Shown: positions 1-64,000, numbered from the stretch's first letter. The stretch: 64,000 nucleotides of DNA from Thermodesulfobacteriota bacterium (GCA_035325995.1 DAOKYU010000009.1:21286-85285); one strand, 5' to 3'. Numbers and translations are program-made. Notes: generated by a model not told the origin, from the sequence alone.

Positions 1-1209
1 TTCCTGCCAGACGCCGATCTCGAAGAGGCGGACCGGCTCCTGGTCGATCTGCTGGTGGGCAACATGACCTGTCCACAGGGGGATCGCTTTCTCATCCTTT
101 CCTGGCTCTCCTGTTTCCTGCTGATCGATTTTGCCGGGACGCGGCCCATGACCCGTTTCGAGGGTTCGGCCGGATCGGGCAAGACCACCGCCAGCAAGAT
201 CACGTCGACGCTTCTTTACGGCGAGCCCCAGCACAAGAAGGCCACCGATGCGGCGAACTACACCGACGGCTCGCAGAACCCGCTCATCGTCCTCGACAAC
301 ATCGAGGTCAAGCAGATGACCGAGGATCTGACCACCTTCATGCTGACCAGCATCACCGGCATCGCCAAGGAGAAACGCAAGAGCGGCACCGACAGCGAGA
401 CCATCACCGAGCGGACCAAATGCCTGCTGAACACCACCGGCATCGAGCCGCTGTGCGGGGAGCTTTCGGAGATCCTGTCGAGGTCCTTCGTCATCAACTT
501 CGACCTCGCCAACCAGGCAAGCGACTGCTTTCTGGAATCGGAGGTCATTTCCGCCATCCAGCAGAACCGGGACCTGATCATCTCGGCCATCATGAAGCGA
601 ACCAGTCATGTTCTGGCGATGATCCGGGACGGAGCCCAGAAGCAGGTCATGCGCCTGCTGCACCGAACCATGCCGACCCATGGCAAGCGCCGTTGCAACG
701 ATTATCTGAGCCTGATGTACCTGATGATGCTGGCCGGGTCCGAGGAACACGAGGTAACCACCGGACTCGAGGATCTGAGCCCGCTGTTCATCGAGCAGAT
801 CCATTCCATCAACGACACCAGTCAGGAGATGGCGCGGGAGTCGAACCCCATTGCCACGGCGCTGGCGTCGCTCTTCCATGCCTACCGGAATGCGGTGGAG
901 CTGGACGAGAAGGCCCGCTACGGCGAGGACGACCGGGCAAACCACGTCGTCGGGTTCATCGAACGCTACCAGGTGCGGTTCGAAAACGAGAACACCATGG
1001 AGCCGGTGTCGGCTGGACGGCTGCTCGCGGCGCTGCGCAGGGTTGGCCGGGAATTCAACCTCGAATTCGAATACAAAAAGCCCGCCCAGCTCGGTCGGCG
1101 CATCAGCAACGACCTGGACGTCATCCGGGACGCCGGGTTCGACATCGACCGGCAGCGCAACGCCCACACCAAAAACTTCGAGTACCGGATCGGTCGTAGA
1201 GGTGCTTAA
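1..1209 (+). CDS. C-terminal part of a P-loop NTPase of the phage/plasmid primase-helicase (SF3/VirE-like) type; the 5' end lies outside the window
   Basis: ORF open from window start. Walker A GSAGSGKTT, Walker-B-like LIVLDNIE. Location upstream of iteron array. Family assignment is inference. Confidence 0.4.
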   Translation, partial: FLPDADLEEADRLLVDLLVGNMTCPQGDRFLILSWLSCFLLIDFAGTRPMTRFEGSAGSGKTTASKITSTLLYGEPQHKKATDAANYTDGSQNPLIVLDNIEVKQMTEDLTTFMLTSITGIAKEKRKSGTDSETITERTKCLLNTTGIEPLCGELSEILSRSFVINFDLANQASDCFLESEVISAIQQNRDLIISAIMKRTSHVLAMIRDGAQKQVMRLLHRTMPTHGKRRCNDYLSLMYLMMLAGSEEHEVTTGLEDLSPLFIEQIHSINDTSQEMARESNPIATALASLFHAYRNAVELDEKARYGEDDRANHVVGFIERYQVRFENENTMEPVSAGRLLAALRRVGREFNLEFEYKKPAQLGRRISNDLDVIRDAGFDIDRQRNAHTKNFEYRIGRRGA

Positions 1210-1230
1210 CGAGAAATTTTCTCTTTTGGA

Positions 1231-1259
1231 TTGACTTTCGAGCCGCCTATGCCTATATT
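1231..1259 (+). promoter_or_regulatory. sigma70-like promoter (TTGACT-17 bp-TATATT) for the ATPase/RloB operon
   Basis: TTGACT at 1231-1236, TATATT at 1254-1259. AT-rich leader, AGGAGG RBS 8 nt before ATG 1303. Confidence 0.45.
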
Positions 1260-1302
1260 AAAGGCATGATAAAGCGAATATTTCACTTTAGGAGGCGGTA
1301 AG

Positions 1303-2649
1303 ATGATAGTCAGTTTCTCACTCGAAAACTGGATGTCCTTCCGCAACCAGGTCACATTTTCGATGGTCGCCAGCAGGGAGCGCCAGCATGGAGACAGGGT
1401 TCCCAAGCTCGGCAAGTACCAGACGAGAGTTCTTCCGGTTGCGGCAATTTATGGCGGCAACGCGTCGGGCAAGACCAATTTTTTCAAGGCCCTGAGTTTC
1501 GCCAAGGCGCTGGTCGTCAAGGGCACCCAGCCCGACAGCCTGATTCCTGTCGAGCCGTTCCGGCTGGACGCCAAGGTGGCTGATCAGCCGTCACGGTTTG
1601 GCTTCGAGCTGCTGATCGACGAGATCATTTACGAGTTCAGCTTCGCGGTGACCCGCAAGGCGGTTCTGGAAGAGAAGCTGGTGGCCATTACCAGCACCAG
1701 TGAAAAGGTGCTCTACCACCGTCGGGACGGAAAGCCCAACTTCGATGATTCCCTGGCCAAGGACCAGTTCCTCCAGTTCGCCTTCAAAGGGACCCGGGAC
1801 AACCAACTCTTTCTGACCAACTCGGTTTCCCAGAAGGTCGACAATTTCCGGCCGGTCTACGACTGGTTCAAGGACACGCTCGAGCTGGTCGCGCCCGATT
1901 CCCGCTTCGAACCTTTCGAGCAGTTCCTCGACGAGGGGCACCCGCTCTACTCGACCATGAACGAGATGCTGCCGCAGCTCGACACCGGCATCGCGCACCT
2001 GGGTGGTGAGGAGATCCCTTTCGAGAACATTCCGCTGCCCGAGCCACTGAAGACCAAGCTGCAGGAAGACGTCAAGGAAGGCATGACCGTTCGTCTGCTG
2101 ACCGAGCCGATCAACGAGCGATTTGTGGTGACCCGCAAAGGTGGTGAACTGATCGCCAAGAAGCTGGTGACCTATCATCCGAAGGCGGACGGCACGGAAG
2201 CCAAGTTCGAGATCCGCCAGGAGTCGGACGGCTCACAGCGGGTGATCGATCTGCTGCCCGCGTTTCTTGAGCTGTCGGCCCAGGTCTCGAAGAAGGTCTA
2301 CGTGATCGACGAGGTCGACCGCAGCCTGCACACGCTGCTGACACGCAGATTGCTCGAAGCGTACCTCGCCAATTGCTCCACGGAAACCAGAACGCAGTTA
2401 CTGTTGACCACCCATGACGTGCTGCTCATGGATCAGCAACTGCTGCGCCGTGACGAGATGTGGGTAGCCGAAAGAGACGCCACCGGAGCTTCGAACCTGC
2501 TCTCTTTCAGCGAGTACAAGGATGTCCGGTACGACAAGGACATTCGCAAGAGCTACCTGCAGGGACGACTGGGTGGAATTCCCCGGATTCTGTTGGGAGG
2601 CGCTTTGACCAATCCCTGCCTCACCGAAGAAAGTGAGGGGGATAACTGA
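1303..2649 (+). CDS. AAA/ABC-type ATPase (AAA_21-like), defense-associated partner of RloB
   Basis: Walker [10 protein letters not shown] near N-terminus. ABC-type signature/D-loop region [12 protein letters not shown] and H-loop LLTTHDV. 4-bp ATGA overlap with downstream RloB-like gene. Confidence 0.7.
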
Positions 2650-3245
2650 TGCCACCGAATAGACGCAGATTCCAGAGACCCCTTGGCGAGCGTCGCTACC
2701 GCAAACTGTTCGTGATCGCGGTGGAAGGCGTGAAGACCGAGCCGCAGTATTTCGCCATCTTCAATGACCAGCAATCGGTGATCCGGGTGAACTGCCTCAA
2801 AGGCAGCCACGATAGCTCCCCGCCGCAGGTACTGAAGCGGATGGAGGACCATCTCCGGCAGGAGGAGCTGAGATCCTCCGACGAAGCCTGGCTCGTGGTG
2901 GACAAGGATCAGTGGACCGACGAACAGTTGGACCAGCTTCATGCCTGGGCTCAGGCACGCGACAATTACGGCTTCGCCCTCAGCAACCCCAAGTTCGAAT
3001 ACTGGTTGCTGCTTCATTTCGAGGACGGCACCGGCATCGCATCGTCACGGGATTGCAGCGACCGGCTGAAGCGGCATCTTCCCGGTTACGACAAGGGGAT
3101 CGACGCACGCAAGATCACCCGCGACCGAATCGATGAAGCCATCCGCCGCGGCAGGCTGCGCGACAATCCTCCTTGTGCCGACTGGCCACGAGCCCTTGGC
3201 GGCACCACGGTTTACAAGCTGGTCGAAAACATTCTCCAGGTCTGA
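2649..3245 (+). CDS. RloB-like TOPRIM-domain protein (putative nuclease partner of the ATPase)
   Basis: VIAVEGVKTEPQYF (TOPRIM Glu), WLVVDKDQW (DxD), NPKFEYWLLLHFE motif typical of the RloB/OLD-TOPRIM family. Translationally coupled to upstream ATPase. Confidence 0.65.
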   Translation: MPPNRRRFQRPLGERRYRKLFVIAVEGVKTEPQYFAIFNDQQSVIRVNCLKGSHDSSPPQVLKRMEDHLRQEELRSSDEAWLVVDKDQWTDEQLDQLHAWAQARDNYGFALSNPKFEYWLLLHFEDGTGIASSRDCSDRLKRHLPGYDKGIDARKITRDRIDEAIRRGRLRDNPPCADWPRALGGTTVYKLVENILQV

Positions 3246-3273
3246 ACCTCAACCAATTCGATCCCCAATCATC

Positions 3274-3302
3274 CAGGACGCTCTCGGGCGTCCTTTTCTT
3301 TT
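3274..3302 (+). terminator. rho-independent terminator after the RloB gene
   Basis: AGGACGC-TCTCGG-GCGTCCT hairpin followed by TTTCTTTT. Confidence 0.5.
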
Positions 3303-3660
3303 GCGGTGGTGCGGTGATCACCGCTGTCCCTTGCGGTGGATGACCACCGCACGCCAAACCCTTGCCAGACAAGGCTTTCATGGCCTTTGCGGTGGTTGCG
3401 GTGGTAAATCCAGAGGTCTCACCCCCTATGGGCTGAAATATTTTTTCGACCCACCGATCCGGCATTCCTCGCCAGAGAAATTCCGGCCAAGCGTGAGAGA
3501 CATTCCCCAAATACCACCGCAACCACCGCACTCTCTCTTCTCTTTCTTCATAACTATCTAAAAACAAATAACAAACAAAGAACTACCCCCTGCGGTGGGA
3601 CAAGAAAATCTTCCACCGCACGACCACCGCAGCCACCGCAGATATCCACCGCAGCGGGTG
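3300..3660. repeat. Iteron-like array: at least 12 copies of octamer TGCGGTGG/CCACCGCA plus one TGCGGTGA variant, in both orientations, flanking a ~50-bp AT-rich block (3541-3590); includes 14-bp perfect palindrome GCGGTGATCACCGC (3311-3324)
   Basis: Forward copies at 3302, 3342, 3388, 3397, 3591, plus the variant at 3310. Reverse copies at 3354, 3515, 3524, 3613, 3624, 3634, 3648. Two more copies at 3814 and 3823 inside the next ORF. Region is essentially non-coding. Confidence 0.7.
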
Positions 3661-3735
3661 GTCACCGACGGTTTCAGGGCAGCTCCGGTAAGTAACGGGA
3701 AAAGCGATTAACCCGTATTTCTGGAGCGTGAAGCC

Positions 3736-4506
3736 ATGAGCCTTCTGAAAACCATGATCAAGCACACCGCCGGAGGGCAGGAAGCCTCGGCCGGATGTGA
3801 ACCCCCCTCATTACCACCGCAACCACCGCAACCCGCCATCTATGTCTCCACCGGGCTCGATATCCACGACATCAAGGACGCCCGCGATTGGCCTGAAGAC
3901 AGGGAGATCGACGGCACGCTGTGTCGCCGTCTGTCGCCTGAATACTTTGCCTGGCTACGTTCCCGCATGGTCACGGCCCAAGCCGCGCACAAGGCCGGAA
4001 AATTCCCCGACGATGCCTGGAACACGCTGCGGCAGCGATTCAACGCCCTGCAGGAGCTGGCCATCCGGGAGTTCGGCAAGGAACACCTCCAGGAGGTCCT
4101 GCAATCCTTTTCCCCGAAAAACTACCGGCCACCTGCGCTTCGTCCCGAGCCCCAGGAGAAACCCGTCGAAGTTCCCAGAAAGGACTGGATTTATCCCGGG
4201 AACCAAGCTTGGAAATGTAAGCAGCCGGTGACTTCCCAGGCTGTCGCCAAGGTCGACGCCATCCGTGAGGAGGCCATGGCCAAGGGCTGGTCCGAGGCAC
4301 GCCTCTATCAGAACCAGGGCCGGTTTCGGTTTCCCTGCGGCGAGGACTACGGCTTGGTCTGCTTCGTCGATGGCGATCAGGAGATTGGCGAGGTCACCGA
4401 ACGTTCTATCGAAATTATCCACGGGCCGAAGTCCGGGCGTCCCAGCACGCTGCGGTTCTACAACCCGGACGTGCCGCAGCCGTGGATGAAGAAATTGGAG
4501 GATTGA
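3736..4506 (+). CDS. hypothetical phage protein (N-terminal PPQPPQP tract is encoded by iteron copies)
   Basis: Long ORF downstream of the iteron region. No recognisable domain. Confidence 0.45.
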   Translation: MSLLKTMIKHTAGGQEASAGCEPPSLPPQPPQPAIYVSTGLDIHDIKDARDWPEDREIDGTLCRRLSPEYFAWLRSRMVTAQAAHKAGKFPDDAWNTLRQRFNALQELAIREFGKEHLQEVLQSFSPKNYRPPALRPEPQEKPVEVPRKDWIYPGNQAWKCKQPVTSQAVAKVDAIREEAMAKGWSEARLYQNQGRFRFPCGEDYGLVCFVDGDQEIGEVTERSIEIIHGPKSGRPSTLRFYNPDVPQPWMKKLED

Positions 4507-4509
4507 GCC

Positions 4510-4788
4510 GTGAAGAAAAAGAAACGCTACGCCAACGCCAAGGATGTCCTGCCCGAGGAACTGTTCGAGCAGATCCAGAAGCACTACACCGGGATTCTCT
4601 GGGTCCCGGCACCGAGCCGGTTTTACCAGGAGCGCCGCGATCTGGTGCTTGCCCTTCACCTGCAGGGGATCAGCAGCCAGGAGATCTCCAACCTCGCCGG
4701 AGTGACCACCCGCCGGGTCAATCAGATCATCGCCGCCGAACGAAAACAGGATCGGGACCGACAGTTGGCCATCGCTTCCGGTAAGTAA
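4510..4788 (+). CDS. small HTH DNA-binding protein, Mor/C-like (sigma70 region-4-like) candidate late-gene activator
   Basis: 92 aa, Lys-rich N-terminus, C-terminal HTH ISSQEISNLAGVTTRRVNQII. Its 3' end carries the first copy of the conserved late motif. Confidence 0.5.
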   Translation: MKKKKRYANAKDVLPEELFEQIQKHYTGILWVPAPSRFYQERRDLVLALHLQGISSQEISNLAGVTTRRVNQIIAAERKQDRDRQLAIASGK

Positions 4789-4792
4789 CCCC
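4756..4792 (+). promoter_or_regulatory. copy 1 of conserved late-module motif (..CCGACAGTTGGCCATCGCTTCCGGTAAGTAACC), overlapping the stop of the HTH gene
   Basis: Shares CCGACA..GCC..CGCTTCCGGTAAGTAACC with five intergenic copies downstream. Confidence 0.45.
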
Positions 4793-4879
4793 TGAACCGG
4801 CGGGAGCGCGTTTGGAGGCTAAATCGGCCTCCCGCCCCGCATCCCGGCTTGGGAAAACAATATTCGGCAGGATTTCCAC

Positions 4880-5380
4880 GTGGCACTGAACAAACCGGAC
4901 AAAGAAACGCTGGACCGCTGGCACCGCAACGAGGGCAAGACCGAACCGCCCCGGCGCGGGCCTGGTGCGCCCGAGGGCAACCAGAACCGGCTGCGCCACG
5001 GCATCTTTGCCGACCGCTGTCTGACGCCGGAAGAGAAGGTCATGTTCGACGCGATCATTGACCGCCTCAACCAGGACTTCGAGTTCAACAAGTCCAGCGA
5101 CTTCCTGCAGGTGGAGCTGGTCGGCGTCTACTCGGTGAAGCTGGTCCGCGCCCAGATCGAAGGGAACACCGACGCCGCCGAAAAGCTCGACCGGATGATC
5201 CGCTGCCACATGAAGGATCTCAAGACCACCAAGATCGCCCGCGAGGGTGAGGAGCCGAAAGGACTGCAGACCTCTCCGGCGGAATGGGCGGCGGCGCTGC
5301 TTGAGAAGGTGGCCGAGGCCACCAACGCCCCGGGCGCGAAACCCTCCGGCCGCAAGAAACGCGGAAAGAATTGCGGATAA
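4880..5380 (+). CDS. putative terminase small subunit-like protein
   Basis: GNQNRLRHGIF motif resembling the GNxNAxKHG motif of some TerS families; basic C-terminus. Position in the genome is atypical, so this is a weak call. Confidence 0.3.
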   Translation: MALNKPDKETLDRWHRNEGKTEPPRRGPGAPEGNQNRLRHGIFADRCLTPEEKVMFDAIIDRLNQDFEFNKSSDFLQVELVGVYSVKLVRAQIEGNTDAAEKLDRMIRCHMKDLKTTKIAREGEEPKGLQTSPAEWAAALLEKVAEATNAPGAKPSGRKKRGKNCG

Positions 5381-5576
5381 CACCATGGAGGGCTTTTCCG
5401 ATGACCCCGGCACACGGCGACTTGCGGCAGACTGCTTCACCAGGAATTGCGGATAAGACGTGTTCCTTGCACTTTCGGAATCGGCATTCTCCGGCTGCCG
5501 ATCATCATTTCCACTCCTCGATTTCTTCCTGCAGCTCTCGATATCCGCTTGGCATGTGTGCGCATAAGCCGAGCCG

Positions 5577-5779
5577 CATAACCCAAGTAGATATTGGCAT
5601 GTTCGCGCCGGAGCTCTCTCACACAACCCAAGTAAATATTGGCATGTCGAGCCCCAGGCAGAACCGGCCAAGCCCCGCAAACAGCCATTCCTTCGGCAGC
5701 GGCCCTCACATAAGCCAAGCAGATATTGCCATGTGTGTTCCGCGCCTGGAGCGCACAAGCCAAGCAGTTATAGCCATGT
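5577..5779. repeat. Four 26-bp direct repeats in two pairs, each pair 45 bp apart; candidate recombinase binding sites
   Basis: Repeat consensus CA(T/C)AA(C/G)CCAAG(T/C)A(G/A)(A/T)TAT(T/A)G(G/C)CATGT, copies at 5577-5602, 5622-5647, 5709-5734 and 5754-5779. Nearby at 5555-5568 is a GTGCGCATAAGCC dif-like XerC-arm. The array lies immediately 3' of the Xer-like recombinase gene. Confidence 0.65.
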
Positions 5780-5980
5780 GCGGCCGACAGACAGCGAAGG
5801 AGAAATTACGGTCAATCGATATTTCCCGCTCCGCCCGGGAGGAAGAGACCCTCCGTCATGATCATTCATCATCGGCGGATGTGTTCTTCTGCGGGCACTG
5901 TCATTCACTGTCTTCGACACTGTCTCGGCCAACGAAAACAGGAGCAGCCGAGGCCGCTCCCATCGTCGGGTCCGGAAGGA

Positions 5981-6895
5981 TCAGAGGCGTTCGAGGGCTT
6001 CCTCGAGCTGACCGTCCACGAGGTGGGTATAGATCTGGGTGGTGGACACGTCGCGATGTCCCAAGGCCCGCTGCACCACGAGCAGGTCATTGGTCGCGCC
6101 GTAGAGGTGGGTGGCGAAGGTGTGACGCAGCCCGTGCGGCGTCAGTTCCTTTTCGATCCCGGCTTTCCGCAGCCAGTGGGCGAGCCGGTTTGCAATCTGC
6201 CGCTGGCAGAGTCTGCCGTCCCGGTTCGACAGGAACAGGGCTTCCATTTCCGGGCGGCCGTGTCGACGACGCTCGGCCAGGTAACGGCGCAGCAATGTGC
6301 GGAGGTCGGTCTTGATGAACTTGACCTGCGGCACATTCCCCTTGGCCCGCACCCGCAGATGCTTGGCGTCGAGGTCGATGTCATCCATGTCGAGCGCGGC
6401 CAGCTCGCCAAGCCTGATCCCGGTGCCCAGCAGCACCTCGATCATGGCGCGGTCGCGCAGCGCGGAGAAGTCGGTCCGTCCCTTGAGTTCCTTGAGGAGC
6501 CGTTTCTTTTCGGCGGCGGTCAGGAACACCGGCAGTTTTCTCGGCAGCCGATGCATGCGGATGGACCGGGCCGGATTGTCATCGACCACGCCCGCCTCGA
6601 CAGCCCAGGCGAAAAAGGCTCGTACCGCAGCCTTCATCCGATGGAGCGAAGCCGCCGAGCGAGGGCCGCGCTCACTCTCGATAACCACCTCGGCGGAGAA
6701 CACCTGGTCGAGGAGCCCGGCCGTGACCGCCCGGCAGACGATGCCCGGGGTCAGCTTCCCGGCCACGCGGGCCACCAGGGCGAGGTCCCGGCGGTATGCG
6801 GCTATGGTCGCAGGGGAGCGTCCTTCGGCCGACAGGCGGGCACAGAACGCCTCCGTCGCGCCCGTCAGGTCGAGGTCAGCCGTTCGGTTGCTCAT
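5981..6895 (-). CDS. tyrosine site-specific recombinase, XerC/XerD-like
   Basis: N-terminal SAM-like core-binding domain, and C-terminal catalytic motifs HGLRHTFATHL, LGHRDVSTTQIYTHL (R..HxxR..Y). Confidence 0.8.
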   Translation of the reverse strand: MSNRTADLDLTGATEAFCARLSAEGRSPATIAAYRRDLALVARVAGKLTPGIVCRAVTAGLLDQVFSAEVVIESERGPRSAASLHRMKAAVRAFFAWAVEAGVVDDNPARSIRMHRLPRKLPVFLTAAEKKRLLKELKGRTDFSALRDRAMIEVLLGTGIRLGELAALDMDDIDLDAKHLRVRAKGNVPQVKFIKTDLRTLLRRYLAERRRHGRPEMEALFLSNRDGRLCQRQIANRLAHWLRKAGIEKELTPHGLRHTFATHLYGATNDLLVVQRALGHRDVSTTQIYTHLVDGQLEEALERL

Positions 6896-7250
6896 CGCTG
6901 GACTCCTTCACCCGGCTGTGGCCCATGGGTGTGCTCTTGGGCAGAGGCAGCTCCGCGATGCGCCCCGATTCCCTGGCCCAGACCATCATCATGCGGAACA
7001 CCCGGACGGTCTTGGCGACGGTGCGCTCGGCCCGCTCCTTGCCGTCGGGGAGTTTGAGCAGCAGGTCGGACTTGTAGAACTTGCCGACCTGGGGGAGCCG
7101 GATCTCGGCGAGCTGGCGATCCGCGCCGAAGAAGGCCTCGACCACGTCGAGGTCCTTCCTGTAGGTGTAAAGGGTCCGCTCTTTCTTTCCGGATTCCCGC
7201 AGGTGGCCGATGAAAGCCTCGGCGGCTTGATGCACGGTGCATTCGGTCAT
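6876..7250 (-). CDS. stand-alone integrase N-terminal SAM-like (core-binding) domain protein
   Basis: 124 aa, different frame from the recombinase, resembles only the N-terminal domain (TLYTYRKDLDVVEAFF). Possible remnant or accessory. Confidence 0.4.
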   Translation of the reverse strand: MTECTVHQAAEAFIGHLRESGKKERTLYTYRKDLDVVEAFFGADRQLAEIRLPQVGKFYKSDLLLKLPDGKERAERTVAKTVRVFRMMMVWARESGRIAELPLPKSTPMGHSRVKESSDEQPNG

Positions 7251-7283
7251 GTCGATGTCTCCTTTGTCGGTGGCCCGGTGTGT

Positions 7284-7478
7284 TCAGGACAGGAACTCGT
7301 CCAGCTCCCGCAGCAGTTCCTCGACGTGGCCGAGGGAGCCGACGCTCGCCCAGGTGATGTCCGTCTGCTTCGCGTCCGCTTCGAGCTTGCCGCGAATGCC
7401 CTCGATCAGCCGGGTGATGTTTTCCTGCTTTTCTCGGTACGCCTTGAGTGCCTGCTGGCGGTTTCTGTCGTAGGTCAT
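7284..7478 (-). CDS. small hypothetical protein
   Basis: 64-aa ORF from internal Met upstream of the recombinase genes. Weak call. Confidence 0.2.
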   Translation of the reverse strand: MTYDRNRQQALKAYREKQENITRLIEGIRGKLEADAKQTDITWASVGSLGHVEELLRELDEFLS

Positions 7479-7618
7479 GGCCTGCCTCCGGTTCCGGTTT
7501 TCTTGGATGCGGGACCATCCCGCGTCACATCCAATGACGCTTCTATTTCGTTGGAAATCAAGTGCTTGCAGAGATCTTTCTGCATGTGCCCCAAACCCAT
7601 AAACCAAAGGAGATCAAC

Positions 7619-7891
7619 ATGTTGAAGAAGACCCTCGAATGGACCATCCCGCTGGTCCTGGCCGGGATCATGACCGGCTGCGCCACCTACCGGCCTCCGG
7701 CCCAGATCCAGTCGGCGGTGGCCACCGTCAACCGCCACACGCCCGAGTATGTGACCGAGGCCAACAAGGCGCTGCGCGAGGTCGGCCACCCGGACGCCGA
7801 GCGCCTGACCGGTGTCGGCCTGCGCCTGCAGACCGCCGTGGACGCCCTTGACCAATGGGCCAACGGCTCGAACCAGGAGGCAGGCCAATGA
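7619..7891 (+). CDS. small lipoprotein (signal peptide + lipobox)
   Basis: AAAGGAG RBS. N-terminus MLKKTLEWTIPLVLAGIMTGC matches signal peptide followed by lipobox Cys. Confidence 0.5.
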   Translation: MLKKTLEWTIPLVLAGIMTGCATYRPPAQIQSAVATVNRHTPEYVTEANKALREVGHPDAERLTGVGLRLQTAVDALDQWANGSNQEAGQ

Positions 7892-8166
7892 AAGAGATCC
7901 TTCAGGAAAACAGCGATGCCGTCCGCCAGGCCGGTGAGGCCCTGGTCGAAATCGGCACCGAGCTGGCGGCGGGACGGATCGAGAACGCCCTCGGCCGTCT
8001 GGAAGCGGCCCAGCAGCAGTACCTGGCCTGGGCGGAGTTGGACCAGGCCATCATCGACATTCAGGAAGCTGTCCACGACCGGAAGAACACCCTGGCCGTG
8101 CAGCAGATCCTGACGGAACTGGTGGGCACCATCCTCGGAAACGCCTTGAGGACAGGAATGCATTGA
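7888..8166 (+). CDS. small hypothetical phage protein
   Basis: GGAGG RBS. ATGA-coupled to lipoprotein gene and stop overlaps TerL start. Confidence 0.4.
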   Translation: MKEILQENSDAVRQAGEALVEIGTELAAGRIENALGRLEAAQQQYLAWAELDQAIIDIQEAVHDRKNTLAVQQILTELVGTILGNALRTGMH

Positions 8167-9689
8167 TGGCGGTAACCGACAAGGAGCGCAAACTCGCGGC
8201 GACCCTGAGCGATCCCGTGTTGTGGGGGCAAGCCTACCTCTACAACCGGGATGGCTCAGGCCGCGACTACTGGCCGCACCAGGTGGAGGACCTGCGCTGC
8301 CCTGCCAAGAACATCATCCACCTCGACGGCCGGGACGTGGGCAAGTCCATCGTGCTCTCGACCGACGCGCTCCATTACGCCTTCACCACCCGAGGCGGCC
8401 AGGGCCTCATCGCGGCTCCGCACCAGGGGCACCTTGATACCATCATCGAGGAGATCGAGTTCCAGCTCGACACCAACCCGGATCTGATGAACAGCATCGC
8501 CCTGACCAAGTACGGCAAGCCCAAGATCCACCGCAAACCCTACTTCCGGCTGGAGTTCACCAACGGTTCGGTGCTCTATTTCCGCCCGGCCGGGGCTTAT
8601 GGCGACGCCTTCCGGTCCCTGCACGTGAGCCGCGTCTGGGTCGATGAAGGAGCCTGGCTGACCGAGCGTGCCTGGAAGGCGCTGCGCCAGTGCCTCAAGG
8701 CCGGGGGGACGCTACGCATCTACTCCACGCCCAACGGCCTGCGCGACACCACCTATTACCGGCTCACCTCGTCGGATCAGTTCCATGTGTTCCGCTGGCC
8801 GTCCTGGCTCAATCCCCTGTGGACCGAGGAGCGCGAGGCCGAACTGCTGGAGTTCTACGGCGGCCGCGACAGCTCCGGCTGGCAACACGAGGTGGCCGGT
8901 GAACACGGCAAGCCCTCCTATGGGGCCTTCAATGTCGAGCAGTTCAACCTCTGTCGGCAGGATCTGCTGGAGTATCAGAAGATCGTCATCACCGATTCCG
9001 AGCTGCGCGACTGCGACACCGAGGAAGCGGCCCACGACCGGCTGGAGATGCTGCTCAACCTCACGCCCCGCAGCGGGCAGTTCTGGATCGGTGGCGACCT
9101 GGGCTACACCAACGACCCCACCGAGATCGTCGTATTCCAGGAGACGGAGATCGGCGAGCGGACGCTGCTGAAGATGATCCTGCGCGTGCATCTTGAACAC
9201 GTTTCCTATCCGCACATCGCCCAGATCATCGCGCTGCTGGAGCGTTACTACACCCCGGCGGGCATCGGCGTGGACAATGGCGGCAACGGTCTGGCCGTGG
9301 TTCAGGAGCTGCTCACCCTGGACAAGTACAAGGGGCTTGAGTTGGAAGGCAGGCTCAAAGGATACGATTTCGGCGGCATGACCCGGCTGGCGGTCCGCGA
9401 CGGCAAGGAAGTCAAGAAGCGCACCAAGGAGCTGATGACCAGCCTCATCAACGGAGCCCTGCAGCGCAAGCAGGTCATTTTCCCCTCGGACGACCTGGAA
9501 GTGGAAGACCAGTTCACCACCCACACCTACACCCTGCGGGACGGCAAGATCATCTATTCCAAGGGCAACGACCACATCATCGACGCGGTCCGCTGTGCCA
9601 TGCTGATCCGGGAAGAAGGCAACCTCGACCCGGTCGGCGAAGAGGTGGTTTCGCTCAAGCCCGTGCTCACCAATCCGGTCTTCATCTGA
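8166..9689 (+). CDS. terminase large subunit
   Basis: N-terminal ATPase (HLDGRDVGKS Walker-A-like). C-terminal RNaseH-like nuclease with GGDLGYTNDPTEIVVF ... DHIIDAVRCA. Position before portal. Confidence 0.75.
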   Translation: MAVTDKERKLAATLSDPVLWGQAYLYNRDGSGRDYWPHQVEDLRCPAKNIIHLDGRDVGKSIVLSTDALHYAFTTRGGQGLIAAPHQGHLDTIIEEIEFQLDTNPDLMNSIALTKYGKPKIHRKPYFRLEFTNGSVLYFRPAGAYGDAFRSLHVSRVWVDEGAWLTERAWKALRQCLKAGGTLRIYSTPNGLRDTTYYRLTSSDQFHVFRWPSWLNPLWTEEREAELLEFYGGRDSSGWQHEVAGEHGKPSYGAFNVEQFNLCRQDLLEYQKIVITDSELRDCDTEEAAHDRLEMLLNLTPRSGQFWIGGDLGYTNDPTEIVVFQETEIGERTLLKMILRVHLEHVSYPHIAQIIALLERYYTPAGIGVDNGGNGLAVVQELLTLDKYKGLELEGRLKGYDFGGMTRLAVRDGKEVKKRTKELMTSLINGALQRKQVIFPSDDLEVEDQFTTHTYTLRDGKIIYSKGNDHIIDAVRCAMLIREEGNLDPVGEEVVSLKPVLTNPVFI

Positions 9690-9693
9690 TCGC

Positions 9694-9732
9694 ATCCTCC
9701 GACGCTTTCCACCCCGCTCCGGTAAGTAACCG
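9694..9732 (+). promoter_or_regulatory. copy 2 of conserved late-module motif (CCTCCGAC..CTCCGGTAAGTAACC) upstream of portal
   Basis: Intergenic, 33 bp upstream of the portal ORF. Confidence 0.5.
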
Positions 9733-9764
9733 GCATCGAGCCGGGTTCGGCCCACACGGGCCGG

Positions 9765-11312
9765 ATGTGCGGCTGTCATGGCCGAAACTACCGAGAGGAT
9801 CACGTGGAAAGCACTGCCCATCAGGACGACCAACCCGAAAGCCTGGACACCACCGGCTTTGTCATCGCGCCGCTGGCCGCAGCGGCCGCGCTCGACTCGG
9901 CCGCCTTCAGCAAGGTCAACGCCACCGAAGCGATTCCGGCCACCTGGGAAGAACGCGCCCGCAAGGCCTGGGAATACTACGTCGAGGAGCCGTTGGTGAA
10001 GAACTGCGTCAACTCCTGGCGCACCTTCGCCGTGGGCGACGAGATCAAGATCACCAGCGATGACGAGACCCTTAAGGAGCAGGCCCTGGAGGCCGCCTGG
10101 CGGTTGAACATCACGCAGTTCATCAAGGACATGGTTCTTCAACTCCTGGTGAAAGGCGACGCCATCGGCTTCAAGCGCTTTACCAAGTCCGGCCAGGACA
10201 TCGAGGAACTGGTCTGCGTCAACCCGGTTTCGGTCAAGGTTAAATACGCCCAGGGCGAACTGATCGAGGCCCGGCAATTTCCCGAGGACACCCCCGGCGG
10301 CGGGGAATCCATCCCGCTGCCCGTCGAGCAGGTGGTCCACCTCAAATGGGACGCACCGGCCTTCTCGCCCCGGGGTAACTCCCTCGTGCTTCCCGCTTTT
10401 CAAGCCATCGAACTGCTGCGCGACTACCGCCGGGCCGAACAGGCCATCGCCAAACGCTGGGCCACGCCGTTTCGCCTGCTCAAGGTGGGCGGCGCGTTCG
10501 GCCAGAAGATGGTGATGCCGGACCAGCGGATGCTCGAACAGGTTCGCGACATGGTCAACAAGATGGACATGAAAAGCGGCCTGGTGGTCCCGTTCTACGT
10601 CAATGTCGAAACCCACGGCACCGACGGCCAGGTCCTCAACGTCGAGGACAAGGTCAAGGAGGTGAAGGAAGACATCGTGGTGGCCCTGGGTCTGTCACGC
10701 TCGCTGGTGACCGGCGATGGCCCTAATTTCGCCACCGCCTCGGTGAGCATGCAGAAGATGATGGTCATGATCCGCGAGATCAAACAGGCCGCACGCAAGC
10801 TCCTCGACTGGGTGTTCGATGACTGGATGGAGCTGAACGGCCACGGCGACAAAAGCATCCAGTTCATCTTCAACGACCTCGACCCCAGCGACGCGGTCGA
10901 TTTCAAGAAGCTCCTCATCGAACTCTACGACCGCAAACTCATCAGCCGCTCCAGCCTTCAGCTCAAGATGGACCTGGACCCGGACATCGAGGCTGCCAAC
11001 CGCGAGACAGAACGTAAGCAGATCGACCTGATGGACGAGAAACAGGTGAAGCCGGTGGTGGATATGGTCGTCTCCGGCATCCTGAGCGTGCCTCGCGCCC
11101 GGAAGATGCTCGGGATTCCGGCCGAGGACAATGAACCCACGGCGGAGGCTGCATTGGTCTGGTCGGGCGACCTGGAGTCCACCGGCGATGCGGCCGTGTG
11201 CGACGAGTGCAGCCACTTCATCGCTGACACCAACCACTGCCGGGTCCACAACAGCGAGCGCACTTTCGACGCCCCGGCCTGTCGTTTCATCGACCGTCGG
11301 GAGCCCCGCTGA
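9765..11312 (+). CDS. portal protein
   Basis: 515-aa ORF immediately after TerL and before MuF-like head protein. Start uncertain, with alternative GTG at 9804 after a GAGAGG RBS-like hexamer (9794-9799). Confidence 0.65.
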   Translation: MCGCHGRNYREDHVESTAHQDDQPESLDTTGFVIAPLAAAAALDSAAFSKVNATEAIPATWEERARKAWEYYVEEPLVKNCVNSWRTFAVGDEIKITSDDETLKEQALEAAWRLNITQFIKDMVLQLLVKGDAIGFKRFTKSGQDIEELVCVNPVSVKVKYAQGELIEARQFPEDTPGGGESIPLPVEQVVHLKWDAPAFSPRGNSLVLPAFQAIELLRDYRRAEQAIAKRWATPFRLLKVGGAFGQKMVMPDQRMLEQVRDMVNKMDMKSGLVVPFYVNVETHGTDGQVLNVEDKVKEVKEDIVVALGLSRSLVTGDGPNFATASVSMQKMMVMIREIKQAARKLLDWVFDDWMELNGHGDKSIQFIFNDLDPSDAVDFKKLLIELYDRKLISRSSLQLKMDLDPDIEAANRETERKQIDLMDEKQVKPVVDMVVSGILSVPRARKMLGIPAEDNEPTAEAALVWSGDLESTGDAAVCDECSHFIADTNHCRVHNSERTFDAPACRFIDRREPR

Positions 11313-14300
11313 TGCCGTCGGACCTCAAGCAGCGCATCCATGCTGCCACCCTAAAGAGCCTTACGGCCCGCAACCGCTACAACGACCAGGTCACGGCCCA
11401 GCTTACCCAGGCGCTGAAACAGGCCGAAGACGAGGTCGCCCGCGCCATCCTCCAGTACCGCTCCCTCGGCTCCCTGCCGGACAACAAGCTCGCCGCCCTC
11501 AAGGGGCTGGAAAAGCTCCAGCTCGAACTCGACGACACCATGAAGCGGCTCAAACGGGAGCAGACCCTGCTCTTTCGCAAGACGACCAAGGACTCCTTCA
11601 AGCTCGGCATCCAGCAGGGAATCGGAGAGCTCGCCGACTCAGCGCTGCCGTTCTACGCCGACCTGAAGCCCGAGGGCATCGACAAGCTGGCCACCAAGGT
11701 GTTCACCATCGTCGACACCAATGCCCTCGACTTCATGGCGCAGTACAACCTCACACTCGCCGGTGACGTCCACCGCGAACTCGCAGACGGCATCAAGCGC
11801 ACCATCCTGAACGGCGTCGCCACGGGCAAGGGAGCCGACGACATCGTCCGGGATATGGGCAAGGTGATCGTCGACAAGGACTCCTTTCGCCAGGCCGGAA
11901 GCCGGGTGTTCAGCAAGGCGCAGTACCGCATGGAGATGATCGCCCGCACCGAGGTTCTCCGCGCCCACAACATGGGCAGGCTCAAGTTCCACGAGCGGGT
12001 CGGCATCCAGAAGCTGGAATGGCTGGCTATGGAGGACGAGCGCATGTGCCCGGTCTGCGGCGGCCTGGACGGCAAGACCTTTCCCATCGACAAGTTCCCC
12101 CAGCAACCCGCGCATCCGCACTGCCGCTGCACCAACATCGTGGCCTGGCCGATGACCGTCTGCGGTAGCGAGATGGCCGCCAAGGCAGCCGCCCAGGCAT
12201 CGCAGGGGGACGCATGCATTCTCCCGCCCCATGTGCTGGAAGGCATGGCCGACGCCCAGGCCAAGGAGAACGCCAAGCTCAAGAGCGCCTTTGAAAACGG
12301 CGACATCGCCGACCTCGGTTCGCTGACGGTCAAACAGCTCCAGACCCTGGCGAAACAGAACGGCGTGGCCATTGCCCGGACCAAGGCCGATTTCATCAAG
12401 ATGCTCGATCTGGCCGAACCGGGGATCGATCACGGCGACCTGGCCGGAGCGGCACTCAGCGCCAAGCTCAAGGAACACAAGATCGGCCTGCTGCGGACCA
12501 AGGAAGAACTGGTCGAGCTGCTCGGACTGAAGCAGGCGGAACTCAAACAGGCCAAGCTGCTCGCCGCCCAGTTGGCGAAGATCCCTCCCGCCGAGGGGCT
12601 GGAGGGCATGACCGCTCAGCAGCTCAAGGAGATGGCGAAGGAGAACGGTATCTCCCTCAACATGACCAAGCAGGAGACCATCGAGCTGCTGGATAAGCTG
12701 GAACCCGGCGTGGATCACAGCGGCCTGATGGGCAAGGAACTCGCGGCGGCCAAACAGAAGCACGGCATCGGCATCCTCAAGAACAAGCAGCAGCTCGTTG
12801 AGGCGCTGCAGAAGAAGGCCGGTGCCGACATGGCCGAGTCGGTCAAGAAAAAGGCAGTCGACGAGGCCAAACAAAAGCTGCTCCTGAAACAGAAAACGGC
12901 ACTCGAAGACGCCGCCAAGGCCGTGGTCGTTCCCGACACGCCGACCGGCTACAAGGATTTCCTCGACGCGATTGCCAAGGTGGAACAGGCGGTTTCCGGC
13001 GGCACAGATCTACCCCAGGATCTGCTGGCGGCCCACAGCAAGGAAATCGCCCTCAAGAAACAGCTCTTTCAGGATCAGATCGGCAAGCTGAAATCGACGG
13101 AGCTCAAGACGCTCGCCAAGGAGACCAAGGTCCAGTATTGGCAGTGGGCCAACAAAGACGAGCTGGCCACGCTCTTCACCGAGACCGATCCCGCGAAAAT
13201 CAAAGCGGTTCAGGCCAGCATCGACACCAAGCACGCAGCCTGGGCCGAAAAACATGGCGGCAAGAAGAAAACCGCACCGGCCAAGCCCGCCACGCCGAAG
13301 AAAGAGCCACCGAAACCGGCTCCGCAGCCGATCCCGGTCAAGCCGCCCGAGCCCAAGATCGGCAAGAAAGGCGCGGAGTTCGCCACCGTCGATACCGCGT
13401 GGCAGCAGAAGGGCCTGTCTTCGAAATTCAAGAAATCCGGCAAGGCCGCTGTCGGCGGCGCACACGAAAAGGAGTTCTGGACCGACGAAAACGGCGACAA
13501 ATGGCTGTTCAAGCCCATTGGCCGCAAGGATGACGAGTTCATCGCTTTCGGAGAGGAAGCCGCGTACAAGATCGGTCGCCTGATCGACCCTCATTCCATC
13601 GAGGTGCGCACCATCCAGTTGAACGGCCGCACCGGCTCCATCCAGAAATGGCGCACCGATCTGCGGGACGACTTCGATTTTCGCAACATCCTGCCCCAGG
13701 ATCTGACCACCATCGAACTGGAGCAGATCCAGCGCGAGCATGTGGTCGACTGGCTGATCGCCAACCACGACGGACACTCCAAGCAATTCATCCGCGCCCG
13801 GGACGGTCGCGTCTACGGCATCGACAAAGGCCAGGCCTTCAAGTTTCTGGGTCAGGACAAGCTCTCGCTCGACTATCACCCCAACGGCGTCTGCGGCGAG
13901 GAAGAGCCGTTTTACAACAAGGTCTTCCGGGCGGCCAAGGAAGGGAAGGTACGGGTCGATCCGAACGCGACCCTGCGCTACATCCAGGAAGTCGAAAAGA
14001 TCGCCGACGAGGATTACCTCGATCTGCTGCGGCCTTACGCCGAGGGACGGTTCGCCAAGGACCCGGCCGGGCTGCGGCATTTCTACGATCTGGCCTTGGA
14101 GCGGAAACACAATCTCCGGCGGGACTTCGAGGGTTATTACGCCGATGTGCTGGGGGATCGGGGCTTCCGTTTCGACAAGCTGAGCGCCGCCACCGGCAAG
14201 AAAAAGCTGCTCTCCTCCGCCGAAGAGACCCTGGTCGAGGAGGCCCGCAAACTCGGCTGGCAAGGCAAGACGTTGCCCTTCGACAGCGGCGACGTGGAGG

Positions 14301-15901
14301 ACCAGAACGCGCTGATCTTCACTGAGAGCTTCAAGGGGAAGAAGCGCACCGTGGTGAAGATGAAGATCCGGCCGGACACCGACCGCCGCATCGACGAGGT
14401 GCTGCGCAGGTATGTGCAGACGGCTGCCGGGGAAAAGGGACAACCGCTGGTCGAAGACAGCTTCTTTCCGACGATTCTGGACGCCGTCAAAAACGTCAAT
14501 TTCCACGTGGGCGACGGCAAGTACAACCGGACCAAGATCGACAAGGCCCTGCGCCTGCGCAAGAAACTGGAGACCCTACAAAAGAGCGCCGACCCCAAGG
14601 TCAAGGAGATGGCGGACCATTATCTGAAATGGGTCAAGGAGATCGAAGAATCCGTCGACTGGGACCGGGCCACCAACGGCGTTTTTGAGCAGTATCTGCC
14701 CAAGCTCGACGCGCAGAAACCCAAGGAGAAACCGCCGTTCAAGGTGGAACGCGGCAAGGTGACCCACACCAAGCGCAGGATCAGTTCCGGCACCATCACC
14801 GTCGAGGCCGACGACATCGACAACCGGACGCTGTTCAATCACAACTCCCGCATGCAGGACGGGCACCAGTACACCGTCACCTTCGAGGACGGCACCCGGG
14901 TCCGCTATCGCCCCTGGTCGGACACCAACCTTTATGCCCAGCGCGGAGAGCTGGAAATGATCCTGGATGGCGATGCCACCCCCGGACGGGTCGAAGCGAT
15001 GCTGGAAAAGCTCGAACAGCTCGGCATCGACACCCGGGTGGCCACGGCGGAAAACGCGGAGCAGATGTATCTCGAAAAGCTCGCCTACATCCGCAAGACC
15101 GACAAGAGCGCCGACTACAAACGACTGCAGAAATCCCTCGACGACCGCAACGCCACCACCACCGAGCGGGTCCAGGCTCTGCGCGGCTATTGGCAAAAGG
15201 AACTTGGCGTCCAGGACATCACCCAGCTTTCCGGATACAACCCGCTGGGCGAATATCAGGCGGGCTTTCTGGACCGCGACGCCAAGGGCGGATACCGGCA
15301 CCAGCTCCGGTTCGACATCACTGAGGAGGACCTGGAAAAACAGATGAAGGGCTATTCGCTGGTCCACGATCTGACCAACGGCGAGAGTATGTCCGGCTTC
15401 ATCGACTTGATCATGGAGAACAACGGAGCCATGGTCAGCACGGTCGAGAAGATGCGCATGGGCGTGGCTCCGGGCGGAATGTCCCCGGTGGCTGACATGC
15501 AGACCGGCGGCGCGAGCTATTTCTTCACCCGGATCAAGAAGCAACCGGCCAGCGACGCCTCACCGGCCCTCTATTTCAAGAAACAGATGCTGCGGCGCAT
15601 GGACGCCATCAGCTACGACCATGACGCCTACGGCAAGGTGATTGATGACTACGTGCAGCGCAACCGGGGGGCCAGCATCGACGACTGGAAGCGGTTCTCG
15701 CAGCGCCATGGCAACGAGACCATCTTCAAATACTCGGTGACGCTGCTGGACAACATCGAATTCATCGTCGCCAGAAGCGACAACGAACGCCGGGAGATCA
15801 TCCAGAGTTTCACCCGGCGCGGCATCAAGAAACTGCCCGACGGGCGCAAGGTGGAGGACATCGTCCATACCCCGCAAAGCTGGAGCAAACGCAAACAATG
15901 A
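11312..15901 (+). CDS. MuF/SPP1-gp7-family minor head protein with a ~1,100-aa C-terminal extension (HeH/Rho-N-like repeats, P/K-rich linker, atypical-kinase-like core)
   Basis: MuF motif region MCPVCGGLDG...HPHCRC. Three to four ~45-aa HeH-like repeats (LTVKQLQTLAKQNGVAIARTKADFIKML...). Linker KKKTAPAKPATPKKEPPKPAPQPIPVKPPEPK. Then WLFKPIGRK / LIANHDGHSKQF / GIDKGQAF resembling the HipA/PI3-4K catalytic core. Confidence 0.7.
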   Translation: MPSDLKQRIHAATLKSLTARNRYNDQVTAQLTQALKQAEDEVARAILQYRSLGSLPDNKLAALKGLEKLQLELDDTMKRLKREQTLLFRKTTKDSFKLGIQQGIGELADSALPFYADLKPEGIDKLATKVFTIVDTNALDFMAQYNLTLAGDVHRELADGIKRTILNGVATGKGADDIVRDMGKVIVDKDSFRQAGSRVFSKAQYRMEMIARTEVLRAHNMGRLKFHERVGIQKLEWLAMEDERMCPVCGGLDGKTFPIDKFPQQPAHPHCRCTNIVAWPMTVCGSEMAAKAAAQASQGDACILPPHVLEGMADAQAKENAKLKSAFENGDIADLGSLTVKQLQTLAKQNGVAIARTKADFIKMLDLAEPGIDHGDLAGAALSAKLKEHKIGLLRTKEELVELLGLKQAELKQAKLLAAQLAKIPPAEGLEGMTAQQLKEMAKENGISLNMTKQETIELLDKLEPGVDHSGLMGKELAAAKQKHGIGILKNKQQLVEALQKKAGADMAESVKKKAVDEAKQKLLLKQKTALEDAAKAVVVPDTPTGYKDFLDAIAKVEQAVSGGTDLPQDLLAAHSKEIALKKQLFQDQIGKLKSTELKTLAKETKVQYWQWANKDELATLFTETDPAKIKAVQASIDTKHAAWAEKHGGKKKTAPAKPATPKKEPPKPAPQPIPVKPPEPKIGKKGAEFATVDTAWQQKGLSSKFKKSGKAAVGGAHEKEFWTDENGDKWLFKPIGRKDDEFIAFGEEAAYKIGRLIDPHSIEVRTIQLNGRTGSIQKWRTDLRDDFDFRNILPQDLTTIELEQIQREHVVDWLIANHDGHSKQFIRARDGRVYGIDKGQAFKFLGQDKLSLDYHPNGVCGEEEPFYNKVFRAAKEGKVRVDPNATLRYIQEVEKIADEDYLDLLRPYAEGRFAKDPAGLRHFYDLALERKHNLRRDFEGYYADVLGDRGFRFDKLSAATGKKKLLSSAEETLVEEARKLGWQGKTLPFDSGDVEDQNALIFTESFKGKKRTVVKMKIRPDTDRRIDEVLRRYVQTAAGEKGQPLVEDSFFPTILDAVKNVNFHVGDGKYNRTKIDKALRLRKKLETLQKSADPKVKEMADHYLKWVKEIEESVDWDRATNGVFEQYLPKLDAQKPKEKPPFKVERGKVTHTKRRISSGTITVEADDIDNRTLFNHNSRMQDGHQYTVTFEDGTRVRYRPWSDTNLYAQRGELEMILDGDATPGRVEAMLEKLEQLGIDTRVATAENAEQMYLEKLAYIRKTDKSADYKRLQKSLDDRNATTTERVQALRGYWQKELGVQDITQLSGYNPLGEYQAGFLDRDAKGGYRHQLRFDITEEDLEKQMKGYSLVHDLTNGESMSGFIDLIMENNGAMVSTVEKMRMGVAPGGMSPVADMQTGGASYFFTRIKKQPASDASPALYFKKQMLRRMDAISYDHDAYGKVIDDYVQRNRGASIDDWKRFSQRHGNETIFKYSVTLLDNIEFIVARSDNERREIIQSFTRRGIKKLPDGRKVEDIVHTPQSWSKRKQ

Positions 15902-16410
15902 CCATGAAGGACTTTATCGAGCAGGAGAAACGAAGGCTGCAGGAAGCGCTGCACTGGTTCAACAACCGGGGCAGCCGCATGACCCTAAGGGAATCCGGGG
16001 ATCTCTTTCTGGATACCCTGGTGGACAGCTTCACCGTCACCCGGATCGCACCCCATTTCGACGCCGTAGGCAACCATCTGCGCACCGATTTCTGGCTGTT
16101 GTGGAAGGCGCTTGGCTACGACGAAGGCTTTCAGCACGCCCACACCGTCAAGGTCGTCGATGTCCGGGTCGAAGATACCCTGACGGCCGAACATGACGGC
16201 AAGGAGGCCGAAGGCTGGCTGATTGTCGAGCTGACCGACGATCTGGGCCGGATTCACCATGTCGAAATGATGGAGCCGGTCTCGGAGCCCGAGCTCGCGG
16301 CGGACTGGCAACGCTGGATCGCCTACCGCCAGAAAAACGCCGAAAGATTCCGCCGGATCGACGCCCAGCTTCTGGCCGAGCATCTCCGGATCGCGGAGGA
16401 CTGGTCATGA
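15898..16410 (+). CDS. hypothetical phage protein
   Basis: ATGA-coupled ORF, no recognisable domain. Confidence 0.4.
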   Translation: MTMKDFIEQEKRRLQEALHWFNNRGSRMTLRESGDLFLDTLVDSFTVTRIAPHFDAVGNHLRTDFWLLWKALGYDEGFQHAHTVKVVDVRVEDTLTAEHDGKEAEGWLIVELTDDLGRIHHVEMMEPVSEPELAADWQRWIAYRQKNAERFRRIDAQLLAEHLRIAEDWS

Positions 16411-16760
16411 AACTGCGCTATATGCTCGACTCGATAATCGCAGACCGGCAAGCCACCGCCCCGGAATACGTGCCCGTGGGCGTCTGGGTTCAGGGGCCGG
16501 GTCCCGGTCTGGATGTGGAGATGTACTATCTCGACCGTGGGCCGAACGGGCTTGCCGACCGCAGGGACGAGGCCGCCTGGGTGGTCAACCGTCTGGTCGA
16601 GGCCGGGGCCACCTCGCTTCCGGCGGATTTTCTCGAATACCACCGGCTGTCCCGCTCCCCCTATGACGGGTTCTTTTCCGAGATCACCGAGAGCGACGAA
16701 TACCCCTCCCTCGACGCCTGCGGCAAGGCCGTTCTGACCCGTCTGAACCCCGCCCGCTGA
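16407..16760 (+). CDS. hypothetical phage protein
   Basis: ATGA-coupled ORF. Confidence 0.4.
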   Translation: MKLRYMLDSIIADRQATAPEYVPVGVWVQGPGPGLDVEMYYLDRGPNGLADRRDEAAWVVNRLVEAGATSLPADFLEYHRLSRSPYDGFFSEITESDEYPSLDACGKAVLTRLNPAR

Positions 16761-16772
16761 AATTCGCCGTCA

Positions 16773-16810
16773 CCCTCCGACACATCGCCGACGCTTCCGG
16801 TAAGTAACCG
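16773..16810 (+). promoter_or_regulatory. copy 3 of conserved late-module motif (CCTCCGACACATCGCCGACGCTTCCGGTAAGTAACC)
   Basis: Intergenic, 54 bp upstream of the MTase-protease-scaffold gene. Confidence 0.5.
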
Positions 16811-16863
16811 CTGAACGCTCCCCGCAGGTCGCGGAGAGCACAGCAAACTGACCGGAGACGTTG

Positions 16864-19260
16864 ATGGAACTGTTCGCCACAGACCTGGAAAGGCTGGCGT
16901 TTCTACTGGAGGCCGATGCGGCGCTGACTCTCGATCCCGACACGCTCGGGACCGAGGCCGCCGAACAGTCCGCTCCTGAAGAGCTCCCTCCCGAGAAACG
17001 CCCCAAGTACATCACCAACTACATCGGCAGTAAGCAGAAGCTCGTCGACTGGATCTGGAAGCATACCCCGGAAGGCACTGGCACGGTGCTGGACGCCTTT
17101 TCGGGGTCTGCGGTCGTGGCCTACATGTACAAGACCAAAGGCCTCCAGGTCATCGCCAACGACCGGCTCCGCTACTGCCATCACGCCGCCAAGGCGATCA
17201 TCGAGAACAACTCGGTTCGCCTGAGCGAGGACGAGATCGAGGCGCTCCTGGCCGACAACGCCAAGGCGGGCAGCTTCGTTCAGGACAACTTCAAGGGCAT
17301 CTTCTTCGCCAAGGGCGTCCATGCGCTGATCGACACCATCCGCGCCAACTGCGACAAGCTCTCCGGCTTCAAGAAAGATATCGCCCTGTTCGGCCTCGGC
17401 AAAACCTGCATGAGCGGCAAGGGTGGCTTCGGCCACTTCTCGTCGTCCACCGATTATGGCCGCCGCCAGGACACTCCCGACGAGTTCAAGGATCGCCTGC
17501 GCAAGAACCTGCAGCGCATCAACGCCCTGGTCTTCGACAACGACAAGGAGAACAAGGCATACCGGCAGGACATCAACGATCTGCTGCCGAAAGCCAAGGC
17601 GGATCTGGCCTACTTCGATCCGCCTTACGCCACCGAGTTTTCGACCACCAACTACGAGCGGGCCTACCACTTCGTGGAGGGGCTCATGACCTATTGGGAA
17701 GGGCTCGAAATCAAAGCCGACACCAAGGTCAAGTATTACGAGACCGACCACAAGACCGTCACCAAGGCCAACGCCAGCGAGTTCTTCCAGACCTTTCTCG
17801 GCAACGCCAAGCACATCCCGCACTGGCTGATCTCCTATCGCGATCACGCCTATCCCAACGAGCAGGAGATGAAGCGGATCATCGGCTCCTTTGGCAAGCA
17901 GAGCCGGATGAAGTCCAAGGATCACCACTACGCCATCACTTCCAAGCACGGCGAGGCTTCCAACGCCAAGGAGCGTCTGTTCGTCTGCGCTCCCGGGGCC
18001 AAGGCCAGCGCCGAGCGGGAGGAGAAACCCGTTCCGATGGCTGCCGCCGCGAACTTCCACACCAGCATCCCCGTGGACATCCGGCTGGGCGAAGGCGAAC
18101 GCCTCACGACCGAGGCCATGGATGTCGGCTCGGCGGGCGACCCCCAGTTCAGCTTCGTGCTCTGCCGCACCGGCACCAACAAGAACGGCGACCACTTCAC
18201 CGCCGAGGAGTTGTCCGGTCGGCACATGACGGCCGTGAACAAGAAGGTCGATCTGCAGCATTCGCAGGAGTTCAACGACATCGTTGGTGGCATCGTCGCC
18301 GCCGACTACCTGGAGGACGACAACGGGGGCCGCGTGGAATGCGTCGGCGAGCTGTACGTCCACGACACCCCGGCCGCCCGGCTGGCCTACAAGCTGATGA
18401 AGCGCGGGATCATCTCCCAGGTCTCCATGGAGTGCGACTACCAGGAAGGCGAATGCTCGGTCTGCCACAAGCGCTTCCAGAACAAGGCCGACTACTGCAC
18501 CCACCTGCGCAAATTCAAGGGCCGTGATTTCAACGGCCAACCCGTTTTCGAGATTCTGCACGGCGTCACTTTCACCGGACTGGGACTGCTCGACCGCAAA
18601 GGCGCGGACGAGAACGCCAGGATTCTGCAGGTGGCGTCCCTTCAGAGCCAGCCCGACCAATCCCAACCCGAAGGAGATTCCACGATGGAAGACAAAACCA
18701 AACCCACCGATGACCAGGCCGTCGAAGCGGCCAAGAAGAAACCGGCCCAGCAGGAAGGCGATCCTGCCCGCGTTACCGACCTGGAAAAGGAAAACCGGCA
18801 GCTCAAGGCCCAGGTCGCCGAGCTGCAGAAACGCGTCCAGGAACTGGAAGCCGAACAAAAGGCGGCCGCCTGCCGCTCCCGGGCCAAGAAGCTGCTCACC
18901 CGTCTGGAGAAGCAGGGACTCTCCTTCGCTTCCGAGGAGGACCGGGAAGCCGAACTGAAACGCCTGGCCGAACTGTCCGACGAAGCCTTCGCCGCCACCG
19001 AGGCTGCTTACGAACGCCTGCCCAAGTCGGCCAAAGCGGACAAGGACAAGGAAGAGAAACCCGCCGACAGCGACCAGGGCGGCAAGCCCGCCGCCAAGGC
19101 CTCGACGGAAACCCCGCTGCGCAGCGACGCCGGTGTCCGGCCCCACGATGTGGACGACCGCAAGGTGTCGCTCGAGGACCGCCTGCGCGACGGGTTCATG
19201 GCCGCTTACCGCAACCGTGTCGGCGAGGACTCTCCCGAACACTCGGAAATCAACGCATAA
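16864..19260 (+). CDS. fusion protein: Dam-like N6-adenine DNA methyltransferase + prohead protease + coiled-coil scaffold
   Basis: N-terminal KYITNYIGSKQKL and AYFDPPYATEF (DPPY motif IV). Middle GELYVHDT...IISQVSMEC resembling the HK97-type prohead protease. C-terminal coiled coil DLEKENRQLKAQVAELQKRVQELEAEQ typical of scaffold. Single uninterrupted ORF. Confidence 0.65.
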   Translation: MELFATDLERLAFLLEADAALTLDPDTLGTEAAEQSAPEELPPEKRPKYITNYIGSKQKLVDWIWKHTPEGTGTVLDAFSGSAVVAYMYKTKGLQVIANDRLRYCHHAAKAIIENNSVRLSEDEIEALLADNAKAGSFVQDNFKGIFFAKGVHALIDTIRANCDKLSGFKKDIALFGLGKTCMSGKGGFGHFSSSTDYGRRQDTPDEFKDRLRKNLQRINALVFDNDKENKAYRQDINDLLPKAKADLAYFDPPYATEFSTTNYERAYHFVEGLMTYWEGLEIKADTKVKYYETDHKTVTKANASEFFQTFLGNAKHIPHWLISYRDHAYPNEQEMKRIIGSFGKQSRMKSKDHHYAITSKHGEASNAKERLFVCAPGAKASAEREEKPVPMAAAANFHTSIPVDIRLGEGERLTTEAMDVGSAGDPQFSFVLCRTGTNKNGDHFTAEELSGRHMTAVNKKVDLQHSQEFNDIVGGIVAADYLEDDNGGRVECVGELYVHDTPAARLAYKLMKRGIISQVSMECDYQEGECSVCHKRFQNKADYCTHLRKFKGRDFNGQPVFEILHGVTFTGLGLLDRKGADENARILQVASLQSQPDQSQPEGDSTMEDKTKPTDDQAVEAAKKKPAQQEGDPARVTDLEKENRQLKAQVAELQKRVQELEAEQKAAACRSRAKKLLTRLEKQGLSFASEEDREAELKRLAELSDEAFAATEAAYERLPKSAKADKDKEEKPADSDQGGKPAAKASTETPLRSDAGVRPHDVDDRKVSLEDRLRDGFMAAYRNRVGEDSPEHSEINA

Positions 19261-19272
19261 GGAGGAAACACC

Positions 19273-19635
19273 ATGTCATTCATCAATCCGTGTCACCGCA
19301 GCCTCGCCTATGGCGACGGCCACATCCAGGGCGACGGCCAGCTTGGCCAGGTGGTCCGCGTGGTCGGCGACGACCTGTTCGCCGTCAACACCGATCCCAC
19401 CAAGCGTTCCTTCGGCATCCTGATCAAGGACTACGCCGGTGGCGAAATGCCCGGTATCTACTGCGATGGCGGCGTCTACGAGACCGACGCCTTCGAAGGG
19501 ACCGTCGTCGCCGGAGACGACCTGAAAGTTTCGGCGGGCGGTCGCCTGACCAACGGTGTCGCGGCCGGAGAGCACGTGGTCGCCCACGCCATTTCCGTAC
19601 AGAGCGGCGTCCTCAAATTTCGACTGCTCGTCTAA
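19273..19635 (+). CDS. small beta-rich head-associated protein (DUF2190-like) adjacent to capsid gene
   Basis: 120 aa, Gly/Val-rich, position immediately before major capsid gene. Confidence 0.45.
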   Translation: MSFINPCHRSLAYGDGHIQGDGQLGQVVRVVGDDLFAVNTDPTKRSFGILIKDYAGGEMPGIYCDGGVYETDAFEGTVVAGDDLKVSAGGRLTNGVAAGEHVVAHAISVQSGVLKFRLLV

Positions 19636-19653
19636 CCCAAGGAGCCAACGCAC

Positions 19654-20517
19654 ATGAAAACCAATCAGTTGAAGATCCACTCCCAGGAGTACATGGAAAC
19701 CATGGCGCGGCTCATGAGCGAGGCTCTCGAGTCGCCCGAAGGCATGCGGGCGCTTGCCGCCGCCATTGCCGCGCCCATCGAACAGGAGATCAAGCGCAAG
19801 GAGATCTCCTCGCTGCTGCTCACCAAGCACACGCTGCCCAAGGGCGAACGTCCGGTTTACCAGAAGAAACCGACCGTCAAGGCCCACTGGATCAGCAAGG
19901 ACGGCGACGCCCAGGAGCAGGAGGTGGGCAAGGACGAAGTCGAGTTCCCCACCAATCGCATCCACTCCAATCCGATGGTGGACGTGTCCGTCCTCAAGAA
20001 CGGCAACATCGGCACGCTGATGGACATCCAGACCAGCGCAGCCGACGCCATCCGCAAGGAGATGGACCGCCGCACCATCTCGGTGCTCTCCTCGGCCATC
20101 CCGGCGACCAACACCATCGAGGTCACCGGCGACCTGCTCACCGAAGAGGCGCTGAACGAAGCCATCTCGATCATCGAGGACCTGGAGCTGTCGGTGAAGT
20201 ACATCGTCATGCGCGGCCGCCGGTTCAACGACATGCGCGGCTGGAACCTCGATCCCCAGACCAAGCTCGAGCTGCGCCAGAAGGGTGTCATCAAGAACTA
20301 CGGCACCGGCGGCATTCTGCTGACCGCCTCCATGCCGCTGGACGAGATCATCATCGTCCCGGATGAAGAGGTCGGAAAGATGCCGGTGCGCGAAAACCTG
20401 AAGACGGAGTCCATCGATCAGAAGACCCGCTTCAAGACCGGCTGGCTGGTGTGGTCCGAGATCGGTCAGGGCATTACCCGCCCTGACATCATGGCCAAGG
20501 TCAAACTGGTTCCGTAA
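19654..20517 (+). CDS. major capsid protein
   Basis: 287 aa following protease/scaffold and decoration-like gene. Strong RBS. Confidence 0.65.
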   Translation: MKTNQLKIHSQEYMETMARLMSEALESPEGMRALAAAIAAPIEQEIKRKEISSLLLTKHTLPKGERPVYQKKPTVKAHWISKDGDAQEQEVGKDEVEFPTNRIHSNPMVDVSVLKNGNIGTLMDIQTSAADAIRKEMDRRTISVLSSAIPATNTIEVTGDLLTEEALNEAISIIEDLELSVKYIVMRGRRFNDMRGWNLDPQTKLELRQKGVIKNYGTGGILLTASMPLDEIIIVPDEEVGKMPVRENLKTESIDQKTRFKTGWLVWSEIGQGITRPDIMAKVKLVP

Positions 20518-20536
20518 TCTTAGGAGGTGACGTGAG

Positions 20537-20896
20537 ATGAATCGAATCAAGAACATCCGTCCCGGCGTTCTGGTGATCCCCGACGCCGGGCTGAAACTCA
20601 AGCCCGGCCAGGTGGTCGAGGTGGAACGCCTCACCAAGCAGATCCAGGCAGCACTCAAGAATGGCCGCCTGGCCATGGCCGACAAACCGAAGCAGGAACC
20701 GCTCGCCCCTCCAGAGCCCGATCAGGACGCGGAACCGGTGGACCTGAGCAAGCTCTCCGCCACCGACGCCATCTCCAGGGTCAACGAGGAAGCCAATCCG
20801 GAAACCCTTAAGGGCTACATGGAAACTGAAAAACGCCGCACGGTGATCGACGCGCTCAAGAGCCGTCTGGAGGGCCTGCAAGGTGCTGCTGAGTGA
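20537..20896 (+). CDS. hypothetical head-associated protein
   Basis: ORF with RBS GGAGGTGA. Confidence 0.4.
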   Translation: MNRIKNIRPGVLVIPDAGLKLKPGQVVEVERLTKQIQAALKNGRLAMADKPKQEPLAPPEPDQDAEPVDLSKLSATDAISRVNEEANPETLKGYMETEKRRTVIDALKSRLEGLQGAAE

Positions 20897-21347
20897 CCTG
20901 ATCGCCGACCTGCGGCTCGACCTGTCCGATCCGGGCGCATCTCTCTTCGAGGACCAGACTCTGGAGAGATGCGTCCGGAAGGCCGTTTTCCGGGTGAGCC
21001 GCGATCTCGACCAATCGCTGACGATCACGGCCGGAGAGATCACCCCTGATCCCACCGGCGAGGTCCGCGAGCTCCTGGTGATCATGGCGCAGATCCATGC
21101 CTGCCAGGTCATGCGTTCGGCCACCGCCAACACCTTCTCCTTTTCCAGCGGCGACAAGCGGGTGGACAAAACCGGCCAGCCCGGCCACTGGGCCAAGCTC
21201 GAGGCCGATCTGCTCGCCGACTACCGCCAGCGGCTCACCGAGCTGCGTCCGGACACCCAGCTCGATCAGGAAGCCTACATCCTGACCCCGAGCGGCCTTA
21301 CGCCGGTCATCTACGAACAAGGGATCGATCTCGATGTTGTTGAATGA
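20883..21347 (+). CDS. head-tail connector (gp6-like) protein
   Basis: N-terminus LSDLIADLRLDLSDPG...DQTLERCVRKA resembles Phage_connect_1 proteins. GTG start. Confidence 0.45.
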   Translation: MLLSDLIADLRLDLSDPGASLFEDQTLERCVRKAVFRVSRDLDQSLTITAGEITPDPTGEVRELLVIMAQIHACQVMRSATANTFSFSSGDKRVDKTGQPGHWAKLEADLLADYRQRLTELRPDTQLDQEAYILTPSGLTPVIYEQGIDLDVVE

Positions 21348-21693
21348 CCGGGAACGCGCCGAAGCCGTGGCCGACGTCGCCCGGCTGATCCTCTCCTCGG
21401 GCCAGACAGCACGCGTCCTGCGCGTGGTTCCCGGCGAGCGGCTCTACGGCACCGACGATGCCGAATACACGGAAATCTCCGTCATCCCCCTCGAACTGAA
21501 CGAAACCCCGCCGGAGGAGCTGAGCGGCAAGATCGACGCGCTTGCCTGTGTCCTTCCGGATGCCGATGTCCGGGGTGAAGACCGCCTGGCCTCAGACAGG
21601 GAAACCTATCGCATACAGAGTGTGGAAGAAGAACACTTCTTCGGCACCGTCACTCATAAGAACCTGCAACTGGTGAAGCTCAATGGGCGTTAG
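21334..21693 (+). CDS. head-tail joining/closure protein (putative)
   Basis: Small overlapping ORF in connector module. Confidence 0.35.
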   Translation: MLLNDRERAEAVADVARLILSSGQTARVLRVVPGERLYGTDDAEYTEISVIPLELNETPPEELSGKIDALACVLPDADVRGEDRLASDRETYRIQSVEEEHFFGTVTHKNLQLVKLNGR

Positions 21694-22168
21694 GCGGACC
21701 GGTGACTGGGACAAGGCCCGCGCCAAGCTGACCACCGGCATGGGGCCACGTCTGGCCACGGCCCTGCGACAGGCCACGATCCGCAACGCCCTTTTTCTGG
21801 TGCGCGAGATCCAGCGGGGGATTCGCTCCCAGGCCCCGGGCGGACAGGCCTTCGTGAAACTCGCCGCAAGCACCATCGAGCGCAAAGGTTCCAGCAAGGC
21901 GCTCATCGACACCGGCTTTCTCGTCAACGCCATCACCCAGAAGATCATGGCCGACAAGGCGTTCGTCGGCCTGCTGCGCGGCACCGTCAACAAGGACGGG
22001 GAAGACATGGTGAACATCGGTGCCGTCATGGAGTACGGGGCCACCATCAAACATCCGAACGGCGCGACCATCATCATACCCGCCAGACCATTTCTGCATC
22101 CGGTGATGGAGAAGTACCGCGAACAGATCCTCCAGAACTATCGCGAGGCGATCCGCTCCGCGCTTTGA
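21683..22168 (+). CDS. HK97 gp10-like tail-completion/virion morphogenesis protein
   Basis: 161 aa, position and size. Weak motif similarity. Confidence 0.45.
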   Translation: MGVRRTGDWDKARAKLTTGMGPRLATALRQATIRNALFLVREIQRGIRSQAPGGQAFVKLAASTIERKGSSKALIDTGFLVNAITQKIMADKAFVGLLRGTVNKDGEDMVNIGAVMEYGATIKHPNGATIIIPARPFLHPVMEKYREQILQNYREAIRSAL

Positions 22169-22206
22169 GCCTCCGACACATCGCCAGCGCTTCCGGTAAG
22201 TAACCA
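22169..22206 (+). promoter_or_regulatory. copy 4 of conserved late-module motif (CCTCCGACACATCGCCAGCGCTTCCGGTAAGTAACC)
   Basis: Begins right after stop of the gp10-like gene, 22 bp before the tail-module start codon. Confidence 0.5.
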
Positions 22207-22227
22207 GGCAGAAAACGGAGGCGTCCC

Positions 22228-22776
22228 TTGAGCACGATACAGACCGTCACAGAAACCCTGATCCGCCTGGCCAAACAGACCATCCACCCGGACACCGTGC
22301 TGGTGTTCCCGGATGACCTGTTCGAGGTCCAGCGTACCCCCAGCGTCATCCTCCAGGGGCCGAAGCTGGCGGAAGACCGTTTCCGCCGCAGCCAGAGCCG
22401 CCTGTTCGAGAAGAATGTCACGGAGCTGAGTTTCGAGGAGTGCCGGTTTCCCAGGCTCTATCACCTCGATTTCGACCTGGTGGTGACCGTGGACCGGGAG
22501 GCCGAACTGCTCGGTTTTCACGAATCGGTGTCGCGGTTCCTCCAGCTTTACCCGGAGATCGCCATCGCCGACCAGGGCAGCCTGAACCTTACCGAACTGG
22601 TTCCTCTGGGCGGCCTGGCCCGGGTGAACCTCTCCAACCTCCGGCAAAGCTCCGGACGCATTCGCATCGAATCCTGCCCGGTGTACGACGGCGACCTGCG
22701 CGACGGTCGGCTGATCCGGGACCGGACCTTCCAGTTTCACGGCGACGTGACAGAGCAACGAACCATTCAACCGTAA
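22228..22776 (+). CDS. hypothetical tail protein (TTG start)
   Basis: GGAGG RBS, first gene of tail module. Confidence 0.4.
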   Translation: MSTIQTVTETLIRLAKQTIHPDTVLVFPDDLFEVQRTPSVILQGPKLAEDRFRRSQSRLFEKNVTELSFEECRFPRLYHLDFDLVVTVDREAELLGFHESVSRFLQLYPEIAIADQGSLNLTELVPLGGLARVNLSNLRQSSGRIRIESCPVYDGDLRDGRLIRDRTFQFHGDVTEQRTIQP

Positions 22777-22788
22777 AGGAGAACAACC

Positions 22789-23046
22789 GTGATCGAGATC
22801 AGAAACCTGCAGTTCCAACCCCTGACGTTCAACCTCTCCGGCCAGGGAACCCTTCACCTCGGGCCGCGAGAACGCAAGAGCATCGCCCGCAAGGACCTCT
22901 CCGCCGAGATCAAGACCGCCGGAAAACGCGGCCTGGTGCGCATCACCGACCTGACCGGCGGCGCGGAACCGGAGCCGGAAAAGCCCACGGCAACCGATGA
23001 CGCCGCAGCCGATGAGGCCAAGACCACCAGCAAGCGGAGGAAATAA
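22789..23046 (+). CDS. small hypothetical protein (GTG start)
   Basis: AAAGGAG RBS. Confidence 0.35.
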   Translation: MIEIRNLQFQPLTFNLSGQGTLHLGPRERKSIARKDLSAEIKTAGKRGLVRITDLTGGAEPEPEKPTATDDAAADEAKTTSKRRK

Positions 23047-23048
23047 CC

Positions 23049-24578
23049 ATGCCGACCTATCTATCGCCCGGGATTTACACCCGGGAAACGGACTTCAGTT
23101 TTTATGTGAAGCAGATCTCGACCTCGTCGGCCGCCATGGTCGGGGTGGCCGAGAAAGGTCCGATCAACAAGCCGGTGCTGGTGACGAGCTGGGAACAGTT
23201 CATCAACCGTTTCGGCTCCTACATCAACGAGAGCTATCTGGCCTACGCCGCCCGGGCGTTTTTCGACAACGGCGGCTCGGTCCTTTACGTCACCCGCATC
23301 GCCCATCTCACCGATCCCACCGACCGTGACACCCTGACGGCGCTCAAGGCATCCGTCGTCCTGCAGAACCGGGAGGCGACCCCCGCCGACGCCCTGCGGA
23401 TCGAGGCCGTGAACGAAGGCGTCTGGGGCGACCGACTCTCCGTCTCCATCGAGGACGGCTCCCTTGACCCGGCCAACCATTTCAACCTGGTGGTCCGGCA
23501 TAAAGGCGATGTGGTCGAGGTGTTCAAGGATCTGAGCATGGACGAGACGCTGCCCAACCATGTGGAGCTGGCGATCAACGACCGTTCGGATTTCATCCTG
23601 GTCCAGGATCTGGCAGCCGTGTCGGGAACGCCCGGCGACCGTCCGGCATTGGGCGTGTTCACACTCACCGGCGGTGACAACGGGCTGGCCGATCTGGCCG
23701 ATGCCGATTTCATCGGCGATCCCTCGCAGCATACCGGCCTCTATGGCTTTGACGAGATCGACGCCCTGAACCTGCTGATGGTTCCCGGCGTCACGACGGT
23801 GCCGGTGATCAACGCCGGAATCGCCTATGCCGAAGGGCGCAAGGATCTGCTGTTCATCGCCGACATGCCCATGCACCTGGAGCCGCTCGAAGCGGTCGAC
23901 TTCCGCAAGGGACAAGGGATGTACAGCCACGCGGCCTTCAACTCCTCCTACGCGGCGCTCTACTACCCCTGGCTGGAGATCAGCGATCCGGTCAACTCGC
24001 GCAAGAAGCTGGTGCCGCCCTGCGGCGCGGTGGCGGGCTGCATCGCCCGCAGCGACCAGAAGACCAACGTCTGGAACGCGCCCGCCGGTATCGACCGGGG
24101 CCGCATCTTCAACACGCTCTCCCTGGCCTACAAGACCAGCCGTGGCGAGCGCGATGTGCTCTATCCGGAAGGGATCAACGTCATCGCCGTGTTCCCCGAC
24201 ACCGGCATCAACATCTGGGGGCAGAAGACACTGCAGAGCCAGCCCTCGGCCGTGGACCGCATCAACGTCCGCCGCCTGATGATGTACATGGAGGAAGCCA
24301 TCTCGGAATCCTCCCGCTTCGTGGTGTTCGAACCGAACCATCCCCAGACCTGGCGTGCCCTCGGCCGCCTGATCAATCCCTTCCTTCAGGACATCAAGGA
24401 CAAGGGCGGCCTCTACGACTTCGCATTCCAGTGCGACGAGGAGACCAATACCCCGGCGGTCATCGACCGCAACGAAATGGTGGCCCGCGTGTTCGTCAAG
24501 CCGACCAAGACGGCGGAGTTCATCGAGCTGAACTTCATCCTGACCAGCACCGGCGCGGACTTCAAAGAAATCATCTAA
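23049..24578 (+). CDS. contractile tail sheath protein
   Basis: N-terminus MPTYLSPGIYTRETDFS, classic sheath start. 509 aa. Confidence 0.85.
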   Translation: MPTYLSPGIYTRETDFSFYVKQISTSSAAMVGVAEKGPINKPVLVTSWEQFINRFGSYINESYLAYAARAFFDNGGSVLYVTRIAHLTDPTDRDTLTALKASVVLQNREATPADALRIEAVNEGVWGDRLSVSIEDGSLDPANHFNLVVRHKGDVVEVFKDLSMDETLPNHVELAINDRSDFILVQDLAAVSGTPGDRPALGVFTLTGGDNGLADLADADFIGDPSQHTGLYGFDEIDALNLLMVPGVTTVPVINAGIAYAEGRKDLLFIADMPMHLEPLEAVDFRKGQGMYSHAAFNSSYAALYYPWLEISDPVNSRKKLVPPCGAVAGCIARSDQKTNVWNAPAGIDRGRIFNTLSLAYKTSRGERDVLYPEGINVIAVFPDTGINIWGQKTLQSQPSAVDRINVRRLMMYMEEAISESSRFVVFEPNHPQTWRALGRLINPFLQDIKDKGGLYDFAFQCDEETNTPAVIDRNEMVARVFVKPTKTAEFIELNFILTSTGADFKEII

Positions 24579-24593
24579 CGGGAGAACACGGCT

Positions 24594-25055
24594 ATGAGAA
24601 GCGGAAATATGCCCAAGAGCCTTTACCAGAACTGGCAGTTCGCCATCGAGGTAAACGGCTTCGACGTGGCCCTGTTCCACAAGGGACAGGAGCCCAAAAC
24701 AGAATTCGAGGAAGTGGCCTTTGCCCCGGCCGGTTCGATGTTCGACCAGAAGGTGGCGGGGCGGGTCAAGTTCGAGGACATCACCCTCGAGAAAGGCACC
24801 CTGCAGGACGGCTCCGACGAGGCGGCACGCGAATGGATCAAGAAACAGGTGGACGTGAACGCCGTCACCGGCGGTCTTCCGGCCGACTACATGCGCGACA
24901 TCGACGTTGTCCGCTACGACCGCACCGGCAACGAGACTCGCCGCTGGACCCTGCACGGGGCCTGGGTGAAGGCGCTCGAATACGACGAGCTCGAAGGCGG
25001 CAACACCGAGAACACCATCGAGAAGCTCACCATCTGCTTCCAATACTGGACCTAA
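24594..25055 (+). CDS. tail tube protein
   Basis: 153 aa directly after sheath. Confidence 0.65.
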   Translation: MRSGNMPKSLYQNWQFAIEVNGFDVALFHKGQEPKTEFEEVAFAPAGSMFDQKVAGRVKFEDITLEKGTLQDGSDEAAREWIKKQVDVNAVTGGLPADYMRDIDVVRYDRTGNETRRWTLHGAWVKALEYDELEGGNTENTIEKLTICFQYWT

Positions 25056-25070
25056 ACCGGAGGATCGACC

Positions 25071-25748
25071 ATGTACAGCTTTGAACTGCCAAGCGGCACT
25101 GAACTCGAGCTTCGGGAAATGACCGGGGCCGAGGAAGAACTGCTCACCAACCAGCGCCTGATCCGCTCCGGAGAGGCGATCAACCAGGTGCTCCGCAACT
25201 GTTTTGTCCGGCTGGGCGAGAAGACCGACCCCGATCTTTCCGAGGTGATGAACCTGCTCTCGGGTGACCGGTTGTTCGCCCTGGTCCGCCTGCGCCAGAT
25301 TTCCCTCGGTGACGAGGTGGAGCTGGAGCTGAGCTGTCCGAACAGCTCCTGCCGCATGAGCAACTTTGTGACCATCAATCTCGAGGATCTCAAGGTCACC
25401 CCCTACGGCGAGGAGCGGGAGTTCGCCTTCAAGCTGCCCGGTTCGAAGAAAACCGTGCGCTTCGGATATCTCGACGGCCACAAGGAAAAGCGTCTGGCCA
25501 GCCTGCGCGAGCCCAACATCACCTCGGCCATGCTCATCCGCGTCCTCGACATCGACGGCAAGGCTCCCTCCAAGAAGAGCCTGGCGGAAATGTCGATGCG
25601 CGACCGCAACGCGCTGCGGCAGGAGATGTCGCGGGTCGACGCGGGAATCGACACCTCGGTCGAGACCGAATGCGATGGCTGCGGCACCAAGATCCGTACC
25701 CGCCTGGAGGCCGAACCGGCTTTTTTGTTCCCCGGAGTTCGCTTGTAA
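25071..25748 (+). CDS. tail assembly chaperone (G-like)
   Basis: Position between tube and tape measure. Slippery GGCTTTTTTG near its 3' end. Confidence 0.5.
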   Translation: MYSFELPSGTELELREMTGAEEELLTNQRLIRSGEAINQVLRNCFVRLGEKTDPDLSEVMNLLSGDRLFALVRLRQISLGDEVELELSCPNSSCRMSNFVTINLEDLKVTPYGEEREFAFKLPGSKKTVRFGYLDGHKEKRLASLREPNITSAMLIRVLDIDGKAPSKKSLAEMSMRDRNALRQEMSRVDAGIDTSVETECDGCGTKIRTRLEAEPAFLFPGVRL

Positions 25749-25891
25749 GCGACGCATTCTTTCTCGCTTACGGCGGACTGCACTGGGGCTGGTCGGAAAC
25801 CCGCTCGCTGACGCTCAGGGTCCGGCGTCAGTTCGTCGAGGCCCTCGAGCGGCAACTTGATTTTGAACGTGAGCAAACGGAACGGCGATAG
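25670..25891 (+). CDS. -1 frameshift extension (GT-like) of the tail assembly chaperone
   Basis: Overlapping -1 frame ORF ending at the tape-measure start, reachable via the T_TTT_TTG heptamer at ~25728-25734. Confidence 0.4.
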   Translation: MRWLRHQDPYPPGGRTGFFVPRSSLVSDAFFLAYGGLHWGWSETRSLTLRVRRQFVEALERQLDFEREQTERR

Positions 25892-28800
25892 ATGAACGGC
25901 GATCTCGGACTGGGCATAGTGGTATCGATGAAGGATGCGTTCTCGCAGAACGCGCAGCGCATCCGTGGTTCCATGATGGACCTCGATTCCACCGTGGCGG
26001 ATGCCAGCGAGCGGATGACCCGCAACCTGGACCGCATCCAGCAAGGGACCATGATGCTGGGGGCGGGACTGGCCCTGATGGCAGTACCCGCCGCCCTGGT
26101 CGCCTCCACCGCCGCGACCCAGAAAGCCCTGGGCGAGCTGGCGTCCCTCGGCGTGCAGGACCTCCGGGCCATCGAGGACGCCGCCGAATCCTTCACCAAC
26201 CAATGGTCCGGTGCCGACAAGGCCGCCTTCATCACCGCCACCTACGACGTGAAATCGGCCCTGTCCAACCTCAGCGACGAGGCGGTGGGCGTATTCACCT
26301 CCATGGCCGCCATGACCGCCAAGGCGACCAAGGCCACCACCCAGGAGATGGTCGGCACCTTCACCACGGCCTACGGGATCTTCAAGCCCATCATGGCCGA
26401 CATGAACGACATGGAATGGGCGACCGCCTTTTCCGGAGCCATGGCGCAAACCGTGGCCTCGTTCAAGACCAACGGCACCCAGATGGCCGACGCCATCAAG
26501 AACATCGGCGCGGTGGCGGCGGCGAGCAACATTCCCCTGAACGAGCAGCTCGCCGTGCTTGGCCAGCTTCAGACCACCATGCCCGGCTCCGAGGCGGGCA
26601 CGCTGTACAAGGCGTTCATCATGAAGGCGGCCGAGGCCGGGGACGAGCTTGGCCTGTCGTTCACCGACACCAGCGGCCGCCTCAAGGGCGTGGTTCCCAT
26701 CCTGCAGGAGATCAAACGCCAGTTCCCCGACCTCTCCAACGCCGCCGCCCAGGTGAAACTGAAGAAGGCCTTCGGTTCCGACGAGGCGGTCAAGTTCCTG
26801 CTGCAGATGTCGGCGGGCATGGAGAGCCTCGAAGGCAATATCCAGTCGGTGGGCCGGGCCATGAAGACCGGCACGGCAGTCACCGAGCAGATGGCCGACG
26901 CCATGAACCAGGACATCGGAGCCCGGTTCCTGCTTCTGCGCCAGCAGATGGCCAACCTCAGCGAAATCCTGGGCCGCACTCTGCTGCCGGTGGTCACGCC
27001 GATGATCAACGGGGTCTCCCGCTTCATTCTGTTCCTGCAGCGCATGGCCAAATCAATGCCGGGCGTGACCCGGGTGGTCCTGGGACTGTCCATGGCCCTC
27101 GGCACCATTCTGGTCGTGGCCGGAGCCGTCACCGCCGCCGTGGGCATGGTGGGACTCATGCTTCCCGCCATCAAGGCCGGGTTCGTGGCCATCAGCGCCG
27201 CGTTGGCCGGGGTGGGTTCGGCGGTCGCGACCTATTTTCTGCCCGTCACCGCGATCATCGCGGGCGTGATCCTCTCGGTGTATCTGCTCAAACGCGCCTG
27301 GGAAACCAACTTCGGCGGCATCCAGGACGTCATAACCGGGGCCTGGAACAAGGTCTCGCTGGTGTTCCGGGGGGTCAGAGAGCTGGTGGGTTCGCTCAGC
27401 GGCGGCGTCGGGCAGATGTCGGCCGAACTGGCCCAGAAGCTCGAATCCGCCGGACTGATGGGCTTCGTGGTCACCGTCTTCAAAGCCTATTACCGCGTTC
27501 GTGAGGCCCTGGCCGGATTGTGGGCCGCGTTCTCCCATGCCTTTGGCCGCATCCGCGCCATCCTCGAACCCACCGTCCGCACCCTGATGAGTGCCTATGC
27601 GGCGCTGGCCAGCGCGGTCTTTTCAGTGGTGGAGATCTTCGGCGTTGCCGCCAGCGCCACCGACGGGTCGTCCTGGCGCACCTTCGGCACGGTTATCGGC
27701 ACCGTCGCCGGTGTGCTTCTGCAGGGGCTGGCATTCGCGCTGAAGATCGTGGCCTGGAACCTGTCGCTCATCGTCCGAGCCCTGGCGGTGGTGGTGCGCA
27801 GCGTGGTCTGGGTCGGCAAGGTCATCGTCGGGTCCCTGGTCGGAGCAACCAAGTTCATCTACAAGTTCCTGCTGCCCGTGCGCATGATCGGCGAGGCCTT
27901 CGTGGCCGCCGGGAAGATCGTCTATGCGGTCTGGCAAGTGCTGACCGGCGACATTTCCCTGCTGGACGGTCTCAAGGCCATCGGCGGCGCGGTCTACGAT
28001 TTACTCGCCACCCCGTTCCGCTGGGCGCGGGATGTGGTGGTCGGTGTCTGGAATTTCATTTCCGGGATCTTCACCTCCATCGGACGCCTGGTGGCTGACG
28101 CCGCCGGACAGATCGGCCAGGCGATTCTGAATCTGCCGATCATCAGCACCCTGCGAGATCTGTTTGCCACCGTGCGCTCCTTCTTCGCCGGGGATACCAC
28201 CTTCTTCGAGGCGGGCAAGAAGCTACTGATCACCCTGGGAGAAGGGATCTGGTCGGCGGTGACCTATCCATTCACCATGCTTAAGAACGCCCTCGGCAAG
28301 TTGCGCAATCTGCTGCCGTTCTCCGATGCCCGCGAGGGACCACTCGCCAGCCTGACCGCCTCCGGTTCCGCGCTGCTCAAGACCCTCGCCGACGGCATGA
28401 GCCTTACCCAGTCGCTGCCCGCGAAAGTGTTCGGCTTCGCCGCTCGCGGGATTCTCTCGGCCGCTGCGGGAACCTGGCAGCAGATCAAAACGGCAGGCGG
28501 CAACCTCATGGATGCCGCCTCGGCTCCCTTCCGGATGGCCGGAAAACTCTGGGATGGGTTGACCTCCGGCGCTCAAACCGTCGCGGCCAAGGCCGGTGCC
28601 ATCTTCGGCGGTCTCAAACAATCCCTGTTTGGCAACACGCCCGAACTGGCGCTCACGCCGCCCCAGGTCAATGCCTGGGACGCGCTGGCCACAGGAGCCG
28701 TCAATCTCCGCGACCGGATCGTTGCCACGCTGTCTGCCGTCCCCGGGGCTGTCGGTCGAATCTTTGCCAGTGCCGGTACCGAGGGGCAATCCCTCTGGCA

Positions 28801-29527
28801 AAGGCTTTCCAGCGGCGCGAGCGCGGGCATCCAGGCACTCAAGGATCGCAGCACCGGGATCGCCAACGGTTTGCTCTCCTCCGCTCGCGCCATGCTGGGA
28901 GTCCAGACCCCGATTCCGCAGGTGGCCGAGCAGAAACAACCGCTCGGAGCTACGCCGCCCGCCGAATCGATTGGGCAACGCATCATCGAAAGCGTGCTCA
29001 GTCTCATGCCGCGTCTGGACGAGCGCCTGGTGCCCAAGGCTCTGAGCGCCATGCTGATGCTCCAGCCGGTCATGGCCACGGCCGCGCCGCATCCGCAACA
29101 GATGAACGGCACCGTGCAGACCGTCGCGGCAGCCGTTGAGCCGGTAAGTAAGAGCTATATCCAGCCGTTTGCGGTGGAACCGGCACCGGAAATCGGAAGT
29201 GCCTCTCTGGCTCCGGCCGGGATCGAGCGGCCCAAGACAACCGCGCCGACTCCGATAGCGAAGCCCCTGCAATCCGGACTCACCGAGACGGTGCCTTCCG
29301 AACGGTTGATTGCTCCGGCCCGCACCGCTCCCGCGATACTCCTGCGGGCAGAGGAAAGCGGTCCGGGTCTGCGCGAGCTGCTGGAATCGCTGCTCTCGCG
29401 CCTCGATGGCCTGGCCGAGCGCCCGGTGGAACTGAGCGTGACCACCAACATCGATGGCCGGAAGGTGGCCGAGGCAGTCTACAAGGACCTTCGCGAGCGG
29501 AAGATCAGAAATTACGAAACACTTTGA
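25892..29527 (+). CDS. tail tape measure protein
   Basis: 1211 aa, Ala/Gly-rich with hydrophobic segments, located after the frameshifted chaperone. Confidence 0.8.
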   Translation: MNGDLGLGIVVSMKDAFSQNAQRIRGSMMDLDSTVADASERMTRNLDRIQQGTMMLGAGLALMAVPAALVASTAATQKALGELASLGVQDLRAIEDAAESFTNQWSGADKAAFITATYDVKSALSNLSDEAVGVFTSMAAMTAKATKATTQEMVGTFTTAYGIFKPIMADMNDMEWATAFSGAMAQTVASFKTNGTQMADAIKNIGAVAAASNIPLNEQLAVLGQLQTTMPGSEAGTLYKAFIMKAAEAGDELGLSFTDTSGRLKGVVPILQEIKRQFPDLSNAAAQVKLKKAFGSDEAVKFLLQMSAGMESLEGNIQSVGRAMKTGTAVTEQMADAMNQDIGARFLLLRQQMANLSEILGRTLLPVVTPMINGVSRFILFLQRMAKSMPGVTRVVLGLSMALGTILVVAGAVTAAVGMVGLMLPAIKAGFVAISAALAGVGSAVATYFLPVTAIIAGVILSVYLLKRAWETNFGGIQDVITGAWNKVSLVFRGVRELVGSLSGGVGQMSAELAQKLESAGLMGFVVTVFKAYYRVREALAGLWAAFSHAFGRIRAILEPTVRTLMSAYAALASAVFSVVEIFGVAASATDGSSWRTFGTVIGTVAGVLLQGLAFALKIVAWNLSLIVRALAVVVRSVVWVGKVIVGSLVGATKFIYKFLLPVRMIGEAFVAAGKIVYAVWQVLTGDISLLDGLKAIGGAVYDLLATPFRWARDVVVGVWNFISGIFTSIGRLVADAAGQIGQAILNLPIISTLRDLFATVRSFFAGDTTFFEAGKKLLITLGEGIWSAVTYPFTMLKNALGKLRNLLPFSDAREGPLASLTASGSALLKTLADGMSLTQSLPAKVFGFAARGILSAAAGTWQQIKTAGGNLMDAASAPFRMAGKLWDGLTSGAQTVAAKAGAIFGGLKQSLFGNTPELALTPPQVNAWDALATGAVNLRDRIVATLSAVPGAVGRIFASAGTEGQSLWQRLSSGASAGIQALKDRSTGIANGLLSSARAMLGVQTPIPQVAEQKQPLGATPPAESIGQRIIESVLSLMPRLDERLVPKALSAMLMLQPVMATAAPHPQQMNGTVQTVAAAVEPVSKSYIQPFAVEPAPEIGSASLAPAGIERPKTTAPTPIAKPLQSGLTETVPSERLIAPARTAPAILLRAEESGPGLRELLESLLSRLDGLAERPVELSVTTNIDGRKVAEAVYKDLRERKIRNYETL

Positions 29528-29847
29528 GAGGACCGATGAAACGCATCTTTGTCTGCAGCCCGTTCGCGGGTGACATAGCCCGAAACGTCAAGGTAGCCGA
29601 GGCGCTTTGCCGACGGGTCATGAGAAACGGTCACGCGCCGTTCGCGCCGCACCTGTTGTATCCAACCTTTACCGATGACAGCGTTCCCGAGCAGCGGGAG
29701 ACGGGCATCGCCTGCGGCCTGGCCTACATGGAATGTTGCGACGAGGTGTGGGCGTTCACCGGCAACGGCATTTCCAGCGGCATGCGGCGGGAACTCGACC
29801 GGGCCGGACAACTGGGCAAGCCGATCCTCGAGATCGCCGAGGTGTAA
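29524..29847 (+). CDS. small nucleoside 2-deoxyribosyltransferase-like (DUF4406/DUF1937-like) protein
   Basis: RIFVCSPFAGD start typical of this fold. Inserted between tape measure and gpU-like gene. Confidence 0.35.
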   Translation: MRGPMKRIFVCSPFAGDIARNVKVAEALCRRVMRNGHAPFAPHLLYPTFTDDSVPEQRETGIACGLAYMECCDEVWAFTGNGISSGMRRELDRAGQLGKPILEIAEV

Positions 29848-29850
29848 GGA

Positions 29851-30321
29851 ATGGCCTGGGATCAACAGCCCATCAAGGGATATCTGGTGGACGCCGACAC
29901 GGGGGAGCGGCTCGAATTCCAGTACAACCCCAACTCCATCAGCGACGAGAAGTCGACCGACTACGCGACGATCAAGATCCCCGGCATGAGCCACCCGCGC
30001 TACCAGTATGTCGCCGGGGAACCGCGCCGGATCGCCTTCAAGGTCGAGCTGTTCAAGGGGCCGGTGAAGCAGAAGGTCGACTGGCTCCGCTCGCTGCAAT
30101 ATCCGGAACACGCCGGAACCATGCTCAAGAACGCGCCGCACCGTGTGCTGCTCATCTTCGGCGATCTCTACCCCGGCGTGACCTGCATCGTCCGGCAGGT
30201 GAAGGCGCGTTTCTTCGGCCTGTTCGACCGGGACAACCTGCTACCGCAACGGGCCGAGGTGGACATCGTCCTCGAAGAATACGTGGACCGCTCCATCAAC
30301 TGGTCGGAGGTACGTTTATGA
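29851..30321 (+). CDS. P2 gpU-like tail protein
   Basis: 156 aa immediately after tape measure; size and position. Confidence 0.4.
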   Translation: MAWDQQPIKGYLVDADTGERLEFQYNPNSISDEKSTDYATIKIPGMSHPRYQYVAGEPRRIAFKVELFKGPVKQKVDWLRSLQYPEHAGTMLKNAPHRVLLIFGDLYPGVTCIVRQVKARFFGLFDRDNLLPQRAEVDIVLEEYVDRSINWSEVRL

Positions 30322-30608
30322 TCGGCCGCGATTCCCGATACGCCCGCTGCCTTCTCTACCGGGACAGCGACGGCACCTCCCTCGGCATGCGCCAGCGCAT
30401 CGACAATACCCCCAGACACGACGACCGCCTACACACTGTGGTCGAGGGCGACCGCCTGGATCTGCTCGCGCACCGCTATCTGGGTGACGCCCGGCTCTGG
30501 TGGATCATCTGCGACTACAACGACATCTTTTTTCCGTTGGCGCTCGAGCCCGGTCTGGCGCTGCGCATTCCCTCCCGCGAACACGTCCAGATGCGCCTGC
30601 TCGACTGA
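30318..30608 (+). CDS. LysM-like tail protein X
   Basis: HTVVEGDRLDLLAHRYLGDARLWWIICDYNDI resembles the P2 gpX LysM-like motif. Confidence 0.5.
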   Translation: MIGRDSRYARCLLYRDSDGTSLGMRQRIDNTPRHDDRLHTVVEGDRLDLLAHRYLGDARLWWIICDYNDIFFPLALEPGLALRIPSREHVQMRLLD

Positions 30609-30646
30609 GGCGTCCGACACCTCGCCATGCCTTCCGGTAAGTAAGC
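30609..30646 (+). promoter_or_regulatory. copy 5 of conserved late-module motif (CGTCCGACACCTCGCCATGCCTTCCGGTAAGTAAGC)
   Basis: Intergenic, 29 bp upstream of the gpD-like gene. Confidence 0.5.
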
Positions 30647-30674
30647 AGGGAACTGCGAACCGCCGGAGAAACGC

Positions 30675-31958
30675 ATGGATCTGGATACATTCAAGCCGAC
30701 ATTTCTGATTCAGATCGAGGGGCAAGACCTTTCGAAGGACATCACCCAGGAGATCACCTCGTTCGTCTTCACCGACAACGAGGAGGAGCTGGATGTTCTC
30801 GAGCTGTCGGTGACCGACCGCAACCTGCAGTTCGTCGACGATCCGCTGTTCCAGGAAGGCAACGAGATCGTGGCCCGCTTCGGCTACGTGGGGAACCTCT
30901 CTCCGCGCAAGAAGGCGGTTATCAAGGACATCGATTACGACTTCCCGGAAAACGGCGATCCAACCATCCGCATCAAGGCCTACGACAAGGGCTTCAAACT
31001 CGCGGGCAAGGAGAACCAGAAAGTCTGGCAGAAACCCGCTCCCGGCGTCCTCTATTCGGAAATCGCCGAACAGATCGCCGCCGCCAACGGCCTCACGCCG
31101 GTGGTCACGGCCACCAAGGGAACCCATCTCCGCGTCACCCAGAGCAACATCTCGGACGCCCAGTTCCTCAAGGAGCTGGCGGAAAAGGCCCGCGACCGCG
31201 ATGGCGACGGCGTGAGCGGCTATGTCTTCTACATCCAGGACGACGAACTCCATTTCCATCCCCGCGAGCTCGACCAGACGCCGCTTCTGACCCTCGAATA
31301 TTTCACCGACACCAAGGGCCTGTTGCGCTCGTTCCGCCCCAGCACCCAATCCCAGGGAGCCAAGGGCGCAGGGGTCGAGACCAAGACGGTCGGCGTCGAT
31401 CCGCGCAAGAAGGACGTGGTCGAGCACAAGGCTAACAACGCCACCACGCCGGAGCGGACGGCCCTGGGCAAGCAGACTTATCTGGTCGACGGCAACACCG
31501 GCGAAGGCAGCTTCAAGGAACAGGAGACGGGGCAGATCGTGCCCAGCTTCGACCGTTCCGAAGGCTTTCACGAAGAGCCGCGCCAGGAGCCCGCCCAGGA
31601 CAGCGCCGAAGGCAAATTCCGCGAGGCCGAGCTGCGACAGGTCGAGGCGGACGCGGCCACCATCGGCATTCCCCAGCTACGCGCCAAGAAGAACGTCGAG
31701 ATCAAGGGCGTGGGACGGAAGTTTTCCGGCATCTACTACTGCCACTCGGTGCGCCACAGCATCAGCGGCGCTGGCTATCTCTGCGAACTCAAACTCAAGA
31801 AGAACGCCCTCGGCAAGGGCGCGGGCGACAAGTCCGCCGAGTCCCAGGGCAAACCCAACGACAAGGAGGCCCCGCCCACGCCGCAAAACGAGCCGCCAGC
31901 CATGGTGACCATCGACGCGGACTCCGGCGCGGTCACACAAGGAGGCGGCAATGGGTGA
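30675..31958 (+). CDS. late control D (gpD)-like baseplate hub protein
   Basis: 427 aa, position before spike. Confidence 0.55.
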   Translation: MDLDTFKPTFLIQIEGQDLSKDITQEITSFVFTDNEEELDVLELSVTDRNLQFVDDPLFQEGNEIVARFGYVGNLSPRKKAVIKDIDYDFPENGDPTIRIKAYDKGFKLAGKENQKVWQKPAPGVLYSEIAEQIAAANGLTPVVTATKGTHLRVTQSNISDAQFLKELAEKARDRDGDGVSGYVFYIQDDELHFHPRELDQTPLLTLEYFTDTKGLLRSFRPSTQSQGAKGAGVETKTVGVDPRKKDVVEHKANNATTPERTALGKQTYLVDGNTGEGSFKEQETGQIVPSFDRSEGFHEEPRQEPAQDSAEGKFREAELRQVEADAATIGIPQLRAKKNVEIKGVGRKFSGIYYCHSVRHSISGAGYLCELKLKKNALGKGAGDKSAESQGKPNDKEAPPTPQNEPPAMVTIDADSGAVTQGGGNG

Positions 31959-32325
31959 TCTCAGCAAGAATTTCAACCGTTCGGAATTCGCCTGCAAGGG
32001 CAAGAACTGCTGCGGCCATTCGGCTGCGGTCCATCCCGACCTGGTCGACGCCCTGCAGGCGTTGCGCGACCGCATCGGCAAACCGCTGTCCATCACCAGC
32101 GGCTTCCGCTGTAACCGGCACAATAAGGCGGTGGGCGGCGCGGAGCAGAGTTTCCACACGCTGGGCATGGCGGCCGACGTGAGCTGTCCGGCAGGCGTTT
32201 CGCCCGAGGAACTGGCGGTCATCGCCGAGGAGATTCCACTCTTCCGCGAGGGCGGCATCGGCGTCTACGCATCCTGGGTCCATCTCGACGTGCGCCAGTC
32301 GGGCAAAGCGAGGTGGCGGTCATGA
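31951..32325 (+). CDS. peptidase M15 (zinc D-Ala-D-Ala carboxypeptidase-like) cell-wall hydrolase
   Basis: SGFRCNRHNKAVGG ... SFHTLGMAADV ... WVHLDV, the HxxxxxxD...H zinc-binding pattern. Confidence 0.6.
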   Translation: MGDLSKNFNRSEFACKGKNCCGHSAAVHPDLVDALQALRDRIGKPLSITSGFRCNRHNKAVGGAEQSFHTLGMAADVSCPAGVSPEELAVIAEEIPLFREGGIGVYASWVHLDVRQSGKARWRS

Positions 32326-32741
32326 GCGCCGAAACCAAGACTCTGTTTTCCGGCACCGCGCTGGGACTGTCCGGGCCTCTTCGGGTGGAGATCCTGCCCA
32401 ATGGAATGACCGCCAGGCTGACCCAGCCGTTCCGTGTCCGCACCGCCACTGGCCGCATCATCGAAGTGCCCGCCGGGTTCGAGACCGACTTCGCCTCGGT
32501 GCCGCGCCTGTTCTGGCGCGTGGTGCCGCCCTGGGGGCGATATTCTCCGGCGGCCGTCGTTCACGACTACCTCTACCACTCCGGCAAGGTCTCGCGGCTT
32601 GCGGCCGACCGGCTCTTTCTCGAACTGATGGCGGCCCTGGGCGTGCCACTGTGGAAACGCCAGCTCATGTATTGGGCGGTTCGCCTGGGCGGCTGGCTGG
32701 CCTGGAACGCCAGTCGAAAGCGGGAGGCGGAGCATGCTTGA
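32313..32741 (+). CDS. DUF1353-family protein
   Basis: ETDFASVP and HDYLY motifs. Confidence 0.5.
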   Translation: MAVMSAETKTLFSGTALGLSGPLRVEILPNGMTARLTQPFRVRTATGRIIEVPAGFETDFASVPRLFWRVVPPWGRYSPAAVVHDYLYHSGKVSRLAADRLFLELMAALGVPLWKRQLMYWAVRLGGWLAWNASRKREAEHA

Positions 32742-33783
32742 AACCCGCGACCGTCAATCCGAGGAACGCTACCGCAACCGCTGGTACGGCAAGTACCGGG
32801 CCTTCGTGCGCGATAACAACGACCCCGAACGCCTCGGCCGGGTCCGCCTGGAAATCCCCGCCGTGCTCGGCAGTGGGCGGGAGAACTGGTCCGAATGGGC
32901 CGCGCCCTGTTTTCCCTACGGCGGTAACGACGACACCGGCATGTTCCTGGTCCCCGAGGAAGGGGCCTCGGTCTGGGCCGAGTTCGAGGGCGGCGTCGTC
33001 CAGCATCCGATCTGGACCGGGGTCTGGCTGGCCAAGAGCAATCCCGGTGAGCAGCCCGAGGAATCCAAGCGCACCTGCGCGAATGCCTTCTGTCATGACT
33101 GCGAGGACAAGGTCGAGCATCAGACCAACCGGCACGACGATCTCGAACACAAGAAGTACCACGGCCATCCGCCGTATTACTGCCCACGCCTGAAGGTCCT
33201 GCTCAAGACCGAAACCGGCCACACCATCCTTGCCGATGACCGCGACGGCGACGAGCTGCTGCGGATCATCGACCGCGCTGGACAGATCCTCACCATGGAA
33301 GGGAAGGTGAAGCCCGAGATACAGAGCGGCAACGCCCTGCGCCGAGGCACGAAGGACGCCGAGAAAGGCGACCAGCTCGACATCGCTTCGCAGATCGTCG
33401 GCTCCCGCGCCCGCATCCAGCTCACCGACCTCTGCCGCCAGCAGGTAATCCTCGAAGCCTGGCAGGACAAGGAGAAGGTCCACATCCTCTCGTGCGACAA
33501 GGGCCGCTCCCGCTGGCAGAAGATCCTCATCGATACCACCAAGGGTCGGGAGAAGGTTCACATCTGGGGGCTCAACGGCACCCAGGAAATCCTCGTCGAT
33601 TCCACCGCCGCCGCCGAACAGATCCGGCTCACCGACAAGGCCGGTCAGGTGGTGCGCATGAACGCCGCGCCCGGCCAGGAAAGCATCAGCGCCACCGACA
33701 AGTCCGGCAGCCTCGTGTTCATGGATGGGGTGGCCGGAAACATCATCATTCGCTCGACGAACACCGTCTTGATCAACACCTGA
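32734..33783 (+). CDS. baseplate central spike, gpV/VgrG-like (OB-fold + beta-helix)
   Basis: RAFVRDNNDPERLGRVRLEIP signature of Phage_base_V. Confidence 0.7.
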   Translation: MLETRDRQSEERYRNRWYGKYRAFVRDNNDPERLGRVRLEIPAVLGSGRENWSEWAAPCFPYGGNDDTGMFLVPEEGASVWAEFEGGVVQHPIWTGVWLAKSNPGEQPEESKRTCANAFCHDCEDKVEHQTNRHDDLEHKKYHGHPPYYCPRLKVLLKTETGHTILADDRDGDELLRIIDRAGQILTMEGKVKPEIQSGNALRRGTKDAEKGDQLDIASQIVGSRARIQLTDLCRQQVILEAWQDKEKVHILSCDKGRSRWQKILIDTTKGREKVHIWGLNGTQEILVDSTAAAEQIRLTDKAGQVVRMNAAPGQESISATDKSGSLVFMDGVAGNIIIRSTNTVLINT

Positions 33784-33795
33784 AGGAAGCATTGC

Positions 33796-34170
33796 ATGGG
33801 AGAAAGAACAACAACGCCCTCCGGACTCTCGGCCAGCGAGGAATTGCTGGCTCGGACCTTCGATCATTGGCGGGAGGAATTCCGCAGCATCCTCGAAAAC
33901 CATCGCCGGGAAATCCAGGACCGACTCGAGAAGATCGAGCGTGAAATCGAGAAGAAATCGGACAAGGAAAACGTCGAGGTGCTGGTCCGCTCGATCTATT
34001 CCGATCTGCACCGGCACGCCGAGGAGATCGACCGGTTGCACGCCCGGGTCGGCTCCAAGATGGGGACCGAGACCATGTGGAAGATCGTCGGCCTGGTGTT
34101 GACCATCGGCAGCACCATCGGCGGACTCGTCGGCTTTCTGATCCATCTGCTGCTAAAGGTGAATCCATGA
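33796..34170 (+). CDS. small coiled-coil protein with C-terminal transmembrane helix
   Basis: C-terminal MWKIVGLVLTIGSTIGGLVGFLIHLLL. Confidence 0.35.
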   Translation: MGERTTTPSGLSASEELLARTFDHWREEFRSILENHRREIQDRLEKIEREIEKKSDKENVEVLVRSIYSDLHRHAEEIDRLHARVGSKMGTETMWKIVGLVLTIGSTIGGLVGFLIHLLLKVNP

Positions 34171-34430
34171 GCTCCCAGGCGCGACTTGGCGACATCAGCA
34201 GTCACGGCGGCGTCATCATCACCGGGGCCAGTCGGACGCTGGACAACGGCATGCCGGTGGCCCGCATGGGGGATCTGCACGTCTGTCCCATCCCGGGGCA
34301 TGGCGTGACGCCCATCGTGACCGGCAGCTTCGACACCATCACCGAAGGATTGCCCAACGCCCGCATCGGCGACATCACCGCCTGCGGAGCCATCATCCTC
34401 ACCGGCAGTCCCGACACCATCGACAACTGA
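34167..34430 (+). CDS. PAAR-domain spike tip protein
   Basis: LGDISSHGGVII, ARMGDLHVCP, ARIGDITACGAII PAAR-like repeats. 87 aa. Confidence 0.65.
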   Translation: MSSQARLGDISSHGGVIITGASRTLDNGMPVARMGDLHVCPIPGHGVTPIVTGSFDTITEGLPNARIGDITACGAIILTGSPDTIDN

Positions 34431-34440
34431 GGGGGCCGCC

Positions 34441-34749
34441 ATGAACAATCTCGAACAGCCGCAGGAACCGCAATACTGGGATGTCTTCCCGAAACTGATC
34501 CGGGTCTCGCGATCCCCATTCGTCCAGCGTATTCCGCTCTCGATCCGGGGTCTGCCCGAAGCGCCTGTGTTCGAATCGTCCAATCCCGACGTGGCCAGTG
34601 TCGATGAGGACGGCAATGTCGAGTGCGGCTTCGTTCCCGGGGCAGCCATGATCCTGGTCTGGGATTCGCCCGAGCGGCTCAGCCTGCGGCACGTTCAGGT
34701 CGAGGTCTATGGCGGCGGCGTCTCCGCACCGGTGGAGGTCCCTTCATGA
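34441..34749 (+). CDS. Ig-like (BIG2-type) domain protein
   Basis: ~95-aa domain paralogous to N-terminus of next gene. Confidence 0.4.
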   Translation: MNNLEQPQEPQYWDVFPKLIRVSRSPFVQRIPLSIRGLPEAPVFESSNPDVASVDEDGNVECGFVPGAAMILVWDSPERLSLRHVQVEVYGGGVSAPVEVPS

Positions 34750-35756
34750 CGGATACCCCACCAGCCTTCAGCCACTGGGAGGTTCAGCCTCGCTCCATCC
34801 GGCTCTCCGCTGGCGAGTTCGAGCAAAGGGTTCCGCTCTCCCTGCGCGGCGACGTGGACGCCCCGGTTTTTGCCTCCAGCAATCCGGAGGTCGCGGAGAT
34901 CGGGCAGGATGGCGTCATTCGCTGCGGCTGGACCATCGGCAACGCCGTGCTCATGGTTTGGCGGTCTTCGGCCCGGGACAGCCTCCGCCATGTTCTGGTG
35001 GAGGTCCGCGATCCGTCCTGGTTCGCCGACCACCCGGACTTTGCCAGCGGAGCATCGGTTTTCCTCAGTGGCACGGTGGTCAACGCCATCAACACCAGCG
35101 GCGTCGGCAACGCGCTGATCGAATTCCGCCGCTCGGAAACCGGCCCTGCGGCGTTTCAGACCTTCGCCAACGCCTATGGCGGGTTTGAGCTGTCCGTGCC
35201 CGAGGGATTCTATTACGTGGAGGTCACAGCGCCGGGATACATCGCCTGGCATGGCTGGGTGAACGCCGACCCCAACACCTCCGGCGACATCCAGATCGTT
35301 CTTTCGCCCGAGCTCGACGGCCAGGTCGCCCGCATCGTGTTGCAGTGGGGCCTCAACCCCAGGGATCTCGATTCCCATCTCACCGGACCGACGCCATCGG
35401 GCGGTCGCTTCCATGTGTTCTATTCCCACACCATCGAAAACGAGGCGGCGGAATTGGACGTGGACGACACCAGCTCCTACGGGCCGGAGACCATCACCAT
35501 CCATCGGCTCATCCCAGGTGTCTACCGGTACGCGGTCCACGACTACACCAACCGCAACGCCAATCCGAGCACCGGCCTGGCGCAGTCCGGAGCCTCGGTG
35601 AAAGTATTCCTGAGCGATGGCCGTGAGCAGACCTTCACCGTTCCCAACGCCCCGGGCACGGTCTGGACCGTGTTCGAAATCGACGGCGCGACCGGAACAG
35701 TGACGCCGGTCAACGCCATGAGCTATCAATCCCAACCCGCCAATGTCGGCATGTAA
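34747..35756 (+). CDS. BIG2-like + carboxypeptidase-regulatory-like domain protein
   Basis: N-terminal domain is a paralog of the previous ORF. GTVVNAINTSGVGNALIEF...YYVEVTAPGY resembles CarboxypepD_reg. Confidence 0.45.
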
Positions 35757-35762
35757 TGGAGG

Positions 35763-36659
35763 TTGTCCATGATTTCCGAAGAACCCGCCGACTTGCAGGC
35801 CACCATCGAACAGACCGATTCTGGGGAACAGCAGTATGTGCTGCGGGCGCTCTGCGATCACCTGTCAGGCATTCGTGAGGAGCTTTCCGGCATCCGCACG
35901 CTGCTGGAGGCCGGTCACGCCGCCTCTGAGGCGATGCGCGGCCAGGCCCAGGCCTATCTTGAGGCCCAGCAGGCCAGGACCCAGGAGTACCTGGAGCAGG
36001 TACAGATCGAGCCGGAGCCCGATTTCTATCCCTTCGTCGAACTGCCTGCGGGCACCGAACCCCGGGATCTGCCGGATGGCAACCGGCTCTTCACCTTGCC
36101 CGACGGCATGATCCTGCGAACCACGGACGACCAGCGAATCTGCGTTATCGACGGCGGGGAACAGCGGGTCATCACCCCCGGACCCGGCACGGCCATCGAG
36201 GTCGCCCCGGGACGCCTTTACACCCTGGTCGAGTCCTATCTGCGTTCGCCCCAGGAGGCGGCCGGTATCAGCGGACTGCCTGCCGGGATCGAGCCGACCG
36301 CCATGGGCGCGGAACGCTTCGCGGTGGTTCTGCCCGAGGGCATCCGCCTCGACGTCGATCACCGGGAGCGGTTCATCACCCTGATCAACCCGGCCGGACC
36401 TATCGACATCATCGGCATCGGCCGTATCGAGGGTATCGGCGAAACCATCGCTGTTCGTCTGCTGTCCGGCGGAGCCAAGGGATTCCAGTGCGGCCAGTCC
36501 GGCCATGGCGGGCTGATCGAGGCGGACGGAACCATCCACCTGGGTCTGAAAAATGGTCTGGATCTGGTGGTCCGGTTCCAGGGAGAAGCCATCGACGACG
36601 GCACTTCGAAAAATGGCTGCGCCGCTCAGTGCGGCCTCGACTGCGAGGAGCGTACCTGA
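35763..36659 (+). CDS. hypothetical baseplate-module protein
   Basis: 298-aa ORF, no recognisable domain. Confidence 0.4.
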   Translation: MSMISEEPADLQATIEQTDSGEQQYVLRALCDHLSGIREELSGIRTLLEAGHAASEAMRGQAQAYLEAQQARTQEYLEQVQIEPEPDFYPFVELPAGTEPRDLPDGNRLFTLPDGMILRTTDDQRICVIDGGEQRVITPGPGTAIEVAPGRLYTLVESYLRSPQEAAGISGLPAGIEPTAMGAERFAVVLPEGIRLDVDHRERFITLINPAGPIDIIGIGRIEGIGETIAVRLLSGGAKGFQCGQSGHGGLIEADGTIHLGLKNGLDLVVRFQGEAIDDGTSKNGCAAQCGLDCEERT

Positions 36660-37588
36660 TGAGCTATGACTTTCTCGGCAAGGGGCTGCGTTACCCGTTC
36701 CGGTTTCAGTCGCTATCCGGCGGCACCCAGGTCTCGACCGCCACCTCACGGGAGCACGAGCATATTCGCGAAAGCATCCTGCAGATCCTCGGCACCCGGA
36801 TCGGCGAACGGTTCATGAATCCGGAGTTCGGCTCCCGGCTGAAGGATCTGGTGTTCGAACAGAACGACGAGGTGCTCAAGGGCCTGCTGCGCCATTACGT
36901 GATCGACGCCATCAAGCGCTGGGAAAAGCGGGTGATCATCACGGAGGTGCGCTTCGACGACCGGCCGCTGAACATCGACGGCAACCTGCTGCTGGTGCAT
37001 ATCGCCTACCGGGTGATCCAGAGCCAAGTGGACGGCAACCTGGTCTATCCCTTCTACAGAGAAGACCCGAACAATCCCGCGCCCAGCTATCCCCAGCCGG
37101 AGCCCGAGCCGGAACCCGAGCCGGAACCGCCGCCGGTGCGCAGCGTGCGCCTGTCGCCGGACGTGCGCTCGCTGTTCAATCTGCTCTGGTTCGACGCGGC
37201 CGAGATGAGCCCCGATCCGGCGGATTCCTTGATCTGGCCAGCCGGGAAATACGAAGTCGCCTACATCGAGGGAGCCTTTCAGGACCGCAACGGCAAGTGG
37301 ATCGTCAGCGATCCGGGTGACAACCACGGCCATTACCTGACATTCGAGGGAGCGCCAGAAACGGAAGCGCCCCAAGCCGAGCACGCCCTCTATCTGGCCG
37401 CGAGCGGTCTGGGCTTCGACACCCCGAGTCAGGCGGAAGACAACGCCGCTGGCACCGTTCACCGGATCAGCACCCTGGAGCCGGGCCGCATCGGTCTGTT
37501 CTATTTCGAGGGCAAGAAGGAATCCCACTACCTCAACAACATCTCCGGGCAGCCCAATCCCGTCTGGCAACTGCGCGGCCCGCTCTGA
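36659..37588 (+). CDS. baseplate wedge protein gpW/gp25-like with PEPEPEPEPEP linker and extra C-terminal domain
   Basis: ILQILGTRIGERFMNPEFGSRL (GPW_gp25 signature). Unusual ~170-aa C-terminal extension after a Pro-Glu repeat. Confidence 0.65.
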   Translation: MSYDFLGKGLRYPFRFQSLSGGTQVSTATSREHEHIRESILQILGTRIGERFMNPEFGSRLKDLVFEQNDEVLKGLLRHYVIDAIKRWEKRVIITEVRFDDRPLNIDGNLLLVHIAYRVIQSQVDGNLVYPFYREDPNNPAPSYPQPEPEPEPEPEPPPVRSVRLSPDVRSLFNLLWFDAAEMSPDPADSLIWPAGKYEVAYIEGAFQDRNGKWIVSDPGDNHGHYLTFEGAPETEAPQAEHALYLAASGLGFDTPSQAEDNAAGTVHRISTLEPGRIGLFYFEGKKESHYLNNISGQPNPVWQLRGPL

Positions 37589-37597
37589 GGCATCCCG

Positions 37598-37633
37598 CCT
37601 CCGACACATCCAGGCCCCTTCCGGTAAGTAACC
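37598..37633 (+). promoter_or_regulatory. copy 6 of conserved late-module motif (CCTCCGACACATCCAGGCCCCTTCCGGTAAGTAACC)
   Basis: Intergenic, 55 bp upstream of baseplate J gene. Confidence 0.5.
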
Positions 37634-37687
37634 GGCGTGGCGAGAGCATCAGGCGCTCTCGCATAACCGCCGAAAACCGGAGAGACC

Positions 37688-39097
37688 ATGGGCCGCGCAA
37701 GCATCGGATACATCAACAAGGACTACGAATCGATCCGCCAAGAGCTGCTGGCGAAGATCCCGCAGCTCACCGACCGCTGGACCGATTTCAACCACTCCGA
37801 TCTCGGCGTCGTCCTGCTCGATCTGTTCTGCGGCGTGGGCGACATGCTGGCCTACTACCTGGACGCCCAGGCGGCGGAGGCCTTTCTGCCCACGGCCCGC
37901 CAGCGCCAGAACGTCATCAACCTTTGCAAGCTCATCGGCTACCGGCTGGATTCGCCGGTGGCCTCCACCACCACGCTGCGTTTCCGCATCTCCGCCCCGC
38001 TCGGCAAGGACCTGACCATTCCGGCGGGGACGGCCTGCCGCGCCTTGCTGAGTGACGGCGAGGCGGATTTCGAGACGGTCGAGGACGGCCTGATCCCGCG
38101 AGGCGTGCTCTCGGTGGACATCCCGGCCCGGCAAGGCGTGCGCCGCACCGAGACCTTCACGTCGACGGGGTTGCCATTCCAGCGCATCCGCCTGACCGGC
38201 GACGTTATCGCCCAGAGCACGATCACCGTTACGGTGGGGGACGACGCCTGGAGCGAGGTCGATCATTTCCAGGACAGCCTGGCCGACAGCCGCCATTTCA
38301 TGGCCGACCTGGACGCCCTCGACATCTCCACGCTGATTTTCGGCGACGGGCAAAGCGGCGCTGTACCGGTTCAGGGAAGCGCCATCACCGTCAGCTATCT
38401 GCAGACCATCGGAGACCAGGGCAATCTCGGTCCGAACCGGATCACCCAACTGCTGAGCCCGGTCTACCTTGACGGAGGCCAGGTCTCCCTGACCGTCACT
38501 AACCCGGTGCCCGCCACCGGTGGCGCTTCGCGGGAAGCCCTCGAACACGCCCGCCGACAGGCACCGGCGGAGCTGCGCAGTCTCTGGAAGGCCGTCACCC
38601 TGGAGGATTACCAGGCCCTCGCCGAGGGTTACCCCGGCGTCGCCAAGGCCAAGGTGCTCGACACCAATGCCTGTCAGAACATCCGCTATTACAACGTTCA
38701 ACTGGCCATCGCCCCCAATGGCGGCGGAATGCCCTCGGCGTTGCTCAAGCGGGACCTCGCGGAGTTTCTCGAACGCCGCAAGGTCATCACGGTCGAGATC
38801 AACCTGTTCGACCCGATCTACCGACCCGTCTCCATAGACGCCGAGGTCTATGTCTGGCCCGGTGAACCGCTGGAAAACGTGCGCAGCCGCATCGAAGCCG
38901 CGCTCACCGATTTCTTTTCCTTCGACCGGGTCTCCTTCGGGCAGACCGTTCACTTCTCCGACCTGGTGGCCCTGATCGACGGCGTGCGCGGCGTCAGCCA
39001 CATGCACCTGTACGCGCCCCAGCAGGACATCGAGCTTCGCCACGGCGAAATCCCGGTTCTCGGCAGCGTCAACCTCGATCTGCGGAGGGCCGGTTGA
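37688..39097 (+). CDS. baseplate J-like protein
   Basis: 469 aa; start IGYINKDYESIRQELLAKIPQLTDRWTDFNHSDLGVVLLDLF typical of Baseplate_J. Confidence 0.7.
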   Translation: MGRASIGYINKDYESIRQELLAKIPQLTDRWTDFNHSDLGVVLLDLFCGVGDMLAYYLDAQAAEAFLPTARQRQNVINLCKLIGYRLDSPVASTTTLRFRISAPLGKDLTIPAGTACRALLSDGEADFETVEDGLIPRGVLSVDIPARQGVRRTETFTSTGLPFQRIRLTGDVIAQSTITVTVGDDAWSEVDHFQDSLADSRHFMADLDALDISTLIFGDGQSGAVPVQGSAITVSYLQTIGDQGNLGPNRITQLLSPVYLDGGQVSLTVTNPVPATGGASREALEHARRQAPAELRSLWKAVTLEDYQALAEGYPGVAKAKVLDTNACQNIRYYNVQLAIAPNGGGMPSALLKRDLAEFLERRKVITVEINLFDPIYRPVSIDAEVYVWPGEPLENVRSRIEAALTDFFSFDRVSFGQTVHFSDLVALIDGVRGVSHMHLYAPQQDIELRHGEIPVLGSVNLDLRRAG

Positions 39098-40671
39098 TGT
39101 CGGATTGGTTCAAGGACAATCTGCTCGGCCTGCTGCCGCCGCTTTACGATCATAACGACGAAGCCGGTGACCTGCGCACCTTTCTGAGCCTTCCCGCTGG
39201 AACGCTCGACGAACTTAAGCAGGCCATCGACGAGTTCCCGACCATCTTCGATGTGGATCATTGCGACGAGCGTTTCCTGCCGCTGCTGGCGAGACTCGTC
39301 GGCCTCGAAGTGGACGGCACCTGTTCGCCGGACTGCCAGCGCCGCCGTGTGCGGGAGGCGGTCGAAATCTATCGTCGCAAGGGCACCATTCCGGCCATCG
39401 AGCGCGACTTCAACACGCTCGGCTGGAAGGGGGAACTGCAGGAGACCTTCCGCTCGGCGTTGCGTCTCAATGTCCGCTCCCGACTCAGCAACGCCAAGCT
39501 GCCCGGGCTGGTGTTCAGCCTCGGCGTGTTTCGCGTGCTGTGTCTCAACCAGACCGAAGGGCTGCGCGACGCCCTGGTGTTTCACCACCCGGCTGCCACA
39601 CGCTGTTTCTGGCTCCAGTTTCTCCTGGAATGGATCGAAGGCGGCGCGATGCTCGACTTCGGGCATGCCAACGCCGTGCGCCGGATCGTATTGGCGTTTC
39701 TCGACGAAACCTTCGTCCTTGGCCGCTCCTCGCTCGGTTCCTGCCGTCACCTGACCAGCAAGCAGAGGGCCTGGGAGCTGCTGCAACTCACCAGCACCAC
39801 GGAGATGCTCCCGGAAATCGACCGGGCCGCCGTGAAGGTCTCCCGTTTTCACGGCCGCCAGAACCGGATGCGCCTGAACCACAAGGCCCTCAACGACTGG
39901 CGGCTTCCGTACACCCGTGTCGGCGAGGATCGGGTTTCCTTCTGCACGCCCATCTACACCGGCCGCGATTTCGAGGGGGATGTGCTGGAAAGCGGCTTCG
40001 GGCTGGGCGAGAGCCATCTCAACCGTAAATCGCTGACCCATGGCGAGACCGCGCTGCGGTACTGCTTCCGGCAGAAGGATTTCTTTTTCGACACGCAGGC
40101 GGAACCGGTCGAGCGGGTGGAGGCCAAGTACGACCTGCGCCTGCCCTTGGAATCCCGGCACCGTCTCTGCTTCCAGCTCGGCCGCGCCAGGCTCAACGCT
40201 GGTCTCGACCTCACCGCCAACCAGGGCGGCATCAGCAATCTGCTGCTCGCCTCCACCGCTGGCTGCGACGCGGACGTCACCCTGGCCGTCGACCGGATCG
40301 ACCGATGGCGGCGGAGAGGGCCTGTGTTCCGGCTCAACGCGAACACCCTGAACACCCGGTATCTGAGCAATGCGAATCTGACCGGCGAACGGGCCTCGCT
40401 TGAAGTCTACGTGGACACGGGCTCTCTCCAGCGCCATCGGGTCGAGACCATGAAGCTGGGCGCAAGCCCGCTCAACACCACCGGCCTGCGTCTCTCTGTG
40501 GACCGGACCCGCCCCCTGCGCGTCAGCCGCATGCGCCTCAACCAGGCCGGATTCCGCTGGTCGCGGCCTTCCTATCGCTGGCTGTTCCGTCAGCAGGATC
40601 TGCACGCGCCGACGCAGGCCGGGTTCGAGGCCGCCAACAACAACTATCGCGCCACCCAGTGGCCCATCTGA
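39094..40671 (+). CDS. phage tail protein I (P2 gpI-like)
   Basis: LLPPLYDHND...RRRVREAVEIYRRKGT matches the Tail_P2_I pattern. Extra C-terminal domain. Confidence 0.6.
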   Translation: MMSDWFKDNLLGLLPPLYDHNDEAGDLRTFLSLPAGTLDELKQAIDEFPTIFDVDHCDERFLPLLARLVGLEVDGTCSPDCQRRRVREAVEIYRRKGTIPAIERDFNTLGWKGELQETFRSALRLNVRSRLSNAKLPGLVFSLGVFRVLCLNQTEGLRDALVFHHPAATRCFWLQFLLEWIEGGAMLDFGHANAVRRIVLAFLDETFVLGRSSLGSCRHLTSKQRAWELLQLTSTTEMLPEIDRAAVKVSRFHGRQNRMRLNHKALNDWRLPYTRVGEDRVSFCTPIYTGRDFEGDVLESGFGLGESHLNRKSLTHGETALRYCFRQKDFFFDTQAEPVERVEAKYDLRLPLESRHRLCFQLGRARLNAGLDLTANQGGISNLLLASTAGCDADVTLAVDRIDRWRRRGPVFRLNANTLNTRYLSNANLTGERASLEVYVDTGSLQRHRVETMKLGASPLNTTGLRLSVDRTRPLRVSRMRLNQAGFRWSRPSYRWLFRQQDLHAPTQAGFEAANNNYRATQWPI

Positions 40672-40681
40672 AGGAGAACCC

Positions 40682-41275
40682 ATGGCGATACATCTCTATC
40701 TTGACGAAGCGCTGACCCAGCAGATTTCCGAGGGGGATTTCAGCCGCCCCGAGGCCGAGAGCTACAACGGCACCGACGGCGACATCAAGGATCGGCAGCT
40801 CTACGTCGCTAACGAGCAGACGAGCCTCGCCTCGGCCATCGACGCGTCGCAGACATCCATCGCCCTGGCCGAACCGCGTTTTGCCGACGGCGAGCTCATC
40901 ATCATCGACGGCGAGCAGATGCTCGTCGAAAGCGGTGGCGGCACCGTCAATCTCACCGTGCAGCGGGGCGTGGCCAACACCGCTCCGGCCGCGCACGACG
41001 CCGGGACGACCGTCTATTCCGGCTACGACTACACCGGTCTGGTGCTCGATCCCATCGACGAAACCGGCACCGACGAATCGGTCTGGTACCGCCTGGCCCT
41101 GACCCAGGCCGAACTCGACACCGCCACCCAGGGCGCACCGCTCAATCTCGGCGACAAGGCATTCCAGCAGACGCTGTCCTTCTGGCGGCGCTGCACCGTG
41201 CTCCCGGGCACCCCGGTGCAAAACAAACTCGACATCAAGCTGCGCCTGACCGGCACGGAAAACCCGATTCTCTAA
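40682..41275 (+). CDS. hypothetical tail fiber-module protein
   Basis: AAGGAG RBS, ORF. Confidence 0.4.
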   Translation: MAIHLYLDEALTQQISEGDFSRPEAESYNGTDGDIKDRQLYVANEQTSLASAIDASQTSIALAEPRFADGELIIIDGEQMLVESGGGTVNLTVQRGVANTAPAAHDAGTTVYSGYDYTGLVLDPIDETGTDESVWYRLALTQAELDTATQGAPLNLGDKAFQQTLSFWRRCTVLPGTPVQNKLDIKLRLTGTENPIL

Positions 41276-41285
41276 GGAGGCCGCC

Positions 41286-42275
41286 ATGGCATACAACAGC
41301 ATTCAAGGACTTGCCCACGGTCGGCTCGACCTGCTCAATCAACTGCGGACCTTTCTGGTGACCACTACCGGCTGGACCCTGCACGACGACCAGTCGGCCG
41401 ACCCGCAGCCGTATTTCGTCTTCAAGTCGCACGGGGAATCCGGGGCCGAGGACGTCTATCTGCAGTTCCGTATCAGCGCCACCTCCGGGCGGATTCACGT
41501 CGCGGCATTCCAGTATTGGGACGCGGCCACCCACACCGGCGTCAACGAGGCTTCGCACACCAGTTACACCTACCTGCGGGTGGAGGACAGCGCCGACTTC
41601 ATCTTCTGGCTGTTCGCCGACCTGGACCACGTCTTCGTGGTGACCAAGCTCGTCTCCACCTACTACGGCCATTACAGCGGCTTGCTGAAACGGTTCTGGT
41701 CCGGGGCCGTCGCGCTCACGCAGGCTGCGGTCACCGCCGGAAGCGGCGTGGTGCTTCAGGTCAACGACGCCACCGTGGTCACGCCCGGACAGGACTATGT
41801 GATCAAGGACGACGCGGGCATCGAACGCGTGCGGGTGAGCGCCATCGACACCGCCGTCACGCCGAACACCATCACCGTCGAAACCCTCGTTCGGGATTAC
41901 GCCTCGGGAGCCAAGATCGGCGAGGACCCGCAGCCGGTCGTCAACAGCTACTACAACGCGCCGGGCACCTTCTACGCCGTGAACAAGTTCGACGGCTGGA
42001 CTTCCGCGTCCGGCCAGCAGGGCCGCTGCGGCGCGGCCCACGGCGGGCTCCAGGGTGAAACCGATCCGGAGATGCGCTACGGCACCACCATCCTCTTTCC
42101 CTGGCTCGCCTCGATGTCCGGTTCCGCCGTCTACCAGGAACTGCGCGGCGAACTCATCGAGATCTTCTCCGTGGGCGGCGGCAATGTCGCCTCGGAAGAC
42201 ACCATTCAAATCGGAACGGACAGCTACCGCGTGTTCAACCTGACCACCGGCGGCTGGTGCGCGGTGAAGGAGTAA
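41286..42275 (+). CDS. hypothetical tail fiber-module protein
   Basis: AAGGAGG RBS, 329 aa. Confidence 0.4.
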   Translation: MAYNSIQGLAHGRLDLLNQLRTFLVTTTGWTLHDDQSADPQPYFVFKSHGESGAEDVYLQFRISATSGRIHVAAFQYWDAATHTGVNEASHTSYTYLRVEDSADFIFWLFADLDHVFVVTKLVSTYYGHYSGLLKRFWSGAVALTQAAVTAGSGVVLQVNDATVVTPGQDYVIKDDAGIERVRVSAIDTAVTPNTITVETLVRDYASGAKIGEDPQPVVNSYYNAPGTFYAVNKFDGWTSASGQQGRCGAAHGGLQGETDPEMRYGTTILFPWLASMSGSAVYQELRGELIEIFSVGGGNVASEDTIQIGTDSYRVFNLTTGGWCAVKE

Positions 42276-42361
42276 CGCCATGGCAAATCAAAACGGAAAG
42301 CTCAAAACCGTCACCACGATCACCGGCCAGCGTCGCCCGGGAACGCTTGTGTCCATGAACC

Positions 42362-42859
42362 GTGGTCAGGCACTCAAGCTCAGCGGGAGGATTCGCCGTG
42401 GCCGTGCATAAGGGACAACTGGCATCCATCACCACCCGCAGAGGCATCCGGCGGCCGGAACTGCTCGCCATCGGCGCGGCGCAACCAGGAACGCTCTTCG
42501 AGCTGTTTTCCGGGGCACCGGCCAGGCGCACGGTGATGGTCCGGGCCGACAGCGCGGTGCGGGTCGCCCATCGGCTCGAACGTCGATCAGACCTCGCGCT
42601 TCGAGTGAACAACCGCCTGAACCGGAGCGCCGACCTGTGGCTCGTCGTCCATGGCCGTCTGGGCGTCGATGCCGACGTGGCGGTGCGGGTGACGAGTCCC
42701 TGGCAGCGGAGCATCGACACCAGCGTCCGGACATCCGGCGCACACATCAGCCGATCCGACACCGTTCAGCGCATCGCGATCCCGGCCGGACTGCTGGCCG
42801 ACACGCGCCAGATCCTGTTCGCGGTGCTCATCCATCAAGACCACGAAATTCAGACCTAA
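42362..42859 (+). CDS. hypothetical protein (start uncertain, GTG)
   Basis: ORF in gap between fiber-module genes. Arg-rich, weak. Confidence 0.25.
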   Translation: MVRHSSSAGGFAVAVHKGQLASITTRRGIRRPELLAIGAAQPGTLFELFSGAPARRTVMVRADSAVRVAHRLERRSDLALRVNNRLNRSADLWLVVHGRLGVDADVAVRVTSPWQRSIDTSVRTSGAHISRSDTVQRIAIPAGLLADTRQILFAVLIHQDHEIQT

Positions 42860-42871
42860 AGGAGAACAGCA

Positions 42872-43405
42872 ATGGCACTGGGACTCATCGTCAAAACCGG
42901 CCGGATACTGACGGCCAAACTCCTCCTCGGCCAGGCCGTGGACGGCATCACCCACTGCGCCATCGGCGACGGGGATGCCAGCTTCACCGACCCGCAGAAT
43001 CCGCCCGCGCCGGATATCGGCCAGACCGGGCTCAGAAACGAACGCGCCCGCAAGCGCTACTACAAGCGGACCTTCCTCAAGGAGGACGCCGAAGGGGCGC
43101 TCCTGGTCAATGGCGTGCGCTATCTCGAAACCGGCGAGGAGACCAACACCATCGGTGTCTTCTTCCGCTTCGACGAGGCCGAGGCCAACGGCATCACTAT
43201 CCGCGAATACGGCTTCTTCGGCGGCGACGTGCAGTACACGGCCAGCGTCACCGGGGATCTCGCCATGGGCGGCGTGTTCCATCAGGACACCAACCCGACC
43301 GGCGAGGTGCTGCGCCCGGGCTACCTGTACGAGGTGAAGAACATTCCCGACTTCAACAAGATTTCCGACACCCGCGTGGAGCTGGTCGGGATCATCAAGA
43401 TCTAA
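42872..43405 (+). CDS. hypothetical tail protein
   Basis: AAGGAG RBS, 177 aa preceding large fiber gene. Confidence 0.4.
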   Translation: MALGLIVKTGRILTAKLLLGQAVDGITHCAIGDGDASFTDPQNPPAPDIGQTGLRNERARKRYYKRTFLKEDAEGALLVNGVRYLETGEETNTIGVFFRFDEAEANGITIREYGFFGGDVQYTASVTGDLAMGGVFHQDTNPTGEVLRPGYLYEVKNIPDFNKISDTRVELVGIIKI

Positions 43406-43420
43406 CTGGAGGATTCAAAC

Positions 43421-46400
43421 ATGAGCATCTCACGCGAGACATTCGACCCGACCAAGAATTACAAGCGCATCCGTTACCATCAGGATCGCGACCTGCTGGA
43501 TTCCGAACTCAACGAGCAGCAGGACATCATCAATCTGGAGCGGCGCAAGATCGCCGACATCCTGTTCAAGGAAGGCTCCATCATCATGGGCCTCGAGGTC
43601 AGGGCGGCCGCCAACGTCCTGACCCTGGCCCCGGGCGTGGTCTACATCGACGGCCATCTGGAACAGGTGAGCGGCGCGACTCTGACCTATGACCCGGCCA
43701 CCACCAGCGGGGCCGACTACGTCTATGTGGAGCTGCTGAAGTACAACTACGGCTACACCCAGGACCCGGCCCTGATCAATCCGGCCACCGGCGAGCCCAC
43801 CGCCGAACGGGAAAAATGGGTTCTTTCTCTCAAGGCGACGGATACCAGCGGCCAGACGCTGCCCAACAACGTGGCCGAGCGCCGGGTGATCCCGATCTAC
43901 AAGTTCGACCGCGAGAGCGGAGACGTCACGCCCACGGTGCAGGAGAAGTCCAACCTCTACCTGCGGGATCTGCTGGGCACGCTGCCGGGCAGTCGGATCA
44001 CCGTCTCCTCGATCACCGAGGACCAGCTCTCCTTCGCCGCCGCAGAGGGGCTCAATTCCCTGATTCAGAACCTGGCCGAGCGCACCTTCGACCAGGCAGG
44101 AAGCTATCTGGTGCGGGGTTTCGACACCTTCATCGGCGGGGTCGACGACGACAGCGTGGAGGCGATCACCAACGCCGGACGCGCCTACATCCAGGGCTTC
44201 CGGCATCAGCGCGATCTGCCCACCTCGACCCTGGTGCCTAAATCCATCGCCACCAAGACGGTGCGCGGCGAGCAGAAGACCTTCGACATCAACAAGCGCC
44301 GCTATCCGGTCAACTCCACCCCGCTCAAGGAGACGACCCAGGTGGAGGCCATCGTCGAGATCACTCGCAACGTCACTCGCGGCTCGGTGGGCGGCGGCGA
44401 AGACCTGCTCGACCCCAATCCCGTGGTGGATATCCTCGAGGTCAGTCAGGGGGCGACCATCTTCCAGGAGGGCGTGGACTGGCAGCAGTCGGGCAACCAT
44501 GTCGATTGGCTCGGCTCCGGCAACGAACCGGCCATCGGCACCACCTACACGGTGCGCTGGACCTACACCAAGCAGATGATCAAGGGCACCGACTACGTGG
44601 ACAGCGGCTGGTTCGGGCAGGCCAACCATCCGGCGGCCGGAAACTACTTCTATCTGGTGACCGCCTACAACGCCACCGGCGAGACGGCCTTCAACGCCGC
44701 TGCGGTCATTGCCCGGGCCACCGCCGCCGGGGAGATGAACAAGCTCTCCTGGCTGCCGGTCAGCGGCGCGACCGGCTATCGCGTCTACCGGGCCGCCACC
44801 AACGGCGCACGGACCGACTACAAGCGCCTGATGGAACTGGGCAGCGAGGCGCTCTCCTACGTCGACGACGGCGTCGAGGAGATCGGCACCGCTTCGCCTC
44901 CGGCCACCAACACGGCCGGACTCACCATGTCGCCGGTCCAGCTCGAGATGGGCAACCTCAACGTGATTAACTTCGGGCGCGGCAGCCTCGGCGACCAGCC
45001 GGTGAACGGTTCCAATTGCAGCCTGGACTACGACTATTACCTTGGCCGCCGCGACATCGTTTACGCCACCACCACCGAGATCAAGCGGCTGGAAGGGGCT
45101 CCGGCGGATTTCCCGAAGCTTCCCATCGTGCCGGAAAACGCCCTGGGACTGTGCAGCATCGATTGCCCGCCCAACTCCACCGACATGGAGATCCGCAACT
45201 TCGGCCTGACCCGCATCACCATGGACCAGATCCACGACATCATTCAGGACGTCGAGGACCTGAAGTACAACGATGCCCAGTACCAGATGAACAACGAGCT
45301 GCAAAACCGGGACGCCCAGACCAAAAAAGGCATCTACTCGGACGACTTCTCGAACACCGCCCAGTCGGACATCTACCACGCCGAATGGGACGCCCGGGTC
45401 AACGAGATCGCCCGCTTCGTCGCGCCGGACCGCATTCCGCACTCTACGGTGCTCTCGGTCGATCAGGCGGGCAGCAACGCCAGCTTCTTCGGCAGCCTGG
45501 CGCTGCTGCCGGGCAATGAGACGGTGCTGGTGGAACAGAACGACTGGTCCGAAGAGCGCAACATCAACCCCTACGCGGTGTTCGACAAGCCCCCGGCCAT
45601 GCTGCAGATCACGCCCAACCTCGGGCGGCGCGGCCAGACCGGCATCGCCGTCACCGGCATCAACTTCACCCCGAGCAAATCCGGCATCGTGCTGCGCTGC
45701 GACGGCCAGGTGATGGCCAGCAACCTGATCAGCGACGAGGCCGGTCGGGTCAGCGCCTCCTTCACCATCCCGACCAACGCCCGCAATGGCAACCGTATCG
45801 TGGAGATGGCCGACGGCGTCTACTCGGCCCGGGCCAGCCTGCAGATCAACGATCCGCTGGTCATCACCCGCATCGAGCGCATCATCGAGAACCGCATCAT
45901 CCGCGTACCCGTGGTGCAGGTGGTCTGGCGCACCCAGACCATCTTCGTGCCCCGCGATCCACTGGCCCAGACCTTCAGCTTCACTCAAAACCAGGTGATC
46001 TCCAGCATCGGGCTGCAGTTTACCGCCAGGGACCCGAGCATCCCGGTCACGGTGCAGATTCGCGGCGTCACCACCGGTCTGCCCAACGGCGTGGTGTTCG
46101 CCGAGAAGGTGCTGGCCCCGAACGAGATCAGTCTGAGCGGCGAGACCCGCATTCGTTTCGACGACCCGTTCTACGCCGAGGCCAACACCAGCTATTCCGT
46201 GGTGCTGCTGACCAACAGCACCAATTACAAGGTGCGCACCGCCACTCTCGGCAAGATGGGCCGCTGGGGCATCATCACCCGCCAGACCTACATGGAAGGC
46301 GTGCTGCTGGAGAGCTCCAACGCCGAGACCTGGACGCCGCTCAACGGTTCCGACCTGGCGATGAAGATCTACGGTTACAACTTCCAGTCCGAGGGGATGA

Positions 46401-46969
46401 TCCGCTTCCAGCCGGTCACCGGCGTGCAGTTCTCCGACATCAACCTCGACGAATACTCGGCCATCCCCCAGGGCACCGGTCTCGACTGGGAATACTCCAC
46501 CGACGGCGGCGTGACCTGGGACGCCATGGTTCCCGCAGAGGAGGAGCGGCTGCCCAACCTCGCCACCCGGGTCCAGATCCGCGTGCGTCTGAGCAGCTCG
46601 CTCTCCAACGACACCCCGGCCATCAACTTCCGCGACGTCAACCTGGTGGGCTACCTCAATAAGACCACCGGGGCCTACCTGACCCGCGAGAACGAGCTGA
46701 CCCAGGGGGTGGAATCGACCAAGGCCTATGTGCAGATGCAAATCCCCAGCGGCACCACCCTGCAATGGTTCGCCAGCAACGACGGCGGCCTGACCTGGGA
46801 GGCGATGACCATCCAGGACACCCGGCCCATCGACGAGAACTGGACCGAGTACACCCTGGTGCGCACCTTCACCGACAACACCGGCAACAAGGTCCGTTAC
46901 AAGGCCGAGATGACCGGCACGCCGCTGATCTACCCGCGCATCCATTCGCTGGGCGCGACCCTGAGCTAA
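43421..46969 (+). CDS. large tail fiber / host-specificity protein (contains FN3-like segment)
   Basis: 1182 aa at distal end of tail module. LSWLPVSGATGYRVYRA FN3-like. Confidence 0.55.
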   Translation: MSISRETFDPTKNYKRIRYHQDRDLLDSELNEQQDIINLERRKIADILFKEGSIIMGLEVRAAANVLTLAPGVVYIDGHLEQVSGATLTYDPATTSGADYVYVELLKYNYGYTQDPALINPATGEPTAEREKWVLSLKATDTSGQTLPNNVAERRVIPIYKFDRESGDVTPTVQEKSNLYLRDLLGTLPGSRITVSSITEDQLSFAAAEGLNSLIQNLAERTFDQAGSYLVRGFDTFIGGVDDDSVEAITNAGRAYIQGFRHQRDLPTSTLVPKSIATKTVRGEQKTFDINKRRYPVNSTPLKETTQVEAIVEITRNVTRGSVGGGEDLLDPNPVVDILEVSQGATIFQEGVDWQQSGNHVDWLGSGNEPAIGTTYTVRWTYTKQMIKGTDYVDSGWFGQANHPAAGNYFYLVTAYNATGETAFNAAAVIARATAAGEMNKLSWLPVSGATGYRVYRAATNGARTDYKRLMELGSEALSYVDDGVEEIGTASPPATNTAGLTMSPVQLEMGNLNVINFGRGSLGDQPVNGSNCSLDYDYYLGRRDIVYATTTEIKRLEGAPADFPKLPIVPENALGLCSIDCPPNSTDMEIRNFGLTRITMDQIHDIIQDVEDLKYNDAQYQMNNELQNRDAQTKKGIYSDDFSNTAQSDIYHAEWDARVNEIARFVAPDRIPHSTVLSVDQAGSNASFFGSLALLPGNETVLVEQNDWSEERNINPYAVFDKPPAMLQITPNLGRRGQTGIAVTGINFTPSKSGIVLRCDGQVMASNLISDEAGRVSASFTIPTNARNGNRIVEMADGVYSARASLQINDPLVITRIERIIENRIIRVPVVQVVWRTQTIFVPRDPLAQTFSFTQNQVISSIGLQFTARDPSIPVTVQIRGVTTGLPNGVVFAEKVLAPNEISLSGETRIRFDDPFYAEANTSYSVVLLTNSTNYKVRTATLGKMGRWGIITRQTYMEGVLLESSNAETWTPLNGSDLAMKIYGYNFQSEGMIRFQPVTGVQFSDINLDEYSAIPQGTGLDWEYSTDGGVTWDAMVPAEEERLPNLATRVQIRVRLSSSLSNDTPAINFRDVNLVGYLNKTTGAYLTRENELTQGVESTKAYVQMQIPSGTTLQWFASNDGGLTWEAMTIQDTRPIDENWTEYTLVRTFTDNTGNKVRYKAEMTGTPLIYPRIHSLGATLS

Positions 46970-46981
46970 GGAGGCACGGCC

Positions 46982-47239
46982 ATGATCGTTCGACGCAAAG
47001 GCGGCCTGACCGAGTTCATCCCCACGCCGCAGGAGAAGCGCGACGGCCTGATCCGCGACAACGCCCTGGGCCTGCTGGAGAATCTGCACCAGCGCCTGGC
47101 GCGGCTGGAACGGGCGTCAAAGCTTCCGGCCACCGAAGCGGAGGCCTTCACGGCGCTGCTGGCGCGGATGCGGGCCGACGAGTCGCGCAACCTCGAGCTG
47201 CACGCCAGTCTGATCACCGGCGAAACTGCTTCCGGCTGA
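46982..47239 (+). CDS. small protein (possible fiber assembly factor)
   Basis: AAGGAGG RBS, last gene before terminator. Confidence 0.35.
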   Translation: MIVRRKGGLTEFIPTPQEKRDGLIRDNALGLLENLHQRLARLERASKLPATEAEAFTALLARMRADESRNLELHASLITGETASG

Positions 47240-47263
47240 CCGGCTCACTGCCACCGCCACCCC

Positions 47264-47301
47264 AGAAACCCCGGATACGGCCAGCCCGTTCCGGGGTTTC
47301 T
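47264..47301 (+). terminator. stem-loop terminator ending the phage late region
   Basis: AGAAACCCCGG...CCGGGGTTTCT 11-bp stem, followed by AT-richer intergenic region. Confidence 0.45.
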
Positions 47302-47488
47302 GCCGTCTTTGCTTCGCCCAATCCGGACAAACTCGCAAATCATTGAAAATAAACGTGTTAAATGTCGGCTTCGGCTGTTCTTCTACTTGATTTGTGTCCG
47401 GAAAGAAGCATTCATTCATGGTGTAAGCAGAGGCTGAAAAGCCTTGCCAGACAACGACTTAGAAGCGCCATGAACGACGGAGGCACGC

Positions 47489-48448
47489 ATGAACCTGAAA
47501 GAGATCCACTACGGGATCGAGATCGAGACCGTAAAACGCACCCGGGAACAGATCGCCTGGGCCATCCACTCGGTAGTGGGCGGCACGGTCCGCCATGTCG
47601 GCATCCCCAGCAGCTATGACCCCTGGGAGGTCGAGGACCTGCGCGGCCGCGTCTGGAAGGTGGTGGGGGACGCTTCCCTGACCAGCGTCCCGGCCCATCT
47701 GCGGGCCGAGGTGGTCAGCCCGGTGCTCGGCTACGACGACATCCCTCAACTGCAGGAGGTGGTCCGGGCCATCCGCCGCGCCGGAGGCAAGATCAACAGC
47801 CAGTGCGGCATTCACATCCATATCGACGCCGCGCCCTTCGACGGCAGACACCTGGGTAACCTGGCCAAGATCATCTACAAGCAGGAGCCGCTGATCCTTC
47901 ACGCCCTCGGCATCAGCCGCGACAGGCTCAATCGCTACACCCGGCCGGTCAGCGACGAACTGATCCAGCGTATCGAACAGCATCGCCCCCGCACCAAGGA
48001 CCAGCTCAACCGCATCTGGTACGGCTACCACAACCGCCAGCCCCAGCACTACGACAACAGCCGCTACCACGGGGTCAACCTGCACAACGTCTGGTACCGG
48101 GGCACGGTGGAGTTCCGCTGGTTCGAGGCGACCCTCCATGCGGGACGGATCAAGGCTTACCTGCAATTCTGCCTCGCCGTCGCCGCCAAGGCGCTCAATG
48201 GTCGGGCAGCCTCCAGCCGCAAGCGGGACTTCGATCCTCAGAGCGCCAAGTACGACTTCCGGGTCTTCTTGCTCCACCTCGGCCTGATCGGCGACGAGTT
48301 CAAGACCGCCCGCAAGCATCTGATGACCAACATGCCGGGTGACGCCGCCTTCAAGAACGGACGGCCCAAACCGGAGGACGTCCTTCCGGACGAAACGACC
48401 ACCAATCTCACCAACGAGGCCGGGCAAGTTCCCGGCCTCACTGTTTAA
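47489..48448 (+). CDS. amidoligase (Amidoligase_2 / glutamine-synthetase-like fold)
   Basis: N-terminal YGIEIE (GxExE) motif, GIHIHID, and size ~320 aa. Confidence 0.6.
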
Positions 48449-48459
48449 GGAGGTGCCCC

Positions 48460-48981
48460 ATGAAGATTCTGATCCGCTCCACCACGCTGGACGGCGAACC
48501 GATTCCCGGCAGTGGGGAAACCATCCAGGCCGCCGACTGCCTCGAAGTTGTCGAGCTGATGCGCGGCCAGACGCCGTTTACCGCCAGCCGAGCGCCCCGG
48601 GACTACATGACCGAAGTGCTTTCCGGCATCGAAGGCGGGCCGCCCCAGCCATTGCCGGAGGAAGTAGCCGCTGCGGCCGCCGAGTTTCTCACCCGTCTGG
48701 CGCGGCACGGCCTGATCGAATTCCTGCCCGACGACAAGGCCAGCGATCCCTGGCCGGAACGCTTCCTCGAAGCTCTGGAAACGGTGCGGCTCTCCGGGCG
48801 CACCAACATGCTCGACCACCCGGAGGTGACCCGGCTGACCGCCGATATGGGCTACCCGGAGGTGGCCGAGTGGCTGGCGGACCACCGGCGCGAATACGCG
48901 GCCTTCGTCCTCGAAGGGACGAGACCGCTCGGTAAGAACTTCGGCGGCAAGGAGGACCCGGCTCCATGTGCGGACAAGTAG
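48460..48981 (+). CDS. hypothetical protein of the amidoligase operon
   Basis: Sandwiched and overlapping (16 nt) with the GATase gene. Confidence 0.4.
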   Translation: MKILIRSTTLDGEPIPGSGETIQAADCLEVVELMRGQTPFTASRAPRDYMTEVLSGIEGGPPQPLPEEVAAAAAEFLTRLARHGLIEFLPDDKASDPWPERFLEALETVRLSGRTNMLDHPEVTRLTADMGYPEVAEWLADHRREYAAFVLEGTRPLGKNFGGKEDPAPCADK

Positions 48982-49763
48982 GCATCATCTTCGGCCGCAA
49001 GCGCAGACGGCCCGACGAGCGGGATTACCTGCGCGAGCTCTTCATCCGCATGCTGCTGCACAGCGAGGAGCGCGGACCGCACGCCTCCGGTCTGGCCTGG
49101 CTCAAGACTGACGGCAGCCACCGCATCTTCAAACGGCCGATGCGGGCGCACGAGCTGGTCTACGAGAAGCCGTTCCAGGAGCTGCTCGGACAGGTCGACA
49201 ACGAGACTACCATCCTCATGGGGCACACCCGCTGGCGCACCCGGGGCAACGAGTTCAACAACCGCAACAACCATCCCATCCGGGCCGGGATCGTCATCGG
49301 CACCCACAACGGCACCATCTACAACGCCGATTATCTGTTCCGCCGTCTCGGGCTGCCGCGCTACGCCGAGGTGGACAGCGAGCTGATCTTCCGTCTGGCC
49401 GACCGCTTCGCGCCCGAAGGCCCCATCGACCAGGAGGGCCTGAAGAAGGCGCTTGCCCTCTGTCGCGGTCAGATGAGCGCCGTGCTGGCCTCACGGCTCG
49501 ACCCCGGCACCATCACCGTACTCAAGGGCAACAAGCCACTCTGCCTGCGCATCCACCGCCAACACCGGGTGGTGCTCTACGCCTCGGACGACGCCTTCAT
49601 CGACTTCGCCGTGGACTTTGATCCGGGCTGGCGCGAGCTGGAGGTGCCGCCCATGACCATGCTCACCATCCGCCACGAGGATGTGCGGGCCATCGACAAC
49701 AGCGAATTCCGCTTCATACCCCAGGAGCGCAAAGGGACACTGCCCGAAGGAGTGAATGCATGA
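48966..49763 (+). CDS. class-II (Ntn) glutamine amidotransferase-like protein
   Basis: N-terminal MCGQVGI (Cys2 nucleophile), Ntn-hydrolase-like layout. Confidence 0.65.
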   Translation: MCGQVGIIFGRKRRRPDERDYLRELFIRMLLHSEERGPHASGLAWLKTDGSHRIFKRPMRAHELVYEKPFQELLGQVDNETTILMGHTRWRTRGNEFNNRNNHPIRAGIVIGTHNGTIYNADYLFRRLGLPRYAEVDSELIFRLADRFAPEGPIDQEGLKKALALCRGQMSAVLASRLDPGTITVLKGNKPLCLRIHRQHRVVLYASDDAFIDFAVDFDPGWRELEVPPMTMLTIRHEDVRAIDNSEFRFIPQERKGTLPEGVNA

Positions 49764-50299
49764 ACATTGGAGACAGCGTAAAGCTGAACACAAACCCGGA
49801 AGACAGTCCCGAGACCATCCTCCGACTCTTCGTCTACGGCACCCTGAAACGGGGCTACTGGAACCATCAACGCTTCTGCGCCCAGGCCCGCAGCATCGAA
49901 CCGGCCGTGGTCTGGGGCAGACTCTATCATCTCCACGCCGGATTCCCGGCCCTCGAGGTGCCCGAAGGTCTGATCCTGGCCAGGGGCACCGCCGATCCAC
50001 TGGCCGACGCCCGCAGGCAGCAGGAGATCGACACGCCACGCTTCGGCCGCCCGACTGGGGACTGGGATCTGATCCATGGGGAACTGGTGACCTTCACCGA
50101 TCCGCAGCGCGACCTGCCGCCCATCGACCTGCTGGAAGGCTTCCGACCCGGCGGGCACAGCATGTACCAGCGGGTGATGGTGGCTTCGCTACAAGGCACA
50201 ACCGCATGTGCGGTATGGGTTTACATCATGTGTGCGCCTCAAAACGGCCACCGGGTCACCAACGACAATCAGGCCGTTTTTTGGAAAAGTCGGCACTAA
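49760..50299 (+). CDS. gamma-glutamyl cyclotransferase (GGCT/AIG2-like)
   Basis: FVYGTLKRGYWNH motif. ATGA-coupled to the GATase gene. Confidence 0.7.
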   Translation: MNIGDSVKLNTNPEDSPETILRLFVYGTLKRGYWNHQRFCAQARSIEPAVVWGRLYHLHAGFPALEVPEGLILARGTADPLADARRQQEIDTPRFGRPTGDWDLIHGELVTFTDPQRDLPPIDLLEGFRPGGHSMYQRVMVASLQGTTACAVWVYIMCAPQNGHRVTNDNQAVFWKSRH

Positions 50300-50436
50300 T
50301 CGGCACAAAACGCTTGATTTTGGTAATCCGCCAATGTAATTTGTGGAGGTTAATTTGCGGCACTGTGTCCGGATTTCGGGTTTCCCGGAGACCTTCGGGC
50401 TTTTACCGAAAACATGATGAACGAAGGACGAAGGCT

Positions 50437-50640
50437 ATGGATGAGAGATGGCTGACGGTCGATGACATTTGCAAATATCTGAATGTAAGCAACGAGACGG
50501 TCTACAAGTGGATCGAACAACGGGCTATGCCCGGTCATCGCGTCGGCCGTCGCTGGATGTTCAAACAAGACGAAGTGGACGAATGGGTCCGCTCCGGCGG
50601 TGCGGCTGACAAATCCGATAAGCCGGACACCGAGCAGTAA
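50437..50640 (+). CDS. excisionase/AlpA-family HTH DNA-binding protein
   Basis: 67 aa, LTVDDICKYLNVSNETVYKWIEQRAMPGHRVGRRWMF. Direct repeats (G/T)TAATTTG(T/C)GG upstream. Confidence 0.6.
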   Translation: MDERWLTVDDICKYLNVSNETVYKWIEQRAMPGHRVGRRWMFKQDEVDEWVRSGGAADKSDKPDTEQ

Positions 50641-50649
50641 GGAGCGACC

Positions 50650-54899
<4,250 letters not shown>

Positions 54900-54946
54900 A
54901 TGGGTCACGGGTCGCGAGTCATGAGTCACGAGTCGAAGGATTGAAG

Positions 54947-55321
54947 ATGGCAAGGATTGAAAAGTTCGAGGATATCGAAGCATGGCAGCGGGCAAGACAG
55001 CTCGCCAAAGCCGTGTATGCCGTTACATCGGAAGGAAAGTTCGCTCGTGATTTCGGACTGCGTGACCAGATTCAAAGAGCAGCCGTTTCGGTGATGTCCA
55101 ACATTGCCGAAGGATTTGAGCGTGGTGGTGATGTTGAATTCCGGCGATTCCTTGCCATCGCAAAAGGCTCTGCCGGTGAAGTCAAAGCGCAGCTTTATGT
55201 GGCTCTCGATGCCGGGCTGATTGACCAGACTGCTTTCGACTCGCTTTACAAATCAGCCACAGAAACAGGAAACCTCATTGGCGGTTTCATGAAATATCTG
55301 AGCAAAGGGATTAACAAATGA
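54947..55321 (+). CDS. four-helix-bundle protein (23S rRNA-intervening-sequence protein family)
   Basis: FEDIEAWQRARQLAKAVY...SNIAEGFERG...AKGSAGEV family hallmarks. Confidence 0.6.
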   Translation: MARIEKFEDIEAWQRARQLAKAVYAVTSEGKFARDFGLRDQIQRAAVSVMSNIAEGFERGGDVEFRRFLAIAKGSAGEVKAQLYVALDAGLIDQTAFDSLYKSATETGNLIGGFMKYLSKGINK

Positions 55322-58164
55322 GCAGACATCAAGACCAGCCAACGCTGTTTCCGACAGAAGGACCCGCGACCCGCGACTCGGGACCCGTGACCTGCTTAGG
55401 CATGACATTCGAGAACGACGAAACCCGCCGCGCCCACTTTACCGAGGAGCTGCGTAAGAAGCTGCAGGACCCGGAGTTCCGCAAGATCGAAGGCTTTCCC
55501 ATCGGCAGCGATGAGGACATCCTGAACCTGAGCGATCCGCCGTATTACACCGCCTGTCCGAATCCGTGGATCGCCGACTTCATCACCGAGTGGGAGGCGC
55601 AGAAGCCGGAACAGCCCGAAGGCAATCACTACCACCGTGAGCCTTTTGCGACCGACGTGAGCGAAGGAAAAACCGATCCAATTTATCAGGCACATGCATA
55701 TCACACAAAGGTGCCTCATAAAGCCATCATGCGTTACATCCTCCACTACACCCAACCAGGAGATATCGTTTTTGATGGCTTTGCTGGAACTGGTATGGCT
55801 GGCGTTGCTGCTCAACTTTGTTCAGATAAAAATGCAGTAGCAAGCCTGGGATACAGAATTGGTGCTGATGGCATCGTGTTTAAAACAGAGGAAGATGAAA
55901 ACGGGAAACAAATTAGCTCGCCATTCTCAAAGATAGGGCTTCGTTATAGCATCTTGAACGATTTATCTACAGTTGCAGCATTTGTTGCCTCAAATTACAC
56001 GATCCCTTTCGACACAGGAATCTTCAAAAAAGAATCTTCCAGTCTCCTGAAAACACTGCGGAAAAGAATAGGCTGGATGTACGAAACCCTCCATAGTGAT
56101 GGGAAGACCAAAGGCATAATTAACTTTACTGTATGGAGCGAGGTTTTTGCGTGTCATCAATGTGGTTCTGACATCGTTTTTGTGGATGAAGCATTTGACC
56201 ATGATGAAAAGAAGGTCAGAGATGTTTTTCCATGTCCCTCTTGCGCGGCTGAGTGCTCAAAAAACAGTCTGCAGCTACTCTACGAATCTGTTTTTGATGC
56301 TGCCTTAAATGAAACTATTCAAGCGCCTAAGCGAGTACCTGTCTTAATAAACTACAGCATTGGAAAAAACAAATACGACAAAAAACCAGATAGCTTGGAC
56401 CTGGAGATTATTGCGAAGATTAACTCCATCGACCGACATCCAAACGTCCCAACAATGGAACTCCCACCGATGCAGATGACTCGTGTGGGAAGAATGCAAC
56501 CAGCGAAAATTACACATATCCACCATTTCTTTAACAAAAGAGCCTCGCATGCTTTGGGCGAAATGTGGAAAATTGCGTTAGAGTCACCTACGCATCGAAT
56601 GAAAAACATGATGCTGTTTTTTGTCGAGCAAGCAATATGGACTGCATCTGTCTTAAATAGATATCGTCCGTCTGGATACTCACAAGTCAATCAGTATCTA
56701 GCTGGAGTTTTTTATGTCCCATCTCAAAACGCAGAACCAAGTCCTTGGTATGTACTGAACGGAAAATCGACTCGATTGCCGAAGGCTTTTACTGAATTTG
56801 AGCAGTCTCATTCAACTTTAATCAACAATGGGGATTGCGGCGCTTTGCCAGTGCCAGATGCATGCATTGATTACATCTTCACGGACCCACCTTTTGGCGA
56901 AAACATCTACTATTCAGACCTGAACATACTCATAGAGTCTTGGCATAAAGTTAAGACTAACGAAAAGCCTGAAGCTATTGTCGACCGAGTTCGAGGTAAG
57001 TCACTAATTGACTACCAGAAACTAATGACCGATTGCTTCAAGGAGTATTATCGAATCCTTAAACCTGGACGATGGATGACGGTTGAGTTTCACAACTCAA
57101 AAAATAGCGTCTGGAATACTATACAAGAAGCTTTGCAGCATGCAGGATTTGTTGTTGCTGATGTAAGGACCCTTGATAAAAAACAAGGTTCTTTTCAGCA
57201 GGTAAGCAGCGCAAGCGCCGTCAAACAGGATTTGGTCATTTCTGCATATAAGCCAAATGGTGGTCTTGAAAATCGATTTAAGAGCGAAGCTGGCACAGAA
57301 AGTGGTGTATGGGATTTTGTTCGGACACACTTAAAGCAACTTCCAGTTTTTTCCTACAAAGGCGGAAGAGCGGAAGCAATTGTTGAACGTCAAAATTACC
57401 TCTTGTTTGACCGAATGGTCGCCTTTCACGTCCAACGAGGTGTACCTGTCCCAATCTCTTCTTCTGAGTTTTACCTTGGGCTTGCGCAGCGATTTGCTGA
57501 GCGTGATGGAATGTTCTTCCTCGCAGACCAGGTTGCTGAATATGATAGAAAGCGGATGCTGTGCAAAGAACTGATTCAAATCTCGCTGTTCGTATCTGAT
57601 GAAGCATCTGCAATACAGTGGCTACGAAACTCTCTAAAAAGCAAGCCGCAGACATTCCAGGAACTACACCCCCTGTTTATGCGCGAAATTAATGGTTGGA
57701 ACAAAAACGAGCAACCGTTGGAATTATCGCTTTTACTCGAACAAAACTTTCTGCGCTACGACGGCAAAGGCCCCGTGCCCGAGCAGATCCACGCCTACCT
57801 CTCCACCAACTGGAAAGAGCTGCGTAACCTGCCGAAGGATGATCCGACCCTGGTCGCCAAGGCTCGTGACCGTTGGTACGTGCCCGACCCCAACAAGGCG
57901 GGCGACCTGGAGAAGCTGCGCGAGAAGGCGCTGCTCAAGGAGTTCGAGGAATACAAAGAGGTCAAGAAGAAGCTCAAGGTCTTCCGCCTGGAAGCTGTCC
58001 GCGCCGGATTCAAGAAAGCCTGGCAGGAACGCGACTACGCCGTCATCGTCGCCGTGGCCGACAAAATTCCCAACAACGTCCTGGAAGAAGATCCCAAGCT
58101 GCTCATGTGGTACGACCAGGCGGTAACAAGAATGGGCGATGGTAATGAAGGGAGGCTGTTATGA
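55318..58164 (+). CDS. N6-adenine DNA methyltransferase with internal Zn-ribbon (COG1743-like); mosaic GC composition
   Basis: FDGFAGTGMAG (motif I), CHQCGSD...CPSCAAEC Zn ribbon, FTDPPFGENIYYSD (motif IV). Core 55.67-57.74 kb is AT-rich, both ends GC-rich. Confidence 0.7.
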   Translation: MSRHQDQPTLFPTEGPATRDSGPVTCLGMTFENDETRRAHFTEELRKKLQDPEFRKIEGFPIGSDEDILNLSDPPYYTACPNPWIADFITEWEAQKPEQPEGNHYHREPFATDVSEGKTDPIYQAHAYHTKVPHKAIMRYILHYTQPGDIVFDGFAGTGMAGVAAQLCSDKNAVASLGYRIGADGIVFKTEEDENGKQISSPFSKIGLRYSILNDLSTVAAFVASNYTIPFDTGIFKKESSSLLKTLRKRIGWMYETLHSDGKTKGIINFTVWSEVFACHQCGSDIVFVDEAFDHDEKKVRDVFPCPSCAAECSKNSLQLLYESVFDAALNETIQAPKRVPVLINYSIGKNKYDKKPDSLDLEIIAKINSIDRHPNVPTMELPPMQMTRVGRMQPAKITHIHHFFNKRASHALGEMWKIALESPTHRMKNMMLFFVEQAIWTASVLNRYRPSGYSQVNQYLAGVFYVPSQNAEPSPWYVLNGKSTRLPKAFTEFEQSHSTLINNGDCGALPVPDACIDYIFTDPPFGENIYYSDLNILIESWHKVKTNEKPEAIVDRVRGKSLIDYQKLMTDCFKEYYRILKPGRWMTVEFHNSKNSVWNTIQEALQHAGFVVADVRTLDKKQGSFQQVSSASAVKQDLVISAYKPNGGLENRFKSEAGTESGVWDFVRTHLKQLPVFSYKGGRAEAIVERQNYLLFDRMVAFHVQRGVPVPISSSEFYLGLAQRFAERDGMFFLADQVAEYDRKRMLCKELIQISLFVSDEASAIQWLRNSLKSKPQTFQELHPLFMREINGWNKNEQPLELSLLLEQNFLRYDGKGPVPEQIHAYLSTNWKELRNLPKDDPTLVAKARDRWYVPDPNKAGDLEKLREKALLKEFEEYKEVKKKLKVFRLEAVRAGFKKAWQERDYAVIVAVADKIPNNVLEEDPKLLMWYDQAVTRMGDGNEGRLL

Positions 58165-59240
58165 AAAAAGGCCGCGATATACCTATTAAGATCAGGCGGA
58201 TAACAATACGCAATTACAAGGGAATCGACGAGCTTGAGATGGATTTCCCGACGCCCAGAATGCCCGACGATCCGGATATTCTTGTCATGGGCAGCAGAAA
58301 CGGCTTGGGCAAGACGTCGATTATTGAATGCTGCTCATTGTTGTTGCTCGCGCTCACTTTGAGGGAAGAGCGATTCAAGCTGCGGGACCGGTACTCGATT
58401 GTCGACGTTCCTGACTTGCTCATTAAGGCTGGGTCTCATTTTGCCGAGATTGGCGGCGACATCGTTATTGGTGATGAATCAATAGCCGTTCAAATCAGGA
58501 TAGATCGCCACGGAGTCGTGAAAATATCCGGCGAATCGCTCCGCGAAAAGGTGCTCGAGAACGAGCTGTTCGACCCCGAAAGCGAAACAGACGATTTCAT
58601 CAAGGCGATTTGTGGGTTCACGCCAAATCCCGTTGTAGAAAATACATTTCTGTTGTTCCACAGCTATCGGAAGGTTCAAGAAGGAAATCCGGAGCTTGGG
58701 ATGATGGTTGATCGAGGACGATCACCGAGACGCCCGCCGTTCCCGCGCTATGAATTTCCGATGAGCGCCTTCAAGTTAAGGATACTGCGTTCCCTGATGG
58801 GCAAGGCCAACCTGTTCGAGTTTGTGGAGGACCAGGAGCCAGACGAGACCATCGAAAAACTCAACGAGCTTGTGCGGTTTTATGCGGGTGGCACGATCAG
58901 CAAGCTACGGCCTTCGTCGGACAATACCGTTGATTTCCGAGTTAAGCCTATAAATGGAGATGAGTCTTTTACTTTTGATGGCTTGAGTTCCGGCCAGAAG
59001 GAGATTATCTCCACGCTTTTCCTTATTTGGTATCACACCAAAAACAACCCCTCTGTGGTGTTCATCGACGAACCAGAGCTTCATCTTAATGCACAATGGC
59101 ATCGCAGCTTCGTTAAAAATCTCGTGAGCCTGGCACCGCAAAACCAGTACGTCATGGCGACTCATTCCGAAGATGTTATGGATTCGGTCGGTGAGGATCG
59201 CCGCGTTCTCCTTCTGAACAACCAGGAGGGGGATAAATGA
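58161..59240 (+). CDS. AAA_15/21 ABC-type ATPase (AriA-like)
   Basis: Walker A GSRNGLGKTS, D/H-loop VVFIDEPELHLN...MATHSEDV. Low-GC gene. Confidence 0.55.
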   Translation: MKKGRDIPIKIRRITIRNYKGIDELEMDFPTPRMPDDPDILVMGSRNGLGKTSIIECCSLLLLALTLREERFKLRDRYSIVDVPDLLIKAGSHFAEIGGDIVIGDESIAVQIRIDRHGVVKISGESLREKVLENELFDPESETDDFIKAICGFTPNPVVENTFLLFHSYRKVQEGNPELGMMVDRGRSPRRPPFPRYEFPMSAFKLRILRSLMGKANLFEFVEDQEPDETIEKLNELVRFYAGGTISKLRPSSDNTVDFRVKPINGDESFTFDGLSSGQKEIISTLFLIWYHTKNNPSVVFIDEPELHLNAQWHRSFVKNLVSLAPQNQYVMATHSEDVMDSVGEDRRVLLLNNQEGDK

Positions 59241-60130
59241 TCAGCGTAAAAACAGGCATTCGTGCGGAAGAGGTTCGGCTCCAAAGTCAGCATGTGCTTT
59301 TTGTCGAAGGAAAGGACAGGAACTCGGTCGATCCTAATGTTTTGGGTGAACTGTTTGACCGGAGCATAAAAATTGAGACTCTTGGACCATCGTTTTCCGT
59401 AAGAAGTGTTGCGGAAGCTCTCTTCAGCTACCACCCAACCTACTATTTTTTGATCGACCGAGATCATCACGATAATGACTTCATAGATCGTTGCTGGGGA
59501 AACTTTCCTGACCCCGCAACACACAATCTCTTGGTTTGGCGTCGTCGTGAGATTGAGAACTACTTCTTGGAGCCGGAGTACCTGTTCCAATCGAAGTTTT
59601 GTCGTGTCAGCCAGGACGAGTTGGAACGGAAGGTTCTGCAGTGCGCCAATGAGCGATTATTTCTCGATGCGGCTAACCATGTAGTGACGTCAATTCGTGA
59701 AGAGCTCAAGCGGAACTGGATTCAGAAGTTCTCCAACCCTGCAGAATTTTCAAGTAGGGAAACAGCCCTGCAGAGGCTGAAAAGCGCCAATGAATTCGAT
59801 CAGCATCGCACGAATGTGGATCAAAAAGTCTCTGCCGATGAGGTGGAACGTCGTTTCCACGAATACCTTGGAATCATGACGGGCGGGCAAGAGCAACTCG
59901 CTTTCGGGGTTGGCGATTGGCTTCATATGGTCCAGGGCAAGAAGGTTCTTGCTCAAGTCATCAATTCGGGCTGCTTTCAAGTGCAGGCAACTGATGGGAC
60001 GTCCGTTACGGGTCGAGAGAAAATCAATGAAGTCGTAAAGGATCTACTTCAAAAAGATCCCAGCATACAACCCGCCGACTTTGTTGCCCTGAAGCAGCTC
60101 ATCGACACAAGAATCAATGGAGCGAGCTGA
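59237..60130 (+). CDS. TOPRIM (DUF4435-like) nuclease partner (AriB-like)
   Basis: VLFVEGKD, YFLIDRD (DxD), REIENYFLEPEYL motifs. ATGA-coupled to the ATPase gene. Confidence 0.5.
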   Translation: MISVKTGIRAEEVRLQSQHVLFVEGKDRNSVDPNVLGELFDRSIKIETLGPSFSVRSVAEALFSYHPTYYFLIDRDHHDNDFIDRCWGNFPDPATHNLLVWRRREIENYFLEPEYLFQSKFCRVSQDELERKVLQCANERLFLDAANHVVTSIREELKRNWIQKFSNPAEFSSRETALQRLKSANEFDQHRTNVDQKVSADEVERRFHEYLGIMTGGQEQLAFGVGDWLHMVQGKKVLAQVINSGCFQVQATDGTSVTGREKINEVVKDLLQKDPSIQPADFVALKQLIDTRINGAS

Positions 60131-60227
60131 CTATGAGGCGCGTTACATTCAAAACCTCACCAATAATCGACATAAACTTGTCCGACATGGGTGCTTGTAA
60201 TTGCTTAGCGTGGATTGGAGGGGAATA

Positions 60228-62063
60228 ATGTTTCTCAGGGAAGTCATTCTAAAAAATTTTCGAGGATACAAAAACGAACACCGAATCCCCATCGACCAGC
60301 TAACAGCGTTTATCGGGAAAAATGATGCTGGGAAGTCCTCCATCTTTGATGCTTTGGCCGTCTTTTTTGATCATCCATTGGGAAAAATCGACGCTTCAGA
60401 TATCTGTGTTCACGCCGGGGCCAACGGCGAATTAAGAATCGGCTGCGTTTTTTCGGATTTTCCTGATTCGATCACAATTGACGCATCTTCGGTCACAACG
60501 CTTGCAGACGAATATCTGCTGAATGTCGGTGGTGCGCTTGAGATCCATAAAGTCTACGAATTTTCGGACGGAACGCTAAAGAAGCCAAAAGTATTTGCAA
60601 TTGCCAACCATCCAACGGCAAATGGCTTCGATGGCTTGTTATCAAAAAAGAACGCTGAATTGAAAAAAGCGGGCGAAGCCGCGAATATCGATGCCGGAGT
60701 CGATAAACGTTCTAATGCAGCCCTTAGAAGGGCCATTTGGGGAAGTGCAGACGATTTGAAATTGGGCCATTCCGAAATCCAACTGGATAAGGAAGATGCC
60801 AAAGCCATCTGGGAACAGCTCTCCAAATACCTGCCCGAATACGCCCTTTTCCGAGCAGACCGCCCGTCAACAGACGAAGACTCAGAAGTCCAGGACCCAC
60901 TAAAGGTCGCCATAAAACAGGCAATCGAAGAAGTACAAGCTGAACTGGACGCGGTGAAGGAAAAGGTTAAAGCACGCACGCTTGATGTGGCCAATCGTAC
61001 CATCACGAAGCTTGCTGATTTTGATAGTACGCTTTCATCGCAGCTCAACCCGAATTTCAAATCTGATCCAAAATGGGACGGCCTTTTCAAACTCTCTCTA
61101 ACTGGAGACGATGAAATACCAATCAATAAGAGGGGCAGCGGTGTCCGGAGATTGGTTCTATTCAGCTTTTTCCGCGCTGAAGCTGAACGGCTTCGAGAAG
61201 AGCATAAAAAAGGGAATATTATTTACGCAGTGGAAGAGCCGGAGACTGCGCAGCATCCAGACAACCAGCGAAAAGTAATCGAAGCATTGCAGGCTATCGC
61301 CGAGGCGGATGGCTGCCAAGTTATGCTTACCACGCACGTCCCGGCATTGGCGTCACTACTTCCAATCAATTCAATTCGATATGTATGTTCTCACGACCTA
61401 AATGGCAGAGATGTCTGTATCGCAGACGATGATGTAATCAAGACCGTTGTCGCTGACCTGGGAATCATACCTGACAAGCGCGCAAAGGTTTTGGTGTGTG
61501 TAGAAGGTCCGCATGACCTTCAATTTTTAAGACGGATCAGTAGCTTGCTCCGGGCGGAGGACGACTCCGTCATTGATATGTTTGTCGACCCAAGAGTCGC
61601 TCTGGTCGTCTTGGGTGGAAGCACTTTGAAGGAATGGGTAAATCAGCATTACTTGAAAAATGTAGGACTTCCAGAGGTCCACATTTACGACCGTGATGAG
61701 CTGAAAAATGGGAAGTACAAATATCAGGACGATAAAGATGCGGTAAACGCAAGAGGTGACGGATCTATTGGGTTCCTGACCGCAAAGCGGGAGATGGAGA
61801 ATTACCTCCACATTGATGCAATTAGTGAAGCGTTGCAGCCTGTTGTTGGCTTCAACTTCACTTTTGCGCTTTCAGACGACTGCGATGTTGAAACCGAGAT
61901 AAAAACACTGCTGAACGGTCAAGGAAAGATTCAGAGGCGTTCGATTAAACATTGGCTTAACGAAGACGCGGCAAGTCGAATGAACATAGATCGCTTGAAA
62001 GAGCGAAACGGCTATGACGAGATCAAAGGTTGGTTTACCGAGATCGCAAATAGGGTCGTTTGA
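60228..62063 (+). CDS. class-1 OLD-family ATP-dependent endonuclease (ABC ATPase + TOPRIM)
   Basis: Walker A GKNDAGKSSIFDAL. C-terminal TOPRIM VLVCVEGPHDLQFL ... REMENYLH. Low-GC. Confidence 0.7.
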   Translation: MFLREVILKNFRGYKNEHRIPIDQLTAFIGKNDAGKSSIFDALAVFFDHPLGKIDASDICVHAGANGELRIGCVFSDFPDSITIDASSVTTLADEYLLNVGGALEIHKVYEFSDGTLKKPKVFAIANHPTANGFDGLLSKKNAELKKAGEAANIDAGVDKRSNAALRRAIWGSADDLKLGHSEIQLDKEDAKAIWEQLSKYLPEYALFRADRPSTDEDSEVQDPLKVAIKQAIEEVQAELDAVKEKVKARTLDVANRTITKLADFDSTLSSQLNPNFKSDPKWDGLFKLSLTGDDEIPINKRGSGVRRLVLFSFFRAEAERLREEHKKGNIIYAVEEPETAQHPDNQRKVIEALQAIAEADGCQVMLTTHVPALASLLPINSIRYVCSHDLNGRDVCIADDDVIKTVVADLGIIPDKRAKVLVCVEGPHDLQFLRRISSLLRAEDDSVIDMFVDPRVALVVLGGSTLKEWVNQHYLKNVGLPEVHIYDRDELKNGKYKYQDDKDAVNARGDGSIGFLTAKREMENYLHIDAISEALQPVVGFNFTFALSDDCDVETEIKTLLNGQGKIQRRSIKHWLNEDAASRMNIDRLKERNGYDEIKGWFTEIANRVV

Positions 62064-64000
62064 TGAATCAATCGCTTTGGCAATATAGCACCGTTCATAA
62101 CAGCGCCTGCAAGGTCATCGAGGAACAGATCTTGTGGGGGCAGACGGTGTGCCGTGTCTGGTTGCCGAACCAGGACGCGGTGGTGCGCGTGCCCCGCTCC
62201 GCTTTGCGGCCGCTGAGTGCCGACCTGCAGCCGGAGATCGAGGCCGGACGCATTGCCTATGTGGCCGCCGCAGCCAAGGTAGCCGAGGTGCTTGAAGGCT
62301 CCACCAGCGCCACCGACGGTCATGTGCTGCTGGCTCCCATGGAGTCCAACGTCATTCCGCTGCCGCACCAGATCCACGCCTTGTCCCGTGCCATCTCCGG
62401 CGACCGCGTGCGCTACCTGCTGGCCGACGAGGTGGGTCTCGGTAAGACCATCGAGGCCGGTCTGGTCATGCGCGAGCTAAAACTGCGCGGGCTGGTTCGG
62501 CGAATCCTGGTCGTCTCTCCCAAAGGTATCGCTACCCAGTGGGTTGCGGAAATGCAGACCCATTTCAACGAGCAGTTCCAGCTTGTGCTGGGCGACGACA
62601 TCGGCACCTTGCAGCGTCTGGCTCCAGGGGCTGACCAGCGGAACTCAGCCTGGTCGATGTTCGATCAGGTCATCGTTTCCCTGGATTCGGTCAAGCCCAT
62701 GGACAAGCGGCGCGGTTGGACCGCCGAGCGCGTTGCCGAATACAACCGCAGCCGGTTCGAGGATCTGATTACCGCCGGTTGGGATCTGGTGGTGGTGGAC
62801 GAAGCGCACCGCCTGGGCGGCAGCACCGATCAGGTCGCCCGCTACAAACTCGGCAAGGGCCTGGCGGAAGCCGCGCCCTATGTGCTGCTCCTTTCGGCGA
62901 CTCCCCACCAGGGGAAGACCGACGCCTTTCATCGCCTGATGAACCTGCTGGATGACGACGCCTTTCCGGATATGGACAGCGTCTCCCGTGAGCGGGTGGC
63001 CCCGTATGTCATCCGCACCGAAAAGCGCAAGGCCATCGATGCCGACGGCAAGCCGCTCTTCAAACCCCGGCGCACGCAGATGGCCCCGGTGGCCTGGGAG
63101 AGCCGTCATCACCTGCAGCAACTCCTCTACGAGGCAGTGACCGACTATGTGCGCGAGGGCTACAACCAGGCCCTGCGCGAGAAGAAGCGCCACATCGGCT
63201 TCCTGATGATCCTGATGCAGCGTCTGGTGGTCTCCAGCACCCGGGCGATCCGCACTACGCTGGAACGGCGACTTGCCGCACTCAAGGAAGGCGAACAGCA
63301 GGCCAGCCTGCGCCTGGCGGAGCTGGAAAACGGTACGGGGGGATCGGAAAGCCCAGACGATGAAATGGCCGAGCTCTACGACATGGACGGCCAGGAGCTG
63401 CTCGATGAGCTGCTGAAGTCTCATGTGTCGGCTCTGCAGAGCGAAGGCAGCCATGTAGAGACCCTGCTCGATGCGGCGGTTCGCTGTGAACAGGCTGGAC
63501 CGGACGCCAAGGCCGAGGCGTTGATCGAGTGGGTCTACGAGCTGCAAGCCGAGGAAAACGAGCCGGACCTGAAGGTGTTGATCTTCACCGAGTTCGTGCC
63601 CACCCAGCAGATGCTGAAGGAGTTTCTGGAAGCCCGGGGCATATCGGTCGTCACCCTGAACGGCTCCATGGATATGGAGGAACGCAAGCAGGCCCAGGAC
63701 GCCTTCCGCAAATCGCACCGCGTGCTGGTTTCCACCGACGCGGGCGGTGAGGGTCTGAACCTGCAGTTTGCCCATGTCATCATCAACTACGACATCCCCT
63801 GGAACCCGATGCGGCTGGAACAGCGAATCGGCCGTGTGGACCGTATCGGGCAGCCCAAGAAGGTGCGGGCAATCAATTTCGTGTTTGAGGATTCGGTCGA
63901 GTTCCGGGTCCGCGAAGTGCTGGAGCAGAAGCTCTCGGTGATCTTCGACGAGTTCGGTATCGACAAGACCGGCGACGTACTCGACTCCGCCCAAGCCGGT
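62063..64000 (+). CDS. SNF2-family helicase (3' end beyond window)
   Basis: LLADEVGLGKT (motif I), VVDEAHRL (DEAH), LLLSATP (III). Helicase-C region with INYDIPWNP...QRIGRVDRIGQ. Confidence 0.75.
   Translation, partial: MNQSLWQYSTVHNSACKVIEEQILWGQTVCRVWLPNQDAVVRVPRSALRPLSADLQPEIEAGRIAYVAAAAKVAEVLEGSTSATDGHVLLAPMESNVIPLPHQIHALSRAISGDRVRYLLADEVGLGKTIEAGLVMRELKLRGLVRRILVVSPKGIATQWVAEMQTHFNEQFQLVLGDDIGTLQRLAPGADQRNSAWSMFDQVIVSLDSVKPMDKRRGWTAERVAEYNRSRFEDLITAGWDLVVVDEAHRLGGSTDQVARYKLGKGLAEAAPYVLLLSATPHQGKTDAFHRLMNLLDDDAFPDMDSVSRERVAPYVIRTEKRKAIDADGKPLFKPRRTQMAPVAWESRHHLQQLLYEAVTDYVREGYNQALREKKRHIGFLMILMQRLVVSSTRAIRTTLERRLAALKEGEQQASLRLAELENGTGGSESPDDEMAELYDMDGQELLDELLKSHVSALQSEGSHVETLLDAAVRCEQAGPDAKAEALIEWVYELQAEENEPDLKVLIFTEFVPTQQMLKEFLEARGISVVTLNGSMDMEERKQAQDAFRKSHRVLVSTDAGGEGLNLQFAHVIINYDIPWNPMRLEQRIGRVDRIGQPKKVRAINFVFEDSVEFRVREVLEQKLSVIFDEFGIDKTGDVLDSAQAG

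What the first reader, a model, noticed from the sequence alone, without database searches (positions are those of the whole stretch)
58161..62063. Low-GC insert with PARIS-like ATPase+TOPRIM pair and a class-1 OLD nuclease nested inside the defense operon
Three AT-rich genes sit between the MTase and the SNF2 helicase of the surrounding GC-rich system, each joined by ATGA overlaps. They are an ABC-type ATPase, a DUF4435-like TOPRIM protein with EGKD, DxD and EIENY motifs, and a full OLD ATPase-TOPRIM fusion. With the ATPase/RloB pair at 1.3-3.2 kb, the window carries three independent ATPase-TOPRIM modules. Defense genes embedded within another defense system may be hitchhiking or may be functionally coupled.
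Basis: partly seen in the sequence, partly recalled or inferred. Interest (0 to 1): 0.6.

Follow-up and report, generated by a model that had tools for sequence, protein, structure and literature searches.

The report
Two anti-phage nuclease modules inside BREX
Three genes sitting inside a type-3 BREX anti-phage operon are two separate, horizontally acquired "backup" defence modules (a PARIS-like ATPase/nuclease pair and a single-gene OLD nuclease) occupying a slot that in related bacteria holds many other defence systems; this is real, but it is a phenomenon already described in the literature.

Summary
Between the type-3 BREX methyltransferase pglXI (55318-58164) and the SNF2 helicase brxHII (from 62063) lie g1, an ABC ATPase (58161-59240), g2, a DUF4435-type TOPRIM protein (59237-60130), and g3, an OLD-family ATPase-TOPRIM fusion (true start 60228, end 62063). 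All three have low GC (0.47-0.50, against about 0.62 in the flanks).

Corrections:
- g2 and g3 do not overlap. A 97-nt spacer separates them.
- The low-GC tract also covers the pglXI target-recognition region and a small four-helix-bundle gene.
- The "insert" is two independent cassettes, not one.

In relatives, g1 and g2 are always adjacent, either stand-alone or in this BREX slot. g3 occurs alone in the same slot or stand-alone. Thiocapsa sp. KS1 has g1-g2-brxHII without g3.

In a survey seeded on BrxHII, 64 of 65 closely related loci carry cargo at this junction. The junction boundaries lie within about 15-25 nt of the same point across all cargo types. Cargo includes Ppl, IetAS, Gabija, Thoeris, AbiU, HEC-03 and PDC-S19.

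Embedding of PARIS-like and OLD modules in BREX is already published (NAR 2026; Payne 2024; Went 2024). This is a new member of a known kind, of modest interest.

The parts
50650..51165 (+). brxF (type-3 BREX core)
   Evidence: PADLOC BrxF 1e-66
51162..54899 (+). brxC/pglY ATPase (type-3 BREX core)
   Evidence: Pfam DUF6079 E=0; PADLOC BrxC E=0
54896..55321 (+). Four-helix-bundle ('23S rRNA IVP') gene. Low-GC cargo in a second, less used slot between brxC and pglXI.
   Evidence: Pfam PF05635 3e-35 and TIGR02436. GC 0.50. Present in 10 of 54 relatives; 35 of 54 have brxC and pglXI adjacent.
55318..58164 (+). pglXI (BrxXI) N6-adenine methyltransferase. The central region, about 55815-56865, is hypervariable (target-recognition region) and has the lowest GC. 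The conserved 3' end is the left anchor of the cargo slot.
   Evidence: PADLOC PglXI E=0. GC 0.445 for 55498-57690. No DNA similarity to relatives across 55815-56865. Left junction conserved across cargo types.
58161..59240 (+). g1: ABC ATPase, 359 aa, AriA/PtuA-like. Sensor half of a PARIS-like pair.
   Evidence: Pfam AAA_15 and AAA_21. PADLOC AriAB 3.5e-23 and AriA 1.2e-20. PDB hits to PtuA and to AriA (7e-5) over the C-terminal ABC motifs only. Directly upstream of g2 wherever the upstream sequence is present, in loci from many bacterial and archaeal lineages.
59237..60130 (+). g2: DUF4435-type TOPRIM protein, 297 aa, AriB-like. Presumed nuclease effector.
   Evidence: PADLOC AriAB 3.7e-9 and AriB 3.3e-6, over the full model length. 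DUF4435 in 22 of 25 family members. Invariant EG..D, DRD and ExENY motifs fall on the beta1-E and beta3-DxD positions of the AF2 model.
60131..60227 (.). 97-nt spacer between the two cassettes. Positions 60140-60213 are shared only with the other pair+OLD loci. The last ~14 nt (GGAGGGGAATAATG) match the pglXI/OLD junction of OLD-only loci.
60228..62063 (+). g3: OLD-family nuclease, 611 aa. ABC ATPase (residues 1-374) plus C-terminal TOPRIM/helical region (about 420-611). Single-gene, class-1-type module.
   Evidence: Pfam AAA_15 2.4e-76. PADLOC Old 4.9e-23 and many GajA models. Foldseek: Ts OLD 6p74 1e-7, GajA 1e-7, Bp OLD C-terminal region 6nk8 with TM 0.59 and prob 1.0. Invariant E426-G, D488-x-D490 and E522-x-E524-N-Y. 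Never seen next to a UvrD helicase or RT.
62063..64000 (+). brxHII SNF2 helicase (type-3 BREX core), runs off the window. From about codon 6 (TGGCAATAYAGCACC...) it is the right anchor of the slot.
   Evidence: PADLOC PDLC02500 E=0. Full gene of 966 aa, followed by pglZ and brxA, in L086. Right junction.
1303..3245 (+). AbiL-type pair (AAA_21 ATPase 1303-2649 + RloB 2649-3245), the third ABC-ATPase/TOPRIM module in the window. It is not part of the BREX locus.
   Evidence: Pfam AAA_21 2e-48 and RloB 2e-38. PADLOC AbiLi 2e-76 and AbiLii 2e-23.

Best explanation
The locus is a type-3 BREX operon (brxF-brxC-pglXI-brxHII-pglZ-brxA). The junction between its methyltransferase gene pglXI and its helicase gene brxHII serves as a cargo slot for other anti-phage modules. 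In this window the slot holds two independent modules stacked head to tail.

1. A two-gene PARIS-like (class-4 OLD-type) module: g1, an ABC ATPase, and g2, a DUF4435 TOPRIM nuclease.
2. A single-gene class-1-type OLD nuclease, g3, which is an ABC ATPase fused to a TOPRIM domain.

Shown:
- Both modules were acquired horizontally. They have low GC, and the locus is a mosaic in which different segments have different closest relatives.
- They sit within about 15-25 nt of the same left and right boundary points, between the conserved pglXI 3' end and the conserved brxHII 5' end.
- They are joined to the BREX genes by overlapping stop and start codons, with no promoter or terminator signal above chance. 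They are therefore most likely co-transcribed with BREX.

Inferred by analogy with characterised relatives: they act as second-line, abortive-infection defences. The ATPase senses a phage counter-defence factor, such as an Ocr-like DNA mimic that blocks BREX by binding PglX (for PARIS), or RecBCD inhibition (for P2 Old). It then licenses the TOPRIM nuclease to cut host nucleic acid (tRNA in PARIS), stopping the infection.

Also inferred: cargo is exchanged by homologous recombination in the conserved flanking BREX genes.
For: Gene identities.

g1 and g2 form an obligate two-gene unit. They are adjacent in essentially all of 85 loci from many bacterial and archaeal lineages. Some are stand-alone (L003, L005) and some lie between pglXI and brxHII (L007, L012, L013, L015, L029, L030 and others).

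g3 is independent of g1g2.
- It is absent from all 80 g2-seeded genome loci.
- It is present alone in the same slot (L092, L093, L095, L146-149, and Methanosarcina L177).
- It is also found stand-alone beside a resolvase and transposases, or in an IetAS/ApeA island.

Thiocapsa sp. KS1 has g1 (96%) - g2 (90%) - brxHII (96%) with about 20 nt where the window has 60121-62069.

The locus is a mosaic.
- brxF through the pglXI N-terminus is 93-94% identical to L125/L140.
- The pglXI C-terminal half plus g1g2 is 87% identical to L129.
- OLD plus brxHII is 97.4% identical to L095, starting at 60214.

Slot survey seeded on BrxHII: 64 of 65 loci are occupied, in 18 architectures. Cargo includes an NsnB/HEC-03B-like ATPase with a partner, Ppl, IetAS, Gabija, HEC-03, PDC-S19, AbiU, Thoeris and a PD-T7-3-like gene. 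Junction boundaries are the same for all cargo types.

Stacks of two modules recur elsewhere: g1g2+HEC-03 in L027/L031, Ppl plus the NsnB-like pair in L151, and g1g2+Thoeris in L129.

There is no promoter or terminator excess, and stop/start overlaps are present.

Literature: PARIS-like OLD-ABC/TOPRIM modules embedded in BREX in at least 1242 taxa, interpreted as an anti-Ocr backup (PMC12839542); the embedding concept (10.1101/2024.01.29.577857); PARIS mechanism and OLD classes (PMC11464382).
Against: - No functional data exist for these proteins.
- g1 is about 100 residues shorter than E. coli AriA (359 against 464 aa). It matches AriA only over the C-terminal ABC motifs and scores better against PtuA. 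PARIS-like assembly and triggering are therefore an extrapolation.
- The g2 structural model is only moderate (pLDDT 72.9, with the TOPRIM part at 55-65). It found no significant PDB match, AriB included.
- The g3 C-terminal domain is not recognised by Pfam or PADLOC HMMs. It is assigned as TOPRIM by predicted fold and motifs only, and the model's ATPase core (residues 204-399) is low confidence.
- An embedded Salmonella PARIS showed no activity against the phages or Ocr homologues tested (PMC11341690), so embedding does not guarantee the proposed backup role.
- The survey covers a narrow clade (BrxHII at least 89% identical) and contains near-duplicate metagenome contigs. The figure 64/65 overstates the number of independent observations.
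Confidence: 0.8

Rival explanations
1. g1, g2 and g3 form one integrated three-gene system. Two ATPases and two TOPRIM nucleases would work together, for example with g3 regulating or amplifying the g1/g2 response.
For: The same three-gene order recurs in a second lineage at about 84% DNA identity (L090, L091, L145), including the spacer. All genes lie on one strand within one operon.
Against: Each module occurs without the other in the same slot and elsewhere. In the second lineage g1 carries an in-frame stop at codon 178 while g2 and g3 stay intact. g1g2 is also found stacked with Thoeris or HEC-03 in place of OLD.
Confidence: 0.07
2. Near-universal occupancy of the slot means that type-3 BREX in this clade functionally needs a cargo module. 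The cargo would serve, for instance, as the executing nuclease or abortive arm, so the modules would be interchangeable parts of BREX rather than passengers.
For: 64 of 65 close relatives carry cargo at this junction and only one is empty. Cargo genes are translationally coupled to pglXI and brxHII. PMC12839542 argues for 'backup effector' integration.
Against: The cargo is mechanistically heterogeneous: nucleases, the IetAS protease system, Thoeris NADase signalling, and PDC-S19 of unknown function. All of these modules also exist outside BREX. An empty site with intact flanking genes exists (L139). High occupancy can arise simply because homologous replacement through the flanks is easier than precise deletion. 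The sample is a narrow clade containing duplicates.
Confidence: 0.12
3. g3 is a fused PARIS (AriAB-type, class 4) rather than a class-1 OLD nuclease.
For: Its TOPRIM region carries the same EG..D / DxD / ExENY motif series as the DUF4435 protein g2, and hhalign puts these motifs in register. The best PADLOC hit for the N-terminal half is an AriA model at 5e-64. Fused ariAB genes are known (PMC11464382).
Against: hhalign probability is 1.6% with E 0.03. DUF4435 and the AriB/AriAB models do not hit the C-terminal domain. Foldseek ranks Ts OLD, GajA and the Bp/Xcc OLD C-terminal regions at E 1e-7 to 5e-3, and AriB only at E 1.2. The PADLOC AriA model PDLC02979 behaves like the generic AAA_15 profile.
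Confidence: 0.12
4. The genes are selfish, addiction-type (toxin-antitoxin-like) passengers, or decaying remnants. They would persist because they are hard to delete from inside an operon and would contribute little to defence.
For: g1 has a nonsense mutation in the sister lineage. The embedded Salmonella PARIS showed no detectable activity. Composition is foreign.
Against: In this window all three ORFs are intact, with every Walker, signature and TOPRIM catalytic residue conserved. The families are highly conserved (65-100% identity) across phyla, implying purifying selection. Homologous module types are experimentally validated defences.
Confidence: 0.1

Closest known systems
OLD-ABC/TOPRIM ('PARIS-like') backup effector modules embedded in BREX loci (Nucleic Acids Res 2026, PMC12839542)
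   Same: The same phenomenon: ABC-ATPase + TOPRIM modules encoded inside the BREX operon and flanked by core genes. [quoted passage not shown]
   Different: In the sections I read, that survey does not describe this particular locus, the stacking of a split pair with a fused OLD, or the near-saturated pglXI|brxHII slot with fixed junctions that I see in this clade.
Salmonella Typhimurium D23580 type-1 BREX with embedded PARIS ariAB (Went et al. 2024, PMC11341690)
   Same: An ATPase + DUF4435 TOPRIM pair nested within a BREX operon. The same hypothesis of complementary defence against Ocr.
   Different: That system is type-1 BREX, with canonical AriA/AriB at a different position in the operon. 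Here the system is type-3 BREX, the ATPase is shorter (359 aa) and divergent, and there is an additional OLD gene.
PARIS AriA/AriB of E. coli B185 (class-4 OLD; PDB 8UX9, 8V46; PMC11464382)
   Same: Two-gene ABC ATPase + DUF4435 TOPRIM architecture with conserved TOPRIM acidic residues.
   Different: AriA is 464 aa, with the IS1/IS2 insertions needed for hexamer formation and trigger binding. g1 is 359 aa and aligns to AriA only over about 70 C-terminal residues (E 7e-5). g2 gives no sequence or fold match to AriB in the PDB searches.
Class-1 OLD nucleases (phage P2 Old; Thermus scotoductus OLD, PDB 6P74)
   Same: A single polypeptide with an N-terminal ABC ATPase and a C-terminal TOPRIM, and no conserved partner gene. 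Ts OLD is the best sequence hit (1e-9 to 4e-11) and the best fold hit (1e-7).
   Different: The sequence match covers only the ATPase. The TOPRIM region is not recognised by current Pfam or PADLOC profiles and carries an ExENY motif resembling DUF4435. Here the gene is embedded in BREX rather than in a prophage.
[quoted passage not shown] 2024, bioRxiv 10.1101/2024.01.29.577857)
   Same: The general principle that multi-gene defence systems carry other defence systems nested between their genes. Several cargo types found in the slot here (HEC-03, PDC-S19, PDC-M55-like) are candidates named by that study.
   Different: That work is a global catalogue. The locus-level picture here (one junction, many cargo types, nearly always filled) is a specific instance.

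Membership tests
PARIS (class-4 OLD, AriA/AriB) | Adjacent, co-oriented genes for an AAA_15/21 ABC ATPase and a DUF4435 TOPRIM protein | tested here: met
   g1 hits AAA_15 and AAA_21. DUF4435 is the only Pfam family hit for g2 and is found in 22 of 25 family members. The two genes share a 4-nt overlap. They are adjacent in essentially all relatives.
PARIS (class-4 OLD, AriA/AriB) | Significant match to AriA and AriB profile models | tested here: inconclusive
   PADLOC: g1 hits AriAB at 3.5e-23 and AriA at 1.2e-20, with PtuA models scoring about as well. g2 hits AriAB at 3.7e-9 and AriB at 3.3e-6. The window's g2 is below Pfam's DUF4435 cut-off, 18.2 against 27 bits. PADLOC and DefenseFinder system-level calls could not be run.
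PARIS (class-4 OLD, AriA/AriB) | AriA architecture: about 464 aa with IS1/IS2 coiled-coil insertions supporting a hexameric scaffold | tested here: not met
   g1 is 359 aa. It aligns to AriA (8ux9/8v46) only over residues 274-340 (E 7e-5) and scores better against PtuA. The Walker A to signature-motif distance is about 100 residues shorter, by direct reading of the sequence.
PARIS (class-4 OLD, AriA/AriB) | Activation by anti-restriction proteins (Ocr) and tRNA cleavage by the TOPRIM subunit | not testable with these tools
   Needs phage challenge and RNA cleavage assays.
Class-1 OLD nuclease | Single polypeptide with an N-terminal ABC ATPase and a C-terminal TOPRIM catalytic region | tested here: met
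   AAA_15 covers residues 1-374 at 2.4e-76. The AF2 C-terminal region has pLDDT 85-94. Foldseek hits: 6p74 at 1e-7; 6nk8 (Bp OLD C-terminal region) with TM 0.59 and prob 1.0; 6njv. Invariant E426, D488, D490, E522 and E524.
Class-1 OLD nuclease | No conserved partner, which separates it from class 2 (UvrD-like helicase, Gabija) and class 3 (reverse transcriptase) | tested here: met
   Every g3-family context examined lacks an adjacent UvrD helicase or RT. The SNF2 helicase downstream is the BREX core gene and is present whatever the cargo.
Class-1 OLD nuclease | Recognition of the TOPRIM region by OLD-specific sequence profiles (Pfam Toprim_OLD, PADLOC Old, full length) | tested here: not met
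   The C-terminal 227 residues alone give no Pfam hit at E<=10 apart from a chance match, and only weak PADLOC PDC-M55B/M38B hits. The PADLOC Old model aligns only to residues 225-396.
Type-3 BREX | Core gene set brxF, brxC, pglXI, brxHII, pglZ, brxA in one operon | tested here: met
   brxF 1e-66, brxC E=0, pglXI E=0 and brxHII E=0 in the window. pglZ and brxA follow brxHII on the identical contig L086.
Gabija (class-2 OLD) | GajA OLD nuclease paired with a GajB UvrD-like helicase | tested here: not met
   No UvrD-type gene lies next to g3. True Gabija (GajA 5e-263 + GajB 3e-269) does occur as alternative cargo in other loci such as L111, and it is a different protein cluster.
AbiL (window 1303-3245) | AAA_21 ABC ATPase followed by an RloB-family protein | tested here: met
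   Pfam AAA_21 2e-48 and RloB 2e-38. PADLOC AbiLi 2e-76 and AbiLii 2e-23.

The most novel reading that the evidence does not exclude
In this clade of type-3 BREX the pglXI|brxHII junction is a dedicated, essentially always-filled cassette position. Interchangeable abortive-infection or nuclease modules are translationally coupled to the BREX genes there. BREX-3 would then be functionally dependent on whatever module sits in the slot, working as a sensor/modification chassis with a swappable executioner, rather than merely tolerating passengers.
Probability: 0.12. Interest if true: 0.7.

Novelty: new member of a known kind. Interest (0 to 1): 0.3.

Why it matters
Practical value:
- The window gives a cleanly resolved example of defence systems nested inside BREX. 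It has exact cassette boundaries, natural "empty", "pair only", "OLD only" and "pair + OLD" alleles, and a sister allele with a nonsense mutation in the ATPase.
- Those natural variants would make good material for testing whether embedded PARIS-like and OLD modules really back up BREX against anti-restriction proteins.
- The slot could be mined for uncharacterised cargo, such as the ~500-aa C6 protein and the partners of the NsnB-like ATPase.

Conceptual value: little is added beyond published surveys.

Tried and rejected
- I first took 60229 as the g3 start, which was out of frame. The start is 60228.
- Sequence searches of g2 and of its family profile against PDB chains found nothing.
- Foldseek of the g2 model against the PDB gave no hit with E<0.1, and AriB was not retrieved.
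- The g3 C-terminal domain alone gave no meaningful hit against Pfam or PADLOC.
- A profile-profile comparison of the g2 family with the g3 family was not significant, at probability 1.6%. I do not claim that the g3 TOPRIM is of the DUF4435 type.
- A viral-contig scan for g3 returned a single 46%-identical locus with no BREX context. It was not pursued.
- The promoter/terminator scan found fewer or no more sites than shuffled controls. There is no evidence for an internal promoter in the 97-nt spacer.
- I considered and rejected three readings: that g1g2 or g3 are core BREX-3 genes (occupancy 5/65 and 6/65); that the three genes are one system (each occurs without the other); and that a site-specific att-like repeat flanks the cargo (inspecting the junctions by eye showed no shared repeat, only conserved coding sequence of the flanking genes).
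Full report
**What is in the sequence**

The + strand from 50.6 kb to the window end is one gene array.

| Gene | Coordinates |
|---|---|
| brxF | 50650-51165 |
| brxC | 51162-54899 |
| four-helix-bundle gene | 54896-55321 |
| pglXI | 55318-58164 |
| g1 | 58161-59240 |
| g2 | 59237-60130 |
| g3 | 60228-62063 |
| SNF2 helicase | from 62063, runs off the window |

- PADLOC models identify BrxF (1e-66), BrxC (E=0), PglXI (E=0) and BrxHI|BrxHII (E=0).
- On an identical metagenome contig (L086, ENA ERZ794915 NODE_2, 788 kb) the helicase is 966 aa. It is followed by pglZ, brxA and a Hachiman pair.
- The surrounding system is therefore a type-3 BREX.

**Junctions**

- pglXI/g1 and g1/g2 overlap by ATGA.
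- g2 and g3 do not overlap. g2 stops at 60130, and g3 most plausibly starts at ATG 60228, just after GGAGG. That leaves a 97-nt spacer.
- g3 and brxHII share one base (TGATG).
- A promoter/terminator scan of 54.5-62.6 kb found no more sites than shuffled sequence. Co-transcription with BREX is the simplest reading, and it is an inference.

**Composition**

| Region | GC | GC3 |
|---|---|---|
| g1 | 0.50 | 0.60 |
| g2 | 0.49 | 0.53 |
| g3 | 0.47 | 0.49 |
| brxC | 0.62 | 0.85 |
| brxHII | 0.63 | 0.80 |
| pglXI middle (55498-57690) | 0.445 | 0.43 |
| four-helix-bundle gene | 0.50 | 0.49 |
| last ~470 nt of pglXI | 0.56 | 0.75 |

- The low-GC tract is wider than the finding states, because it includes the middle of pglXI and the four-helix-bundle gene.
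- The locus is therefore a mosaic rather than a single insert.

**Gene identities: g1**

- g1 (359 aa) is an ABC ATPase (Pfam AAA_15 9e-17, AAA_21 2e-12).
- Its PADLOC hits are AriAB 3.5e-23, PtuA about 1e-22 and AriA 1e-20.
- Against PDB sequences it matches PtuA and AriA only over the signature, Walker B and H-loop region (AriA E 7e-5).
- It is about 100 residues shorter than the 464-aa AriA.

**Gene identities: g2**

- g2 (297 aa) matches PADLOC AriAB (3.7e-9) and AriB (3.3e-6) over the full length of those models.
- Its own Pfam DUF4435 score is below the cut-off. However, DUF4435 is the only family hit, and 22 of 25 family members hit it (best 7.6e-8).
- E24-G25, D27, D74-R75-D76 and E105-x-E107-N108-Y109 are invariant.
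- In the AF2 model they fall at the end of strand 1, after strand 3, and in the helix after strand 4, which is the TOPRIM pattern.
- The model is only moderate, and Foldseek and PDB sequence searches found nothing significant.

**Gene identities: g3**

- g3 (611 aa) has AAA_15 over residues 1-374 (2.4e-76).
- It matches Thermus scotoductus class-1 OLD by sequence in the ATPase (1e-9; 4e-11 with the family profile).
- Its C-terminal 227 residues are invisible to Pfam and PADLOC.
- The AF2 model is confident in that region (pLDDT 85-94). Foldseek ranks Ts OLD (1e-7), GajA (1e-7 to 5e-4), retron Eco8, and the isolated C-terminal regions of Burkholderia OLD (TM 0.59, prob 1.0) and Xanthomonas OLD. 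AriB scores only E 1.2.
- Invariant residues fit a TOPRIM active site: E426-G427, D430, G463-G464, D488-x-D490 and E522-x-E524-N-Y.
- g3 is thus an OLD-family ATPase-TOPRIM fusion.

**The third module**

The pair at 1303-3245 is AAA_21 + RloB, i.e. AbiL. Burman et al. group AbiL with the ABC-ATPase/TOPRIM systems (PMC11464382).

**Comparative evidence: two cassettes, not one**

- The g2 family has more than 600 members at 35-96% identity.
- In 85 loci from many bacterial and archaeal lineages, g1 lies directly upstream of g2 wherever the upstream sequence is present.
- Some pairs are stand-alone, for example in Desulfobotulus mexicanus and a Binatia MAG. About one in six sit between pglXI and brxHII of type-3 BREX.
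- g3 was absent from all 80 genome loci found through g2.
- The g3 family is 68-100% identical across very different organisms. It occurs in three settings:
  - alone in the same BREX slot (L092, L093, L095, L146-149, and Methanosarcina sp. T3 L177);
  - stand-alone beside a resolvase and transposases (L175, L176);
  - in an IetAS/ApeA island (L178).
- It is never next to a UvrD helicase or a reverse transcriptase, which is the genomic criterion for class 1.
- Thiocapsa sp. KS1 carries a pglXI remnant, then g1 (96%), g2 (90%) and brxHII (96%). About 20 nt there correspond to window 60121-62069. This is the "relative lacking the insert" for g3.
- The window's exact three-gene order recurs in identical contigs (L086-L089). 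It also recurs in a sister lineage at about 84% DNA identity (L090, L091, L145), where g1 has an in-frame stop at codon 178.

**The slot**

To avoid bias toward the cargo, I seeded a metagenome scan on BrxHII. I then mapped pglXI, cargo and brxHII on the 80 loci returned, all with BrxHII at least 89% identical.

- Of 65 loci containing both anchors, 64 carry 1.0-5.9 kb between pglXI and brxHII. One (L139) is empty.
- The cargo falls into 18 architectures:

| Cargo | Loci |
|---|---|
| NsnB/HEC-03B/PDC-M55A-like ABC ATPase with an unknown partner | 18 |
| Ppl | 11 |
| g3-type OLD | 6 |
| IetAS | 5 |
| unannotated ~500-aa protein (C6) | 5 |
| HEC-03 | 5 |
| g1g2 | 5 |
| PDC-S19 | 4 |
| Gabija | 3 |
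| PD-T7-3-like | 2 |
| AbiU | 1 |
| Thoeris (stacked with g1g2 in L129) | 1 |
| Schlafen-like gene (stacked with Ppl) | 4 |
| three-gene C25-C27 cassette (no PADLOC match) | 1 |

(Loci with stacked modules are counted under each module.)

- The boundaries are the same for every cargo type, to within about 15-25 nt.
  - Conserved sequence ends at ...ATGTGGTACGACCAGGCGGTAACAAGAATGGG, the last codons of pglXI.
  - It resumes at TGGCAATAYAGCACCGTTCATAAC, about codon 6 of brxHII.
  - The cargo's first gene usually starts within about 15 nt of the pglXI stop.
- Stacks of two modules are common: L151, L129, L027, L031 and L007.
- The window itself is a recombinant:
  - brxF through the pglXI N-terminus is 93-94% identical to L125/L140.
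  - pglXI 55815-56865 matches nothing.
  - The pglXI C-terminal half plus g1g2 is 87% identical to L129.
  - OLD plus brxHII is 97.4% identical to L095, beginning at 60214.
- The last 14 nt of the spacer match the pglXI/OLD junction of OLD-only loci. That is what one would expect if the OLD cassette came from such a locus.
- I saw no att-like repeats. Homologous recombination through the conserved flanking genes is the most economical mechanism, and it is an inference.
- A second slot, brxC|pglXI, is used less often. It is adjacent in 35 of 54 loci, holds the four-helix-bundle gene in 10, and holds other cargo in about 9.

**How it most likely works**

Shown:
- The gene identities.
- The independence of the two modules.
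- Horizontal origin.
- Fixed slot boundaries.
- Operon integration.

Inferred from characterised relatives:
- The ATPases act as sensors and the TOPRIM domains as effectors in abortive-infection-type backup defence.
- In PARIS, AriA holds AriB until the anti-restriction protein Ocr binds. Released AriB then cleaves host tRNA-Lys (PMC11464382).
- Ocr blocks BREX through PglX (cited in PMC11341690 and PMC12839542).
- P2 Old responds to RecBCD inhibition.
- A phage that disarms BREX would thus trip one of the embedded modules.

Caveats:
- g1 lacks about 100 residues relative to AriA, so a PARIS-like hexameric assembly is uncertain.
- The embedded Salmonella PARIS has shown no activity so far.

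**Comparison with what is known**

Embedding of defence genes in BREX is established.
- BrxU in pEFER and PARIS in Salmonella BREX.
- A systematic "guilt-by-embedding" study of BREX, DISARM, RM and Hma.
- A 2026 survey reporting TOPRIM-linked OLD-ABC modules inside BREX in at least 1242 taxa, explicitly interpreting PARIS-like modules as anti-Ocr backups.

The present locus is a further example. It is in type-3 BREX, with a divergent short-ATPase PARIS-like pair stacked on a class-1-type OLD. Two features are, as far as I could read, not spelled out in those papers: the near-complete occupancy of one junction, and its fixed boundaries in this clade. Both are variations on the published theme. 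They also rest on a narrow, partly redundant sample.

**Verdict**

- Novelty: new member of a known kind.
- Interest: 0.3.

Noticed in passing
window 55815-56865 (inside pglXI): The central part of the BREX methyltransferase has the lowest GC in the region (0.42-0.45). It has no DNA similarity to any relative, although the flanking parts of the gene and the neighbouring genes are 87-94% identical. PglXI proteins are only 55-65% identical among loci whose BrxC and BrxHII are at least 90% identical. This looks like swapping of the target-recognition region.
   Followed up: partly
window 54896-55321: A low-GC four-helix-bundle ('23S rRNA intervening sequence protein', TIGR02436) gene sits between brxC and pglXI, with overlapping stops and starts. 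This junction is a second cargo slot. It is adjacent in 35 of 54 relatives, holds this gene in 10, and holds other cargo in about 9, for example a Schlafen/AlbA_2 gene plus a CbiA-like ATPase in L090 and a 597-aa unknown in Methanosarcina L177.
   Followed up: partly
L090:7934-9013, L145:6099-7178 (also L091): In the only other lineage with the pair+OLD arrangement, the g1 ATPase has an in-frame stop at codon 178 (window E178), while g2 and g3 remain intact. It is seen in three independent assemblies, so it is unlikely to be an assembly error.
   Followed up: yes
L001 and L002 (about 8.8-12.4 kb): A close BREX-3 relative has pglXI-g1-g2-ThsA(Macro)-ThsB(TIR)-pglZ with no brxHII helicase at all. 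L129 has the same cargo with brxHII present.
   Followed up: no
L103 and L113, right junction upstream of brxHII: A locus carrying IetAS and a locus carrying an unrelated unannotated ~500-aa gene (cluster C6) have nearly identical ~40 nt (three mismatches) immediately before brxHII. In L103 this is the 3' end of ietS. It suggests a scar left by cargo replacement.
   Followed up: no
L097, L098, L100 and others (cargo clusters C0+C1 and C0+C16); L113 and others (C6): The commonest cargo in the slot is a ~640-aa NsnB/HEC-03B/PDC-M55A-like ABC ATPase with a ~350-aa partner that has no PADLOC match. Another recurrent cargo is a ~500-aa protein with no match. These are uncharacterised candidate defence genes.
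   Followed up: no
window 8163-46969: A run of phage structural genes lies between the AbiL pair and the BREX locus: large terminase at 8163, portal at 9765, a Mu F-like 1529-aa protein at 11312, tape-measure at 25892 and a DUF4815 protein at 43421. A prophage therefore adjoins the defence island.
   Followed up: partly
window 47489-49763: An Amidoligase_2 gene (47489-48448) and a GATase_6 gene (48966-49763) lie just upstream of an HTH_17 protein (49756-50640) and brxF. Their function here is unknown, and PADLOC did not recognise them.
   Followed up: no
L086:17501-21836 (beyond the window's 3' end): On the contig identical to the window, BREX is followed directly by HamA + HamB (Hachiman) and a pP_pnuc_1 gene. 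L092 has the same BREX+Hachiman pairing, with an integrase upstream.
   Followed up: no
window 60228-62063 and 59237-60130: g3's TOPRIM region and the DUF4435 protein g2 share the same ordered motif set (EG..D, DxD, ExENY), although profile comparison is not significant. Whether this OLD subfamily's nuclease domain is closer to DUF4435 than to classical OLD TOPRIM remains unresolved.
   Followed up: partly
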